Assembly: GCA_026770705.1 (NCBI GenBank)
Contig: JANJGN010000323.1
Span: 124,001-188,000 of the forward strand
Length of the DNA stretch: 64,000 nt
From: Isurus oxyrinchus
Lineage: Eukaryota
Reading direction: 5' to 3'
In this document: one piece after another, positions 1 through 64,000 of the stretch
Layout of the letters: each line of letters begins with the position of its first letter
Numbering within the stretch: position 1 is the stretch's first letter
The notes under the pieces: model-generated
Databases searched by the model: none
Told to the model about the DNA's origin: nothing
The model's input: only the letters and a program-made list of their open reading frames with translations
Program-made: the position numbers and the translations under genes

Positions 1-404
1 AAGGAGGTTTCACTCTGTNNNNNNNNNNNNNNNNNNNNNNNNNNNNNNNNNNNNNNNNNNNNNNNNNNNNNNNNNNNNNNNNNNNNNNNNNNNNNNNNNN
101 NNNNNNNNNNNNNNNNNNNNNNNNNNNNNNNNNNNNNNNNNNNNNNNNNNNNNNNNNNNNNNNNNNNNNNNNNNNNNNNNNNNNNNNNNNNNNNNNNNNN
201 NNNNNNNNNNNNNNNNNNNNNNNNNNNNNNNNNNNNNNNNNNNNNNNNNNNNNNNNNNNNNNNNNNNNNNNNCAGACAGACACAAACACACACATTCACA
301 CACACACACACACATTCACTCACACACACACATTCACTCACACACTCACTCACACACACAAACACACACACAAAGACAATATCCCAATGACAACAAACTG
401 CGAT

Positions 405-2590
405 TAAGAGCTTCCTACAACTTAACTAAGAGACCAAAGACATATTGAACTGTCTAAAAGTGACCTGTTTTTCAAAGAAATACAAGATTGTACACAGATC
501 AAAAATGGCTGACACAAGTCACCTGATTGCTGATACTGTGAAGTTGATCACTTCTCTGGAAAGGTTCAAATGAATTGCACTGCAGACCTGTTGCATGGAA
601 GTTCACGCCTGGGGTGTGTCAGGGTCCACTTCAAATAGAGACACTCTTAAAAGGAAGGCATTAAAATGCAAAGTGCTGGACTTTGATCAGCTGTAGTTCA
701 ATCAAAACATTGGGAACTGCTCACCAAGCAGATAATCATCAACCATTCAAAACCCCCTGTGGAAGATACAATACCCCCGTCTCCTGTTGATTTATATCTT
801 GAAATGCATCAAAGGTTTCAGAGATGCAAAGATAAAAAAATGGGAATACTAGGTCTATAACAATGAATGCAAAACATGCTGATCGAATTGACTTCAGGGA
901 TATACAGACAGGAGTTTAACAAATGGTTCTGCCAAGCAGATATAAGAGAAAGGAGGGGAAAAAGAAATATGGCAGTCTTCCACAAACACTGCTGGAAAAG
1001 AGCAGAAATGATTTCTCCCTCTCTATCTCTCTGTCTGAAGCTAACAGAATGTCTTCAACAATGTGCAAGTCTGAGCCAGATAAAATACAGGAATCTACAG
1101 AAAACCAACTAATTTAAAACAGCTTCAAACTTCACAGCCTACGTTGTAGTACAAGCAAACGACTCTTTTAATTTTTTATTGGACTCTATAATTATNNNNN
1201 NNNNNNNNNNNNNNNNNNNNNNNNNNNNNNNNNNNNNNNNNNNNNNNNNNNNNNNNNNNNNNNNNNNNNNNNNNNNNNNNNNNNNNNNNNNNNNNNNNNN
1301 NNNNNNNNNNNNNNNNNNNNNNNNNNNNNNNNNNNNNNNNNNNNNNNNNNCTGTGTGTGTGCATTTGTCTGTCNNNNNNNNNNNNNNNNNNNNNNNNNNN
1401 NNNNNNNNNNNNNNNNNNNNNNNNNNNNNNNNNNNNNNNNNNNNNNNNNNNNNNNNNNNNNNNNNNNNNNNNNNNNNNNNNNNNNNNNNNNNNNNNNNNN
1501 NNNNNNNNNNNNATTATTTTTCCTCCAGTTAGGTAACTAATAAACTTACTCTTTCTTTGACTCCACCAAACGTGGTTTAATTGGTTCATTCTTAACAATC
1601 AAAGAGACTTGCTTTGGAAATTGCATTTGGGGGAAAATATATTTTAAACCCTTTTTTTCAACCAACCATAATTACCTCTTAAACATCTTAATCTCATTAC
1701 TACTGAATTCAAAGCCCACATCTCAAAACATACAAGTTGGAAATTAGTTGTGACAGTTGTTTCAAGTTTCCCTCCAGGGTTTGAACAGCTCAGCATTTAC
1801 CATCTGTTATGTCATAACAGAGCTTCCTTCAACTTAACCAACGAGCCAAAAACGTATTGAACTGTTTAAAGGAGACCTGTTTTTCAAAAGTACAAGATTA
1901 GGCATTGATCAAAAATGGCTGTCACGAGTCACCTGATTGCTGATACTGCAAACTTGATCACTTCTCTGGACAGCTTCAAATGAATTGCACTAAAGACATG
2001 TTGCATGAAAGTTCTCACTGAGGTGTGTCAGGGTCCACCTGAAACAGGGGCTCCATTAAAAATGCAAAGCGCTGGACTCTGATCACTGTAGGTCTATCAA
2101 GCTAATGGGAACTGCTCACCATGCAGATATTCATCAGTCATTCAAAACCTCTTGTGGAGGATGAAATGCCTTCATCTCCTGTTGATTTATATCTTGAAAT
2201 GCATCAAATGTTTCAGAGATGCAAAGATCAAAAAAGGGATTACTTGGTCTGTGACAATGAATGCAAGACATGCTGATCGAATTCCCTTTGGGAATATACA
2301 GACAGGAGTTTAACAACAGGTTCTGTCAAGCAGATATAAGAGAAAGTAGGAGGAAAAAGAAAGATGGCAGTCACTCAAAAACACTGCTGGAAAAGAGCAG
2401 AAATTCTCTCTCTCTCTTTCTGAAGCTAACAGCGCATCTTCAACAAAGTGCAAATCTGAATCAAATCACCACCAGGATGCCACAGGAAACCAATTAACCT
2501 TGAACAGCTGCAAATGTCAACAATCTACACCTCAAAGTCAAGCAATTGTATTAATCATATATTCTTTTAAATTTTTATTGGACTCTAACN
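405..2590 (+). repeat. Diverged direct duplication (~405-1190 vs ~1818-2590)
   Basis: Colinear matches from agagcttcct..caacttaac through tttttattggactcta. Confidence 0.85.
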
Positions 2591-4413
2591 NNNNNNNNNN
2601 NNNNNNNNNNNNNNNNNNNNNNNNNNNNNNNNNNNNNNNNNNNNNNNNNNNNNNNNNNNNNNNNNNNNNNNNNNNNNNNNNNNNNNNNNNNNNNNNNNNN
2701 NNNNNNNNNNNNNNNNNNNNNNNNNNNNNNNNNNNNNNNNNNNNNNNNNNNNNNNNNNNNNNNNNNNNNNNNNNNGTGAGTGTGTGTCTGTCTATGTACC
2801 CTTGTGAGTGAGTGTGTGTGTGTGTGTACATGTGTGCGTGTGGATTGTTGCATCTTTATTATTAACGTTATTTAAAAATAGTGATCACACAAGCCTGGTT
2901 TCTAAGGAAATGAAACTGCAAACAATTTACAGTAAAGTGAAACATACAGGAATAATCTATTTATTTTGAGCTGATGATATATAATTATACATGAGGCATG
3001 TTGCTAATTTCAAATGTCATCTGAAATATGGCAGGTCTGACAGAGCAGCATTCCCTCAGTGCCCACCCTCTGACAGTGCAGCACTCCCTCAGCATTGACC
3101 CTTTGAGAGTGCAGCACTCCTTCAGTATTGACCCTCTGGAAGTGCAGCACTCCCTCAGCACTGACCCTCTGGGAGTGCAGCTCTCCCTCAGTACCGACCC
3201 TCTGGAAGTGCAGCACTCCCTCAGTGCTAACCCTCCAACAGTGCAGCACTCTCTCAGTACTGACCCTCTGACAGTGCAGCACTCCCTCAGTACTGACCCT
3301 CCAACAGTGCAGCACTCCCTCACTGGGAAGAGTCCGTCCGCATTTTAAGCTGAAACCTTGAGACGGTCTCAAAATCCCAACCTTCCATCTCAGAGAGAGA
3401 GAGTGCGTTTATGTGAGAGAGAGAGACAATGTATGTGTGAGAGACTGAGAGTGTGTATGTGTGAGAGAGCAAAAGAGAGGTAGAGTGTGTGTGCATGAGA
3501 GAGGGAGGTAGCTTGTGTGTGTGAGAGAGAGAGTGTGTGTGAGAGAAAGAGAACGTCTGTGAGAGTGTGAGAGAATTTATGTGTGAGAGAGAAAGATAGA
3601 GAGAATGTGCGTGTGAGATAGTGTGTGTGCAAAAGAGAGTGTGTGTCTGTGAGAGAGTGTTTGTGTATGTGAGAGTGTGTGTGTGAGATCATGTGTGTGT
3701 GTGTGTTTGAGAAAGAGGGTGTGTGTGTTTGAGAGAGGGAGTGTGCGAGAAAGAGATGGTGTGAGTGTTTGAGGGAGGGGGAGATTGTGTGTTTGAGACA
3801 GGGAGTGAGAGAGAACATGTGTGTGAGAGAGAGAGTGTGTGTGTATGTGTGTGTGTGAAAGAGAAAGTGTTTGTGCAAAATAGTGTGTGTTTGAGAGTAT
3901 GTGTGCATGTGTGAGTGTGTGTGTGTGTGTGTGCTAATGTTTGTGTCTGTGTGTGTGTGAGGGTTTGTGTGTGAGTGAGTTTGTGCGTTTGTGTGCGTGT
4001 GTGTGTGCATGTGTGTGCGTGAAAGAGTGTTTGTGCAAAAGAGTGTTTGTTTGAGAGTATGTGTGCTAGTGTTTGTGTGTGAGTGNNNNNNNNNNNNNNN
4101 NNNNNNNNNNNNNNNNNNNNNNNNNNNNNNNNNNNNNNNNNNNNNNNNNNNNNNNNNNNNNNNNNNNNNNNNNNNNNNNNNNNNNNNNNNNNNNNNNNNN
4201 NNNNNNNNNNNNNNNNNNNNNNNNNNNNNNNNNNNNNNNNNNNCGAGTTCACAGTTACACACGTTGCTAGGGACCACTTTTCCGCCTCTCTGTCAGACTG
4301 TGTGTATCTGACAGCAGGTCAGGCAGAAATAGTCCAGAACGCGCTGTAGTTTTGTAGCATTGAAACAACGACAGGAACTAAATGAGTGCTGCACCAAATA
4401 AAGACATGGAGTG

Positions 4414-4664
4414 ACCACACCAAAAAACCACGTGACTTCCCCAGTTTCACATCTCCCTCAAACACAGAAAAACTGGGTTAACACTGACCCTCCTCCCAGA
4501 GCCAGTTCACCTCGTGTCCGATGCAGTCAGGAGAGGAAGATCATCTCTCCTCCGATCCTGCTAAACTGAACATTTCCAGAATTAGATCAGCTCCCTGAAG
4601 TGTCTCCAGTTAGTCATTCATCTGACAGGATTGACTCTACAACCCTGGGGACTCATTCTCCTGT
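4414..4664 (+). promoter_or_regulatory. Candidate leukocyte-type promoter and non-coding first exon of gene D
   Basis: ACCACA (RUNX-type) at 4414; CCACGTGACTTCCCC (E-box abutting an ETS core) at 4428-4442; donor ct|gtaagt at 4663. Confidence 0.4.
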
Positions 4665-6899
4665 AAGTAAAACACTTGCTGCTCCTGTCAAATCTCTTCT
4701 GTACAGCATGGTCTCTGGATGTCCCAGAACACTTTACAATAGAGTTCACCCTTTTTTCGAAGTGTGGTTACTGTTGTAATGTAGGAAACGCAGCAGCCAA
4801 TTAGCGCACAGCAAGCTCCCACAAACAGCAATGTGATCATCTGTTTTTGGTGATGTTGGTTGAGGGATAAATATTGGTCCCAGGACACCGGGGAGATCTC
4901 CCCCCTGCTCTTCCTCCAAATAGTGGCTGTGGGATCTTTCACACCCGCCCGAGAGGGCAGACGGGGGTCTCGGTTTAGTGTCTAATATTGGACTAATCTC
5001 CAGGCGAGGTTGGCTGGATGGATTATTGACAAGGTCCATTCACCCTGTAAAGAGTTTCTCTGTTTGAAATACCCGATCAAACATCGAGTTCTGTGTCTAA
5101 ACCTTGTGTTGAAAAGACACCTTTCCAGCTCTTCACCTGCCATTAGCTTGTTGAGTCTTCACACGCTCCGTCTGTCCGTGACCAACCCCTCTTAGCTCAT
5201 CCTTTCCTTGTCGTACATCGAGCTGTTCATCCTGACGGGTTCCATCCTTCCCAGTAACACTCCATCTCCGACATCAAACTAACTCCCAACACGTTGATGA
5301 ATTGTATGGATTCCAGCGTCAGTTGGTTCTGTCTGAGGCTGTTTCTCTGATCGGGGACCGAGCTGTTCTGAACGGACATTGTGTTCAGCAGTTCTTATTG
5401 CAGATCAGGCTGTTCAACCAATGCTGCTGTTCACTGAGGTGACTCCGATTCTACATTCACACATTAATGATCTCATGTCCAGCAGCAAACATCTGAATGA
5501 AGCCAGGTTCAAGAAAAACCCAGCTGCTTGATCCGACAGTTATCTGTTCAGGCATGGCCCCTTGTTCCAAATAACAAACATTATTTAAAAATAGTCATCA
5601 CATGAGCCTGGTTAACAAGGAAATGAAACCATGAACAATTTGCATTGAAGTGAAACGTACAGGACTAATCTATTTATATTGGGCTGATGATATAGAATGT
5701 TACACGAGGCATGTTGCTAATTTCAAACATCATCTGAATTACGACAGTTCTGACAGTGCAGCACTCCCTCAGTACTGACCCTCTGACAGTGCAGCACTCC
5801 CTCAGTACTGACCCTCTGATAGTGCAGCACTCCCTCACCACTGACCCTCTGACAGCGCAGCACTCCCTCAGTACTGACCCTCTGACAATGCAGCACACCC
5901 TCAGTATTCCCTCACTGGGGAGAATCTGCCTGGGTTTTGAGCAGAAATCATAAGCAGGTCTTAAAACCACAACCTTCCGTATTAGAGAGAGTGTGTCTGA
6001 GAGAGAGAGAGAGCGAGAGAGACAGAGAGAGTCTGTGAGAGAGAAAAAGAGTTAGAAAGAGTGTGTACATGTGTGAGGGAGAGTGTGTGTGTGTGTGAGG
6101 GAGAGATTGTGCGTATCAGAGAGAGTGTGTGTGTGTGTGAGGGAGAGAGTGTGTGTGTGTGAGGGAGAGTGTGTGTGTGTGAGAGGGAGNNNNNNNNNNN
6201 NNNNNNNNNNNNNNNNNNNNNNNNNNNNNNNNNNNNNNNNNNNNNNNNNNNNNNNNNNNNNNNNNNNNNNNNNNNNNNNNNNNNNNNNNNNNNNNNNNNN
6301 NNNNNNNNNNNNNNNNNNNNNNNNNNNNNNNNNNNNNNNNNNNNNNNNNNNNNNNNNNNNNNNNNNNNNNNNNNNNNNNNNNNNNNNNNNNNNNNNNNNN
6401 NNNNNNNNNNNNNNNNNNNNNNNNNNNNNNNNNNNNNNNNNNNNNNNNNNNNNNNNNNNNNNNNNNNNNNNNNNNNNNNNNNNNNNNNNNNNNNNNNNNN
6501 NNNNNNNNNNNNNNNNNNNNNNNNNNNNNNNNNNNNNNNNNNNNNNNNNNNNNNNNNNNNNNNNNNNNNNNNNNNNNNNNNNNNNNNNNNNNNNNNNNNN
6601 NNNNNNNNNNNNNNNNNNNNNNNNNNNTGAGAGAGATTCTGTGTGTGTGTGAGGGAGAGTGTGTGTGTGTGAGGGAGNNNNNNNNNNNNNNNNNNNNNNN
6701 NNNNNNNNNNNNNNNNNNNNNNNNNNNNNNNNNNNNNNNNNNNNNNNNNNNNNNNNNNNNNNNNNNNNNNNNNNNNNNNNNNNNNNNNNNNNNNNNNNNN
6801 NNNNNNNNNNNNGGGAGAGAGTACATGAGAGTGAGAAAGAGGGAGACAGCAGAAGAGAAAGATAGAGAGAGATGGTAAATGTTTGAGAGAGAGAGAATG

Positions 6900-7620
6900 T
6901 GAGTGTCTGAGAGCCAGAGAATGTATGTGTGTGAGAGAGAGAGAGATAGAGCAGAAGAGTGCGATAGAGAGAGATTGTGAGTGCTGACAGAGAGAAGGTG
7001 TGTGTGTGAGAGAGAGAGAGAGCAGAAGACTGCGATAGAGAGGGATTGTGAGTGTTAGAGAGAGAATGTGTGTGATAGAGAGAGAGATAGAGCAGAAGAG
7101 TGTGATAGAGAGAGATTGTGAGTGTTAGAGAGAGAATGTGTGTGTGAGAGAGAGAGATAGAGCAGAAGAGTGTGATAGATAGAGATTGTGATTGTTAGAG
7201 AGAGAATGTGTGTGAGAGAGAGAGATAGAGCAGAAGAGTGTGATAGAGAGAGATTGTGAGTGTTAGAGAGAGAATGCGTGTGTGAGAGAGAGAGAGATAG
7301 AGCAGAAGAGTGCGATAGAGAGACATTGTGAGTGTTAGAGAGAGAACGTGTCTGTGTGTGAGAGAGAGAGATAGAGCAGAAGAGTGCGATAGAGAGAGAT
7401 TGTGAGTGTTAGAGAGAGAATGTGTGTGTGTGTGAGAGGGAGAGATAGAGCAGAAGAGTGTGATAGAGAGAGATTGTGAGTGTTAGAGAGAGAATGTGTG
7501 TGTGAGAGAGATAGAGCAGAATAGTGTGATAGATAGAGATTGTGAGTGTTAGAGAGAGAATGTGTGTGTGAGAGAGAGAGATAGAGCAGAAGAGTGTGAT
7601 AGATAGAGATTGTGAGGACT
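6900..7620. repeat. AG/TG-rich compound minisatellite (~62-68 bp units)
   Basis: Recurrent gatagagcagaagagtgtgatagagagagattgtgagtgtt. Confidence 0.9.
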
Positions 7621-7880
7621 AAACTCACTGAGAGAAAAAGCTGGACACCCAGCAGAGGGAGTGAGGGAACAATGAATTTTTGCCGTGTTTGGTGAATCGG
7701 TTTGCGATGTCCCTTCTCAATCTCTCCTTCCTTGTCTTGACATTAGTTTATTCCCTGGGGCTGTTTAATTCACTGAAAGGTGCCATTTAAACACAAGTTG
7801 TTGTTTGAGGAAGAAACACTGGGGACAATTTCTGAAAAAGTCTCTGTCTTTATCATTTCCATTTAGATGAGGAACTGAAG

Positions 7881-9033
7881 ATGGGAGAGGTCGGTCTGAT
7901 ACTGATCTTCATCAGCTTGCTGCAAGGTACAAATTCATTACTGATCGGAACTCAGGGAATTGGATTCTTTCCTGGAGTGAGGAAGTGAACATTTAATTTT
8001 AGAGAACAGGGTTAGTGATCACACAGAGAGTGAGTGATTAGCGAGTCAGAGAATGTAGCAAAAGAAAAAGCCTCATACGGACTCGAAACACCAACTCTGT
8101 TTCTCTCTCCACAGATGCTGTCAGACCTGCTGAGTTTTTCCAGCATTTTCTGTTTGTGCATCAGAGAGCTTGTTTCAATAGGAATGACAGTGCATTTATA
8201 TAGCACCTTTAATGCAGTAAAACATCCTTATTGCTTCACAGGATTCCCCCACAAGGGGTAACATCCCCTCAGCATCGACCCTGTCAAACCCCCCACCACC
8301 TCAGAATCTTATATGTTTCAATAAGATCACCTCTCATTCTTCTAAACTCCAATGGATACAGGGCCCAACCTGCTCAACATTTCCTCATAAGACAAACCCC
8401 CTTCATCCCAGGAATCAGCCCAGTGATCCTCCTCTGAACTGCCTCCAATGCAGAGTCTATCCCTCCCTAAGTAAGGAGACCAGAACTGTACACACTGCTC
8501 CTGATACAATCTCACCAACGCCCTGTACAGTTGTAGCAAGACTCCCCTCCTTTTATACTCCATCCCTTTGCAATAAAGGCCAACATTCCACTTGCCTTCC
8601 TCATTCCGTGGTGTTCCTGAATGCTGACTTTATGTGATTCATGTACAAGGACACCCAGATCCCTCTGTACCGCATTCTGCTGCCTCCCTCCATTGAAGTA
8701 ATATTCTGCTTTTTGATGTCCTGTCTCTTCCCTTGTTGCCTTTCAGGAGTGACGTCAGAGGGATGGTCTATGAAGGCGCTGCCTCGGAGGGCCATCAGCA
8801 GCTCTTGTGTGGTTATTCCGTGTAGCTTTGACTTTCCTTCCCACTCTTACACAGCACTGCACGGAGCTTGGTATAAATATTGGTATAGATGGAAATATAC
8901 CATCACATACACCAAAGATCCCAACTATGGGATGGCCACATTCGTGGGACGTGCTAAAATAATCGGCGACTTGGAAGGGAAGAATTGTTCGGTGAGGATT
9001 GACAGTCTCAGAGCTGAAGACAGTGACGTGTAT
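7881..9033 (+). pseudogene. Siglec-like gene D remnant: leader exon 7881-7926 plus V exon 8747-~9033 truncated by a retrotransposon
   Basis: MGEVGLILIFISLLQG|gtac, then tttcag|GVTSEGWSMKALPRRAISSSCVVIPCSFDFP...GDLEGKNCSVRIDSLRAEDSDVY, which runs into gag-like sequence with a stop at 9048. No downstream Ig exons were found. Confidence 0.8.
8262..8660 (-). mobile_element. CR1-type LINE 3' fragment
   Basis: LYRALVR..EQCVQFWSPYL, LSYEEMLSRLG. Confidence 0.8.
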
Positions 9034-10170
9034 TGCACCCAATTCTAAATCTTTTCACCAATTAGTCGACCTCATGAAGATGTATTTTCAGCTGAAGCCG
9101 TGGGTAATAATGCAGAGGTTTAAGTTTAACTCCAGAGTAAGGGCCCAGGGAGAGTCCATCGCAACCTATACAGTGAAGTGGAAGCAGGTGACTGAGCACT
9201 GGGACCTCGGAGACACACTCAATGACATGTTGCGCGGCCGATTGGTTTGTGTCGTTCACCCCAACGCCATTCAGAGCCGTTTACTCGCAGAAGCCGACAT
9301 CGATTTGAAGCGCACCATGGAAATAGCGCCAGGCATGGAAAGTGCTGGGAGAGACTGGCGGGATTTACAGGATGTACAACATGGCGCCAGTCCTCAGCTG
9401 GGACAGGAACCAACCACCGGGCGTGTGACTCAAACTGGAGAGAGAGGGAGAGAGAGAGACAGCCGCCAAGCGAGAGACAGTCTCTGCCGCTCCAGAAACT
9501 AAAAGGCTTCGTGGGAGTATTTCAGCAGCAACTCCGAAGTTGGCCTGTTCTCGATGTGGGGGGGAGTGAGCTCGTACCGGACACCTGCAGGTTCAAGGGG
9601 GCAGAATGCCATCACTGCCACAAGAAAGGGGTGGGTAATAAAGCAATGCAGGGTGAAATCGAGACAGCCCATCAGGCAGTGCACCAACATGATGGAAGTG
9701 AATAATATCACAGAGCCTGAAGCTGCTGATACCGATGTCTATTCCCTGTCCAATGTCACAGTGGTAAAAACTGAACCTATAACCATCACAACCCAAGTGA
9801 ATGGGCAGCCACTAGTAATGGGGCAGATACGGGAGCCTCAGACACAGTGGTGGAAGAGCCCACATTTAAACAGCTAAATGAAGGAACCCAGACGCTGAAT
9901 TTAGAGCCAACAATGGATCAGCTGAAGACACACACTGGAGAATCCATACAGGGAAAGGACCTCATCCCAGTACCTGTGTCCTACAGGCAGCAGACAGCCC
10001 AGCTTCCAGTGATCATAGCGACAGGTGAGGGCCCTAGTCTTCTGGGCCGAGACTGGTTCCAGAAAACCAAGCTCAGCTGCTCTGAAATGTTTCACTGGAG
10101 GAGTTGCTGAGTTGCTGGGGGAATATGAGAGTGTATCTCGGAATGAGTTTGAAGAATTGAAGCATCCTCA
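9034..10170 (+). mobile_element. Degenerate Gypsy-type LTR retrotransposon fragment (gag, zinc knuckle, protease)
   Basis: QRFKFNSRVRAQGESIATY, LNDMLRGRLVC, ECHHCHKKG, SLLGRDWF; frameshifted. Confidence 0.85.
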
Positions 10171-11589
10171 CAGGCTGCAAGTGTCCCTCAGGTCAGAGTT
10201 GGTTCCACTGGAAAATCCTGAAGAGAAAGAAAGCGAATTCTGTGCCGCTCTGAGCAAACTGAAGAAACAGTTGGCAGGGAAGATCCAACCATGTCCAATG
10301 TTCCAGGAGGAAGGCAAGAGATACAAGGAAGAGACTGAAGAGCTGAAGATTCAGCTGAATGAAACCAAAGAGGCAGTTACAGTATCACAACAATTTTACA
10401 GTGCAGAAGGAGGCCATTCAGCCCGTCGAGCCTGTTACACAGGAACAGGAGGAGGCCCATTCAGCCCCCTCGAGACTGTTACACAGGAACAGAAGGGGGC
10501 CATTCAGCCCATTGAGCCTGTTACACAGATACAGGAAGAGGCCATTCAGCCCCCTCAAGACTGTTACACAGGAACAGGAGCAAGCCCATTCAGCCACTGA
10601 TGTCTGTTACACAGGAACGGAAGGAGGCCCATTTAGCTCCTCAAGCCTGTTACACAGGAACAGGAGGAGGCCCATTCAGCCCCATTGAGCCTGTTACACA
10701 GAAAAAGGACGAGGCCCATTCAGCCACTGATGCCCGTTACACAGGAACAGGAGGAGGCCATTCTGCCCCTTGTAGGGTGTGCTGGTGTGTGTCAGCTTCA
10801 CCTGCGACTTCTGAGCCGTCTGAATCACTCCCACTCCCTGGGTTCTAGACCTTGGACTTATTCGGGGCTTGTCACAAAGTGCAGCAGACAACTGGTTTTG
10901 GGCCTTCATGGGCCCAGCCTCCTGTCTGCAGGGTTTTCCACTTAACTCAGCAGTTTAAAGGTGCAAAAGTGATATCCTTGTTGATGATATGGAAAATGTG
11001 GGCCTAGGCAGTGATGTCCACATCACATGAAAGAATGAAATAAAAGGACAGAGAGGGACAGACAGAGTCGAGAGACACCCAGAATGAAAAAAACACAGTA
11101 AACACTGGAAAATAAACATTCTGGTCTGATCTGGTCTTGTATACCTTCAAATGGAACACCAGTAACACAGGGAAATAAGAGTACTGGGCCAAACTGTTAG
11201 AGAGGGTCACATTTAGAGAGAGAGAGAAAGAGGGAGACACTGAAAGAGATAAGGACAAGGAAAGAAAGAGTGAGAGAGAGAGACAGACAGACACACAAAG
11301 AAGTAGAAAGAAAGTGATAGAGATGAAGCAGGAGAGAATGAGGAGAAAGATAGATAGATAGAGAGAGAGGATGGTAGAGAAAGAGAACGAGAGGAAAAGA
11401 GACAAAGGCAGAATGTGATGGAACACTGAATCCTTGTCTATGCGTTTTGAAATCCAGCCCAGAACTATCATTGGAAGATTCAGCGAGTGTCCAGTACAGG
11501 GGACCCAGCCCAACCTTCTCATCCTGACCTTCCCAGTGGGGCCGAAGAGGGCAGAGAGGAAACCTTCCTCTGTTATTCTGTTGTCGAAT

Positions 11590-12230
11590 AAACACAACAA
11601 TTCTGGAACTCTGCCCTTTCTATCTCACGGATTAGAATATAAGGGGGCAGAGGTCATGCTTCAGTCTACATAAAGCCCTGGCTAGACCATACCTGGAGTC
11701 ACTGTGAGACATTCTGGGCCCCACACCTTAGGAAGGATATATTGACCTCGGAGGGAGAGCAGTGTCGATTTACCAGAATGAGACCGAGACTCCAAGGGTT
11801 AAATCACAAGGAGAGATTAAACACAAACTCGGCTTGTATTCCCTGGAAGTTAGAATGTTAAGCAGGAGATTTGATGAAAGTTTGCATGATAATAAGGGGA
11901 ACAGATTGGGGGCGATAAAGAGAAACCATTTCCCCTGGTTGGGGGGAGTCTGGGACTCGGGGTCAGAGCCTAAAAAGGAGAGGCTGACCTTTCAGGAGTG
12001 AAATTAGGAAGTACAAAGGGTGGGAGAAATTTGGAACGGTCTTCCCCAAACTGAAACTGATGCACGATCAAGTTGTTCATTTTAAACCTGTGAGACTGAT
12101 AGATTTTTGTTATCCAAAGGTATTAAAGGAGATGGGACAAAGCCATATGGGGCTAGTTTGCAGATCAGCCATGATCTCATTGAATGGTGGAGCAGGCTCG
12201 AGGGGCCAAATGGCCTCCTCCTACCCTCAT
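11590..12230 (+). mobile_element. CR1-type LINE 3' fragment
   Basis: GLEYKGAEVMLQ, LGLYSLEVRML, 3' tail gatcagccatgatctcattgaatgg. Confidence 0.75.
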
Positions 12231-12608
12231 GTAATAGAAACTTACCTGTCAGAAGCCAGTTTATGTTGATGTGAGTCTGAGTCGATGACTGAACCCAGTT
12301 GGTGACTTGTTCCATACAAAGCAAGAACGTTCATGACCTTCAATGTTCCTGGATAAACCATGAACAAAGCTGGTGACAGACAGTCTCCACATGGTAAACA
12401 CTGACCAATCAACACATGACATGGCTGTTAACCCTTAAACCTCAGCGTAAATCAGTTCCCCCTCGAGGCCCCTTGTCCAAAATAAAAGCAACGCACACAA
12501 TTTGTAAAATAGTAAGTGTAGCAATGAGAGGAGTAAGGGGTTAGGGGGCATGCGGTTCACCTGATTTGCCGACATAAGAACCAGCCCCTCTGTTTTTGCT
12601 ATGTTGTG

Positions 12609-12821
12609 TTGCGTCAATATGAACACATATTTGCACAAGGTGAAGGGCGTTGCGGAGGGACTGATAGTTCTCGGCGCCAGACAGTCAATGTCCCAGTGAC
12701 CTTACTGCTGGTCCCAGGCCAGTGGGACAGGGAACATCGACACTGCAATATCCAGAAATGGGTGTGATACCACACAGCTACCCACCCGCGGCTGTCCCCT
12801 TCAAGTGTTTCAGGTATAAGA
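12609..12821 (+). promoter_or_regulatory. Candidate hepcidin proximal promoter
   Basis: TTGCGTCAAT (12609) and TTGCACAA (12631) C/EBP-type sites. TCGGCGCCAGAC contains the GGCGCC BMP/SMAD element (12673-12678) overlapping a CAGAC SMAD site. TATAAGA at 12815 lies about 90 nt before the ATG. Confidence 0.6.
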
Positions 12822-12906
12822 GCAGGAAGCTCCTCGAGTTACAAACCAAAGCATCAAAGCAGAGCCAGAAGATCAGAAGAGACAGGCAGAGATGGGAAGC
12901 TCCCAG

Positions 12907-12984
12907 ATGAAATGGCGACTTGTCTTGTTCACTCTGACTTTGCTGCTCTCCCTGCAGCTGAGTCACTTCTTCTCCTTGTCGAGG
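12907..12984 (+). CDS. HAMP: HAMP exon 1 coding part (signal peptide)
   Basis: ATG at 12907, hydrophobic MKWRLVLFTLTLLLSLQLSHFFSLSR, donor AGG|gtaagc. Confidence 0.85.
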
Positions 12985-15900
12985 GTAAGCTAAGAGATGT
13001 CCCTCTGGGTGAGGTGTTTCTTGCACATGACTCTACGTCTACCACCCAGATAGACTGGTCACTTCCGCAGTTTGATATTATTATGTTCGTGCCTTTAATA
13101 TTGTCGCCCTCTATGAATTTAACATCATTTCCTTCTGTCGTTTCCCCTGAAATTCTCATTCTTGTTTTCAATCCCTCCTCAGCCACTCCCTATCTCTGTA
13201 ACCTCCTCCAGCCCATACAACCCTCCCTATCTCTGTAACCGCCTCCAGCCCCTACACCCCTCCCTATCTCTGTAACCTCCTCCAGCCGCTACAACCCTCC
13301 CTATCTCTGTAACCTCCTCCAGCCCCTACACCCCTCCCTATCTCCGTAACCTCCTCCAGCCCCTACAACCCTCCCTATCTCTGTTACCTCCTCCAGCCCC
13401 TATAAACCTCCCTATCTCTGTAACCTCCTCCAGCCCCTACAACCCTACCTATCTCTGTAACCTCCCCCAGGCCCCACAACCCTCATGATCACTGTAACCT
13501 CCTCTAGACCCTACAACACTCCCTATCTCTGTAACCTGCTCCAGACCCTACAACCCTCCCTATCTCTGTAACCTCCTCCAGACCCTACAACCCTCCCTAT
13601 GTCTGTAACCTCCTCCAGGCCCCATGACCCTCAGAATCACTGTAACCTCCTCCAGCCCCTACAATGCTCATGAACTCTATAACGTCCTCTCCACACTATA
13701 ACTCTCCCTATCTCTGTAACCTACTGTGGCCCCTACAACAGTATCTATTTTGGTAACCTCCTCCAGCCTCTACAACCCTCCCTACCTCTGTAACCTCCTC
13801 CAGCCCCCACAACCCCCCCATCTCTTTAACCTCCTACAGCCCCTACTCACCTCCCTATCTCTGTAACCTCCTACAGCCTCTAGAACCCTCCCTATCTCTG
13901 TAACCTCCTCCAGCCGGAACAACCCTACCTAAATCTCTGGTCTGAGTCTCACTCCAGGGAATTCAGTCCCATAACGTCGGTCAACACTCCGTGCTGAGGG
14001 AGTGCTGCACTGTCAGAGGGTCAGTAGTGTGGAAGTGTTGCACTATTGGAGGGACAGTACTGAGTGAGTGCTATACTGTCGGAGGTCAGTACTGAGGAAG
14101 TGCTGCATTGTTACAGGGTCAGTACTGTGGAAGTGTTGCACTGTCGGAGGGTCAGTACTGAGGGAGTGCTGCACTGACGGAGGGACAATACTGTGGGAGT
14201 GCAGCACTATCGAAGGGTTAGTACTGAGGGAGTGCTGCAGTGTCAAAGGGTTAGTACTGAGGGAGCACAACAATGTTGAATGAGACATTAAACTGAGTCC
14301 CCCGTCTGCCCTCTCGGGCGGGTGTGAAAGATCCCACAGCCACTATTTGGAGGAAGAGCAGGGGGAGTTCTCCCCGGTGTCCTGGGACCAATATTTATCC
14401 CTCAACCAACATCACCAAAAACAGATGATCTAGGCCATGATCACATTGCTATTTGTGGGATCTTGCTGTGCACAAATCAGCTGCCACATTTCCTACAGTG
14501 TGAGTGCACTTCAAAAACATCCTTCAGTGGCTGTGAAATGCTTTGGGATGTGGTGAAAGGCGTTAGAGAAATGCAAGTCTGTCCTCCTCCCCCTCTCTCT
14601 CCTGTACCTCTCTCTCTCTCTCTCCCTCTCCCTCAATCCTCCTCTCACTTTCTCCCTGATAAATTCTTTCTTTTTGCAGGTTGACACTGCTTTAGGTTCT
14701 TCGACGATTGAGAAATCTGTGGATTCCCCGGACACGGTAGGTGGAAATTCATTCCTTATTTTAAGGTTTCTCCCTGCTCGTTTCTTCCACAGAAAGTTTT
14801 CTGATTTCAAGCTGATTTCAGTGGCAGTCTGTCTCGGTTATACTCAGGAGGCATGTTTGAAATCGAGCCCCCCCCGCCACCCCTTTTTTTGCAAAGCTGG
14901 GAAGAGGCAATTCCAAGGAAGTGAACATATCCCCACAGGAATTTTAAATGTAACCCACGCCGGGAATAGTGAGAGGGAGACTGATCCAGCCTGGGAGTGG
15001 GTTAAAGAGAGGCTGGGAGTCGAGAGTCGGAGAGAGGGATGGAATGAGGGAGGGAGGGATTGGAAGAGAGAGACAGAGAGTGGGACGGGGAGGGGTGAAA
15101 GGGAAAGAACATAGGTGGGAGAGAGTGACAGAGGGAGAAATTAAAGAAGAGATGCAGAGTGAGGGAAAGTGAAAAGGGAAGAGAGATTGTCCAAGAGAGA
15201 GAAATTAACAGGAAAGGGAGAGTTACAGAGTGAGCGAAAGGTACAAAAATAGTGTGAGAGAGAGGGAGAGATACAGAGTGGGAGAAGGAGACAGGGGAGA
15301 GAGAGGGAGAGAGACAGGAAAAGGGAGAGAGGAGAGAAAGATTGGGAGAGAGGGCAATTGAGCGGAAGAGTAGGAGAGAGAGAGACAGGGAGAGGAGGAG
15401 TGGAAGAGAGGAAGAGAGAGAGAGATATGGAGCAGGAGAACACCTCCTCCGGTCCCGATGTTCCTCCAAAATCTCTGACATTACTGCATCTCCCGGGTCC
15501 CCCTGATTCCCATCGCTCCACCATTGGTGGCCGTGCCTTCAGCTGCCTGGGGCCCTGAGCTCCGGAATACCCTCCCTTAACCTCTCTGCCTCTCTCTCTC
15601 TCTCTCCTTTAAGACGCTCCTTAAAAACTGACATCTTTGACCAAGCTTTTGGTCACCTAACCCTAATATCTCCATATGTGACTCAGTGTTAGACTTCTCT
15701 CTGATTTACGCTCCAGTAATGTGGGCTGGGACATTTTGCAATGCCAGAGGCGCTGTGTAAATGCAAGTTGTGAGTGTTATGTGGAAGGGAGATCCCAGGC
15801 GGCAGTCAGTGCCAGAGACTGGAGTCATTGTGCGCAGACCGTATCTCATCTCTCCGAATGCACAATCGGTTTGACTGTCAGCCAAAGCATTTTTGATATT

Positions 15901-17183
15901 TGATCCTTCTAACTGTTTATAACCAGGCCTACATCAAACACCGAGAGGCTGGTTAATCAACAGACACCTTAGAGGATCGAGTGAAAGACAAAGAGGACTT
16001 GCATTTCTCTAGCGCCTTCCAACACATCAGGACGTCCCAAAGTGTTTCGCAGACAATCAAGTGCTTTTTTCTTTCATGTGAGGTCACTGATGTAATGTGG
16101 GAAAAGAATCATCCATTGGCGCACAGTAAGATCCCACAGACAGCAGCATGATAATGACCAGCGCGCTCCCAGTACTTGCACTGCAAGTGTCAGTTCAGGG
16201 TGTCTGCTCGATTCTCTGCGACTCTCAGCTCTGAGTTAAAAGGACCACCAGGCGTAATTGAGGAATGACCGAGCTATCGGAGGGTCAGTATTGAGGGTGT
16301 GCTGCATTGTCAGAGGGTCAGTACTGAGGGAGTGCTGCATTGTCAGAGGGTTAGTACTGAGGGAGTGCTGCATTGTCAGAGGGTCAGTCTTGAGGGAGTG
16401 TTGCACTGTCGAAGGGTCAGTACCGGCGGGGGGATGCACAGTCGGAGGGTCAGTACTGAGGGAGTGTTGCATTGTCAGAGGGTCAGTCTTGAGGGAGTGC
16501 TGCACTGTTGGAGGGTCAGTACTGAGGATGTGCTGCATTGTCAGAGTCAGTACTGAGGGAGTGCTGCACAGTCGGAGGGTCAGTACTGAGGGGGTGCTGC
16601 ACTGTTGAAGGCGCTGTCTTTCAGATGAGACATTAAACTGGGGCAACCAATCTGCCCTCTCAGGTGGATATAGAGGATTCCATGGCCACAATTTAAATGA
16701 AGTGCGTCAGGAGTTGGGGGGTATGTGTGGAGGGGGTGGTGGGGGCTGGATGGGTGGAGTTATGTCCGCTTTCCTGGGGCAAACATTTATCCCTCAACTG
16801 ACATTGGTAAAAAACTGAAAATCGGGGCCATTATCACATTTCTGTTTGTGGGATCTTGCTGTGCGTGAATTGCCTGCTGCGTTTCCTACATTACAGCGGT
16901 GAGCTCACTTCAGAAAAAGTCCTTCCTTCAGCTGTGGAACACTTTGGGCCATCCTGAGGAGGGGAAAGGCGCTATAGAAATGCGCCATCCTCCTTCCAAT
17001 GACGCGCCTGATTGAAATGATGCCTTCTTTCTTTCCGGAATGTTCTCACCTATTGTGCTCCTGCTTTTCCAGGGCTCCTTGCTGCAGCGCCAGAAGAGAA
17101 TGGGCAGATTCTGCAGATTCTGCTGTAACTGCTGTAATTGGAGAGAATCAAATGAGACTTGTGGTCTCTGCTGTAGATATTAG
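12907..17183 (+). CDS. HAMP: Hepcidin prepropeptide gene, 3 exons: join(12907..12984,14680..14736,17073..17183), 81 aa
   Basis: Spliced translation is MKWRLVLFTLTLLLSLQLSHFFSLSR|VDTALGSSTIEKSVDSPDT|GSLLQRQKR-MGRFCRFCCNCCNWRESNETCGLCCRY*. All junctions are GT-AG phase 0. It has a signal peptide, an RxKR furin site and the hepcidin C-x2-CC-x-CC-xn-C-x2-CC cysteine pattern, in the three-exon layout typical of HAMP. Confidence 0.92.
13185..13930. repeat. ~37-bp minisatellite (also 53110-53640)
   Basis: Unit CCCTCCCTATCTCTGTAACCTCCTCCAGCCCCTACAA. Confidence 0.95.
13990..14582 (+). mobile_element. Deu-domain SINE with an expanded internal 33-bp minisatellite (HAMP intron 1)
   Basis: gagacattaaac..aaagatccc..gttctccccggtgtcctgg..ccctcaaccaacatcac core; related copies at 4705-4980 (-) and 16277-16990 (+). 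Confidence 0.7.
14680..14736 (+). CDS. HAMP: HAMP exon 2 (propeptide, 57 nt)
   Basis: Strong acceptor ttctttctttttgcag| and donor ACG|gtaggt; phase 0-0; VDTALGSSTIEKSVDSPDT. Confidence 0.8.
17073..17183 (+). CDS. HAMP: HAMP exon 3 (furin site and mature peptide, which starts at 17100)
   Basis: Acceptor ctcctgcttttccag|; GSLLQRQKR MGRFCRFCCNCCNWRESNETCGLCCRY then TAG. Confidence 0.93.
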   Translation, partial: GSLLQRQKRMGRFCRFCCNCCNWRESNETCGLCCRY

Positions 17184-17544
17184 ACCCTGGCCTCATTCAC
17201 GCAAGGTCATCCTGCACCATGCCACAGCCTCTCCCCTCCTTATCATTGCTTAGCAATCTATTTCACACAGGCCCTGTTCATTAATTCCAACTGAAACTTT
17301 ACCTGCGTTTTACAGCAGGGAAAGAAGCCATTCGGCCCATCTGCTCCATGCTGGTGTTTCTGCTCCACACGCGTCTCCGCCCACCCCTTCTCCATCTCAC
17401 CCCATCACCATATCCTTCTATTCATTTCTCCCTCGTGTGTTTATCCAGCTTCCCCTTAAATACATCGACACTATTCACCTCACGTGACTGTGTTTGTGTC
17501 TGTCTTTATGAGCGTGTGTGTGTGTGTGTGTGACTGTCAATATG

Positions 17545-17975
17545 TGTGTGTCAATGTGAATGAGTGAGTGTGTCAGTGTGTCTGTGTGGGTGTGTGTGAC
17601 TGTCAGTGTGTGTCAATGTGAATGAGTGAGTGTGTCAGTGTGTCTGTGTGGGTGTGTGTGACTGTGTCAGTGTGTGTCAATGTGAATGAGTGAGTGTGTC
17701 AGTGTGTCTGTGTGGGTGTGTGTGACTGTGTCAGTGTGTGTCAATGTGAATGAGTGAGTGTGTCAGTGTGTCTGTGTGGGTGTGTGTGACTGTGTCAGTG
17801 TGTGTCAATGTGAATGAGTGAGTGTGTCAGTGTGTCTGTGTGGGTGTGTGTGACTGTGTCAGTGTGTGTCAATGTGAATGAGTGAGTGTGTCAGTGTGTC
17901 TGTGTGGGTGTGTGTGACTGTGTCAGTGTGTGTCAATGTGAATGAGTGAGTGTGTCAGTGTGTCTGTGTGGGTGT
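17545..17975. repeat. 64-bp GT-rich tandem repeat
   Basis: tcaatgtgaatgagtgagtgtgtcagtg recurs at 64-bp intervals. Confidence 0.9.
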
Positions 17976-19844
17976 GGGTGTGTGAGTGTGCAAGTGAATG
18001 TGTGAGGAATCTTATGACTAAGTCATTTGAATGGATGTTACTGGGGTTAATGATAGTTAAAATTCAGAGAGATGTAAAGCGGGCTCCTGATTTTGCTGCT
18101 TTATGCTCCCGGGCACAGATTCACCCCGACAATGTGTTCATGATTCACCATTATCTTGTCGGGACTTTAATTGTAAAGATTATGATTTGTAAAAAAAAAT
18201 GAATAAACAACTTCTGTCTTCACAAAGTGTCTGGCTTGGTATTTCAGGCTACTTGTCTCCCCCTCACCCTCCCCCCCCACCATACCCCCCACACCAGGGA
18301 ACAATTGTCCCCCCTTCCTCTGAAGTTCGGGGTAAAGATCAGCTTTGTTCAATGCAAGCTGTTCCGACATCGAGAACGTTGTTACAAATATCTCACAAAG
18401 GGCACACGCCATGATAGCCCACTTTCAACAGATTTTACCAGTTGACCAGGTAGAAAAGCTTTTCATAAACCACAACGTAGGTGTTCAATTCTTGCTGCTG
18501 TTTGCTTAATGCTCTCATAACTGCTATAACCTCTCTAGTTCCACTACATAACAACACAAACATAAATAAACAGAAGCAGGAGTAGGCCTTTTGGCCCCCC
18601 CAAGCCTGCTTGTCCATTCAATTTGAACCTGGCTCCTGCTGAAAGTTATTTAAGTTGAAGCGATAAAGCCATCAGGTGCAGGGATTAAAATGTAAGCAAA
18701 GGAAAAATAATACTTAGAGATGAGAGTTAAAATCAGTTTCTGTCAAGTATTATAGTGAGGCCCATTGCTCTGGATTCCTTCTTTCCAGAGTGAAGGGTTT
18801 GAAACTAGGAGTCACATTCAGCAGCTGCGTTGTCTTCTCTAGTTGACTATTTGGAGGTTGCCTGTAGATGTGAATCAGCAGGTCAGCAGCTTTGAGGAGT
18901 GAGTGAAGGTCCCTTTTATTTACAGGATCTGCCACAGGATGTGCAGGAATATTCCTGCTGAATCCCCCATCCTTGTATTCATGAAGGTTTTGAAACTGGA
19001 AGTCATATTCAGCAGCTGCAATGGCCTTTGTAGTCAACTGTCTGGAGGTTGCCTGTACAGGTGGACTCGGCATGTCAACAGCTTTGTTGGGCAGGGGACA
19101 CGGGTAGTGAAGGTCCCTTTTCTTTAAAGGCTCTGCCAGTGCAAAACTTGATGATCCTGGGTCAAAATCATGTAACTCCCTCCCCAAAAGCACTGTGGGT
19201 GTGACCTATGGAGGGTCCTTGGCTTCGACAAGCAGCCTACCAGCTCTGCTCTCAATTCCTCTTCACACTTGCTTCCTTCCTCCACTGGTCTTTACTTTGT
19301 TATAGTGTTAGTGTCCGCTCTGCCTTTTTTGTTGCTTTCCCAATTCTTCCCACCAACTCTCTCTGGCTTGATCCTTCTCTGTGCTCATCTCATTGGTTTG
19401 GGTTTCTATCCGTTCATTGACCTGGTGTAATCTGAAACTGGTGCAATCAGGTAGGGGTGGGGGGGTTGGCGCTGGCCGTGGGTGGTGATACACGGCTACC
19501 TTTTTACCAAAATTCTTTCACGGGATGTGGACAGCGTTTGTTACCTGTTCCAGACTGACCCCTTGAGAAGGGGGTGCTGAGCTGCCTTTTCGAAGTGCTG
19601 CAGTTCGCCTGGTTTGACTGGTCTGTGGCGGGTTTTGATATAACTCAGTAGCTTGCTCGGCCATTTCAGGGGCCAGTTAAGAGTCAACCACATTGTTGTG
19701 GGTCAGGAGTCACACGTAGGCCAGAATGGGTAAGGACGGCAGGTTTCCTTCCCCAAAGGGCATTAGTGACCCAGATGGGTTTTTGCAACAATTGGCCTTA
19801 GTTTCATGGTCACCATTACTGAGACTAGCTTCGCATTCCAGATG

Positions 19845-20925
19845 TCACATCCAGTCGTGGACAATTAAACAACTCACTGGAGGAGGAGGCTCCACAAAAA
19901 TCCCCATCCTCAATGATGGAGGAGCCCAGCACACCAGTGCAAAAGACAAGACTGAAGCATGCGCAACAATCTTCAGCCAGAAGTGCTGAGTGGCTGATCC
20001 ATCTCGGCCTCCTCCGGAGGTCCCCAGCATCACAGATGCCAATCTTTAGCCAATTCGATTAATTCCACGTGATATCAAGAAAGGGCAGAAGGCACTGGAT
20101 ATTGCAAATGCTCCAGACCCTGACATTATTCCGGCAATAGTACTGAAGACTTGTGCTCCAGAACTTGCTGCGCCCCTAGCCAAGCTTTTCTGGAATTTTC
20201 TAGTACAGCTGCAACACTGGCAACTACCCGGCTATGGGGTACATCCTGTACACAAAAAGCAGGACAAATCCAACCCAGCCAATTCCCCAGCAGTCTATTC
20301 TTGATCATTACTACAGTGATTGAAGGGGTCATCAACAGCGCTTGCAAGCAGCACCTGCTTACCAAGAACCTGCTCACTGACGCTCAGTTTGTGTTCCACC
20401 AGGATCATTCAGCTCCTGCCCTCATTACAGCCTTGGTTCAAACATGCACAAATGAGCTGAACTCCAGAGGTGAGGTGAAAGTGACTGTCCTTGACATCAA
20501 GGCAGCATTTGACTGAATGTGGCAAAACAAGGAGCCCGAGCAAAACTGGAGTCAATGGGAATCGGGGGAAAACTCTCTGCTGCTTGGAGTCATACCCAGC
20601 ACAAAGGACGATGGTTGTGATTATTGGGGGTCAATCATCTCAGTTCCAGGACATCACTGCAGGAGTTACTCAGGGTAGTGTCCTAGGCTCAACCATCTTC
20701 AGCTGCTTCATCAATGTCCTTCCTTCCATCATAAGGTCAGAAGTGGGGATGTTTGCTGATGTTTGCACAATGTTCAGCATCATTCACGGCTCCTCAGATA
20801 CTGAAGCAAGTTATGTCCAAATGCAGCAAGACCTGGACAACATCCAGGCTTGGGCTGACAGGTGACAAGTAACATTCATGCCACACAAGTGCCAGGCAAT
20901 GACCAGCTCCAACAAGAGAGAATCT
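19845..20925 (+). mobile_element. CR1-clade LINE reverse transcriptase fragment
   Basis: VTVLDIKAAFD, GVTQGSVLGSTIFSCFIN, MFADV; frameshifts. Confidence 0.88.
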
Positions 20926-21414
20926 CATTGAAGGTGCAGAAAATTTGGATTTATTTTAAAGAGCCAGCCAGGACCAGCAGCTAGGGTGACAAAGCGTACA
21001 CAGACAATCACATCCTTACGTGAAAGCTAAAAACCTGTACAACGGGTTCAGCTGTAAATTTGCAATGAGGAAATGGGAGACACACACACAAGGACACAGG
21101 GTGACTCAATCAAGAAATGGGGAAGGTTATTTCACACCGTCCGATGGCCTTGAACCACATCCAGTCAGCCTCCGGAAACCTTTTGTAGCGAACAAACATA
21201 GATTCTGTGCTGTCTCAAAAGGACAATAGCCAGTCTCTGCCCTGTAATTACTGTACAAGAACACAATTATCAGCCCACCGGAGGGTCATTGTGCTGTGGC
21301 CTTTGTCTAACTAATACCATTACCTTGTAACTGAGAGTAAAAAATATATAAACTGTGCTCATTTGAACCTCGGTGGAGAAGCACCTGGACTGCCCAGGAA
21401 TGGCGGCTAAATGA

Positions 21415-22345
21415 GCTGCTGACACAAAGATAGGTTGGAAAGTTAATTGTGAAGCGGATGTAAGGTGGTTAGAAAGTGACATCGATAGGTTAAGTGAGTG
21501 GGCAAAGATCTGACAAATGGTGTATAATGTGGGCGCATGTGAAATTGTTCATTTTGTCAGAAAGAACAAGAAGGAAGATTATTATCTAAAAGGTGAGAGA
21601 TTGCAGAGCTCTGAGATGCAGAGGGATCTGGGTGTCCTCGTGCATGAATCACAAAAGGCTGGTTTGCAGATACAGCAGGTCATGAGGAAAGCTAATGGGA
21701 TGTTATAATTTACTGTGGGGGAATTGAATAGAAAAGTAGGGAGGCTACGTTCAGTTGTACAGGGCACTGGTGAGACCACATCTGGAGTACTCTGTACAGT
21801 AAGGTCACCTTACTTAAAGAAAGATGTAAATGCATTAGAAGCAGTTCAGAGAAGGTTTACTAGACTAATACCAGGATTGGGTGGTTTGTCTTATGAGGTC
21901 AGGTTGGACAGGTTAGGCTTGTATCCACTGGAGTTTAGAAGAGTAAGAGGCAACTTAATTACAACCTTTAAGATCCAGGGGAGTCTTGACAGGCTGGATA
22001 TGGAGAGGATGTTCCCTCTTGTGTGAGAATCTAGAACTAGGGGGTCATGGTTTAAAAATAAGGGGTCGCTCATTTAAGATAGAGATGAGGCGAAATGATT
22101 TCTCTCAGAGGGTAGTAAGTCTTTGGAACACTCTGCCTCAAAAGGCAGTGGAAACAGGGTCTTTGAATATTTTTCAGGCAGAGCTAGATAGATTCTTGAT
22201 TAACAAGGGGGTGAAAGGTCATTGGGGGTAGGCAGGAATGTGAGGTTGAGGTGACAATCAGATCAGCCATGATCTTACTGAATGGCGGAGCAGGTTCGAG
22301 GGGCTGAGTGACCTACTCCTGATCCTAACTCAGATATCCATATGT
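21415..22345 (+). mobile_element. CR1-type LINE 3' fragment
   Basis: RDLGVLVHESQK, LEAVQRRFTRLIPG, FSQRVVSLWN. Confidence 0.88.
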
Positions 22346-23809
22346 TCTCAAAGGCAATTGGGGATGGGTAACAAATACTGGCCTAGTCAGCGACACCAAC
22401 ATCCCTGAAATGAATAAGAAAAAAATGTATCAATCAATTAAATTTATTGATTAATCGAATCTAAATTCCTCCAGCTGCCGTGGTGGGATTTGAACCCTTA
22501 CCTCCAAAGCATTCACCTGGGCCTCTGAATCACTGGCCTAGTGCCATTCCCATTGTGCGACTGTCTGCTATCATCATGGCTCTTTCACATCGATGTGGAA
22601 GTCCTGATAAAAGAAGCATTGGACGAGGTACATAAGGTGACAAATCAGGAGCTCCATTGCTCAATAGGAATGGAAAATAAAGACAAATGAACATAAACCT
22701 TCCAGTCGCTAATTAGTGAGGTAGTGCAGCACTGTCGGAGGATCAGTACTGAGGGAGTGCTGCACTGTCAGAGGGTCTGAACTGAGGGAGTGCAGCACTG
22801 TCGGAGGCTCAGTACCGAGGGAGTGCTGCACTGTCGGAGGGTCAGTACTGAGGGAGTGCAGCACTGTCGGAGGTTCAGTACTTAAGGAGTGCTGCACTGT
22901 CGGAGGGTTCGAACTGAGGGAGTGCTGAACTGTCGGAGGGTTTGAACTGAGGGAGTGCTGCACTGTCGGAGGGTCTGAACTGAGGGAGTGCTGCACTGTC
23001 GGAGGGTTTGAACTGAGGTAGAGCTGCACTGTCGGAGGGTCAGTACTGAGGGAGTGCTGCACTGTTGGAGGGTTTGAACAGAGGGAGTGCTGCGCTGTCT
23101 AAAGAACATTGTACAAATTGTACAAAATTGCATCTGATGCCTGTGTCTCATGCACACATGAAGTTCATGCACACAACAGGAATATTTCTCGCTGTTTCTG
23201 AGCAGCAAGGCAGCCTTCATATCGCACCACCCACTGGCAGGAGAGTGTGCAGCTGCAATGTGACATGTTTACTTTGGAAATTTCTATTATAAAGATGGAC
23301 AGAGGAATTCATCTGATTGGAAAACATGACAATATGAAGTAATGTCTTTGAGCCAAGAATTTGGCAGCAAAATAAGAATTTTAATCTATAAGTATCTACA
23401 GAACAGGCTGAGCATTTTAATCACTTGTGTTAATCAATGTAATTTTATTCATAACCCAAATGCTTCTTACAATCTATCGCAGCATGAAAAAGGTGCAGCA
23501 TTCAGAAAGCACATTCCAATCAGAGAACAGAGTTTAGCAACATCACATTTCTGTTCATTCCTATTCGACCATGTTGGCTGCACACAGCCAGACAATGCCG
23601 TGGTTATGATGTGTCCACACAGCAGGACTGGGGAGCACCAGGTATAAGGAAAAGTTTCAGCTTGCTGAGGAGAAGAAGGAGAATCTCTCGTTCCAGGTTT
23701 CTCTCCGTACATTAAGAAGCAGGCATGCCGATGTTTCATTGCACTCTGTCTGCTGATGGGAGTCCGCTTGGAAATTGCTGTTTGTGCTGATGGAAAGAAT
23801 AAGCTTTTC

Positions 23810-24410
23810 ATAAATCGAGGGATTGAGTAAAAACACAGGGAGGTTATGCTGAACATTTATAAAGCTCTGGTTAGGTCACAACTAGAGTATTGTGTCCAGT
23901 TCTGGTCTCCTCACTTTGGGAAGGAAGTGAGGGTCCTTGAGAGGGTGGGGAGGAGATTGAGCAGAATGGGTCCAGGGATGAGGGCTTTTAGCTACAAGGT
24001 TGGGTTGGAGAAGCTGGGGTTGTTCTCCTTGGAGCAAAGGAGATTGAGGGGGGACCTGATCGAGGTGTACAAGATGATGATGGGTTTAGATCAGGTAGAC
24101 AAAGACAAGCTGTTGCCATTAGCTGATGGGACAAGGACTGGGGGACACAGATTGAAGGTTTTGGACAGAGGGGGGATGTGAGGAGGAACTTTTTTACACA
24201 GCGAGTGGTAATGAGCAGGAACTCGCTGCCTGCGAGGATGGTGGAAGTGGAGACGATGAACGATTTCAAACAGAAATTGGTTGGACACTTGAGGGGAAAT
24301 AAACTCACAGGGATACGGGGATAGAGTGGGGGAAATGGGACTGAGTGGATTGCTCTACAGAGAGACAGCATGGACTCAATGGGCTGAATGGGCTCCCACT
24401 GTGCTGAAAT
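23810..24410 (+). mobile_element. CR1-type LINE 3' fragment
   Basis: YKALVRSQLEYCVQFWSPH, LEQRRLRGDLIEVYK. Confidence 0.88.
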
Positions 24411-24527
24411 GCCTCTCTGATACGAAGGTGATTCTAACCAGGACACTGACCAGTTTCATTACAACTTAACCCAACATCACACGTTATTTGTCCGCACTGA
24501 CTGACCAGATTGTTGCTGTACAAAGCT

Positions 24528-24667
24528 TCAAACAGTCTGTCGACTTCCTTTTACTGTTTGTCTCTCCCAGACACAGACTCCAGCGATAGTGATAACCACA
24601 GCCACAAGGAATATCACAGCTCGTATTCCCAGGATCAGGATCACGTGCAGAATCTCTCCTCCACTGT
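24528..24667 (-). CDS. Terminal TM exon with intramembrane Arg and short tail (activating-receptor type); orphan or alternative exon
   Basis: tttctgtgtgttctctag| phase 1: SGGEILHVILILGIRAVIFLVAVVITIAGVCVWERQTVKGSRQTV*. Confidence 0.75.
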
Positions 24668-26349
24668 CTAGAGAACACACAGAAAGAAATCATCACTGGC
24701 TCTCCGCTTTCAATCTCTCACTCTGGCTGAACAATCAAGCTTCATATCACTGCAACATTTGCTGTAATATTGACCCATCCACTGGGATTCAATGTGGAAT
24801 GAATGTTTTCATTGTAAACACTCTAAGAGTGGACAATCGGAACTTTCCCCTTAGCGTGGAACATTGGTGAGAATGGATCATTGTGCTGTTGGACTCCCTG
24901 TCCAATGTTTCTCTCCATCGCTGTGTATAGGATTGTGCTGTAGAAAATTCTGGAAACGTTTAGTGCAGGGTGGAAATCCATCTCGGACGCGTGTGCGAAT
25001 CGGGCAGCATCGAGATGGACTCCCCCATGAACTTACACCCCCCGCTTAATAAACAGTTCCAATCTTTACCCAGAGAGAGGGGAGAATGTGGAACTCGCTC
25101 CCACAGGGAGTGGTTGAGGTGAACAGTATCGATGTATTTAAGGGGCAGGAGGGTCGGTAACCAGAGGGACACAGATTGACGAACCGGAGGGGGAGATGAG
25201 GAGAATTTGTTTTGACAGAGTGAGTTGCTGTGATCTGGAAGGCGCTGCCTGAAAGGGCAGTGGAAGCAGATTCAGTAGGAACTTTCAAAAGGGGAATTGG
25301 ATAAACACTTGAAGGAGGAAGATGGGGGCAAAGTGGAGTGGTGGTTAGTGGATCTGATTGGATAGAACATTGAAAGACCTGGCACAGGCACTATGGGCTG
25401 AATGGCCTCCTCCTGTGCTGTACCATTCTCCGCTTCCATGATCTCTCCCCCAGTCAGTAACGACTCCAGATCCCTCTTGAAGGTGACAGAGAATCAGCAA
25501 CCACCACACCCACTGACAGCACATTCCCGAGGATCACTACTCTCTGGGAAAAGATGAACTTGCCAACATCCAGCCTATTCCTGTTTCCCAGAGAGTGTAA
25601 ACCCTTCAGGGAGGCACTGAGGAAGTTTTCAATAAAATGACATCAAATCTACCGTTTGAGAAATAATTGAATTCTGATGAACTCACAGCTTGTGTAGCAA
25701 ACTGGGAAGTGGAGTTGCTTGAAAAGCTGGGAAACACAAGGATTAAGTGCTACAATGCCACCACTGGTAGGAGACTGTAACTACAGCGTGACGTTTACAT
25801 AGGCAGTCATCATTATAAACAGAGGCATTGGACATACTGGGAAATATGTGCACTGGAATGGTGAGTAAATGATGTAAGCTTTTCGCCAGCAGGAATTCTC
25901 TTCCTAAACCTCTCCACATCTCTCTTTTTCTCTGATACACAAACAAAGTCACACAGATTCAGATAAGGAGGATTTGGGACCGGTGATTGTTCGAAGGGTT
26001 AGCTTTCAGGAAGCTTCTTAAAGGGAGAGAGAGAGTTGGAGAGGCAGAGAGTATCTGTGAGAGCCTCTATGCATCTGAATGTCTGTAATAGACTTTAGAA
26101 TTTCCATATTCTGAGAGAGTGCTGCACTGTCGGAGGGTCAGTACTGAGGGAGTGCTGCACTGTCGGATGGTCATTACAGAGCATGTGTTGCACTATTGTA
26201 AGGTCAGTACTGAGGGAGATCTCCACTATTGGAGGGTGAGTACTGAGGCAGTGCTGCACTGTCAGAGGGACATTAATCAGGGAGTGCTGCACTGTTGGAG
26301 GATCAGTACTGAGGGAGTGCCGCACTGTTGAAGGGTCAGTATTAAGGTG

Positions 26350-26566
26350 CTGATTTACAAGACAGGACAATGGATTAGGAGCTCTCAGAACTGCCCCCAT
26401 GATTTCCAATCATTCCGTTACTTACCCAGGACCTGTCCGACTGCTCGCCTGGAGAGGAACTGCCCACACGCTCTGCTTGGGCTGAATGACCTCTTCCTGT
26501 GCTGCTCCCTATTTGTGTTTAATTAGAAAGGGTGGATGTGTCACTGTGAGTCAAAATGAGGAAGTG
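26350..26566 (-). pseudogene. Third copy of the 5' exon module joined to sequence from gene B's leader-V intron (deleted paralog remnant)
   Basis: 26426-26510 matches 43311-43395; TGAGTCA and GAGGAAGTG at 26547-26566; 26350-26400 matches 39860-39910. Confidence 0.6.
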
Positions 26567-26669
26567 CTTGGTACCAAGTGAGAAAGCAGCTCTTTGCCTC
26601 GCACTGTTAGAAAACTGTTAACCCTTTGCGTGCCAAGAATGTGGTTGAAGGGCCATTGACTGTTCACAT

Positions 26670-28960
26670 GCAACAAGCTCGAGGGGCTGAATGGGCCTCC
26701 TCCTGTTCCTGTGTAACAGGCTCGAGGGGCTGAATGAGCCCCCACCTGTTCCTGTGCAATGGGCTTGATGGGGCTGAATGGCCTCCTCCTATTCCTGTGT
26801 AACAGGCTCAAGGGCGCTAAATGGGTATCCTCCTGTCGCAGTGTGACATGATTGTGTGGCTGATTATGCCTCCTCCTGTTCCTGTGTAACAGTTTTTGGC
26901 AGGGCTGAATGTGCCTCCTCCTGTTCCTGTGTAACAGGCTCGAGGGGCTGAATGGACCTCCCCCTGTCCTTGTGTAACAGGCTCGAGTGTCCGGATTGGC
27001 CTCCTCCTGTTCCTGTGTAACAGGCTCGAGGGGCTGAATGGGCGTCCTCCTATCCCTGGGTAATAAGCTCGAGGGGCTGAATGGGCCTCCTCCTTTTCCT
27101 GTGCAACAGGCTCAGGGGGGCTGAATGGCCTCCTTCTCTCACTGTGTACCAGGCTCATGGGGCTGAGTGGGCCTCCTCCTGTTCCTGTGTAACAAGCTTG
27201 AGGGGGCTGAGTGGGCCTCCTCCTGTTCCTGTGTAACAGGCTCATGGGGCTGAGTGGGCCTCCTCCTGTTCCTGTGTTATAGGCTCGAGGGGCTGAGTGG
27301 GCCTCCTCCTGTTCCTGTGTAAAAGGCTAAAGGGGCTGAATTGGCCTTCCCCAGTTCCTGTGTACCAGGCTCGAGTACATTAGGAGCATCATTGGAAGCA
27401 GCATTTCACTTGCACTTCCCTCAATTTAATCTACTGCCTTCACTGCTCCCAATGTGGTCTCCTCTACATGGGACAGACCAAACACAGACTGGGTGATCGC
27501 TCTGATGAACACCTTTGGTCTGTCCGCAAGCATGACCCAGACCTCCCTGTCGCTTGCCATTTTAACACCCCACCCTGCTCTCATGCCCACATGTCCGTCC
27601 TTGGCCTGCTGCATTGTTCCAGTGAAGCCCAACACAAACTGGAGGAACAGCACCTCATCTTCCGACCTGGCACTTTACAGCCTTCCCGACTGAATATTGA
27701 GTTCAACAATTTCAGATCATGAACTCTCTCCTCCATCCCCACCCCCTTTCCAATCTCCCTTTTCCATTAATTTATCATTTTTAATATTTATTTTATTTAT
27801 ATATTTTTCTTTTCCCACCTATTTCCATTATTTTTAAATGTTTTACATCTGTTGTTGTATCTCTACCTTTTAGCCTATTTCAATCCTTTCCCCCCACCCC
27901 ACCCCCACTAGGACTATCTGTCTCTTGCTCGTCCTGCTTTCTACCCTTAATGTCCCCATTAGCACATTCCTCAGATAATATCACCACCGTCAACACCCCT
28001 TTGTCCTTTTGTCTATCACATCTTTGGCAACCTCTTCTTTACCTCCACCTATCACTGGCCCACAATCCAGCTCTACCTGTCCCACCCCCTCTACCAGCTA
28101 AAACGTCACCTCATTTCTCGATTCCCTTAGTTCTGATGAAGAGTCATACAGACCCAAAACGTCAAGTGTGTTCCTCTCCGCAGATCCTGTCAGACCTGCT
28201 GAGTTTTTCCAGCTATTTTTGTGTTTGTTCCCGTTCATGTGGAGCAGGCTTGAGTGGCTGAATGGAGCCCCTAATGTTCCTGTGTAACAAGCTTGTGGAG
28301 GCTGAATGGGCCTCCTCTTCCTGTGTAACAGGCTCGAGGGGACAGAATGGGCCTCCTCCTGTTCCTGTGTAACAGGCTCGAGGGGGCTGAATGGGCCTCC
28401 TCCTGTTCCTGTGTAACAGGCTCGAGGGGCTGAGAGTCTCTCCTGTTCCTGTGGAAGGGTGTTGAGGGACTGAATGTCCTCTTCCTGTTCCTGTGTAATA
28501 GGCTCATGAGGCTGATGGGCCTTCTCCTGTCCTCATGTAACAGGATTGAGTGGCTGAATGGGCCTCCTCCTGTTCCTGTGCAACAGGCTCGAGGGGCTGA
28601 ATGGGCCTCCTCCTGTTCCTGTGTAACAGGCTCATGGGGCTGAATGGGCCTCCTCCTGTTCCTGTGTAACAAGCTCGAGGGCCTGAATGGGCCTCCTCCT
28701 GTTCCTGTGTAACAGGCTCGAGGGGCTGAATGGGCCTCCTCCTGTTCCTGTGTAACAAGCTCGAGGGCCTGAATGGGCCTCCTCCTGTTCCTGTGTAACA
28801 GGCTCAAGGGGCTGAATGGGCCTCCTCCTGTTCCTGTGTAACAGGCTTGAGGGGCCGAATGGGCCTCCTCCTGTTCCTGTGTAACAGGCTTGAGGGGGCT
28901 GAATGGGGCCTCCTCCTGTTCCTGTGTAACAGGCTTGAGCTGCTGAATGTCCTCCTCTCA
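26670..28960. repeat. ~43-bp minisatellite arrays (26670-27375 and 28245-28960) split by a Penelope insertion; inverse copy at 10390-10770
   Basis: Unit CCTGTGTAACAGGCTCGAGGGGCTGAATGGGCCTCCTCCTGTT. Confidence 0.92.
27395..28230 (+). mobile_element. Penelope-like element fragment (GIY-YIG endonuclease end)
   Basis: CSQCGLLYMGQTKHRLGDRSDEHL, LNIEFNNF. Confidence 0.8.
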
Positions 28961-30288
28961 TTAAAAATAAATACTGCAGACGCTGTAAATCTAAATAAAA
29001 TCAGAAAATGCTGCATTAACTCAGCAGGTCTGGCAGCAGCTGTGGAGAGAGAAACAGAGTTTTTGCTTTGAGACTCTGAAGAAGGGTCATACGGACTCGA
29101 AATGTTAATTCTGTTTATCTCTGCACAGATGCTGCCAGACCTACTCAGTCTCCAGCATTTCTGTTTTTGTTTCAGGTGCCCTCTTGTTCCTGTGTAGCAG
29201 GTTCGAGGGGGCTGAATGACCTCCTCCTGTTCCGATTCAATGGGCAGTCAAAGCATGTGTCTGATTTTGGACATGGAACCCAATTCTGTCCTCAGGACAC
29301 TGATAGAGGGAGAGACCAGATACAGATCAATGCAGGAGGATTATTTATTTTCCCAATCTTTGATCCAAGCATCTCATCAAACACAGAGCGGAAACAGGAT
29401 CAAGGATGTTGGTCTCTGTAATCTGTAACACATCGCACAGTCCACCCATCCACTCAGCCTTCAGGATGGATGCTAATTGTACTCTCCAAGTGTGAAAGAC
29501 TAAAATGGTGGTTTATTGCAGCTCTGTCTCATTCTGTTATCAAAGCTGTCTCATCCATCCATGACATATTGAAGAAGGTAAACCTGCAACCAAATTTTCA
29601 CATCATAATTTCCTATGTTCATTGGCTATATCAATGTAAACATGTCACGTTGTACTGATGAACTCCCACCAGTGGTGGCACTGTAGCACATCTGTTATCC
29701 TCTGAGCTGCAGAGAATTTCTCAAATCTCCAATCAAATTGCTTCCCTGTTTCCCAGGTTGTTGTTCGTTTCGCTGTTTAACGATGAAGTGTAAAATCCAA
29801 ATATATTTCTGAAAATACTTTTGACTACAAAATGGTGAGTAAATTTTAACAATCTCCTCTGCTCCAATTATCCACCGATGCTGCATTTCCTGAAGTCTAC
29901 ACTGGCTGATGAATATTCTAAACACTGACAGACAGGAAGGTGAATAACAGAATGAAAATTAACTCATAATCATGGACACGGGATTGAATTTGTCCGTTCT
30001 GTCCTGGTACATCATCGAACGATATCTAAAGACATTTACAATCAGAATGGAGAGAAGGATGTTTCCAACAGTGAGGGACAAATCTGAAGGAGGATGTTCG
30101 AATGGAAACCCACAGACAATCATCCAGGATAGATCATTCCGAAGAAATTCCATCAGATTGTAACAAGAGGTTTAAATCTATTTCCTGGGAGTGAGTTCCT
30201 GTTGATATTAGGAAGGTAAATTGGAGTTTTGAATGATTCTCCCGTTCTGTATTCTCCCCACACTGTGTGTGTCTCATTCTTGCTCAGT

Positions 30289-30405
30289 TTATAAATTCCC
30301 ATAAACAGAATCCTTGGCAAAATCACAGTTTGCGTAAAGATCATCATCTGTATCAGGACTGACTCCGCGGTTAGATTTCATTTCCAGATCCTTCTCATCT
30401 TTCTT
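30289..30405 (-). CDS. Terminal cytoplasmic exon with LYANC and SVYGNL motifs
   Basis: ctgtttctattacag| KKDEKDLEMKSNRGVSPDTDDDLYANCDFAKDSVYGNL*; acidic residues precede the Tyr motifs. Confidence 0.75.
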   Translation of the reverse strand, partial: KKDEKDLEMKSNRGVSPDTDDDLYANCDFAKDSVYGNL

Positions 30406-33400
30406 CTGTAATAGAAACAGAAATGATCAGAGTGACAATCAGAGTGATCAGTGTTTAGTATTATTGATCCAAATCAAAAATTCCATCCACAATAGAGACA
30501 TTAATTATTGATACTGAACGGGGTTTGATTATTGATTCTGAACGGGGTTTGATTATTGATACTGAACTGGGTTTGATTATTGATCCTGAAAGGGGTTTGA
30601 TTATTGATTCTGAACAGGGTTTGATTATTGATTCTGAATGGGGTTTGATTATTGATCCTGAAAGGGGTTTGATTATTGATTCTGAACAGGGTTTGATTAT
30701 TGATTCTGAATGGGGTTTGATTATTGATACTGAACGGGGTATGATTATGGATTCTGAATGGGGTTTGATTATTGATTCTGAACGGGGTTTGATTATTGAT
30801 ACTGAACGGGGTGTGATTATTGATACTGAACGGGGTTTGATTATTGATACTGAACGGGGTTTGATTATTGATTCTGAAAGGGGTTTGATTATTGATTCTG
30901 AAAGGGGTTTGATTATGGATTCTGAACTGGGTTTGATTATTGATCCTGAACAGGGTTTGATTATTGATTCTGAAAGGGGTTTGATTATTGATACTGAACG
31001 GGGTTTGATTATTGATTCTGAACGGCGTTTGATTATTGATACTGAACGGGGTTTGATTATTGATTCTGAAAGGGGTTTGATTATTGATACTGAACGGGGT
31101 TTGATTATTGATTCTGAACGGCGTTTGATTATTGATACTGAACGGGGTTTGATTATTGATTCTAAAAGGTGTTTGATTATTGATTCTAAACGTTGTTTGA
31201 TTATTGAACCTGAATGAAGTTTGATTATTGATTCTGAACTGGGGTTGATTATTGATACTGAACGGGGTTTGATTTTAGATTCTAAACGGTGTTTGATTAT
31301 TGAATCTGAATGGAGTTTGATTATTGATACTGAACGGTGTTTGATTATTGATTCTGAACAGTGTTTGACTACTGATTCTCAAAGGGGGTTGATTATTGTT
31401 ACTGAACGGGGTTTGATTATTGATTCCGAACGGGGTTTGATTATTAATTCTGAACAGGGTTTGATTATTGATACTGAATGGTGTTTGATTATTGATTCTG
31501 AACGGGGTTTGATTATTGATACTGAACGGGGTTTGATTATTGATTCTAAACGGTGTTTGATTATTGAACCTGAACGGGGTTTGATTATTGATCCTGAATG
31601 GGGTTTGATTATTGATTCTGAACAGGGTTTGGTTATTGATTCTGAATGGGGTTTGATTATTGATCCTGAAAGGGATTTGATTATGGATTCTGAAAGGGGT
31701 TTGATTATTGATTCTGAACGGGGTTTGATTATTGATCCTGAACAGGGTTTGATTATTGATTCTGAACGGGGTTTGATTATTGATACTGAACGGGGTGTGA
31801 TTATTGATACTGAACGGGGTTTGATTATTGATACTGAACGGGGTTTGATTATTGATACTGAACGGGGTTTGATTATTGATTCTGAAAGGGGTTTGATTAT
31901 TGATTCTGAAAGGGGTTTGATTATGGGTTCTGAACGGGGTTTGATTATTGATCCTGAACAGGGTTTGAATATTGATCCTGAAAGGGGTTTGATTATGGAT
32001 TCTGAAAGCGGTTTGATTATGGATTCTGAATGGGGTTTGATTATTGATTCTGAAAGGGGTTTGATTATTGATTCTGAAAGGGGTTTGATTATTGATACTG
32101 AACGGGGTTTGATTATTGATTCTGAACGGCGTTTGATTATTGATACTGAACGGGGTTTGATTATTGATTCTGAACGGCGTTTGATTATTGATACTGAACG
32201 GGGTTTGATTATTGACATTGAACGGGGTTTGATTATTGATTCGAAATGGTGTTTGATTATTGATTCTAAACGTTGTTTGATTATTGAACCTGAATGGAGT
32301 TTGATTATTGATTCTGAACTGGGGTTGATTATTGATACTGAACGGGGTTTGATTATAGATTCTAAACGGTGTTTGATTATTGAATCTGAATGGAGTTTGA
32401 TTATTGATACTGAACGGTGTTTGATTATTGATTCTGAACAGTGTTTGATTACTGATTCTGAAAGGGGGTTGATTATTGATACTGAACGGGGTTTGATTAT
32501 TGATTCCGAACGGGGTTTGATTATTAATTCTGAACGGGGTTTGATTATTGATACTGAATGGTGTTTGATTATTGATTCTGAACGGGGTTTGATTATTGAT
32601 ACTGAACGGGGTTTGATTATTGATTCTAAATGGTGTTTGATTATTGAACCTGAACGGAGTTTGATTATTGATACTGAACGGGGTTTGATTATTAATTCTG
32701 AACGGGGTTTGATTATTGATACTGAATGGTGTTTGATTATTGATTCTGAATGGGGTTTGATTATTGATACTGAACGGGGTTTGATTATTAATTCTGAACG
32801 TGGTTTGATTATTGATTCTGAACGGGGTTTGATTATTGATTCTAAACGATGTTTGATTGTTGAACCTGAACGGAGTTTGATTATTGATTCTGAACAGTGT
32901 TTGATTATTGATTCTGAAAGGGGGTTGATTTTTGATACTGAACGGGGTTTGATTATTAATTCTGAACGGGGTTTGATTATTGATACTGAATGATGTTTGA
33001 TTATTGATTCTGAACGGGGTTTGATTATTGATACTGAACGGGGTTTGATTATTGATACTGAATGGGGTTTGATTATTGATTCTAAACGATGTTTGATTAT
33101 TGAACCTGAATGGGGTTTGATTATTGATTTTGAACGGGGTTTGATTATTGATACTGAACGGGGTTTGATTATTGATACTGAACGGGGTTTGATTATTGAT
33201 TCTGAACGGGGTTTGATTATTGATTCTGAATGGGGTTTGATTATTGATACTGAACGGGGTTTGATTATTGATACTGAACAGGGTTTGATTATTGATTCTG
33301 AACGGGGTTTGATTATTGATACTGAACGGGTTGTGGTTATTGATTCTGAACGGGGTTTGATTATTGATACTGAACGGGGTTTGATTATTGATACTGAACG

Positions 33401-36400
33401 GGGTTTGATTATTGATTCTGAACAGGGTTTGATTATTGATACTGAACGGGGTTTGATTATTGATACTGAACGAGGTTTGATTATTGATTCTGAACGGGGT
33501 TTGATTATTGATACTGAACGGGTTTTGATTATTGATTCTGAACGGTGTTGGGTGTGAGTTTGGTTGGGTTTGGGAGTGACTGTATAAAACATTGCGGATA
33601 CAGGACTGGAGCAGCCATATCAATAACCAGGCTACTGGAGCAGCTGAGAGGCTGGGGATCCTGTGGTGTGTGACACAACTGATTCCTCAAAGCCCAACCA
33701 CGTTCACAGTTTTCATAAAGAGGACCTCGATATTCATCAACACGGTAGTATGATTTGATTCCTGCTTTCCCCTCGCCTCTCTTCTGGAATAGAGATGGAA
33801 ATGGACAGAGTGACAATCACAATGATGTGTATTCGGTGTTGGGTTTGATTATTGGGGAGAGAGTTCCAGATTTCCACTCCCCTTTGTGTGAAGAAGTGCT
33901 TCCTGACATCACCCCTGAATGGCCTGGCTCCAATCTGAAGTTCCAGCCCCCTTGTTCTGGACTCCACCCGACCCCCACCACCCACCCCCACCCGAGGGAA
34001 TAGCTTCTCTCTATCGACCCTATCGAGTGTTTAATCAGTTTGAACCCCTCAATTAGATCACTCCTTAATCTTCTAGACCCGAGGGAATATAATCGTAGAC
34101 TGTGTGTAACCTGTCTGCATAATTTAACCAGAAAGATGTTCTGTCCAACAAACCTAAGCCTCACACCCAGATCTCAATAATCAGTAGAAATCTTTCAAAG
34201 GTATCAATCATTGGAATCTGTCTTTATAAAGTCACAACATCAACAAAGGATGGTGTTGGTGGTGGAAGTGAATTCCAATCGTTCTGTTACTTACCCAGTA
34301 CCTGTCCGACTGCTCGCCTGGGGAGGAACTGCCCACACGCTCTGCTTGGGCTGAATGACCTCTTCCTGTGCTGCTCCCTCTGTGTATTTAATGAGAAAGG
34401 GTTGATGTGTCTCTGTGAGTCAAATCAGGAATTGGGGAACAATTGTGAAAACCGTTTCACTGAAACGTAGGGCCTTAGTGTTGTGTTGTAAGCAAACTGT
34501 TAACCCTTTGTGTCCTGACTCTGTGACGTGATTCCTGTGTAAAGCTGAGCTGTTGGTGAGCGAGTTTCAATTCACTGCTCACTCCAGATGTTGAGGTGGA
34601 TCTTCTGAAGGAGCAGATGTTGCTCAGCGCTCCTTAAAAATGTGAGATACTGAACAATGTGTAAGAGGACGAGAGAGAGAATGAGAAGGAGAGCATTAGT
34701 GGAGATAAGAGAGAGTGAATGAGAGAGAGAATGAGAAGGAGAGCATTAGTGGAGATAAGAGAGAGAGTGAATGAGAGAGAGAATGAGAAGGAGAGCATTA
34801 GTGGAGATAAGAGAGAGTGAATGAAACATGGAAAAAGGAAAGAGATTGCATTCACTAACAAAAGAAAAGTTTTCATTTATATAGCACCTTTCACATCCTC
34901 AGGAGGTCACAAGGTATCTTATGGTGCGGGTCAACACTGCCAGTTACAGGACTGAGTTGTGAAACATTGAGTGTTGGATGAGATGTTAAACAGTATGTGA
35001 AAATCAAAACTCTTCAGGGGCTGTGAAGGGTTTTGGGTTGTGAAAGGTGCTATAGAAATGCAAGTTCTTTCTATAAGGAGAGAAGTTTGAAGAAAAAATG
35101 TTTGAAATCAACCAATTAAACCTTCACACTTACTTTCTCACACACTTGAAGATGAAGAATCCACTCAGTCCAACACTCAAACAGATTCCAGCTCCAAGCA
35201 ATCCTGCTTTCCATTCATTGGAATCTCGCCCTGTAAAATCAGCCAATGAATGACTCCGGTACAGTTTGAGAATGGTTCCCTATGTACATGTAGTAATTCT
35301 GAACTTGTGAAGTGATATTGTCTATGCATGAAAGGTCTATACAAATAACATTTATCTATGTAATATTTATTGATAATATCCATGTACATGCAGGTTTCTA
35401 TAAGGAGGATTCACATATAACAGAGGTGCCAAGCTGCTGAGGTGACACACAGGAATACATACACGCCAAACAGCGGAAACAACATGCTATAGACAGAGCA
35501 AAGCGATCCCACAACCAACGGGTCAGATCTAAGCTCTGCAGTCCTGCCACATCCAGTCATGAATGGTGATGGACAATTAAAGATCTAACAGGAGGAGGAT
35601 GTTCCACAAATATCCCCATCCTTAACGATGGGGGAGCTCAGCACATCAGTGCAAACGACAAGGCTGAAGCATTGGCAACCATGTTCAGCCAGAAGTGCTG
35701 AGTGGATGCTCCATCTCGGCCTCCTCCAGAGGGTCCCAGCATCACAGATGTCAGCTTTCAGACAATTCAATTGACTCCACGTGACATCAGGAATCAGCTG
35801 ATGATACTGGATACAGCAAAGGCTAATGGCCCTGGCAACAACCCGGCAACAGGAAATAATGTGGCTACAAGAGCGGGTAAGAGGCTGGGAACTCTGCGGT
35901 GAGTAATTCAACTCCTGACCCCCCAAAGCCTGTCCACCATCGGACAAGGCACAAGTCAGGAGTGTGATGGAATAATCTCCAATTGCCTGAATAAGTGCAG
36001 CTCCAACAACACTCAAGAAGCTCGACACCATCCAGGAGCAGCTTGTTTGATCGACAGCCCATCCACCAGCATAAACATTCATACCCTCCACCACTGGCAC
36101 ACAATGGCCGCAGTGTGCACCATCTACAAAATGTGCTGCAGCAACTCACCAAGGCTCCTTCGACAGCACCTTCCAAACCCTTAACCTCTTCCACCAAGAC
36201 AGTTCCAAGTCAGTGTGGTGTGTGACTTGGAGGCGAACTTGTGGTGTTGGTCTTCCATGAGATTTGGAAATATATCGGCCGTACCTTCACCGTCGCTGGG
36301 ACAAAATCATGGAACTCCCTCCCTAACAGCACAGTGGGTGTACCTACACCACATGGACTGCAGTAGTTAAAGAAGGCAGCTCACCACCACCTTCTCAAGG

Positions 36401-39400
36401 GGCAGTTACAGATGGCCTTGTCAACAATGCCCATATCCCATGAGCTAATAAAAACAGAATGTTCAATTCTGTGTAACTCACGTTCCACAGTGATGGTTAT
36501 GAATCCCTCCACTGCTCCATGTTCATTCTCTGCCACACACTGATAGTCTCCAGTGTCCCTGGATGTAACGTGAGGAATCACCAACCACAGCTCATTGTTG
36601 GAACTTGTTCTGTTCATTGGGACATTAAGATGTCGCCACGTCAGGTTAGAAGCTGGGAAGCTCTCGACAGAGCAGATTATCACTGCAGAATTCCCCTCAA
36701 TTATATTGATCGATGAAGCGTTAATCACATCAAGAGAAGTAATTGAGAGATTCTGTGGTCCATCTAAAAACAAATAAACATCAATTAAGTTACACTGACT
36801 GTGAAGCACTTTGAAAGACACTGAGAATGTGAAAGGTGTGATATCAATATAGGTTCTTTCACCACAAAGCCCATAATCCAGCCAGACACCTCAGTTCAGT
36901 ACTGAGGGTGTGCTGCACTGTGGGAGGGTCAGTACTGAGGGAGTGCTGCACTGTCAGAGGGTCAGTACTGAGGGAGTGCTGTACTGTCGGTGGGTAAGTA
37001 CTGAGGGAGTGCTGCACTGTCAGAGAGTCAGTACTGAGGGAGTGCTGCACTGTCAGAGGTTCAGTACATAGGGACTGCTGCACTGTCTGATGGTCAGTAC
37101 AGAGGGGTTGCTGCACTGTCGGAGGGTCAGAAATGAGGATGTGCTGCACTCTCAGAAGGTCAGTACTGAGTGGGTGCTGCACTGTCGAAGAGTCATTACT
37201 GAGGGGGTGCTGCACTGTGGGAGGGTCAGTACTGAGGGAGCACTGCACTGTTGAAGGGTCAGTACTGAGGGAGTGCTGCACTGTCGAAGGGTCAGTACTG
37301 AGGGAGTGCTGCACTGTTAGAGGGTCAGTACAGAGGGAGTGCTGCACTGTCAGAGGGTCAGTACTGAGGGAGCACTGCACTGTTGAAGGGTCAGTACTGA
37401 GGGAGTGCTGCACTGTCAAAGGGTCAGTACTGAGGGAGTGCTGCAGTGTTGGAGAGTCAGTATTCAAGGACTGCTGCAGTGTCAGAGGCGGATTTGTATC
37501 AGTTAAAGACTATTGATTTGTTGCTAAACACAATGCAGTTGTGGGATCTTGCAGTGTACTATGTAGAGCATTCTAGCTAATGTAGATGGAAGGGTGTCTG
37601 TTCTTACCTTGCACAGTTAGTACGAGGGTCTTCTCCGATGAAACAGATGGATATCTCACTCTGCAGCTTAGAGTGTGTCCGTGGTGTTTGAGTGATGGGA
37701 TCAGGGTCAGAACAGAAGTATAGGTCAGAGTGACACCATGATGAGTTACAGTGTTTGAGACTGATCCAGGTACGTCAGTGGGAATGTCCCAGGATAAGAC
37801 AGGTGCTGCTGTTCCACTGCACGTTGTGTTGAAGGTGCAGCTTACATCCACACGCTCTCCTGCATTAATTTCAGCAGTGAATATCGTGGGTTTATCTGTG
37901 AAATCTAACAGACAGAGAATGGATCCTTTTAGAGAAATATAACGTGAAGCATCAGTTCAAATAGAAACCACAGTCCCACAAGAGAAAGCACTTTTACAAG
38001 GATGATATCAGAACTGAGATGTTTTAACGATCCTGATAGACTGTTAGACACGATTCGAGAGATCGATGGGAGTGGAATACATTTAATCATTGATATTAAA
38101 GTGAGTTTTAAATGTTGCTTTAGGACTGAACTGGAAGCTATCACCAGGTTATTGAGAATCAGACATTGTGTTATAATAAGCTGTGTTTTGTGTTAATATG
38201 TAAACGTCACAGTTTCACTTCATTGGCTGTGAATCAGTTTAGGATCGTCCTGAGGTGGTGAAAGGCGCTATGGAAATGTGAGACTTGCTTTTGTATTTTG
38301 AAAGCAGGTTTCCAAGGATGAGATGGGAACTGAGAGGTAACAACAATCAGCAGCAACTTTCTTATTTTCAAACTTGGTGGGGAATGTGTCACTGAGCTCA
38401 ATACACTTTCACTCCCAGACCCTTGAATTGCCAACACTGGGGTGTGGGTGATGGAGCAGTCCACAGCTCATGGAACCCTGGCTCATCATTCTCTCAGAGA
38501 TCTGGGTCACTGATCCCATTGCTCTCTGTGGGAGCTTCCTGTGAACAAACTCACTGCCACGTTAGACAGTGACTATACTTCAAGAATTTCTTCATTGTCT
38601 GTGAAGTGATTTGGTACATGGTGAAAGGTGCTATAGAAATGCAAGTCTTTACTTTGTCAATTTGCCAGACTTTTAAATAGGGATTAGAGAGTTCTATGTG
38701 AGTGGATAACCTGATAACATTGATGGACACAGTCAACACATTTAATCATTGATATTAAAGTGAGTATTAGAGGTTGCTTTAGGACTGAACTGGAAGCTAT
38801 CACCAGGTTGTTGAGAATCAGACAGTATGTTATAATAAGCTGTGTTTTGTGTTAATATGTAAACGTCACAGTTTGTGTTATTTCCCACTGAGTGTTGAAT
38901 GTGAATTGTTGAGTAATTATAACACAGCACTTACCAGAAATGTGAAGCCGGGTTACAGGGTAATAGTTATAGCGCGGACCATTGTCAAATTCTATTCTGA
39001 AAAAATAAGGTCCTGCATCTTCCCGTCTGATGTTGTTTATAATCAGGGAACAGTCACCATCTTTCAGGTCTCCAGACAGCCGGGTCCGATGGCGGAACCG
39101 TGGTAACTCGTGACGGTGATCCTTGGAGTGAAAGGCTATGGACAATCTTCTCCGTTCCTCATTATTAAACCAGACTCCACCTCGTGGTTGGCTTTCCAAA
39201 TGTGCTGGATAACTGTAATGACATGGAATCTGTACACACGAACCTTCCTGCGCTGTCACCTCTCGTGGAGTATCACCTTTCCACTCTTGTGACAGTCCAA
39301 CTGGGGAGAGAAAAATCAATATTTAACTCTGGATGTTTTTTCGATCCATAATTCTTGATATCCACTCCCTCCATCACTGGGGCACAGTGGCTGCAGTTTG

Positions 39401-42400
39401 GACCATCTACAGGACACACAAGTAACTCCCCAAGGTTTCACAATGGATCGATGAGAATCCTGGACACAGGAGTGGACAAGTTCATTCTACCTTGGCTCCT
39501 GGTCCTCAGGACTCTATTTAGTTTTTTCAAATTATTCATTCATGGGATTTATTACCCATCCCATGTCCATCAGAGGCATTTAATAGTCAACCACATTGCG
39601 GTGGGATTGGAGTGACATGTAGGGCACACTGGGTAAGGGTCGCAGATTTCCTTCCCTTATGGTGATCAGTGAACCAGGCTTTTTAATCCCATTCATCTGC
39701 CGTGATGGAATTCACACCCAGGGCCCCAGAGCATCACCCTTGGTCTCTGGAATACTAGCCCAGTGACAATACCTCTCTGCTACCGCTTCCCCTTAGTGAA
39801 GCCAGTCTTCTACCCAACACAGTGTCTACAAGACACACCAACTGAGATCCATTCAGTGCTGATTTACAAGACAGGACAATGGATTAGGAGCCCTCAGAAC
39901 TCCCCCCATTATCACCGTCATGAATCACTAATTAGCCTAACATTCCTGTCTGCTCTTCAACACAGCTGATTGAATCAGATTAGCCAATCTGATTGGTGTT
40001 CATTCCCTCTTCAACGTTTAAGGAATCACCAATCACTCGGCCTCTAGTTATTCTCCTGCCCACAAGAGGGAACATTCTCTGTCTACCCAGTCAATCAAAA
40101 CATTTCATCTAAACCTAGTGGTACTTGAGTATATAGTCGGGAATCCAGGGCAATGGAGACTCAGGAGAAGAGATGGAAACGCTGTGAGGTGGAACGTCAC
40201 TGAGGCCATCCGAGTTGAAGCAACTTTTGGAGAGAATTCCAAGGCAAGATCTTCGAAGTTGAAGACTGAAATCCCTCATGAGAGAAACAGAGTTTCAGTG
40301 AGATTGGTTGACTGACAGTGTTCACTGATGTCCGGGTGGGTTGTTGTGAAATCCATGGGCTCTATCTTGGTCGCGTTTACAATTTAATGAGTAATGTGGC
40401 TGTGAGACCACAGTTTGCCTGTTAATTCACATGAGCTCATGTTAATCCAGAATGTTAGGGTATAAGGTGGATATTGTGAATTATTTTATCTTTCTGAACT
40501 GGGGCAGTCAAGTTTATTTTTGTTTGTTTAAAATCCATGGAATCTTGTAGCTTTATTCTCTTTGCAAGCATCTTAAATCTCAAACCTCGTCTACTTGAAA
40601 CAAAATATTATTGGTTCCTAACTATAAATTTTCAAAAAAATTGGGTGTCTGTTCCTCCATCAGCAACTCTTCAGAATCCTGCTGAAGTCACGGATATTTC
40701 AGAAGGACAGGGAACAAGAGTTTTCTGGTATCAGCGTTTTGTGTGGGGCCCAGTTCAGTTTGAACAAATAAACAACACCATCTTTGAAAGTCATGAACCC
40801 ACCACAGCGGCACCTCCGACACATGCAGAGCTCAGGCGAGAGGCGCTTTGTTAGTGTGTTTCACAGGGTCTGCTGGAGTAGGGTCAGTGCTGAGAGGGTC
40901 TGCTCAAGGATCATAACAACCTGCACTTGCACCTTCCAAGTAATAAGATTTTGTAAATGTATTCATTCATGGGATGTGGGCGTCGCTGCCAAGGCCAGCA
41001 TTTGCTGCCCATCTCTAATGTCCCGTGACATAATCTCTGTAGCAGAGTAGAGACAATCATGATCACTCAGGATATTTGACATCTATCCACATGAACAGCT
41101 TTGACTTCCTTCTCTCTTTCAGTTATCTTACTCCCTTATTGAAGTTTCTAGCATGGTGAGAACTGGATGGTTTGCTCGGACATTTCAGAGGAACCACGTT
41201 GCTATGAGTCTGGAGTCACATGTAGGCCAGACCAGATATAGACGGCAGATTTCCTTCCCTAAAGGCCATTAGTGAACCAGATGGGTGTGTATGACAATCG
41301 ATGATAGTTTCATGGTCTCCATTACTGAGACTAACTCCCATTAGTGTAAACAGAGTGAACAGTTTTCCATTGATCCCACCTTTCCCGTTCTCTCCGGTAT
41401 TTTACACACTATTGCTCGATAATTTGATTCTGCCAAGGACCCCTTGGAAAATCATGAACCCCAGTTAGACAACCAATGGAATAAGGAATCTCTTTGGATC
41501 CTCAGTGTCTAAGGAATCTCTATGGATTCTCATTGTCTAAGGAATCTCTTTGGATCCTCATTGTCTAAGGAATCTCTATGGATTCTCATTGTCTAAGGAA
41601 TCTCTTTGGATCCTCATTGTCTAAGGAATCTCTTTGGATCCTCATTGTCAAAGGGATTATTTCTGATCCAAACCCCATATTGTTGTATTGTTGATTCCGA
41701 TGCAGCATTGTAGACTGACTTGTCCCCAAGCTCAGCACTGACCCTACTCCAGCTGACACTGTGAAACACACTAACAAAGTGCCTCTAGCCTGAGCTCTGC
41801 ATGTGTCGGAGGTGCCGCTGTGGTGGGTTCATGACTTTCAAAGATGGTGTTGTCATTTTTTTTGTTCCAACTGAACTGGGCCCCACATGAAGTGTTGATA
41901 CCAAAAACCTTGTGTTCCCTGTCCTTCTGAAACATCTGTGATTCAGCAGGATTCTGAAGATTTGCTGATAAGGGTCTTAAACTGTCTGATTGTTGATTGA
42001 TACAACACAGGAGGAGCTCATGTGACCCATCGTGCATGTGCTGACTCTTTCCCAATTCCTCTCCAACACCTTTCGCACATTCCTGCAAATTTCCCTTCAA
42101 GAATTTATCCAGTTCCCCTTCTGAAAGTTCCTGTTGAATCTGCTTCCACCGCCCTTTCAGGCAGTGAGGCAATGGTCTCTCTCTGAGCTGCAAAGTGCCC
42201 AGATTCTGTGAAATTTAAACTCTGCAGCAGATCAGAGACAATCATGATAACTCAGAATATTTGACAGTTTTACACACAGACAGCTTTGCCTCCCTTCTCT
42301 CTTTCAGTTATCTTGCTCCCTTATTGAAGTATCTAGCAAGGTGAGAATGGACAGGAAGTGTGACACTGAACAGCCTGTCTATTCTAGGAGCTGCTGTGTT

Positions 42401-42881
42401 GTCTTCATGGGAAATTTTGAATAAAGGCAGCAAAGGATACAAATTTCAGGCCATTGCTATCGGAGACCTAACATTAGGATAGACTTCATCCCCCAGTTTT
42501 TATCCCTGCTTCTCTACTCAACCCATCACTCCCCATCGCTCACTGACCAACGTCCGACAGCACCTGAATTTCAAGATTCTGCTCTCGCTGCTACAAACCT
42601 GCCTATCCCTGTAAACTCCTCCAGCCCCTACAACCCTTCAAGACCACTGGTCTCCATCAATTCTGCTGTCAGACAGGGAGTCAGTGTATATCAGTGAGCA
42701 CAGGGCTGATGTTTGAATGGGACTTGGTGTGAGTTTGTACACTGGATCACTGCTGAATCAGTTCCCTATCAGAGCTCAATAAGAATGATCTTTAACAAAG
42801 ACTATTAACCATAAATCTGTCCGAGCTGACGATGGTATTACCTTGGAGAAGCGACAGGAGGAAGTAAGATTTCCCGATCAT
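30289..42881 (-). CDS. Siglec-like gene B: leader-V-C2-C2-TM-cytoplasmic tail (tail exons less certain)
   Basis: Exons 42842-42881, 38935-39300, 37608-37904, 36482-36763, 35134-35230, then putatively 34295-34379 and 30289-30405. All are phase compatible. Confidence 0.72.
30502..33545. repeat. 24-bp tandem satellite, about 127 units
   Basis: Unit TTGATTATTGAT(A/T)CTGAACGGGGT, with constant phase throughout. Confidence 0.97.
33700..33783 (-). CDS. Candidate extra cytoplasmic exon with LYENC (3' boundary unresolved)
   Basis: Good acceptor ccatctctattccag| then KRGEGKAGIKSYYRVDEYRGPLYENCE; resembles the 30289-30405 exon; no clear phase-0 donor. Confidence 0.4.
34295..34379 (-). CDS. Putative gene B cytoplasmic bridging exon (copy of an 85-nt exon module also at 43311 and 26426)
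   Basis: acacag|...TGG|gtaagt; phase 2-0 and open (GSSTGRGHSAQAERVGSSSPGEQSDRYW); the only phase-compatible link I found to the phase-0 Tyr exons. Confidence 0.45.
35134..35230 (-). CDS. Gene B transmembrane exon (Gly-rich)
   Basis: RDSNEWKAGLLGAGICLSVGLSGFFIFKCVR; paralog of 51287-51383, same length and phases. Confidence 0.87.
35400..36445 (+). mobile_element. CR1-clade LINE fragments between the last C2 exon and the TM exon of gene B
   Basis: Same family as 19845-20925 and 50690-51150. Confidence 0.75.
36482..36763 (-). CDS. Gene B C2/I-set exon 2
   Basis: DGPQNLSIT...IICSVESFPASNLTW...DTGDYQCVAENEHGAVEGFITITVE; phase 1-1. Confidence 0.9.
36893..37485. repeat. 33-bp minisatellite (also 3038-3325, 5750-5910, 16277-16612, 22717-23095, 26113-26342, 49205-49455)
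   Basis: Unit ACAGTGCAGCACTCCCTCAGTACTGACCCTC(T/C)G. Confidence 0.95.
37608..37904 (-). CDS. Gene B C2-set exon 1
   Basis: Close paralog of 55427-55723 (SCTFNTTCSGTAAPVLSW...LSCRVRY). Confidence 0.9.
38935..39300 (-). CDS. Gene B V-set exon (essential Arg present)
   Basis: VGLSQEWKGDTPREVTAQEGSCVQIPCHYSY...GPYFFRIEFDNGPRYNYYPVTRLHIS. Confidence 0.92.
41484..41650. repeat. 28-bp tandem repeat
   Basis: Unit TAAGGAATCTCT(T/A)TGGAT(C/T)CTCATTGTC. Confidence 0.9.
42842..42881 (-). CDS. Gene B leader (signal peptide) exon, coding part; exon begins at 42923
   Basis: MIGKSYFLLSLLQ+G|gtaata; upstream acceptor ctttctctttcag. Confidence 0.82.
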
Positions 42882-43310
42882 TGTCCACTCCCAGATATTT
42901 CCTCAGCTTCTAACTCTGAAGTTCTGAAAGAGAAAGGAGTTAATGAGACTTCACCTCTTGTCCGAATGCTCTTGAGAGATCAGAACTGCTTTTAGACAAT
43001 ATCCTCACAGACAAATTTGATTCTCTGTGGGATGATAGGTGCTCTGCAGAGAGTTACAAGGCTTTAAGAAAGAAAAACAATGAAGGACTTGCATTTCTAT
43101 AGCACCTTTCACCACCTCAGGACGTCCCCACGCTCATGTCCCTTGAGCTAGAAAGATGTTCTGTACAACTTGAGCCTCACACCCAGAACTCAATAATCAG
43201 TAGAAATCTTTCAAAGGCATCAATCATTGGAATCTGTCTTTATAAAGTCACAACATCAACAAAGGACGGTGTTGGTGGTGGAAGTGAATTCCAATCGTTC
43301 CGTTACTTAC

Positions 43311-43452
43311 CCAGGACCTGTCCGACTGCTCGCCTGGGGAGGAACTGCCCACACGCTCTGCTTGGGCTGAATGACCTCATCCTGTGCTGATCCATCTGTG
43401 TATTAAATTAGAAAAGGCTGATGTGTCACTGTGAGCCAAAATGAGGAAGTTG
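43311..43452 (-). promoter_or_regulatory. 5' non-coding exon module upstream of the gene B leader, with a PU.1-like site
   Basis: Donor G|gtaagt at 43311, about 390 nt above the leader-exon acceptor; AATGAGGAAGT at about 43440. Confidence 0.5.
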
Positions 43453-43739
43453 GAACAAAGTGAGTGAACAGCACTTTGCTGTGCACTGTCAGCAAACCCT
43501 GTGTCTGTATAAGAATATAAGAACAGAACAAGTAGGATCAGCTGGACACCCTGACATTTTCCCTCCTTATATTCCATCCACTCATTTTTTTATCCACTCA
43601 CTGAAACTATTTATCTCCCTCTGCAGCCTCTTTGTGTCCTCCTCACAACTTGCTTTCCTGCTCAGCTTATATATTTCCTACCTATCTTCACCATACAGTC
43701 AGAAAATCTGCCTACAGTACAGTCAGTCCCTTCATCCAA

Positions 43740-46460
43740 GTTACTAATGTAGATTGTGAATAGTTGAGGCCTCAGCACTGATCCCTGTGGCTCTCCACTA
43801 GTTACAGTTTACCAAGCTGAAAATCACCCATTTATCCTGGCTCTCTGTTTCCTGTCAGTTAGCCAGTCCTCTATCCGTATTAATATATCCCCCCCAACAC
43901 CATCCAATTTCACCCTGTGCAGTATCCTTTGATGTGGCACCTTATCGAAAGCCTTTTGGAAATCCAATGTCATGAAGAGATATTTGTGTGTAAAATGTGC
44001 TTGGAAATTATATTTTCAAATAGAATTCTTGTGGTGGTCCATGTATAGGTGTGTGTCTGTGTGTGTCTTAATTGGATTAAAGCCAGCTGGTCTGTGTGCT
44101 TTGATGTTTAGTAGTTTTGAGATGTTAATTGGGTGAATTGTGAGGAGAACAGTAAAGTGTTCATTTGCAATTGTTGAATAAACCATTCCAGACTGGGGGT
44201 AAAATCTTGCACCTAGTTAGAAGGAGCCAAAAGATGTGTTTTTTCTTGAACTTACTAATGAAATTGGTGCTGTGAAAGGGGGTTTTATTGTTCGAAGAGC
44301 TGGAGTTCAGAAGTCCGAGTGATACAATGGAAAATTTACATTCAAAGGGAAAGCTAGCTATATAAAGGAAGGAGTTTGTGTGTGTGAGGCAGGAGCATTT
44401 CAGACCTAACCAGCCTGTAGCCTCCAACCAACTTGCAAAGGAACCTCATTCGGAACTCGTAATGTCAAATGTGCTTTGCCTGGTGTCTATATTATGTCAA
44501 TGGTTCATTGTTGCCTTAGTAGAGATTTACATGGGGGTGATTAATTGGGGGATTTGTTAAAAATTTATTATAGTAGTTATTTGTAGCCAATGTGTATGTG
44601 TTAAATTTGTTGTTAAATTAATAAATGGTTTATTTAGTTTTATATAAAAAAACTCAAAATCCTCGGTGGTCTAATTCCTACTGAATTCAAAGTCTTCATC
44701 TCGAAATTACAAACAGCAAAATTGGGTTATGACAGTTGTTTCAATTTTCCCTCTGGGATTTGAACAACTCAGCCTTTACCCTTGGCTGTGTCATAGTCCC
44801 TAATACACCACATCTACAGGTTCCCCTTTATCCAATCCACTTGTTACATCCTCGAGGAAATCTAATAATTTTTTCAGACATGATATCCCTTTCACAAACC
44901 CATGTTGACTCTGTCTGATTGAATTATGGTTTTCTAAATGTCCTGCTGCTACCTCCTTCATAATGAATTCTGGTATTTTCCCAATGACAGATATTAGACT
45001 AACTGACCTGTGGTTTCTTGCTTTCTGCCTCCTCCCTTTATTGAACAGAGATGTTTTATTTATGTTTTTCCAATCCACTGGGACCTTCCCATAACCTAAG
45101 GAATTCTGGAAGATTACAACCAATGCATCCACCGTCTCTGCAGCCATTTCCTTTCAGACCCTCACATTCAGGCCGTCTGCTCCATGGGACTTGTCAGCAT
45201 CTGTCTCATTAGTTTTCTTAATACTTTTTCTCTGGTGATAGTGATTGTTTTATGTTCCTCCCTCCTTGTTGCACCGTGACTTTCTCCTGCTATTGGGATG
45301 GTTTTAGAGATTTTTACTGTGAAGACAGACACAAAATTCTTGTTGAAAGTCTCTGTCATTTCCTTGTTTCCCATTATTAATTCCCCAGTCTGATTTTCTA
45401 TGTGTCCCATTATTACTGTAGCTTCTCTCTTATTTTAATGTACAACATCTCACAGACATTGTTTATGGTTCTTGCTAGTTTACTCTCATATCATCATTTC
45501 TGCCTCCTTATATTTCTGCCCTCACTTTTCTGGTTTCTCAAATATTCCCAATCTCCAGCCTATCACTAAGCGTCCCAACATTGCCGGCTTTATCTCACAA
45601 TTGGATACCGTCCTTAGCTTCCTGAGTTAGCCGCCGATGCTCCATCCTTTTTATAGATTCTTTCTTTCTTACTGGAAAATATCTTCATTGGAATTTATGA
45701 AACATCTCTTTAGACACCTGTTACTGTTCATCTACCTCCATCCCCCCTTTAACCTGCTGTCCCACCCTACTTGGGCCGACTCTGCTTTTAACCCTTGTAA
45801 TTGTCTTTAGATAAGTTTATGACACTAGTTTCAGACCCAAGTTTCTAATTTGAATATTAAATTTCCACACCGTATGATTACTCTTCCCTTGAGGATCCTT
45901 TACAATGAGATGTTAATTAGTCTTGTCTCATTAAACATTGCCAGGTCTAAAACAGCCTCTTCGCTGGTTTGTTCCATGTTGGATTGTTCTCAAATACTGT
46001 CCTGAATACAATCTGTATAATCTCGCTGAAAGCTACATTTGCTAATCTGATTTGTCTAATCCATACGACGATTGAAAACTCCCATGATTAATGTGGTGCC
46101 TTTCTCACAGACCTCCTCATGTATTGATTTATAATCTATCCCTGCAGTGTAACCACTGTCAGGGGGGAGTATAAACCAACCCATCAGAGATTTCTTTCCC
46201 TTGCAATTCCTTATATTCACCCAAACTCACTGTGCATCTTGACATCTGAGCCAAAATCATTTCTCACTACTTCAGAGGTCTCATCTTTTATTAAGAGAGC
46301 TACCCCACCTCCTTTTCATTTTTCCTATCCTTTCAAAAAGTCCAAATATCCTTCAATTTACAATTTCCATCCTTGGTCACCTTGCAACCAACTCTCTGCA
46401 GTGTCCATCTTATCGTACCCATTAATCTCCATTTGTGCTATGACTTCATTCATTTGTTCC
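43740..46460 (-). mobile_element. Long decayed CR1 LINE (interrupted by the LTR at 43968-44797)
   Basis: IFQNSLGYGKVPVDWK, SQHGFVKGISCL, LDKGEPVDVVY. Confidence 0.8.
43968..44797 (+). mobile_element. Solo LTR-like element inserted into a CR1 LINE
   Basis: Starts TGTCATG; homologous to 49594-50346 and ~1700-1819; CR1 sequence resumes on both sides. Confidence 0.6.
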
Positions 46461-46489
46461 AACTTTATATTTTATATATTCATTCTTCC

Positions 46490-47215
46490 ATGGGAAGTGG
46501 GCATCACTGGCTAGGCCAGCATTTATGGCCCATCCCTAATTACCTTGAGAAGGTGGTGGTGAGCTGCCTTCCGGACCCTCTGCACTCCATGTGGTGTAGG
46601 TACACCCACAATGCAGTTAGAGAAGGAAGTCCAAGATTTTGACCCAGTGGCAGTGAAGGGACGGCGATATATTTCAAAATCAGGATGATGTGTGGCTTGG
46701 AGGCGAACTTCCAGGTGGTGGTGTTCCCCTATGCCTGCTGCCCTTGTCCTTCTCAATGGTAGAGCTCGTGGGTTTGGAAGGTGCTGTTGAAGGAACCTTG
46801 CTGAGTTGCTGAAGTTCATGTTGTAGATGGGACACACTGCTGCCACTGTGCATTGACGATGGAGGGAGTGAGTGTTGCTGTGATTGAGGGGGAGACAATC
46901 AAGCGGGGCTGCTTTGTCCAGGGTGGTGTCAAGCTTTTGAGTGTTGTTGGAGCTGCACTCATCCAGGCAAGTGGAGAGTATTCCATTCACACTCCTGCCT
47001 TGTGCTATGTCGATGATGGACAGGATTTGAGGAGTCAGGAGGTGAGTTACTCACCGCAGGATTCCCAGCCTCTGAGCTGCTCTAACAGTCATAGCATTTA
47101 TGTGGCTGGTCCAGTTCATTCTCTGGCCTATGGTAACCCCCAGGCTGTTGATATTCATGGATTCAGTGATGGTACTGCCATTGAATGTCAAGGGGAGATG
47201 GTTAGATTCTCTCTT
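46490..47215 (-). mobile_element. CR1-clade LINE 3' fragment
   Basis: GSKSWTSFSNCIVGVPTPHGVQRVRKAAHHHLLK. Confidence 0.8.
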
Positions 47216-48820
47216 GCGTGCATTCAGATTAAGAACCTTTCTGTCTTTTCCCCATTTCCCCTACTCTGACCTTATTTGCTGGGACACTGGTTGATGCTGG
47301 TTTCAGTCTCAGTTTGTCTCAGTTGGTCACACTCTGGCCTCTGTCTCGAGACTGATGTTCCCTCTTGGTAGTGACAGTGATGGGGGTGTTGGGGAGGGTG
47401 TGGATATTGACCCCACTGCTCCCCCTCCCCCGCTCCGCCATTCTTTCCTGGGAGACCCGCCAGGAACCTTGTTCCAGCTGTGATGGGCAGCCCTTCCACA
47501 CTTTCCTGTGGGCCCCGCACTTCATGTGTAAAAGCGCTAAGTTAGAGCAGGGATGGAGAAATGAACAGGGGGCGTGGGATGAGTGTGGGGGTCTCACAGC
47601 CAGAACTGACCCTGCCCACAACACTGTGGAGGGGGGTAGGTTTCACCAGCTCTCTGTCTTTGCAACATCATAACCGCAGTGTGAAGATTGTCCCCATTCC
47701 CTGTATCTTAATATTGTAAAGACAACTGGGAGATATCCTGCAGTCTCTGAGAAAGAATTTGGTGCACCTACAGCACCACCACTGGCAAGAGAGTGTAAGT
47801 ACAGTGTGAGATGTTTACATGGGAAATTTTCATGATAAATGTGGACACAGGAATTTACATAATTTGGTGGGGAAATGCAATGACATGAATTAACAGATTG
47901 GAGCAGGGAGGTTGTCCCAGAGTAGGATATTTAATAAAAATATATCTGTACAGAGTTGTCTGGGCATTTCAATCCCTTGTGACAATAAATGTAATATTAT
48001 AGAAAATGCAAAAGCTTCTTGTAATCTATCACAGAATAAACAAGTTGCAGAATTCAGAAAGCACATTCTGAAATGTTAACAATGTTCAGTGACGTCACAT
48101 TTCTGCTAATTACTATTCGGCCATGTTGGCTGCACGCAGTCAGGCAGTCCCTCGGTTGTGATGTGTCCACACAGCAGGACTGGGATGCATCAGCATCAAA
48201 GGACATGCTTAGTTGTTGCTCTGCAATGCATTTATTGCGAGCCTGTTGCACACACGCCCTGTCGAAGGAGTATCCATGGTTCCATTCTGAATCGAGGCAG
48301 ATCAAATTTACTACAACTTGCATTTATATAGCACCCATAATGTAGCAAGCTGTCCCAAAGCTCTTCAGGGGATTGTTAACCACATATAAATCCATCGCAG
48401 AGACACATAAAGAGATATTAGGGACAGGTGACCAAAAGCTGAGTTAACAAAGGCAGTTAATAAGNNNNNNNNNNNNNNNNNNNNNNNNNNNNNNNNNNNN
48501 NNNNNNNNNNNNNNNNNNNNNNNNNNNNNNNNNNNNNNNNNNNNNNNNNNNNNNNNNNNNNNNNNNNNNNNNNNNNNNNNNNNNNNNNNNNNNNNNNNNN
48601 NNNNNNNNNNNNNNNNNNNNNNNNNNGTCCCCAATGACTTAGCATCAAGTCGTCACTGGGGAAACATTTCATTCCAAACCACACCAACCATACACCCATT
48701 CAGTCCCTTCCTCCCTCTGTCCCCCTCTCCCCCAGTGGGTTGTCTCGTGTTCCCAGGAAACTTAATCTCTGCCCCCACCCACAAACCTCCTCACCCCCTC
48801 TCCCCGTTTCACACTCAGTT

Positions 48821-49063
48821 TCACTTGAATCTGATCTGTGCGTATTCCGTCTCCTCTTCCCTGTGGACAGACCCATCACCACTGGGCACCCTGAAGACTT
48901 GGGGATTGGCGTAGAGAAAGTCCGCGGGATTCTCAGGATTCCCATGTCCAGCATCACCTCCCACTGGACCTTCAGAGAGTCCCCGGGGAGCTGGGGTCTC
49001 CCCCTCACTAGTTGTGTCTCTGGTTGTGTTCCGGGGCTCAGTAATCAGCACGTTCTGTTTACC
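48821..49063 (-). CDS. Gene A last exon with FLYANP and TEYAQI motifs
   Basis: ccatttctctgtag| GKQNVLITEPR...ADFLYANPQVF...EEETEYAQIRFK*. Confidence 0.85.
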   Translation of the reverse strand, partial: GKQNVLITEPRNTTRDTTSEGETPAPRGLSEGPVGGDAGHGNPENPADFLYANPQVFRVPSGDGSVHREEETEYAQIRFK

Positions 49064-49544
49064 CTACAGAGAAATGGAAACAGAAGGCATCCTCACATCA
49101 TTTACTGGCACTGATAGGGTTAAATTATTGTGCAGCGTCGTTAGTGTCAGTCGTGGCTCAGTGGGTTTAATCCTCCCTCATGTCATCTGAAAGAAACCAC
49201 CTATGGCAGTGCAGTGCTCCCTCAGTACTGACCCTCTGATAGTGCAGTACTTCCTCAGTACTGACCCTCCGACAGTGCAGCACTCCCTCAGTACTGACCC
49301 TCCGACAGTGCGGCACTCCCTCAGTACTGACCCTCTGTCAGTGCAGCACTCCCTCAGTACTGACCCTCCGACAATGCAGCACTCCCTCAGTACTGACCCT
49401 CCGACAGTGCGGCACTCCCTCAGTGCTGACCCACTGTCAGTCCCGCACTCCCTCGGTAATGGCTCTGGTGAGTGACGGCTTGGTTTCTGCACTCAGGTGC
49501 CTGGTCTGAGGCTCAATAACATGAATCTTGTAATCAGAGAGGAT

Positions 49545-49576
<32 letters not shown>

Positions 49577-52500
49577 AAGGGACAGAGACAGAGTGTTATG
49601 AATCTTTTAATGTATGTAATGTAATTGGAAATTGTCTATTTAAGAAGAGGTTTAGTCTGTGGGTGTGTCTGTGTGTGTTTTAATTGGATTAAAGCCAGCC
49701 AGTCTGGGTATTTGATGTATAGTAGTGTTGAGATGTAAACTGAGAGATAAAAATTTGTATTTTTAAACAGAGTATTCAAAGCCTGAGAGTGAAATCTTAA
49801 ACCAATCAACATTTATTTTGTTGATAAAATTGATACTATGACAGAGGATTTATTGTTAGAAGAGATGGAGATCAAAGGTCCTGATGATACAATGAGAATT
49901 TACATTCAAAGAGAAGCACTGGGTATAACTTGAGCAGTTTTGTGTGTGCAGAGCAGAGGCTTGTAACATCAAAGCAGCTGTAAGCCTACACCTGTCTGCA
50001 AAGGAACCAAAGTGAAAGGAACCTCATTTGGAATTTGTGAGGTGAAAATGCTTTGCCTGGGTGTCTGCTTAAATTCTATGGGTTATCTTAGAGGAGATTA
50101 GTTTGGGAATTTGTTAAAAAGTTATGATAATACTCGCTTGTAGCCATGTGCATATGTTTAACTTGTGTAAATTAATAAATGTCTCATGTAGTTTGATATA
50201 ACACCGATGTCGAGAACTGGTGCTCTTATTCCTGAATTTAGAGCTGCATCTCAAACATTCCACTGGGAAATATAGGTTATGACAGTTGTTTAAAGTTTCC
50301 TCTCGGATTTTAAACAACAGCCTTTACCAGTTGCTGTGTCATAATAGAGAGACAGCATGATACTGAACCATTGCTGACTCCACAGGTACAAATCAGTGGG
50401 TAACTGGGCTGGGAATCTGGGACATGTGTTGTCTACACACTGAGATTGAAGCTTTGGAGTGAGTGTAAACAGCTCCTGTACCTGGTGCTTCACAGAGAGT
50501 GGACTGGGAGTCAATACAATGTCACTGGTCCCTGAAACTCTCTCCTCCATCGCTGTCTTTCTCCTGCAATAACACAATATCACACTGTGGTTATCATATA
50601 GCAGAGAGTCAGTGCAGCACAGACACAGAGCCCACTGTAACTTACACCAATGACTGGGACTGTCTCTTTAAATCACATCTGCACAAAGCACAGAATCAAG
50701 AAGCTTGACACCATCCAGGACAAAGCAGCTCGATTGATCTACACCCCATCCCCCACATTAAACATTCACTCCCTCCACCATGAACACACAGTGGCAGCAG
50801 TGTGTGTAACATCTACAAGATGCAACGCAGTGAGTCACCAAGCCTCCTTAGACAGCACCTTCCAAACACATGATCACTACCATCTAGAAGGACAAGGGCA
50901 GCAGACACATGGGAACACCACCACCTGGAAGTTCCCCTCCAAGTCACTCACCATCCTGACTTGGAAATATATCACCGTTCCTTCACTGTCGCTGGGTCAA
51001 AATCCTGGAACTCCCTCTCTAACAGCACTGTGGGTGTACCTACACCACATGGACTGCAGCGGGTCAAGAAGGCAGCTCACCACCACCTTCTCAAGGGGCA
51101 ATTAGGGATGGGCAATTTAATAACGGCCTCACCAGTGACAGTCACATTTGATTAAAGAATTTAAAATCTCACAGCTCAGGAGGAAGCCACTCAGCCCATC
51201 GTGCCCGTGCTGGCCCTTTGTAAAAACTGTCCAAATAGTCCTCAACAAATGTTTATATTAAAATCAAGTTAAATCTTCAGACTTACTTTCTCACACAGAT
51301 GAAGATGAAGATTCCAGCCAGGAAAACACTCAACATGATCCCAGCCGTGAACAATCCTACTGTCCATTTACTGGAGTCTCTACCTGTAAAAACAGTCATT
51401 AATTACTGCACTACAGGTTTACAATGATGCTCCGATGTATCTCGAGAAGCGATACACTCACTCAGTGTTTAAATACTCATTCTCGGGCAATGCTGACATT
51501 TATTGTCCATCCCTAGTTTCCCCTTGAGATGGTGGTGGGGGGTCTTCCTCCTGAACCACTGGTTTGTCCCAAACTGGGAGACCAGTTCAGAGGGCAGGTA
51601 AGAGTTAACCATGATGGTGTCTGAGACTGGAGTCACATATACACCCAGACCTGTTAAAATGGACAGGTTTCCCTCCCTTAAGGGTCATTAGTGACCCACA
51701 TTATATATGTAATTTCTATATATATATGTATCAAATAACCTCACTAAAATAATCAATTATCACCTCAATTGCACGCTGTTGTTTGTGGGATCTTGCTGTG
51801 TACAAATCAACTGTTGCGTTTCCTACATGACAACAGTGAGCTCACTTCGAAACTGCTTCATTGGTTATCGAGTCTTGCATTTCGATGTAATCAATTTAAC
51901 ATTTATATATATTTATCAATGTGATCCCTATAACATTAATGTATAATATTTAGCAATGTAATATATGTAACATTTATATATAATTTTTCTCGATGTAATC
52001 TATGTAATATTTATATATAATATTTATCAATGTAATCTATGTAATATTTATATATAATATTTCTCGATGTAATCTATGTAATATTTATATATAATGTTTC
52101 TCGATGTAATCTATGTAATATTTATATATAATGTTTCTCGATGTAATCTATGTAATGTTTATATATAATATTTAGTCGTTTGGGGGGAGAACCTGAGTAT
52201 TGCTGAGAAAGGACATTTTGTCAAAGCTTTCTGTCTTGCACCCAATGAAGCAGCTTATCTGGGGGAGAGGGTTCCAGATTTCCACTCCCCTTTGTGTGAA
52301 GAAGTGCTTCCTGACATCACCCCCTGAACGGCCTGGCTCCAATTTGACCAAGTGTTGCCATTGTCACATGAGGTCAGGTGATTCAAAGCTTGGTCAAAGG
52401 GGTAAGTTGTACACAGCATCTTAGAGGAGGTAGAGAGAGAGGTGGAGAGGTTGAGGGAGGGAATTCTCGAGTTTAGGGATCAATCCAGCTGAGTGGAGAT

Positions 52501-55500
52501 CGAACCTGAGCGAGTCTCTCACCTTTGACCCACAGATACACCTTGAACATGGCTTCCCCGTGTGGGTTTTGAACCGAGCAGGATGCAATCACTCCCCCCT
52601 CATCCTGGGGTCTCATCAGAGTGAGGGAACCAGTCACCAGATGCCCATCTCTGACCTGCCACGACACAAAATCTCCGTGTGTTTGGTTACCACTGATGTT
52701 GGCACTGGGCAGGTGCCAGGTGAGGTCTCCCGGTGGGTTGGAGGTGGCCACACAGACGCAGGTGACCCCCTCTGATCTCCGAGTGCACTCCGACTGCTGG
52801 GAAATCTCCGGCTTATCTGAGGAGGGAAGGACAACAATGAGACAACGTCATAGCAAAGTTAGAGCGTAAGATAGAATCTTCACACTGAAACACTCATTCC
52901 TGCCTTTGTTACCTCTGCACTCAACTATCCCAACACTCTCCTGCCCGACCTCCCATCTTTCACTCTCCATAAACATCAGCTCATCCTAAACTCTGCTGTT
53001 CCCATGTCCTAACTCACACATCACTCCCTGTTGGTCACTGAGCTACACTGGCTCCCGGTCCGACAATGCCACAATTTTAAAATTCACATCGTTTCAAATC
53101 CCTCCTTACCCCCTCCCTATCTCTGTTACCTCCTCCAGCCCCTATAACCCTCCCTATCTCTGTTACCTCCTTCAGCACCTATAACCCTCCCTATCTCTGT
53201 AACCTCCTCCAACTCCCACAACCGTCCCTATCCCTGTAACCTCCTACAGCCCATATAAAACTCGCTAACTCCGCAACCACCTTCCATCCCTACACCCCTC
53301 CCTATCTATGTAACCTCCTCCAGCCCCCACAACCCTCTCTACCTCTGTAACCTCCTCCAGCCCCCACAACCCTCCCTAACTCTGTAACCTCCTCCAGCCC
53401 CCACAACCCTCCCTATCTCTGTAAACTCCTCCAGCCTCTACAACCCTCCCTATCTCTGTAACCTCCTCCAGACCCTTCAACCCTCACTATCTCTGTAACC
53501 TCATCCAGCCCCTACAACACTCCCTATCTCTGTAACCTCCTCCAGCCCCTACAACCCTCCCTATCTCTGTAACCTCCTCCAGCCCCTATAACCTTCCTTA
53601 TCTCTGTAAACTCCTCCAGCCTCTACAACCCTCCGAGATCTCGATGCACCTCCAATTCCAGCCTCTTGACCTTCCCCCGATTCCTATCGCTCCACCATTG
53701 GCAGCCGTGCCTTCAGCTGCCTGGATCCTAACCTCTGGAATTCCCTCCCTCATTTCTCACCTCCTTCGGACAAAATGTGACCACCATCAAAAGCATCTTT
53801 CCTTCACTCCCACCCCGTTGGCATTCCACAGGGATCATTCCCTCCAGGACACCCTGGTCCACTCCTCCATCACCCCTAGCACCTCAACCCTCTCCGATGA
53901 CATCTTCCCATGCATTTACAGAAGGTGCAACACCTGCCCCTTTACTTCCTCCCCCCTCACTGTCCAATGACCCAAACACTCCTTCCAGGTGAAGCAGCGC
54001 TTCATGTACACTTCCTTCAATTTAATCTACTGCATTCACTGCTCCCAATGTGGTCTCCTCTACATGGGACAGACCAAACGCAGACTGGGTGTTCGCTCTG
54101 ATGAACACCTTCGGTCTGTCCACAAGCATGACCCAGACCTCCCTGTCGCTTGCCATTTTAACACCCCACCCTGCTCTCATGCCCACATGTCCGTCCTTGG
54201 CCTGCTGCATTGTTCCAGTGAAGCCCAACACAAACTGGAGGAACAGCACCTCATCTTCCGACCAGGCACTTTACAGCCTTCCAGACTGAATATTGAGTTC
54301 AACAATTTCAGATCACGAACTCTCTCCTCGATCTTCACTGCTTTTTGAACCCTTTTTTATGTATTCATTTTAATTGTATTTTTTGTTAACTGTTTTCCCC
54401 TTATTTTTATTATTATTATTTGAAATTCATTTCCATTTTTATTGATTGTTTTATCCACAGATTTTAGTCTATTTTCGATCTTTATTCCCTCCACCGTCCC
54501 CTCCCCCTGCCACACCCTCACGAAGGCCATCTGTCTCTTTCCAGAGTGCTTACCCTGGTCCGCCCATTATCACACTCTGCTTAATGTCACCATTAGCACC
54601 TCCTTTACCCAATACCACCACTGTTAACAACCCTTTGACCTTTTGTTTATGACATCTTCCACAATCTCTCCATTGCCTCCACCTATCGCTGGTTTTCTAT
54701 CCAGCTCCACCTGTCCCATCGCCCCGCCTTAGACAGGATATATTTCACCACATGTCTACTTCCCTTTAGCTCTGAAGAGGAGTCATACAGACTCCAAACG
54801 CTAACCCTGTCTTTCTCTCCACAGATGCTGCCAGATGCTCAGAATCAGCTGGATGGACAGAAAGACCAATGAGTGGCTTAGATCAAGAGGAGATGTTCAG
54901 CAATTAAAAGGGTTGTTCAGGACAGTTAGAGAGAGAAAGGTCGTCAAGTACGGAGATTGGAAACGAAGACCTGACAGCCTTGTCCTGACAACCATTGAAG
55001 GAGAAACTGAGAGCAAAAACAGAAAGGGAGAGGAAAAATTGGGTGTGTGGATAACGTGGACTGAGCGAGGATTGAAGAAAACTGGATTAAAAACAACACG
55101 ATCCCAATGGCTCCACGGAGACCACGGAGACAACAAACAAACAAATGTATCTCCACACTCACGTTCCACAGTGATGGTTATGAACCCCTCCACTGCTCCA
55201 TGTTCATTCTCTGCCACACACTGATAGTCACAACCTGGGCTCCCTCTGCCCTATCAGGTTGGGATAAACAATCCCAAGGGTCAATACAAGGAACAGCTCT
55301 CCCTGCTCAATATCACTCATTAAAAAAGGACCAGTTTTGTCTTCAACCCAGTGAAGTTTGTGGGATCTTGCCCAGCACATTATATCCTAATACCGCTAAT
55401 ATAGAATGAAGGGTGTCCATACTTACATTGTACAGTCAGTACGAGGGTCCGCTCTGATGAAACAGATGGATATCTCACTCTGCAGCTGAGAGTGTGTCCG

Positions 55501-58500
55501 TGGTGTTTGAGTGATGGGATCAGGGTCAGAACAGAAGTATAGGTCAGAGTGACACCATGCTGAGTTACAGTGTTTGAGACTGATCCAGGCACGTCAGTGG
55601 GAGTGTCCCAGGTTAAGACAGGTGCTGCTGTTCCATTGCACGTTGTGTTGAAGGTGCAGCTTACATCCACACGCTTTCCTGCAATAATTTCAGCAGGGAA
55701 TATCGTGGGTTTATCTGTGAAATCTAACAGACAGAGAATGGATCCTTTTAGAGAAATATAATGTGAAGCATCAGTTCAAATAGAAATCACAGTCCCACAA
55801 GAGAAAGCACTTTTACAAGGATGATATCAGAACTGAGAGGTTACAATGATCAGGAGAGAATTTCCTATTTTCAGACTTAGTGGAGTTTCTGTCACTCAGA
55901 TGAATTCATTTCCACTTTGAGACAATTGAATTGACAATCCCAGGTGAGGGTGGGGGAGCAGCTCACAGTTCCTGGCACACTGGCTTGTTACTTTCTCCGA
56001 AATCTGCCAGATTTAAATTCTATCCTGTCCCCAGCAGGAGAGAATCCATTTGAACCAATCACTGAACCGGCATCAAAAGCAGATGATCAGGTTATTGATC
56101 ACATAGCTGTTTCTGGGAGCTTGCTGTGAATAAATTGGCTGCTGTGTTTCCCATATTACAACAAGGGCTACATTTCAAGAATTATTTCATTGGTTGTGAA
56201 TCCATTTGTGACGTACAGAGATGTTGAAAGGTGCTATAGAAATGCGAATCTTTCTTTTGTCGATATGTAAGACTGTCAAACAGGGTTACGGAGATCGATG
56301 GGAGTGGATATCCTGATAACATTGATGGACACAGTCAATACATTTAATCATTGATATTAAAGTGAGTATTAAAGGTTGCTTTAGGACTGAACTGGAAGCT
56401 ATCACCAGGTTATTGAGAATCAGACAGTGTGTTATAATAAGCTGTGTTTTGTGTTAATATGTAAACATCACAGTTTGTGTTATTTCCCATTGAGTGTTGA
56501 ATGTGAATTGTTGAGTAATTATAACACAGCACTTACCAGAAACGTAAAGCTGGGTTACAGGGTAATAGTTATGGCTCGGACCATTGTCAAATTCTATCTT
56601 GAAAAAATAAGGTCCTGCATCTTCCCATCTGATGTTGTTTATAATCAGGGAACAGTCGCCATCTTTCAGGTCTCCAGACAGCCGGGTCCGATGGCGGAAC
56701 CGTGGTAACTCGTGACTGTGATCCTTGGAGTGAAAGGCAATGGGAGCCCAGGGAATCTGTTTCTCATTATTAAACCAGACTCCACCTCGCGGTTGGTTTT
56801 CCAGACACGATGGATAACTGTAATGACATGGAATCTGTACACACGAACCTTCCTGCGCTGTCACCTCTCGTGGAATGTCACCTCTCCACTCTTGTGAGGG
56901 TTCATCTGGGGAGAGAAATCTCAATATTTAACTCTGGATGGTTTGTGGATCCACTGAAACCGATATTGACAGATGAGGCTGAATTGGGGGGATGGTCAAT
57001 ACTGAGGAGAATGGCAACAAATTATTTTGGCAGGAAGAATAGAAAAACAGGATATTATTTAAATGGAGACAGGCTGCAGAATGCAGTACAGAGGGATCTG
57101 GGTGTCCTTGTACATGAATCACAGAAAGTCAGCATTCAGGAACACCACGGAATGAGGAAGGCAAGTGGAATGTTGGCCTTTATTGCAAAGGGATGGAGTA
57201 TAAAAGGAGGGAAGACTTGCAACAGCTGCACAGGGTGAGATTGTATCAGGAGCAGTGTGTACAGTTCTGGTCTCCTTACTTAGGGAGGGATAGACTCTGC
57301 ATTGAACGCAGTCCAGAGGAGGTTCACTGGGCTGATTCCTGGGATTAAGGGGTTTGTCCTGTGAGGAAATGTTGAGCAGGTTGGGCCTGTATCCATTGGA
57401 GTTTAGAAGAATGAGTGGTGACCTTATTGAAACATATCCGATTCCGAGGGGGCTTGACAGGGTGGATGCTGGGAGGATGTTTCCCCCTCGTGGGGGAATC
57501 TAGAACCAGGGAGCACAGTTTCGGAATGAGGGCTCTCCCATTTAAGACTGAGATGAGGAGGAATTTCCTCTCTCAGAGGGGTGCTAGCCTGTGGAATTCT
57601 CTTCCCCAGAGAGCAGTGGAGGCTGGGCCATTGAATAGACTCAAGGCTGAGTGAGGCAGGTTTTTGATCGACAAGGGAGTCAAGGGTTTGTGTCAGGCAG
57701 GAAAATGGAGTTAAGGCCACAACCAGATCAGTGAGAGCAGGCTCAAGGGGCCGAATGGCCTGCTCCTGTCCCTATTTCTTATGTTCCTACATTCTTACCT
57801 TCTTAAAATATTAAAGCTGCAGAATAAACATGAAGTGACTGACCCGCTCGACCCACCTTCCATCTGGGGGTCCCATGGGGAGGACCCTTCCTGAGCCAGA
57901 TCCACCAGCCAACATGGTCTGGATCCGAGCACAGGAGACACGGGGGGGAGTGACTAACAGGCTCCTTGTGACAGGCCCCGTCTGTCCAATGGCTGGCTTT
58001 CAGCTGCCAAGGCCAGAGTGGTCCTTGCTAAAACCGGCTCAGGACAGGCCAGGACCCCTGTGCAGACCCCCTCCAGCGCTGCAGCCTCTGTACAAACCCC
58101 TCATGCGCTTGTGGAGAGACACAAACAAGGCTGCACATTACCGAGGAGAATCCCCTCTACAGACTAAGGGGCTGACTCATCACCTTAAACTCAGCAAATG
58201 AGGAGGCTCTCGCTCGGTATCGGGTCTTGGCATTCGCTCAATAAAAATAATCAAATGACATTTTGGTCAGAAATCTAAGGAGGTTGTACATTCCGTCAAA
58301 AATAAGACTCAAGCTGGGGTCAAGGGTCAAAGGGCAACAACTTATATTTACACAACAACTTTAACATGACAAATCACCCCAAGGTGCTACACAGGAGCGT
58401 CATAAAACAAAGTATGTCACCCAGACACATGTGGAGATATTAGCGACAGCTGACCAGAAGAGGTCGGTGTTATGGAGAGACAGAGAGAAAGAGAAAAAGA

Positions 58501-60736
58501 GACAGAGAGAGAGAGATAGAGAGAGTGAGAGAGAGGGATGGAGAGGGGTTGAGGGAGGGTATTACAGAGCTCGGGCCCCAGGCAGCTGAAGGCATGGACG
58601 CTGATGTTGGAGTGATGTGCTCGGGGGATGGTCAAGAGGCTGGAATTGGAGGAGCGCAGAGACCTCTGAAGGTTGGTGGGTCTGGAGGAGGTTACAGAGA
58701 TAGGGAGGGTTGTAGGGGCTGGAGGAGGTTACAGAGATAGCGAGGTTTGTAGTGATTGGAGGAGTTATAGCGATAGGGAGGTTTGTAGGGGCTGGAAAAG
58801 TTAAGAGAGATTGGGAGAGTGTAGGGTCTGGAGGAGTTTGCAGAGGTAGGGAGGGTTGTAGTGACTGGGGCAGGTTACAGGGGCAGGGAAAGTTGTCGGG
58901 ACTGGAGCAGGCTACAGAGATAGGGAAGCTTTTAGGGGCAGGAGGAAGTTACAGAAATAGGGAGATTTGTTGTGGCTGGAGGAGGTTGCAGAGATTGGTA
59001 GGTTTGTTGGGCAGGATCAATTTGCAGATATAGGGAAGCGGTAGATACTTCAAGAGGTTACAGAGAATGGGATGGTTGTAGGTACTGGAGGAGGACGAGG
59101 AGATTACAGGGATAGTGCGGAAACAAAGATGAAAATTTGGACATTGCGACTTTGCTTGACCAGGAGCCAGTCTCGGTCATCGAGCAGAGTGGGTGATAAG
59201 GGAACGGGACTTGGTGTGAGTAAGGATGTGGTCAGCAGTTTTGGATGGCCTCAAGTTTATGGAGTGTAGAGCGTGTGTTGGAACAGTCGAGTCTGGAGGT
59301 AATGAAGGTGTGGATGAGGGTTTCAGCAGCAGATGAGCTGAGACAGGGTGACGTCGTGCGATGTTACGCAGGTGGAAATAGACGGTGTTAGTGAGGGTGC
59401 AGATATGAGGCCGGAAGCTCATCTCAGGATCAAATGGGACAACAAAGCTGTGAACAGATTGGCTTCAATCTCAGAGAGCTGCCAGGGAGTGGAATGGAGT
59501 TGGTAGCGAGGGAACAGAGTTTGGAGCGGGGAATGAAGACAATGGCCTCAGTCTTTCCAATATTTAATTGGAGGGAATTTCTGCCCATCCAGTACTGGAT
59601 GTCGGATAAGCAGCCTGATAATTTAGCAGCAGTGGAGGAGTCGAGAGAGGTGGTGGTGAGGTAGAGCTGGGGATCCTCAGTGGACAGGTGAAAACTAACA
59701 CTGTTCAGATGATGCTGCAAAGCCATTGCAAGTGATTCTCTGGCTACGATGAGATGGATAAGAATGGAGCCAGGGGAGAGCAGTCCCACCCAGCTGGACC
59801 ACAGTGGAGAGGGGTTGGAGGAGGATGGTGTGGTCGAGCGTGTCAAAGGCTGCAGACAGATCGAGAAGGACGAGGAGGGAAAGTTGACCTTTGTCACAGT
59901 CACACAGGATGCCATTTGTGACCTTGATAAGAGCTGTTTCAGCACAGTGGCTGGGGTGGGAACCTCATTGGAGGGATTCAAACATGGAGTTCCGGGAAAG
60001 ATGGGAATGGATTCGGGAAATGGAAACACGTTCAAGGACTTTGGAGGGGAACGAGAGGCTGGAGATGGGACGGGGGTTTACACGGACAGTGTGAGGGGTG
60101 GAAGGTGTAGTGGGGAGGAGACACTTCACTCAGGGGGGAAGTGTCATCATCCCTCAGCTCGGTTTACGTTACAGCTATGATGTGGATTCAATCACACACA
60201 ATAAGCTCATGGATCTGGGAGCAGAAATAGACAAATCATTAAAAATAGTGATGCTGGTTAACACGGCCAAAAAACAAGCAAATCAAACACTATTATTTCC
60301 CATTGAGTGTTGGATGTGAATTGTTGAGTAATTATAACACAGCACTTACCAGAAACGTGAAGCTGGGTTGCAGGATAGTAGCTGTAACTATTGCTGCTGT
60401 CAAATTCTATTCTGAAATAATAATAATGTGCATCTTCCCGTCTGATGTTGTTTATAATCAGGGAACAGTCGCCATCTTTCAGGTCTCCAGACAGCCGTGT
60501 CCTATTGCGGAACCGTGTTAACTCGCGATTGTGATCCTTGGAGTGAAAAGCTATAGTCCCTCTAGACCTTGTATTCCATGTATTCCATGTGTACCATTTC
60601 ACGTACCAGATTCCGACACGTGCTCTCCCTACTACACGTGCTGGATAACTGTAGTTACATGGAATCTGGACACACGAACCTTCCTGCGCTGTCACCTGTC
60701 GTGGAGTTTCACCTTTCCACTCTTGTGACAGTCCAA
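48821..60736 (-). CDS. Siglec-like gene A (CD22/MAG/CD33-type), 5'-partial: V1-V2-C2-C2-TM-cytoplasmic tail with an ITSM-like motif
   Basis: Phase-compatible GT-AG exons 60350-60736, 56537-56905, 55427-55723, 52523-52816, 51287-51383, 50482-50563 and 48821-49063 give one open frame. The leader exon was not found in the window. Confidence 0.8.
49594..50346 (+). mobile_element. Solo LTR-like element (same family as 43968-44797) in a gene A intron
   Basis: TGTTATG...GTGTCATAA; colinear similarity with 43968-44797. Confidence 0.6.
50482..50563 (-). CDS. Gene A cytoplasmic exon 1
   Basis: ttattgcag| RKTAMEERVSGTSDIVLTPSPLSVKHQ |gtacag; phase 2-0 links the TM exon to the last exon. Confidence 0.78.
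50690..51150 (+). mobile_element. CR1-clade LINE 3' fragment
   Basis: KKLDTIQDKAARLI, GSKSWNSL, KAAHHHLLKG. Confidence 0.8.
51287..51383 (-). CDS. Gene A transmembrane exon
   Basis: GRDSSKWTVGLFTAGIMLSVFLAGIFIFICVR; phase 1-2; uncharged TM. Confidence 0.88.
51890..52172. repeat. 37-bp AT-rich tandem repeat
   Basis: cgatgtaatctatgtaatatttatatataat recurs. Confidence 0.85.
52523..52816 (-). CDS. Gene A membrane-proximal C2 exon (MAG Ig5-like)
   Basis: YKPEISQQSECTRRSEGVTCVCVATSNPPGDLTWHLPS...ASCSVQNPHGEAMFKVYLWVK; the C-x8-CxC..SNP pattern matches last Ig domains of MAG/Siglecs. Confidence 0.88.
53790..54832 (+). mobile_element. Penelope-like element fragment (GIY-YIG)
   Basis: NLIYCIHCSQCGLLYMGQTKRRLGVR. 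Confidence 0.82.
54835..55140 (+). mobile_element. RTE-clade LINE 3' fragment
   Basis: MLRISWMDRKTNEWL...IEG. Confidence 0.65.
55163..55229 (-). pseudogene. Truncated remnant of a C2 exon (3' 67 nt only) in gene A
   Basis: DYQCVAENEHGAVEGFITITVE plus a gtgag donor, matching the end of gene B exon 36482-36763. Homology stops abruptly at 55229. Confidence 0.85.
55427..55723 (-). CDS. Gene A C2-set exon (Siglec domain-2 type)
   Basis: DFTDKPTIFPAEIIAGKRVDVSCTFNTTCNGTAAPVLTW...LSCRVRYPSVSSERTLVLTVQ; has the extra BC-loop Cys typical of Siglec domain 2. Confidence 0.9.
56537..56905 (-). CDS. Gene A V-set exon V2 (Arg replaced by Lys)
   Basis: DEPSQEWRGDIPREVTAQEGSCVQIPCHYSYPSC...GPYFFKIEF...LYVS; ctctccccag acceptor, G|gtaagt donor. 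Confidence 0.9.
56960..57785 (+). mobile_element. CR1-type LINE 3' fragment between V1 and V2
   Basis: QRDLGVLVHESQK, FKTEMRRNFLSQR. Confidence 0.85.
58330..60090 (-). mobile_element. L2-type LINE fragment with an internal minisatellite (~58670-59110)
   Basis: CLSDIQYWMGRNSLQLNIGKTEAIVF, YFHLRNIAR. Confidence 0.8.
60350..60736 (-). CDS. Gene A V-set exon V1 (essential Arg present)
   Basis: GLSQEWKGETPRQVTAQEGSCVQIPCNYSY...GDCSLIINNIRREDAHYYYFRIEF...LHVS. Siglec Cys pattern (CxxIPC, DCSL, no F-strand Cys); phase 1-1. Confidence 0.9.
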
Positions 60737-61361
60737 CTGGGGAGAGAAATATCAATATTTAACTCTGGATGGTTTGTAGATCCACTAGACTCGATATCCA
60801 CCCCCTCCTTCACGGGGTCAGAGTGGCTGCAGTGTGGACCATCTACAGGACACACAGGGATCTCCCCAGTGTTTCACAATGGATAGAAGAGAATCCTGGA
60901 CACAAAAGCGGAAATATTCATGCTACATTGGCTCATGGTCCTCAGGACCCTGTTTGTGTACAAACCTGCTCTGCAACAGAACTGAAGTTGGGGAAAATCC
61001 ATTTGGAATTCCACTGTCCAGGGCATTGTGTTAACTTGCTGAGTTTGTTTTAAATCTAACATTTATTTTTGGTCTGTTGCCTTAAAGGAAGTGTAACTGG
61101 GAGTCAGGTTAATTAGGAATTTTAGGAGTTATTATAGCAGTCATTGTAGTCTTATGTATGTGCTTGAAATCTTTTATTTTGATGACAAATATTTTAATTT
61201 ATTGTTTTAAATCTCTAAATGTCTTGATGGAGTTATAGCTTCTGAATTCAGTGCACAATCATAACAAATACCAATTGCAAAATCATTATGATAGTGAGAC
61301 CAAGTTCCTCTCATGGAGTTGGTCTGCCTGGCACACATCACCTGCCAAGTGATAACACTGT

Positions 61362-62667
61362 TGTAATATGCCTTTCAGGGACAGCAGCATGACATCACTC
61401 GAGGGGAAGTGTGTCATGTGATTTTTAGGAACTGGAGTTGGCTTAAGTAAGTTCGATGCATATTTGTGTGTTAGGCATAATGTCTATCTTTAAGTTCAAG
61501 TTTAGTTTGTATTTCTGTATTTGGGTGTTTAGAAAAGGGGGAACTTGACGTAAGAAGAAGCCAGCATTCCATTGAGGTTTTATGTCTGTTGAAGGGAAGT
61601 CAAAACAAATACAAGGTGTAAGAAACTGTGCTGTTGCCTAGCAACAATGATCCAGAGGGAAAGACCCACAGAGACAGAGAAAAACAGAAAAGGACTTTCA
61701 GTTCTGTTGAAAGGAGTTGCCAGGAGAAGCAGCAAAGGAGCGGGACAGATAGTCAGTCCCAAAGTAAAGAAGAAGCCAAAACTATCGAGTGGAACAGGAG
61801 AAAGGGCCCAAGAAAACCTTCTAGTCAAATCTGGAAAAGGCCCTGTTAAGTGAAGTTAAGAGTGAGGAGCGGACAAAGGCTTCAAGCTTAAAGGAAGAAG
61901 CAGCAGGACACAGGCCTAAAGCAAAATAGGCTTGTGAGAAGCCAGAAGATCCTAGGAGACACCACAGGTTGGTGACTCATTACTACGGCCATGTGAAGCC
62001 ATGGTGTTCCATTGACACGGCTGAGCATTGGAGAGACAGGGCGTGGAAGGAAGGCTGAATGCACGTGGCGATCCAGGGGGCAGGAACATGGGAAGGAGAG
62101 TTTGAAATAGTGAAAGTGGTCCCTTGTGGAAGGTGTCTGAGTGAAAGTGTCATGTTGGAGAAGATTCCAAAGTGTGTTCTTGGAGAGTGGAGATTGGAAA
62201 CCCTCAAATGGATATCTCAGTTCAGTGAGACTGGTTGGCTCACAGTGTAACAAGCGTCTGGGGACAGCTGAGGAGAGAACCATAGCATTTGTTTCAAGTG
62301 GGCTCTGTCACTTGGTTGAAGAGTGTGGTGTCCCTGACCACAGGTCGTCTATTGGTTTACATGGACTGTGTACTTAGTGTGAACATGATAGTATAAGATA
62401 GTTATTGTAACTTGTGTTATCTTTGTGAATCTGTATATATCTGCAAAGATATAGGTCTGGGTGAAGGAGTAATTTCATATAGTTTGTCTTTCCTAGTTTA
62501 ATAAATGTTTTATTCTTTTGTTAGACGTTCATCAGATGACTCCTGTGACTCTGTTCAGTAGCCGCACTCCACATTCCTAAATAAAAAATAAAAGTTAGGA
62601 CCTATCAAGCTGAGTTCCACCCTGGGATCTGACTTGCCCAGTAGTAACATCAGCTGGGATGGTAACA
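61362..62667 (+). mobile_element. Solo LTR-like element
   Basis: TGTAAT...GGTAACA termini, internal AATAAA, no ORF. Confidence 0.5.
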
Positions 62668-62929
62668 CCATCCAGTCCAAGTTTCACTTTGGCCTGTGAG
62701 CAGAACACAGCTCACACAGTTTGGCTGCAGGTGTCTCCCAGCTTTCTATCCTTGTATATCTGTTCTCATGTCCCTGTTCTAAATAACTGAACCCACAATG
62801 TATTTACCCAATTCCGTATCAGTGGTTGGTGCCTTTATATCATCATAAAAACACAACATGGTGATCAGTGGTGGCAAAACATTCTGGCAGCAAGATTCAG
62901 TACAGGTATGACGTGGTGAACAGCCTGAG

Positions 62930-64000
62930 ATCGAGCTACATGACATGAGACGACCCTCGACGCTTTGGTCAGACCACAACAGAGACACAGCATCAGAGAG
63001 GGTTGAAATCGCAGTGTACTGACTGCTCAGGAAACCTTTGAAGACACAGTGACGGGAAAAAGCTCAAGTAAAGAGCTGGGGAGCAGACGGATCCCTCGTG
63101 GTGAGATTACAGCACACAGCCTGTAGGTCAGTGAGTGGGACAGTGTGTATCGCCAGGACCAGCAGCGGGTTAGCTCAGTCAGGGAAGGCGAGTGACCAGG
63201 GTGTGGGCTGGATCGATAGTGAGCGAGGGAGAGTCAAACACACAAAAACCATTATAAAAATCAGCCCAGAGAAGTTAGTGATTATAACGGGCGGCTTCGA
63301 GATTGCTGAACAGCAAATTGAATAAAAAACAAAGACTCCATTACTCCGTGGTGTGTTCCTGCCACAACCCGTCTTCGTGGGCGGAGCTTCGGAAAAGCAC
63401 ACGAAAGGGGCTAAAGCGACACTCATCCCAGGTCAGAAGGAGAAGGAAGGTCAAAGGAATATTGTCAGAATGTCCACTAAATTCCCCAGTTTGAACTGGG
63501 ATGTAGCTGACCGACTATCTGAATTCAGAATGTTTAAACAGCGTACAGAGCTCTGGTTTCCTGATTCAGGTGTGACTGAACCAGACGAGCCACCCATAAA
63601 AATTCACCTCGCGATTGGGAATGAAGGTCTACACAGGCTGAGCACATCAGGATTAACAGCAGAAGAGCGAAAGGATCCCCAATAGATACGGACGACATTG
63701 GAAGACAGGTTCAGAATCAGGTGAAACTCCATATTCATCAACTAGAGTTTATGTCATTTCATCAGCCTACACAATCCATAGACCACTTCATCAGCCGATG
63801 TAGAGAAAAGGGTACGCACTGTGATTTCAAACACAGAGCCTGCAGACACAGTTGTTGAGTTGGTGATCGCTTCCATTCCCATGGAAGCCTTCCAGAAAGA
63901 TCTGCTAGATAAGACCAAAACCTATAGCATTGAAGAGCTACTCAAGGATGGACATAAATACGAAGTAATCCTCGCAGGTCAACGAAGCTTACAGGTCCTC
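62930..64000 (+). mobile_element. LTR retrotransposon 5' internal region and decayed gag, running off the window
   Basis: FPSLNWDVADRLSEFRMFKQRTELWF...IHLAIGNEGL, with stops and frameshifts. Confidence 0.6.

Follow-up and report, generated by a model that had tools for sequence, protein, structure and literature searches.

A probable HAMP-like hepcidin gene within a Siglec/CD22-like cluster of the shark Isurus oxyrinchus, predicted to encode a secreted defence peptide rather than a ferroportin ligand

We analysed a stretch of 64,000 nucleotides from Isurus oxyrinchus (hereafter the window, taken at its full length), in which three short exons on the forward strand encode a small precursor ending in a cysteine-rich peptide, among exons of Siglec/CD22-like genes (Table 1). 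All three exons have canonical GT-AG borders and every junction is in phase 0. By sequence inspection, exon 1 ends at the donor AGG/GTAAGC (the slash marks the border), exon 2 follows a pyrimidine tract and CAG/G and ends at the donor ACG/GTAGGT, and exon 3 starts at the acceptor TTTTCCAG/G. These borders, phases and translations match the three short phase-0 exons of the original prediction, and the exon translations agree with the spliced product it had described: a signal peptide, a propeptide, RQKR and a peptide with eight cysteines. Minisatellites of 37 and 33 bases lie within intron 1 and are found in intron 2 too.

Table 1. Features of the hepcidin-like locus and of its surroundings, in positions of the 64-kb window.
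Feature	Position	Strand	Description	Basis
BMP-responsive-element-like motif, GGCGCC then AGAC	12673..12682	+	219 bases before the ATG	
TATA box (TATAAG)	12815..12820	+	77 bases before the first ATG	sequence inspection
Exon 1, coding part	12892..12984	+	31 codons; putative signal peptide	translation
Second in-frame ATG, exon 1	12907	+	start noted earlier	
Intron 1 (predicted)	12985..14679	+	1695 bases	
Exon 2 (predicted)	14680..14736	+	19 codons; acidic, Ser/Thr-rich propeptide	
Intron 2 (predicted)	14737..17072	+	2336 bases	
Exon 3, coding part	17073..17183	+	36 residues; end of propeptide, RQKR, mature peptide, stop	
RQKR convertase site	17088-17099	+	encoded in exon 3	
Mature peptide	17100-17180	+	27 aa, eight cysteines	window:17100-17180:+
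Stop codon	17181-17183	+	exon 3	
AATACA	17459..17464	+	no other hexamer resembling a poly(A) signal in the first 1 kb past the stop	
Siglec/CD22-like exons	8641-9045	+		Pfam
Siglec/CD22-like exons	36384-39319	-		Pfam
Siglec/CD22-like exons	55383-56924	-		Pfam
Siglec/CD22-like exons	60261-60755	-		Pfam

Exon 1 offers two in-frame ATG codons. The first lies in the context GCAGAG-ATG-G, with a G at both -3 and +4, whereas the second, from which translation had previously been read, lies in TCCCAG-ATG-A, with a C at -3. Because its context is better, the first is the likelier start, and the precursor read from it has 86 residues (31 + 19 + 36 from the successive exons). The hydrophobic core of exon 1 spans residues 10-22, within which the Kyte-Doolittle mean of residues 10-19 reaches 2.7; judged by its hydropathy, this exon reads as a signal peptide should. 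Exon 2 gave no match in Pfam, and we infer its presence from the splice sites, the phase and the HAMP layout. It is embedded in an unrelated open reading frame of 146 aa (14674-15114), as had been noted. Skipping of exon 2 would still preserve the reading frame. The further claim that the list of open reading frames lacks the remainder of the product is true at a high length threshold but not at one of 40 aa, where a frame of 47 aa (17040-17183) contains exon 3. The frame, the four splice sites, the RQKR site and the eight cysteines are all undamaged, in line with the intact gene originally proposed. Going by its sequence, the locus is an intact and unannotated hepcidin-family gene, whose splicing is predicted.

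The whole mature peptide is encoded by exon 3, as in the layout of hepcidins with three coding exons, and it is immediately preceded by RQKR, a site of the R-x-K/R-R type expected in a prepropeptide. Its cysteines are separated by 2, 0, 1, 0, 8, 2 and 0 residues, which gives the order C-x2-CC-x-CC-loop-C-x2-CC of the hepcidin pattern. Ahead of the first cysteine stand just the four residues MGRF, with no histidine among them. The hairpin loop is predicted to comprise eight residues and contains the one N-x-T sequon of the peptide, at Asn18. The net charge of the peptide is approximately +1.4. An AlphaFold2 model of exon 3 computed without an alignment has two helices (pLDDT 67); we rejected it, as this is not credible for a hairpin with four disulfides.

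Searches of protein families and databases were run exon by exon, so that the Pfam scan took exon 3 by itself. This exon matched the Hepcidin family (PF06446) with an E-value of 6.8e-6 over positions 24-52 of the 53 in the model; its score of 26.7 bits is 0.3 bits under the curated gathering score of 27.0. A match to this model had been proposed as a check on the gene: the outcome is significant by its E-value and falls marginally short of the cut-off, with exon 3 as the only exon scored. The best match of exon 3 among solved structures (PDB) is the hepcidin of the hybrid striped bass (1s6w). When the six frames of the 64 kb were scanned, the hepcidin cysteine pattern occurred once, at exon 3, and the shorter motif CC-x-CC likewise occurred once. 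The match should be regarded as far beyond chance because the E-value of exon 3 is accompanied by this sole occurrence of the cysteine pattern.

The other comparisons returned little. A homologous-protein search with the stop-free frame of 55 aa around exon 3 gave no candidate, and exon 3 had no usable match in the ESM Atlas. A phmmer search with exon 3 in a database of 1.84 billion representatives identified no homologue, the query of 36 residues being too short to reach significance; of its five matches, two were repetitive sequences without relation to hepcidin, and the rest had many matched stretches. Both large protein searches are ill-suited to a cysteine-rich query of this length. The comparison of the window with itself (15045-15080 masked) found neither the promoter nor any of the exons duplicated, and yielded dispersed repeats only.

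The locus lies in a neighbourhood that resembles the one of its human counterpart. Pfam detected Ig_CD22, V-set, C2-set_2 and Ig_3 domains in the flanking exons. The human HAMP gene adjoins MAG (Siglec-4) and CD22. Since the Siglec/CD22-like flanks are consistent with the human order HAMP-MAG-CD22, the position of the shark gene fits orthology to the mammalian HAMP locus. We saw no USF2 in the 64-kb window. Human HAMP has three exons, a prepropeptide of approximately 85 residues that is processed by a convertase, and a peptide with eight cysteines. The shark gene shares all these traits, of which convertase processing is predicted, with the one encoding human hepcidin-25, as it does the Siglec neighbours. 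The HAMP architecture recognised in the original prediction is supported by the Pfam match, the similarity to bass hepcidin, the layout in three exons and the neighbouring genes. In sum, the locus is very probably a real hepcidin-family gene.

At the level of the mature peptide, the closest resemblance is with teleost hepcidins of type 2 (HAMP2), to which bass hepcidin belongs. The segment CRFCCNCC is identical in the bass and shark peptides, which also share the eight-cysteine pattern and a C-terminus of the form CG-x-CCR-aromatic. The short N-terminus before the first cysteine is another trait common to the shark peptide and the HAMP2 hepcidins. The loop sets them apart: it has eight residues in the shark and five in the bass, i.e. 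an insertion of three residues, and the sequon that it carries in the shark is a further difference from HAMP2 hepcidins. The genes of type 2 hepcidins in teleosts are multi-copy and mainly antimicrobial. A likeness of role between these genes and the shark gene would mean parallel evolution, not orthology.

The flanks of the gene contain few recognisable signals. From the TATA box at 12815, transcription would be expected to begin some 30 bases downstream, near 12845. The motif GGCGCC-AGAC, of the type that drives BMP/SMAD control of HAMP, occurs once in the upstream 1 kb, where 0.19 occurrences are expected. The same kilobase contains one TGACGCAA, at 12609 on the minus strand (0.04 expected). 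Both motifs are suggestive only, as weak hints of regulation. The kilobase contains no consensus site for STAT (TTCNNNGAA), HNF4 or NF-kB, and no E-box. Downstream, the canonical AATAAA is absent from the 1 kb past the stop codon and is first encountered at 18202. A tandem array of seven repeats of 64 bases (17517-17980) begins 334 bases past the stop.

These elements suggest how the product would be made. Translation would start at 12892, and less likely at 12907; the signal peptide would route the precursor into the secretory pathway, where a furin-type convertase would cleave it after RQKR; and the freed peptide of 27 residues would fold into a hairpin of the hepcidin type, which four disulfides would stabilise. 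The processing, the disulfide pattern and the function are those that we infer from other members of the family. We regard it as fairly likely that the gene is expressed. Among the sequencing runs that contain words of the locus, none is recorded as RNA; small runs contain 5-11% of these words, a share that exons by themselves or repeats shared with the introns could equally produce. Taken as a whole, the evidence points with good confidence to an intact, HAMP-like hepcidin gene inside a Siglec/CD22-like cluster, which would more probably encode a secreted defence peptide than a ligand of ferroportin.

The assignment of a role depends on the start of the peptide. In hormone hepcidins, six residues that include a histidine at the third position precede the first cysteine, and this segment enters ferroportin; it reads DTHFPI in human and QSHLSL in teleost type 1 hepcidins. 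Known N-termini of other hepcidins are the sole basis on which defence and hormone types are told apart here, and shark ferroportin may have adapted, in co-evolution, to a ligand that begins differently. The shark peptide starts with MGRF and has no equivalent of the DTHFPI segment that human hepcidin-25 needs to bind ferroportin. A role as iron hormone, one of the two that the original prediction named for the HAMP architecture, finds no support here, as the ferroportin-binding N-terminus is absent. We lean towards a peptide of the defence type because its start is limited to four residues and contains no histidine, and because its loop has eight residues and a sequon.

It is nonetheless worth asking whether the gene could encode the iron-regulatory hormone of sharks, a ferroportin ligand with a lineage-specific N-terminus. 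Membership of the hepcidin family, as indicated by Pfam and 1s6w, is compatible with such a role, as are the location next to Siglec genes, which is the ancestral one of HAMP, and the BMP-responsive-element-like motif upstream of the ATG. Against this stand the two residues missing before the first cysteine, with them the histidine at position 3, and a loop that is double the four residues of human hepcidin and carries a glycosylation sequon. The lack of a STAT site in the upstream 1 kb also counts against it, and we find this explanation unlikely. It is also rather improbable that the locus is a recent duplicate, intact but silent, i.e. an incipient pseudogene in a hepcidin/Siglec cluster undergoing rearrangement. 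The kilobase devoid of a canonical poly(A) signal and the tandem array in the 3' flank would be consistent with silencing. On the other side, no damage is seen in the reading frame, the four splice sites, the RQKR site or the eight cysteines, and both the TATA box and the context of the start codon have been preserved.

A more radical doubt is that short open reading frames are arranged here by chance and that there is no gene at all. All exons are indeed very short, and exon 2 has no independent support. Yet chance would have to account for the E-value of the Pfam match, for a stretch of eight residues identical to bass hepcidin, for a CC-x-CC that recurs nowhere else in the six frames of the 64 kb, and for the correct order and phase in which the signal peptide, the RQKR site and the GT-AG borders follow each other. 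This makes the explanation by chance extremely improbable. The reading that we prefer remains that of a hepcidin-family gene for a secreted defence peptide.

More tentatively, sharks might hold a lineage-specific subfamily of hepcidins with a long and possibly N-glycosylated loop, expanded within the Siglec cluster, used for host defence and separate from the iron-hormone hepcidin. Hepcidins of the defence type have typically expanded into many copies. If such a subfamily exists, it would be an independent parallel, at the base of jawed vertebrates, to the split between HAMP1 and HAMP2 in teleosts.

Hepcidin is both the master iron hormone and an antimicrobial peptide, and cartilaginous fish are the living jawed vertebrates most distant from humans. 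A peptide with an enlarged loop and without the ferroportin-binding start could help to date the separation between the hormonal and defensive roles. In the literature that we searched, which lies outside subscription journals, we came across no account of a hepcidin gene in sharks, of a hepcidin with a long loop or of hepcidins that have expanded within a Siglec cluster. A review names hepcidins just among the antimicrobial peptides of fish in general (PMC6795676). Hepcidin was detected in the plasma proteome of the nurse shark, which shows that sharks make and secrete it, and the search for an ortholog in the whale shark annotation found none, an example of how the annotation of a shark genome can lack hepcidin (PMC9207270). 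The nurse shark proteome aside, hepcidins of cartilaginous fish are almost undescribed in the literature that we searched. Genes of approximately 85 codons spread over three short exons escape genome annotation. The presence of hepcidin in sharks will be expected by specialists, and it is the atypical peptide that is of moderate interest; at 27 residues, it is small and easy to synthesise for testing.

A 33-base minisatellite is common to both introns of the hepcidin gene (the three-exon HAMP-like gene) and recurs, in either orientation, at many further sites in the window (table). It translates as ...SVLRECCTV... or ...HSLSTDPPTVQ..., and is a dispersed repeat family and a source of cysteine-rich pseudo-ORFs. 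A very long tandem array at 30525-33623 (example translated units GLIIDSER and NNQTPFRI) likewise produces spurious ORFs, 590-782 aa long, in several reading frames on both strands. We rejected this array as a gene and class it as a repeat.

Minisatellite sites and downstream Siglec/CD22-like (immune-receptor) exon sets, in window coordinates
Feature	Position	Strand	Location
33-base minisatellite	13994-14265, 16280-16605		hepcidin introns
33-base minisatellite	2985-3372, 5674-5970, 22709-23220, 26095-26409, 36859-37516, 49178-49492		elsewhere in window
Siglec/CD22-like set 1 of three	36384-39319	-	downstream of hepcidin
Siglec/CD22-like set 2 of three	52476-56924	-	downstream of hepcidin
Siglec/CD22-like set 3 of three	60261-60755	-	downstream of hepcidin

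Upstream of the hepcidin gene, a Siglec-like V-set exon in the region 8641-9705 (+) scores 24 bits with Pfam V-set, slightly below the cut-off. Retroelement ORFs continue directly from it, one of which (9247-9705, +) contains a CCHC zinc-knuckle-like stretch. The arrangement suggests a V exon that has been orphaned or disrupted. The three minus-strand sets downstream carry an Ig_CD22 first domain, C2-set_2 and Ig_3, and their V and C2 exons are highly similar to each other. The interval separating hepcidin from the Siglec genes that follow it holds plus-strand ORFs (20151-20865, 21715-22026 and 23846-24181) that resemble reverse transcriptase fragments of a LINE-type element.

Another array, of a 64-base unit in 7.2 copies at 97% identity (17517-17980, +), starts 334 bases past the hepcidin stop and stands between this stop and the first canonical AATAAA after it (18202). 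The window also contains eight N runs (1627 bases in total, within 19-6812 and 48465-48626), surrounded by GT/CA-rich, low-complexity sequence.

Follow-up and report, generated by a model that had tools for sequence, protein, structure and literature searches.

A predicted three-exon hepcidin-family gene with an enlarged loop among Siglec-type exons of the shark Isurus oxyrinchus

Control of iron by hepcidin and ferroportin is treated as a constant of jawed vertebrates. A short cysteine-rich frame in the genome of the shark Isurus oxyrinchus (assembly GCA_026770705.1, contig JANJGN010000323.1, positions 124,001 to 188,000) raises the question of whether a hepcidin is encoded there and, if so, whether such a peptide would act as the iron hormone or rather as a defence-type member of the family. 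The whole stretch analysed, 64,000 nucleotides long, is referred to below as the window, and all positions are counted from its first letter.

Direct translation of 17100-17183 (plus strand) yields MGRFCRFCCNCCNWRESNETCGLCCRY, encoded by 17100-17180, followed by a stop codon. Its cysteines lie at positions 5, 8, 9, 11, 12, 21, 24 and 25 and satisfy the hepcidin spacing C-X2-CC-X-CC-Xn-C-X2-CC with n=8, while the CC-X-CC pattern is found once in the 64 kb, counting both strands, against 0.17 expected from shuffles. The sole N-X-S/T sequon of the peptide, N18-E-T (17151-17159, plus strand), stands at a distance of nine residues from the C-terminus, immediately before Cys21, a disulfide cysteine. 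The first cysteine (Cys1) is preceded by MGRF alone, that is, by four residues without a histidine. The calculated pI of the peptide is 8.2, its net charge about +1.4 to +2 and its reduced mass about 3.25 kDa. The original prediction had described an eight-residue loop containing N-E-T and the lack of a DTHFP/QSHL-type start; the former is exact in the translation, and the latter is borne out by MGRF before Cys1 and by the absence of histidine at position 3. The assignment to a divergent hepcidin likewise stands, given the cysteine pattern, a match to the Pfam Hepcidin family and a loop of eight residues vs four in human and five in sea bass hepcidins.

The exon encoding this peptide can be joined to two upstream exons and a candidate promoter, with the following features:

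12673-12687, plus strand: candidate BMP/SMAD activating element GGCGCCAGACAGTCA in the proximal promoter, a motif match
12815-12820, plus strand: TATA-like box TATAAG, found by motif scan about 75 bp upstream of the first ATG
12892-12984, plus strand: coding part of exon 1, MGSSQMKWRLVLFTLTLLLSLQLSHFFSLSR, with a signal-peptide-like hydrophobic core and the donor AGG/gtaagc
14680-14736, plus strand: exon 2, VDTALGSSTIEKSVDSPDT, pro-region, with the acceptor tttctttttgcag and the donor ACG/gtaggt, phase 0
17073-17183, plus strand: coding part of exon 3, comprising GSLLQRQKR, the mature peptide and a TAG stop
17088-17099, plus strand: RQKR, a proprotein-convertase site of the furin type by motif (RX[KR]R), directly before the mature peptide
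17100-17180, plus strand: predicted mature peptide, 27 residues with eight cysteines
17136-17159, plus strand: enlarged loop NWRESNET between Cys12 and Cys21, from the translation

All exon junctions are in phase 0 and use GT-AG sites, and the acceptor of exon 3 (ctgcttttccag/G at 17073) is strong. Exon 1 contains a second in-frame ATG at 12907, so that translation could begin at either 12892 or 12907 to give (MGSSQ)MKWRLVLFTLTLLLSLQLSHFFSLSR; the ATG at 12892 has G at both -3 and +4, and the context of the one at 12907 is weaker. The predicted precursor of 81-86 residues is of the usual hepcidin size, its signal peptide having been recognised in exon 1 by eye. Convertase cleavage is inferred from the motif to occur at RQKR, and a minimal site, R-M-G-R, follows at 17097-17108. 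Within the 64-kb window neither the promoter nor any of the three exons is present more than once. In such a scheme the prepropeptide would enter the endoplasmic reticulum by means of its signal peptide, a furin-type convertase would cut after RQKR to release the 27-residue peptide, and the latter would fold as the four-disulfide hepcidin hairpin, with a turn of eight residues instead of four or five.

Several repeat arrays lie in and around these exons. Both introns carry arrays of a unit of about 32 bp (gtcagtactgagggagtgctgcactgtcggagg-like), at 13980-14280 and 16260-16610, and further arrays of this unit are present elsewhere in the window (2988-3408, 22885-23268 and 26092-26409), where, as in the introns, they create long spurious Cys-rich open reading frames; we take the unit for a shark SINE or satellite-type repeat. 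Intron 1 additionally contains a long array of a unit of about 60 bp (ctccctatctctgtaacctcctccagcccctacaaccc-like) at 13160-13920, a similar stretch being found at 53536-53700. Starting about 320 bp downstream of the stop codon, minisatellite DNA rich in GT, whose repeat unit measures about 64 bp (including gtgtgtcaatgtgaatgagtgagtgtgtcagtgtgtctgtgtgggtgtgtgtgactgt), occupies 17500-17980 and separates the stop from the first canonical AATAAA downstream, at 18202.

Membership in the hepcidin family was assessed by searches run exon by exon rather than on the joined precursor. Exon 3 alone matched the Pfam Hepcidin family (PF06446) with an E-value of 6.8e-6 and 26.7 bits, the cut-off being 27. 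Its best match among solved structures was bass hepcidin (PDB 1S6W), with which it shares CRFCCNCC...CG.CCR[FY], the alignment opening a gap of three residues at the loop. A search for homologous proteins with the open frames of 47 and 55 aa that surround exon 3 yielded no candidate, a blank that in such a search says little; phmmer with exon 3 against 1.8 billion representatives retrieved unrelated repetitive proteins only, the ESM Atlas search gave no usable match, and an exact look-up of the exon 3 frame was negative. When metagenomes were scanned for long-loop hepcidin cores by means of a degenerate DNA pattern, 34 loci were recovered, all of them TGC/TGT low-complexity repeats and none a hepcidin. 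An AlphaFold2 single-sequence model of exon 3 was poor (helical, pLDDT 67, pTM 0.34) and was discarded. In the open literature we found no paper containing the motifs of this peptide and no detailed account of any cartilaginous-fish hepcidin; hepcidin is merely listed in one nurse shark plasma proteome and is absent from the supplement of that proteome. The cysteine pattern, the Pfam match and the alignment with 1S6W, taken together with the upstream exons, are far beyond chance, and we hold it highly probable that 12892/12907-17183 is an intact three-exon gene and a genuine member of the hepcidin family.

The surroundings of the gene point in the same direction. Siglec-type exons, detected as stop-to-stop frames, flank it on both sides:

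8638-9045, plus strand: weaker V-set/Ig_CD22 exon, by domain match
36384-36890, 37576-37956, 52476-52847 and 55383-55775, minus strand: C2-set and Ig exons, by domain match
38855-39322, 56457-56927 and 60261-60758, minus strand: V-set/Ig_CD22 exons, by domain match

The best PDB matches of these flanking exons are Siglec-5, sialoadhesin, Siglec-8 and MAG, and among them the window holds only one exon of the hepcidin exon 3 type. Human HAMP adjoins MAG and CD22; because Siglec exons flank the shark gene as well, it lies where a hepcidin would be expected. The last exon may thus be seen as part of an intact, lineage-specific, long-loop gene of the HAMP family at the ancestral hepcidin/Siglec locus. 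The three V-set exons at 38855-39322, 56457-56927 and 60261-60758 are near-duplicates sharing a ...YFFRIEF / ...YFFKIEF motif, and the exon at 56457 has lysine in place of the sialic-acid-binding arginine of the other V-set exons. Judged by eye, open frames at 20124-20862 (plus strand) look like part of the reverse transcriptase of a retroelement (...VLDIKAAFD...). The window also includes eight runs of N, amounting to 1627 bases, at 19-6812 and 48465-48626.

Comparison with known hepcidins delimits what is retained and what is altered in the shark peptide. Human hepcidin-25, the product of HAMP (PDB 1M4F and 2KEF; ferroportin complex 6WBV), has four loop residues and six residues before Cys1. 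The shark gene resembles it in its three-exon structure, in which exon 3 encodes the mature peptide, and in its predicted precursor, which has a signal peptide, pro-region and furin-type site. The cysteine arrangement C-X2-CC-X-CC-...-C-X2-CC, followed by a tail of two residues, is common to both, as are Siglec gene neighbours and a GGCGCC BMP element in the proximal promoter. Conversely, the shark loop counts eight residues vs four and the arm before Cys1 four vs six; the Asp-Thr-His ATCUN motif and an equivalent of Phe4 are lacking, an N-E-T sequon is present, and no STAT-type TTCNNNGAA was found beside the BMP element. When the two peptides are aligned on Cys1, the shark peptide has Gly at human Phe4 and Met at human His3, and nothing beyond.

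The fish peptides at hand for comparison are those of sea bass, Hamp1 (QSHLSLCRWCCNCCRGNKGCGFCCKF) and Hamp2 (HSSPGGCRFCCNCCPNMSGCGVCCRF), in both of which the loop counts five residues and the arm ahead of Cys1 six (PMC5665920). With teleost Hamp1 the shark peptide shares the CC-N-CC core, the CG.CC.[FY] end and a hydrophobic residue directly before Cys1 (Leu in Hamp1, Phe in the shark), but it lacks the QSHLS start, has a loop of eight residues vs five and falls two residues short in its N-terminal arm. Teleost Hamp2, or bass hepcidin, which belongs to a multi-copy family as is more typical of defence-type hepcidins, comes closer: CRFCCNCC and CG.CCR[FY] are common to both, it gives the best sequence match among solved structures, it has no ferroportin-type start and it, too, bears an N-X-S/T sequon in the loop. 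The shark peptide differs from Hamp2 in its loop (eight residues vs five) and in having Phe rather than Gly before Cys1; the candidate BMP element of the shark promoter may be counted as a further difference, one set by the shark side alone. Since the Hamp2 clade arose within teleosts, as the taxonomy would have it, the shark gene should not be a Hamp2 by descent, and an origin independent of teleost HAMP2 is likely on parsimony, in keeping with what had been proposed.

The sequon in the loop is real, and its use is in doubt. The case for its occupancy is weak, so near does it lie to the C-terminus and so directly against a cysteine of a disulfide. Native bass hepcidin, in the work of Shike in 2002, reportedly had the mass of the unglycosylated form. 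Sea bass Hamp2 carries a sequon, N-M-S, at the same place of the loop (PMC5665920). Should the shark sequon be used, the peptide would represent a rare case of a glycosylated hepcidin.

How the peptide might act depends first of all on its N-terminal arm. In human hepcidin the contacts with ferroportin are made by the first five to six residues, which are indispensable (PMC9882908, PMC6272296), and the C-terminal carboxylate of hepcidin joins the metal site of ferroportin (PMC9882908). In sea bass, Hamp1 regulates ferroportin and Hamp2, which is without the QSHLSL start, does not (PMC5665920). The N-terminal arm of the shark peptide is two residues shorter and is without the His and Phe of DTHFPI/QSHLSL, which inclines us towards a defence-type reading, and the short N-terminus makes an antimicrobial role plausible. 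Two properties of the peptide speak against this: a higher net charge would be expected of a membrane-active peptide, and the loop insertion brings in two glutamates. A further point against a purely defensive role is the presence in the promoter of the only exact match in the window to the BMP activating element, a hallmark of iron-regulated HAMP. On balance, judging from the peptide as predicted, there appears to be about an even chance that the gene encodes a defence-type or dual-role hepcidin which would not engage ferroportin in the way human hepcidin-25 or teleost Hamp1 do.

The BMP element was chosen beforehand as a hallmark of iron-responsive HAMP, and does not come from a trawl through motifs. 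Its bipartite consensus is GGCGCCA(N4)GNCV (PMC7669266), for which the window contains a single match vs 0.16 expected per 64 kb, namely GGCGCCAGACAGTCA, which precedes the TATA-like box by about 130 bp; the shorter GGCGCC occurs twice in the 64 kb, one of the two being that at 12673. In human HAMP both BMP-responsive elements are GGCGCC, with BRE1 at -84/-79 (PMC3879105). The region 12400-12906 contains no consensus for STAT (again TTCNNNGAA), HNF4, NF-kB or a USF E-box. As a motif, the BMP element suggests that a hepcidin without the canonical ferroportin arm may be under iron- or BMP-type regulation.

It is on this promoter that the principal alternative is built, namely that the gene encodes the iron hormone of the shark, or a working copy of it: a ferroportin ligand under BMP/SMAD control with a shorter binding arm, whose enlarged and possibly glycosylated loop would face away from the transporter. 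Besides the exact bipartite element, unique in the window, and the position at the hepcidin/Siglec locus, this reading can draw on what the peptide has kept, namely the hydrophobic residue before Cys1 (Phe, where human hepcidin has Ile and Hamp1 has Leu), the Phe before the first CC and the two-residue C-terminal tail, the last being of interest in light of the contact between the C-terminal carboxylate and the metal site. These retained residues would still allow a ferroportin ligand with a co-evolved receptor. In the solved complexes, furthermore, the contacts listed are those of the N-terminal residues and the C-terminus and not those of the hairpin turn (PMC9882908), so that binding need not be impeded by a loop that is long or glycosylated. 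Against the iron-hormone reading stands above all the N-terminus, two residues shorter and without equivalents of His3 and Phe4, when the first five residues are essential in the human peptide; and the BMP element that it invokes is a motif match only. We therefore regard it as possible and somewhat doubtful. A bolder version, according to which the circulating iron hormone of sharks would be a long-loop hepcidin with an N-glycan on its turn, BMP/SMAD control and a four-residue ferroportin arm, the DTHFP/QSHL arm being an innovation of bony vertebrates, seems to us unlikely.

The defence-type or dual-role reading and the iron-hormone reading both presuppose that the locus yields a peptide. It might instead have arisen by duplication of an expressed long-loop hepcidin gene and be silent or in decay, and the plus strand indeed has no canonical AATAAA or ATTAAA between the stop codon (17183) and 18202. 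This is countered by the state of the gene, in which both ATGs, both donors, both acceptors and the open frame are intact, as are the eight cysteines, the convertase site, the TATA-like box and the BMP element, and a silent copy is accordingly quite improbable. A related organism's RNA runs (their type being guessed) share 6-9% of the words of the stretch 12700-17400, which is about the exonic share and could equally come from repeats; as a sign of expression this figure was discounted.

Public sequencing runs were also consulted for the locus itself. Three studies of the same organism provide DNA runs that contain 42-72% of the sampled words of 12700-17400, which constitutes general support for the locus, and the DNA runs of a second organism contain about 35% of the sampled 31-mers of the same stretch, a share that implies a sister species with a divergence of roughly 3% at the locus, if estimated from the shared words. 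To explain the long loop by faulty assembly or consensus calling in an ordinary hepcidin exon is very hard to justify, as nothing positive favours it, the extra bases (12 relative to human, 9 relative to bass) keep the reading frame and form no simple repeat, and much of the 4.7-kb stretch recurs in DNA runs of several samples and studies and of the second organism, a support that is not specific to the loop.

The predicted peptide thus combines a kept disulfide core, a shortened arm and a doubled turn with a sequon, and the promoter of its gene looks responsive to BMP. If it is merely a defence-type paralogue, it would represent an ordinary lineage-specific expansion of a known family. More broadly, the locus raises the question of whether the ferroportin-binding arm was already present in the common ancestor or whether sharks may rely on a differently built ligand.

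Follow-up and report, generated by a model that had tools for sequence, protein, structure and literature searches.

An activating-type transmembrane exon behind an inhibitory-type Siglec-like gene in Isurus oxyrinchus, possibly the remnant of a gutted paralog

Two Siglec-like genes and a lone terminal exon

The window, that is, the whole stretch of DNA analyzed here, comprises 64,000 nucleotides of contig JANJGN010000323.1 of Isurus oxyrinchus. Its minus strand carries two Siglec-like genes, which we call A and B, and, 5.6 kb downstream of the gene B stop codon, a terminal exon (24667-24528) encoding a transmembrane (TM) segment with an arginine inside it, termed here the Arg-TM exon.

Gene B, whose exons we mapped with basking shark model P0023 as tblastn query, spans 42881-30289 from leader to stop on the minus strand. 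An 85-nt module at 43395-43311 (minus) serves as its 5' exon, as read in basking shark model P0024, where the module is spliced to the leader exon. The leader exon itself (MIGKSYFLLSLLQ, phase 1) lies at 42881-42842 (minus) and is the sole leader exon in the window. The V-set exon (39300-38935, minus; Pfam V-set E 5.8e-12, Ig_CD22 E 1.4e-9) contains the sialic-acid arginine motif FFRIEF, so that the V-set domain with a binding arginine on strand F that is expected of a Siglec is present and sialic-acid binding is predicted from sequence. The C2a exon (37904-37608, minus; C2-set_2 E 1e-8) and the C2b exon (36763-36482, minus; Ig_3 E 5e-13) both have phase-1 donors, ending in G and C, respectively. 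They are followed by an uncharged TM exon at 35230-35134 (minus; phase 1 in, phase 2 out) that has 13/20 pyrimidines in its acceptor tract and ends AGA AA before gtaagt; its counterparts in models of the basking and great white sharks are 94-97% identical to it, and the TM exon of gene A (51383-51287) shows 63% amino acid identity. Three cytoplasmic exons complete the gene: cyt1, another copy of the 85-nt module, here read GSSTGRGHS... (34379-34295, minus), cyt2 (..LYENC..; 33783-33679, minus) and the terminal coding exon cyt3 (..DLYANC..SVYGNL, stop; 30405-30289, minus). Pfam has no family for this last exon. AATAAA signals stand at 29517 and 29349. With a complete exon set, three Ig exons confirmed by Pfam and its own tyrosine-motif terminal exon, gene B is a full inhibitory-type gene.

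Several details of gene B deserve mention on their own account. Immediately after cyt2 the sequence reads tt (33678-33677) where homologs need a gt donor (..RNQ/KKDE..); skipping cyt2 keeps the frame and the last two tyrosine motifs, as in the great white shark model P0038. The intron between cyt2 and the terminal exon holds a 24-bp tandem array of about 3 kb (30504-33549, 127 copies, 88% matches), with several open frames on both strands. A second open frame (KYLGVDNDREILLPPV..) overlaps the leader exon at 42842-42900 (minus), and several RefSeq shark models take their N-terminus (MKYLG...) from this second frame; these are probably mis-started models, or else the frame is an upstream ORF. 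The 85-nt module occurs three times on the minus strand of the window (34295-34379, 43311-43395 and 26426-26510), the copies being 87-92% identical including their flanks. It has a double role in gene B, as cytoplasmic exon 1 and as the 5' exon before the leader, and the basking shark RefSeq model P0024 contains two copies of it, read in two frames, within one conjoined transcript.

The terminal coding exon of gene A, with the motifs LYANP and TEYAQI, lies at 48821-49063 (minus) and serves for the comparison of 3' flanks described below. The C2a domain of gene A is identical to that of a great white shark model over 99/99 residues, and its V2 domain has lysine where the sialic-acid arginine would stand. 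A C2b-type exon of gene A survives as its last 73 nt only (55157-55229, minus; 98.6% identical to gene B 36476-36548); the rest was replaced by an insertion, and the exon is therefore probably skipped. On the opposite strand, a further Siglec-type V-set exon (8755-9033, plus) shares 32-35% amino acid identity with the V exons of genes A and B.

The Arg-TM exon and its relatives in other sharks

Read on the minus strand, the acceptor of the Arg-TM exon is ...ttctttctgtgtgttctctag followed by AC at 24667, these two bases finishing a split codon (phase 1). It is a strong acceptor, with 17/20 pyrimidines ahead of the tag. The 45 codons (24665-24531) and a TGA (24530-24528) encode a short linker (SGGE), a hydrophobic span of 29 residues whose 11th is the only arginine, and a cytoplasmic tail of 12 residues, ERQTVKGSRQTV, in which tyrosine is absent. 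The 21-residue hydrophobicity peak of this exon (2.95) is the highest value in all six frames of the window. Both hallmarks of an activating-type tail are thus found here, namely one basic residue buried in a single-pass TM segment, and a short tail that lacks ITIM, ITSM and ITAM. The earlier note on this DNA had described a phase-1 terminal exon with an intramembrane arginine and a tyrosine-free tail of 12 residues, and our rereading of the strand agrees with it throughout. That 24667-24528 is a genuine activating-type terminal exon, in an intact copy, we regard as certain. Its probable 3' UTR (23380-24527, minus), drawn from poly(A) signals and RNA-type contigs, includes a LINE fragment (approximately 23846-24300), an AATAAA at 23449-23444 and an ATTAAA at 23385-23380; the contigs cover 23245-24667 piecewise and do not fix the true 3' end. 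Within this UTR, 24303-24527 is unique to the locus. As to the other two frames, phase 2 is open over the exon for 70 codons without a stop (24696-24484, minus), while phase 0 meets a stop after eight codons.

We searched the 45-residue peptide with phmmer against 1.84 billion representative proteins. There were ten matches (E 7e-14 to 4e-4), nine of which were shark receptor models; the match lay at the very C-terminus in eight of these nine, the exception being the mis-fused model P0010. The models from this first search came from RefSeq and GenBank and belong to Scyliorhinus torazame, Chiloscyllium punctatum, Hemiscyllium ocellatum, Rhincodon typus and Mustelus asterias. Further searches added the "Siglec-14 isoform X1/X2" of S. 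canicula, with the layout V-C2a-tail, and more than ten Siglec-like models of Carcharodon carcharias on at least six scaffolds. Altogether, at least eight shark species have RefSeq gene models that end in the Arg-TM tail, and the phmmer matches to C-termini of models from Scyliorhinus, Carcharodon, Chiloscyllium, Hemiscyllium, Rhincodon and Mustelus run from E 7e-14 to 1e-7. The Carcharodon tails match the window exon at 44/46 residues. In Carcharodon the joint reads ..TVQ-D-SGGEILHV, as expected when a phase-1 C2a donor with a final G meets the AC of the exon, and in S. torazame P0002 and Chiloscyllium P0003 it is a C2b-type exon that is joined to the tail. The motifs I-LGIRA-x-IF and G-x-CV are invariant over three shark orders, the buried arginine is invariant in 15 shark homologs, and the homologous tails have 4-12 residues and no tyrosine.

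The ectodomains in front of these tails connect them to the window. Relative to inhibitory gene A, the Carcharodon Arg-TM models are 93-95% identical in V2 and 97-99% identical in C2a. Partners of opposite signaling type with near-identical ectodomains, as define paired receptors, are thus found at the level of the family, the orphan copy itself being without an ectodomain. The earlier note had proposed that the exon supplies an activating-type TM segment to a paired Siglec-like system, and this bears it out. It had wished to see the exon attached to Ig exons in relatives; models of Carcharodon, S. torazame, S. canicula and Chiloscyllium all have that arrangement.

Other resources were less telling. 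Pfam has no family for the Arg-TM tail, nor was any sequence relation detectable between the mammalian Siglec tail exon and the shark tail exon (Pfam, no match). ESM Atlas returned unnamed clusters with scores of only 0.76-0.80 for the exon peptide and was uninformative. Word-index searches with the tail found just five proteins and overlooked the Carcharodon models, so that their misses carry no weight. The exons of the window were searched one by one.

One could object that the feature is a chance open frame with a hydrophobic run rather than an exon, as its small size of 45 codons might allow. Yet the peptide matches real protein C-termini at E 7e-14, 44/46 residues are shared with Carcharodon models, and the acceptor at 24667 is used in RNA-type contigs (below). 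The first two of these refute the objection for 24667-24528, and we give it practically no credence.

The Arg-TM tail also ends CD22-like and SLAM-like models (P0004, P0005, P0007 and P0009), from bamboo, epaulette, cloudy cat and starry smooth-hound sharks, and is therefore a shared module rather than a Siglec-specific one. A related arginine-containing span occurs in the stingray Siglec-like model P0094. These sequence matches suggest that an Arg-TM exon has been shared across receptor families, and that several of them may use a common adaptor in sharks.

Contigs from four sequencing runs (X1, X5, X6 and X7), taken from four studies and two related species, were compared with the window. 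That these runs are RNA is a guess, which fits their patchy coverage and the zero depth over unique intron in two of them. Depth over the exon (24510-24609) against the stretch upstream of it (24710-25009) was 547 against 48 in X1, 92 against 0 in X5, 242 against 0 in X6 and 232 against 7 in X7, so that it drops just upstream of 24667 in all four runs. Record 15 of X5 (674 nt) fits 24257-24667 and continues, exactly from the acceptor, with 264 letters that do not fit, and contigs of X6 and X7 end at 24669. The acceptor is thus used, with paralogs as a possible source of these molecules. In the spliced X5 contig one nucleotide is missing at 24638, which would disrupt the Arg-TM frame; the two other contigs of that species do not have this deletion. 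Related-species contigs are colinear with the window through 24615-25258, and their intron contigs are 96.6-97.5% identical to it. The high-depth contigs either lie mostly over the conserved coding region or reach an identity of only about 94%, and the RNA therefore supports the exon family rather than specifically the window copy. Ortholog-like pieces in X6 and X7 (96-97.5% identical) have similarly low depth on the UTR (8.6-14) and on the intron (7).

A relic gene start and the origin of the exon

At a distance of 1.7 kb upstream of the Arg-TM exon we found a degenerate gene start. It is the third copy of the 85-nt module (26510-26426, minus), in which the donor gtaagt has been kept and the acceptor cag has become aat. 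The homologous block extends over 26615-26400 and is 87% identical to the surroundings of the gene B 5' exon (43285-43497) and 89% identical to those of gene B cyt1 (34269-34450). Homology to the gene B 5' block stops 26 bases into the intron of the relic module, and a 57-nt piece of intron 1 (26403-26347, minus) abuts there base to base. This piece is 94.7% identical over 57 bp to gene B intron 1 at 39912-39856, its only other copy in the window, approximately 560 bp upstream of the V exon. The abutting of module and intron piece thus corresponds to a deletion of approximately 3.4 kb relative to gene B, one that removed the leader exon.

From the relic gene start to the Arg-TM exon there is satellite and transposon debris. 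A 33-bp satellite (26111-26341) directly follows the intron-1 piece, 43-bp tandem repeats occur at 26672-27375 and 28229-28957, and very deep pile-ups from multiple contigs at 25010-25509 and 24010-24109 fit debris of this kind. Neither tblastn nor phmmer, using Ig exons and full-length relatives, found any Ig or leader remnant in 20000-30300. The earlier observation that the exon has no Ig exon of its own nearby thus holds, the upstream sequence being free of one for 5.6 kb.

Downstream, a 3' flank block (23224-23641, minus) is 74% identical over 427 bp to 47773-48193, a like-oriented stretch behind the last exon of gene A, with an aligned ATTAAA in both copies, in keeping with the earlier claim of homology between the two flanks. 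What is shared is this distal block of 420 bp; when the bodies of the two terminal exons (24182-24760 and 48627-49140) were aligned by Smith-Waterman, the result did not rise above shuffled sequences. A flank homologous to that of gene A is what would be expected of a separate unit in a tandem gene array. There is a third, partial copy of 72 bp at 25750-25819, and the block may therefore be a dispersed repeat rather than a landmark of gene units.

We propose that the Arg-TM exon is the orphaned 3' end of a gutted activating paralog, favoring this over an alternative end of gene B because of the wrecked gene start upstream, which has neither leader nor Ig exon; we would put the chance of its being right at about even. 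The locus would originally have had three tandem units, genes A and B and then a third, activating gene that has been reduced to its two ends. What is left of the 5' exon of the third gene would be the decayed module at 26510-26426 with the intron-1 fragment attached to it, whereas the leader and all Ig exons of that gene would have been lost, with satellite and transposon debris in their place, and its terminal exon and 3' flank would have been kept. The Arg-TM exon would thus stand orphaned behind gene B, and could contribute to a receptor only through read-through of gene B with splicing from 37608 or 36482 to 24667. By analogy with Siglec-14, Siglec-16 and other paired receptors, the buried arginine would recruit an ITAM adaptor with an acidic TM residue, for which DAP12, FcR gamma and CD3 zeta are candidates.

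The principal competing view is that the exon is a regular alternative end of gene B, in which C2a (37608) or C2b (36482) is spliced to 24667 past the poly(A) site of the tyrosine-motif exon. The TM and cytoplasmic exons would be skipped, and a single ectodomain would come in inhibitory and activating forms. We hold this to be possible, though on the unlikely side, and we are marginally more doubtful of its fuller form, in which gene B is one gene for both receptor types by virtue of an Arg-TM exon captured from a gutted neighbor 12-13 kb downstream. The geometry permits it. The exon is on the same strand and is the next one downstream, with no gene between. It is compatible in phase with both gene B Ig donors: C2b has its phase-1 donor at 36482, in frame as the earlier note had stated, where C is followed by gtgagt and C plus AC gives histidine, and C2a ends with G at 37608, where G plus AC gives aspartate, exactly the Carcharodon joint, while a joint from C2b to the tail is seen in P0002 and P0003. 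Gene B itself has a complete tail and poly(A) signals of its own, which speaks for an orphan, and splicing to the Arg-TM exon would need an intron of 12-13 kb that crosses the gene B terminal exon and two AATAAA signals. Read-through splicing from one tandem gene into the next is nonetheless seen for this Siglec-like family in P0024: this basking shark conjoined-gene model reads cyt1 of one gene into the 5' exon and leader of the next, which makes capture by gene B plausible and counts against the orphan interpretation. So does the state of the exon, intact and with a pyrimidine tract of 17/20 where the gene B TM exon has 13/20. However, shark sequence evolves slowly, as the intron contigs show, and intactness therefore says little either way. 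The loss of the GT donor of cyt2 hints at a gene B tail in flux, and a contig spliced exactly at the strong acceptor 24667 would mean, if orthologous, that the exon is not silent; but the high-depth pieces, mostly conserved coding sequence or only 94% identical, may be supplied by paralogs, and pieces specific to this locus lack a contrast between exon and intron (UTR 8.6-14 against intron 7 in X7; intron 48 in X1). Further against an alternative end, the relic gene start shows that the exon once had a gene of its own, and among the 116 proteins retrieved in all, no lamniform model combines a V-C2a-C2b ectodomain of gene B type with the Arg-TM tail. Of the two options that the earlier note had put forward, a relic and a splice partner of gene B, both survive, the former strengthened by the degenerate gene start and the latter compatible in phase.

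Two other readings leave the sequence features in place and explain them differently. If the exon served gene B in phase 2, entered from the TM exon whose AGA AA end is of that phase, the product would be an uncharged-TM receptor with a 61-residue tail free of ITIMs, and the arginine frame would be irrelevant here. The 70 open codons of phase 2 and the 1-nt deletion at 24638 in the acceptor-using related-species contig would suit this, but the database matches were all to the phase-1 peptide, with no homolog found for that of phase 2, and the deletion is missing from the two other contigs of that species; we consider such use highly improbable. Somewhat less remote, though still improbable, is an assembly artifact, in which the animal itself would possess a complete activating paralog and the assembly would have collapsed or omitted the leader and Ig exons of that paralog among near-identical tandem copies and satellites. 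Tandem repeats abound in the interval and paralogous exons are 87-99% identical, and such regions are hard to assemble. The assembly nevertheless has no run of N between 6812 and 48465, the junction between module and intron 1 is a clean deletion joint at base level, and the colinearity of related-species contigs through 24615-25258 also speaks against collapse. An orphaned 3' end thus remains the reading that we prefer.

Comparison with known paired receptors

Paired activating and inhibitory Siglecs have been described in mammals. Our literature search on Siglecs with activating tails in sharks or cartilaginous fishes returned nothing relevant. In many sharks a paired Siglec-like system is already predicted by automatic (RefSeq) annotation, and what is new here is, more modestly, the state of decay or capture.

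The closest counterparts of the window exon are in Carcharodon models such as XP_041037232.1, XP_041037236.1, XP_041037190.1 and XP_041037143.1, whose terminal 46 residues are 91-96% identical to it. Models of this type have V and C2a domains 85-99% identical to those of genes A and B and an aspartate at the joint, through the phase-1 C2a donor. They are automatic predictions of uncharacterized proteins and possess a leader, one or two V exons and C2a, whereas the window copy has none of these. Outside the Siglec-like group, the I-LGIRA-x-IF ... G-x-CV module stands at the C-terminus of the CD22-like XP_072423590.1 and XP_060679410.1, behind multi-C2 ectodomains, and of XP_078073575.1 and GCB63027.1, behind SLAM/CD2-like ectodomains.

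Human Siglec-14/Siglec-5 and Siglec-16/Siglec-11 are tandem pairs whose ectodomains are near-identical through gene conversion (PMC4042635). In each pair ITIM/ITSM-like motifs mark one partner, and the other combines a basic TM residue with a short DAP12-binding tail (PMC4042635). The shark pairing arose independently, in a shark lineage, and adaptor binding is predicted for it by analogy. As regards the second candidate adaptor, a 2014 survey reported that the shark data of its day contained no homolog of FcR gamma (PMC4016189).

On the reading that we prefer, the locus shows decay and recombination in a tandem array, in which an activating gene is without its sensing exons and its spliceable tail is intact behind an inhibitory gene. 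Should gene B capture the Arg-TM exon, one ectodomain would signal both ways. A human parallel is the SIGLEC14/5 fusion (SIGLEC14-null) allele, where a deletion between similar tandem paired genes leaves a hybrid arrangement (PMC4042635). There the SIGLEC14 promoter is joined to the SIGLEC5 coding exons and the activating tail is lost; at the shark locus, by contrast, the tail of the activating gene survives and the ectodomain is lost. If captured, the exon would offer a natural experiment on the rise and loss of paired receptors comparable to that human fusion.

What the first reader, a model, noticed from the sequence alone, without database searches (positions are those of the whole stretch)
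56537..60736. Siglec with two tandem V-set domains, the inner one lacking the essential Arg
Seen: two V exons with short shared flanks and no recognisable leader, C2 or TM exon between them (mostly LINE sequence). V1 keeps YYFRIE (AGA at 60411-60413); V2 has YFFKIE (AAG at 56598-56600). V2's start is DEPS rather than the leader-like VGLS. Known: Siglecs normally have one V-set domain (Siglec-12 has two), and Arg-to-Lys impairs sialic-acid binding. Inference: a convergent V-V Siglec in which V2 became a spacer, or alternative V exons that switch binding on or off.
Basis: partly seen in the sequence, partly recalled or inferred. Interest (0 to 1): 0.8.

Follow-up and report, generated by a model that had tools for sequence, protein, structure and literature searches.

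The report
Shark Siglec gene, two V-set exons
A shark immune-receptor gene of the sialic-acid-lectin (Siglec) type carries two intact lectin-domain exons in a row, the inner one with lysine where the sugar-gripping arginine should be; the layout is old, common in sharks and rays, and already in automatic annotations, so this is a solid but ordinary family member.

Summary
On the minus strand there are two intact phase 1-1 V-set exons, V1 at 60736-60350 and V2 at 56905-56537. Both have consensus splice sites and share only about 60-nt flanks. They are separated by 3.4 kb of repeats that contain no leader, C2 or TM exon. V1 has Arg (AGA) at the position that aligns with the essential Arg of Siglec-5/-7; V2 has Lys (AAG).

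V2 is spliced to the next C2 exon in contigs of three runs. The V1-to-V2 junction at this locus was not seen, so tandem inclusion is inferred:
- RefSeq models of great white and basking shark have the same V-V-C2-C2-TM-tail layout.
- V1 falls in an "outer V" clade and V2 in an "inner V" clade.
- V2 carries a BC-loop Cys found in 22 of 29 inner, 0 of 16 outer and 1 of 71 single V domains.

The two-V layout is not peculiar to this gene. Models with two to four V domains are annotated in many sharks and rays, and this scan already reported genes with two to seven V exons elsewhere in this genome. The Lys is unusual: 25 of 30 inner domains keep Arg. I found no paper on multi-V elasmobranch Siglecs. 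New member of a known kind; modest interest.

The parts
60350..60736 (-). V1: outer-type Siglec V-set exon, 387 nt, phase 1-1, reading (V)GLSQEW...YYFRIE...HVS
   Evidence: Sequence and splice sites. Translation. Pfam V-set 43.1 bits and Ig_CD22 44.1 bits. Sits in a 98* clade with the outer V domains of lamniform V-V models.
60411..60413 (-). AGA codon: canonical Arg kept in V1
60737..60955 (-). End of the intron upstream of V1, colinear with the leader-to-V intron of the neighbour gene B. The leader of this gene is predicted about 0.8 kb beyond the window end.
   Evidence: Blastn gave 85% identity over 219 nt to 39301-39519, plus two further colinear blocks. The gene B leader MIGKSYFLLSLLQ lies at 42881-42843.
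56906..60349 (-). V1-V2 intron, 3444 nt, repeat-derived. No leader, C2 or TM exon was found in it.
56537..56905 (-). V2: inner-type Siglec V-set exon, 369 nt, phase 1-1, reading (D)EPSQEW...YFFKIE...YVS
   Evidence: Sequence. Translation. Pfam V-set 45 bits. Sits in a 96* clade made mostly of inner V domains. 90-94% identical to inner V domains of great white shark models.
56598..56600 (-). AAG codon: Lys at the canonical Arg position of V2. It differs at two bases from the AGA of V1 and V3.
56805..56807 (-). TGT codon: BC-loop Cys, a hallmark of inner-type V domains
   Evidence: Census of distinct V-domain sequences: Cys at this position in 22 of 29 inner, 0 of 16 outer and 1 of 71 single.
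55427..55723 (-). First C2-set exon, 297 nt, phase 1-1, with the CTFNTTC pair of cysteines
   Evidence: 95% identical to P0158. Pfam C2-set_2. The acceptor at 55723 is fixed by the contig joint 56537->55723 in X1, X6 and X7. Donor read.
55164..55229 (-). 3' remnant (last 22 codons) of a second C2 exon; not a usable exon
   Evidence: tblastn with P0005 matched only residues 428-449. The full exon is present in gene B at 36761-36483.
52523..52816 (-). Membrane-proximal Ig (C2-type) exon
   Evidence: 91.5% identical to P0158. Pfam Ig_3 and C2-set_2, both below threshold. Acceptor read.
51286..51384 (-). Transmembrane exon (uncharged); coordinates are those of the tblastn match
   Evidence: 32 of 33 residues identical to P0158.
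50458..50583 (-). First cytoplasmic exon; approximate coordinates from the tblastn match
48818..49081 (-). Last cytoplasmic exon with the Tyr motifs FLYANP and TEYAQI and the stop codon; approximate coordinates

Best explanation
This is one gene of the large shark and ray Siglec-like receptor family. Its layout is leader (outside the window) - outer V (V1) - inner V (V2) - C2 - C2 - TM - tail with Tyr motifs. Most likely both V exons are spliced in series.

V1 keeps the canonical Arg, sits at the tip, and would be the sialic-acid-binding head. It is also the fast-evolving domain, with a Trp-rich inserted CC' loop.

V2 belongs to an old class of inner V domains. Its extra BC-loop Cys probably pairs with the extra N-terminal Cys of V1. 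This would copy the V-to-C2 interdomain disulfide of ordinary Siglecs. With Lys in place of the Arg, V2 in this gene probably no longer binds sialic acid in the canonical way and serves as a stalk or spacer.

Shown: the exon anatomy, the domain classes, the Lys, and V2-to-C2 splicing.
Inferred: V1-to-V2 splicing at this locus, the V-V disulfide, and loss of binding by V2.
For: Anatomy:
- Both exons are intact, phase 1-1, with consensus sites.
- dN/dS is 0.45 to 0.61 among V1, V2 and V3, with no stops despite dS of 0.14 to 0.46.
- The rest of the gene matches the great white shark model P0158 ('Siglec-13 isoform X2', L-V-V-C2-C2-TM-tail) at 95% (C2), 91.5% (second C2) and 97% (TM).
- The basking shark model P0002 ('Siglec-12 isoform X3') joins a V1-like domain (Trp-rich CC' loop) to a V2-like domain (SCLENQPRGG...PWAPI).

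Family:
- All 7 top HMMER hits to V1 have 2 to 4 V-type stretches.
- V1 falls in a 98* clade of 4 with three lamniform outer V domains.
- V2 falls in a 96* clade of 21 (15 inner, 4 single, V2 and V3) that spans three shark orders.
- BC-loop Cys is present in 22 of 29 inner, 0 of 16 outer and 1 of 71 single distinct domains. The one 'single' case is a model that starts MEAEPS and is probably truncated.

Spacing of the cysteines:
- In V2 they lie 5 before and 7 after the B-strand Cys.
- In CD33, Cys36 lies 5 before Cys41, and Cys169 lies 6 after Cys163. Passages in PMC13220637 and PMC7426717 state Cys41-Cys101, Cys163-Cys212, and that C169 is in an interdomain disulfide. Cys36 as the partner of Cys169 is recalled.

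RNA-type contigs:
- The joint 56537->55723 (GT..AG on the gene strand) appears in X1, X6 and X7, which come from three studies. One X7 contig has 0 other letters in 100 on one side and 4 in 158 on the other.
- In X1, three contigs continue from V1's acceptor into letters that read ...KSYFLLSLLQ, a leader.
- One X1 joint links a V-exon end to a V-exon start.

The Lys:
- It aligns with the essential Arg of Siglec-5 and Siglec-7.
Against: - No V1-donor to V2-acceptor joint (60350->56905) appears among the 15 joints shown, and 265 joints were not shown.
- All four runs are only guessed to be RNA. They are contigs, laid at 90% likeness, so paralogues can lie on these exons. V1 and V3 are nearly identical over their first 75 nt.
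- The X1 V-to-V joint has both sides on V1 with one changed letter. It therefore comes from a paralogue or another species, not from V1->V2 here.
- The X1 leader letters differ at 1 of 30 from gene B's leader, and gene A's own leader is outside the window.
- RefSeq models are predictions.
- 7 of 29 inner domains lack the BC-loop Cys while the preceding domain still has its N-terminal Cys, so the proposed disulfide is not obligatory.
- Lys might retain weak or altered binding. This was not tested.
Confidence: 0.7

Rival explanations
1. The two V exons are used as alternatives (mutually exclusive or with frequent skipping). The cell would then make a binding-competent V1 form and a Lys-bearing V2 form of the same receptor.
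For: All exon combinations stay in frame, because every Ig exon here is phase 1-1 and both V2 and the C2 exon start with AT. Only the V2->C2 junction was actually seen. One great white shark model (P0197) starts directly at an inner-type V.
Against: No V1->C2 joint (60350->55723) is among the joints shown. The related models join outer and inner V. The inner-type BC-loop Cys is almost confined to domains that follow another V, which makes sense only if they are normally preceded by one. P0197 has no signal peptide and looks like a truncated model.
Confidence: 0.15
2. One of the two exons, or the whole gene, is no longer used. It would be a decaying copy in a fast-turnover gene cluster, and the Lys would be a sign of relaxed constraint.
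For: - The cluster shows decay nearby: a C2 exon reduced to its last 22 codons at 55229-55164.
- An earlier scan note describes an orphan TM exon at about 24.5 kb; one search matched it.
- The leader could not be checked.
- With about 120 codons and dS of 0.14, an open frame alone is weak evidence of constraint.
Against: Both exons keep perfect splice sites and all four structural cysteines. dN/dS is below 1. V2 is spliced to the C2 exon in contigs of three runs, one of them nearly identical to the window. The layout without the lost C2 exon equals that of the annotated model P0158.
Confidence: 0.1

Closest known systems
RefSeq models of lamniform sharks: 'sialic acid-binding Ig-like lectin 13 isoform X2' of Carcharodon carcharias (P0158) and 'lectin 12 isoform X3' of Cetorhinus maximus (P0002)
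   Same: The order is leader, outer V with a long CC' loop, inner V with SCLENQ...PWAPI, C2, C2, TM, and a tail ending in EYAQIRFK. Identity to the window is 86-92% in V2 and 91-97% in the C2 and TM exons.
   Different: Their inner V keeps Arg (YFFRI), while this one has Lys. Their inner V starts VGLS, while this one starts (D)EPS as in P0167, P0005 and P0001. V1 is only 72-73% identical. These are predicted proteins, and I could not see their transcript support.
Primate Siglec-12 / human Siglec-XII
   Same: Two V-set domains in a row ahead of C2 domains and an inhibitory-type tail. Natural loss of the essential Arg occurs: human R122C makes the protein unable to recognise sialic acids (passages of PMC6288428).
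   Different: Not an orthologue. A primate Siglec-12 (P0113) is a distant hit at 31% identity and E = 8e-14, while elasmobranch relatives are at 60-73%. In the human protein the lost Arg is R122; that this lies in the N-terminal V is recalled. Here the inner V carries the change.
CD33 (Siglec-3), as the model for Siglec disulfides and the Arg-to-Lys mutant
   Same: The extra Cys lies 5 residues before the B-strand Cys of the V domain. In the following domain a Cys lies 6-7 residues after its B-strand Cys. The Arg sits in a YFFR motif.
   Different: In CD33 the following domain is C2-set. Here it would be a second V-set domain.
Ray models with four V domains (Hypanus sabinus P0003, Mobula hypostoma P0162)
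   Same: The outer V keeps Arg while inner V domains carry Lys or Ser at that position.
   Different: Their V domains cluster with one another and with ray single-V proteins (support 94, unstarred). The multiplication there therefore looks independent of the shark outer/inner pair.

Membership tests
Siglec (I-type lectin) V-set domain | V-set Ig domain most similar to Siglec N-terminal domains | tested here: met
   Pfam V-set and Ig_CD22 are above threshold for V1, V2 and V3. The best solved-structure matches are Siglec-5, -7, -8, MAG, Siglec-10, CD33 and sialoadhesin.
Siglec (I-type lectin) V-set domain | B- and E-strand cysteines plus an extra N-terminal cysteine for the interdomain bond | tested here: met
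   All three cysteines are present in V1, V2 and V3 and in 129 or more of 130 relatives' domains. The bonds themselves are inferred.
Siglec (I-type lectin) V-set domain | Essential Arg on the F strand (YxFR motif) | tested here: not met
   Met in V1 (AGA) and V3 (AGA). Not met in V2, which has AAG = Lys opposite the Arg of Siglec-5 and Siglec-7.
Siglec (I-type lectin) V-set domain | Binding of sialylated glycans | not testable with these tools
   Needs recombinant V1, V2 and V1-V2 ectodomains on glycan arrays.
Elasmobranch multi-V Siglec-like receptors (as annotated in RefSeq) | Outer-type V followed by inner-type V, then C2, TM and tail exons in one gene | tested here: met
   Exon order and identities. 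Clade placement. BC-loop Cys.
Elasmobranch multi-V Siglec-like receptors (as annotated in RefSeq) | Both V exons present in one mRNA | tested here: inconclusive
   The V2->C2 joint was seen. A leader-to-V1-type junction and a V-to-V junction were seen in X1 but cannot be assigned to this locus. The V1->V2 joint is not among the rows shown.
Mammalian SIGLEC12 orthologue | Orthology to the CD33-related SIGLEC12 gene | tested here: not met
   The nearest relatives are all elasmobranch. A primate Siglec-12 is a remote hit. No joint tree with mammalian Siglecs was built.

The most novel reading that the evidence does not exclude
Sharks have a dedicated class of inner V-set domains, older than the split of lamniform, carcharhiniform and orectolobiform sharks. 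This class acquired a BC-loop cysteine so that one V domain can be disulfide-locked onto the next, exactly as a V domain is locked onto a C2 domain in ordinary Siglecs. That would allow lectin heads to be stacked into rigid stalks. In this gene the stacked inner head has then given up its sugar-binding Arg and become pure stalk. It would be a natural intermediate between a multi-headed lectin and a single-headed lectin on a V-domain stalk.
Probability: 0.3. Interest if true: 0.5.

Novelty: new member of a known kind. Interest (0 to 1): 0.3.

Why it matters
Textbook Siglecs have one lectin head; primate Siglec-12 is treated as the exception. This gene adds to evidence that stacked V-set heads are a regular, old design in cartilaginous fish. 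It also offers a clean natural pair for testing what an inner head is for: an outer V with Arg and an inner V with Lys plus a class-specific cysteine. The value is for comparative immunology and Siglec structure. It does not change a major picture, and the layout is already recorded by automatic annotation and by earlier reports of this scan.

Tried and rejected
- Leader or promoter between the V exons: a pattern scan for MIGKSYFLLSLLQ-like peptides and for LLQ followed by a donor, and a word-7 blastn of gene B's 5.7-kb upstream region against the V1-V2 intron, found only repeat matches. Rejected as far as homology can show. A novel, unrelated first exon cannot be excluded.
- 'Recent duplication inside this gene': rejected. 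V2 is closer to V3 of the neighbour gene (87% DNA, 83% protein) than to V1 (81%, 63%), and V1 and V2 fall in different clades.
- 'LINE' identity of the intron: four ORF pieces gave no Pfam family at E <= 0.01. I did not pursue it.
- Searching for same-species protein fragments that bridge V1 and V2: the word search with V1 gave only 3 hits, at 57-71% identity. The V2 search was not run.
- Literature: 'siglec' + 'shark' gave 325 papers, and none of the 15 listed deals with shark Siglecs. 'siglec' + 'cartilaginous' + 'V-set' gave 3 papers with 2 listed, neither on this topic. In the whale shark genome paper I saw passages only; it merely lists Siglecs among Ig families, and its Supplementary file 9, which I could not open, may list such genes. 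'Not in print' therefore rests on these two searches of open-access text only.
Exons were searched one by one. No structure was predicted, because the tool returns no coordinates with which to measure a Cys-Cys distance.

Full report
**What is there**

The gene lies on the minus strand. V1 is 60736-60350 (387 nt) and V2 is 56905-56537 (369 nt). Each follows ...ctctccccag and precedes gtaagt, and each is an open phase 1-1 exon.

Both pass Pfam's V-set threshold and match the CD22-type first Ig domain. Their best solved relatives are Siglec-5, -7, -8, MAG, Siglec-10, CD33 and sialoadhesin.

In those alignments the Lys of V2 (AAG, 56600-56598) lies opposite the Arg of the YFFRVE and YFFRME motifs of Siglec-5 and Siglec-7. 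V1 (AGA, 60413-60411) and V3 of the next gene (AGA) keep Arg. AAG differs from AGA at two bases, so a single sequencing slip is unlikely.

That this Arg is essential for sialoside recognition is stated in passages of PMC10122656. CD33 R119K is used as a mutant that cannot bind sialic acid in passages of 10.1101/2025.07.28.667311.

**Surroundings**

tblastn with V1 and V2 found a third V exon at 39298-38936 (V3, minus strand) and a divergent one on the plus strand at 8755-9033.

With full-length relatives as queries, the exons downstream of V2 are:
- C2 exon at 55723-55427
- a 22-codon remnant of a second C2 exon at 55229-55164
- Ig exon at 52816-52523
- TM exon at about 51384-51286
- two tail exons at about 50583-50458 and 49081-48818, with TEYAQI

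V3 begins a second gene, gene B, whose leader MIGKSYFLLSLLQ is at 42881-42843.

No leader was found upstream of V1 inside the window. However, the 3.3 kb upstream of V1 is colinear with gene B's leader-to-V intron, which puts gene A's leader about 0.8 kb beyond the window end.

Nothing exon-like lies between V1 and V2. That intron consists of dispersed repeats and a 37-bp tandem array. Its LINE nature could not be confirmed.

**How the two exons relate**

V1 and V2 share 505 nt at 81% identity, which is the exon plus 61 nt upstream and 57 nt downstream. Beyond that, V1's upstream side matches V3's upstream side (83% over 663 nt). V2's downstream side matches V3's downstream side for 1.6 kb at 87-91%.

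V2 is closer to V3 than to V1. dN/dS among the three is 0.45 to 0.61.

**Relatives**

An HMMER search of 1.84 billion representatives with V1 gave 1083 hits at E <= 0.001. All 7 top hits have 2 to 4 V-type stretches.

Their sources name them as RefSeq models:
- Cetorhinus maximus: 'Siglec-12 isoform X3', V-V-TM-tail
- Scyliorhinus canicula: V-V-V
- Hypanus sabinus: four V domains
- Mustelus asterias and S. torazame: V-V

A word search with the basking shark model gave 114 elasmobranch proteins, among them several great white shark V-V models.

The model P0158 has exactly the layout of this gene and is 91-97% identical in V2, the C2 exons and the TM exon, but only 72% identical in V1. No protein is identical to the window, so the species is a relative of these lamniform sharks or the gene is an unannotated paralogue.

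Directly adjacent V domains also occur in predicted Siglec-like proteins of amphibians, a turtle, teleosts and primates.

**Outer and inner classes**

The tree has 70 V domains, 122 columns, a quick search and a midpoint root, and many forks are unresolved.
- V1 sits in a 98* clade with three lamniform outer V domains.
- V2 and V3 sit in a 96* clade of 21 that holds 15 inner domains from three shark orders and 4 single ones.
- Ray domains cluster apart.

In a census of 130 V domains from 104 of 113 proteins, the BC-loop position that is Cys in V2 (56807-56805) is Cys in 23 of 30 inner, 0 of 18 outer and 1 of 82 single domains. On distinct sequences the counts are 22 of 29, 0 of 16 and 1 of 71. 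The single exception is a model that begins at an inner-type V.

The canonical Arg is kept in 18 of 18 outer, 25 of 30 inner and 72 of 82 single domains. The five inner exceptions (four Lys, one Ser) are all in two ray models. One truncated great white shark model (P0156), left out of the census, has Lys in its outer V.

The spacing of V2's cysteines mirrors CD33. There, C169 lies six residues after the C2 domain's C163 and makes an interdomain disulfide (passages of PMC13220637 and PMC7426717). That its partner is Cys36 of the V domain is recalled.

**Expression**

No listed run is on record as RNA, and all are Logan contigs. I laid X1, X4, X6 and X7, which come from four studies, on 55400-61000 at 90% likeness.

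- The joint 56537->55723, GT..AG on the gene strand, stands in X1 (2 contigs), X6 (2) and X7 (1). The X7 contig has 0 other letters in 100 on one side and 4 in 158 on the other. V2 is therefore a spliced exon.
- In X1, three contigs run from V1's acceptor into letters that I translated by hand as ...KSYFLLSLLQ. They differ at 1 of 30 letters from gene B's leader.
- One X1 joint links the end of a V exon to the start of a V exon with one changed letter. Both sides lie on V1, so it comes from a paralogue or from X1's own species, whose contigs differ from the window by 3-4%.
- The V1->V2 joint itself is not among the 15 joints shown, and 265 were not shown.
- Some contigs run unspliced across exon borders (records 16, 18, 20).

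Paralogues can lie on these exons at this likeness, so only the V2->C2 junction counts for this locus.

**Verdict**

The best reading, at about 0.7, is an ordinary member of the shark outer-V/inner-V Siglec-like receptors in which the inner V has lost the canonical Arg. Alternative use of the two exons (0.15) and a decaying copy (0.1) remain possible.

The scan had already reported multi-V Siglec genes on other DNA of this genome, and those reports also found the layout in annotations but in no paper. My own searches agree.

What this case adds is the Lys in an inner V of a shark and the census showing that the BC-loop Cys marks inner V domains.

Noticed in passing
window 38836-39525 (V3 of gene B) compared with V1 and V2: V3 looks like a mosaic. 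Its upstream flank and first ~25 nt are V1-like (49 of 50 against 43 of 50 for V2). Its body and downstream intron are V2-like (for example 46 of 50 against 35 of 50, and 47 of 49 against 28 of 49). This fits a two-V gene collapsed to one V by recombination between the exons, or gene conversion.
   Followed up: partly
window 55164-55229: Only the last 22 codons of a C2 exon remain in gene A. Gene B has the whole exon at 36761-36483. The spacing implies a deletion of about 0.86 kb in gene A.
   Followed up: partly
window 8755-9033, plus strand: A divergent Siglec-type V-set exon on the opposite strand, about 33% identical to V1.
   Followed up: no
window 24531-24800, minus strand: An exon matching the activating-type C-terminus (charged TM...RTVKGSRQTV) of models P0006 and P0013 at 52-80% identity. 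An earlier scan note calls it an orphan tail exon.
   Followed up: no
window 30464-33686, minus strand: A 3.2-kb tandem array that reads as hundreds of INNQTPFR-like units in one frame. It is satellite DNA inside gene B's tail region, not a gene as far as I can tell.
   Followed up: no
window 58671-59094: A 37-bp tandem array with related arrays at about 13.2-13.9 kb and 53.1-53.8 kb. It carries by far the highest contig depth in all four runs.
   Followed up: no
protein P0156 (Carcharodon carcharias LOC121274079): This RefSeq model starts inside a V1-like domain (MKWYTWNTW...), has Lys at the canonical Arg of that outer V, and carries the cytoplasmic tail twice. It is probably a fused or mis-joined model.
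   Followed up: no
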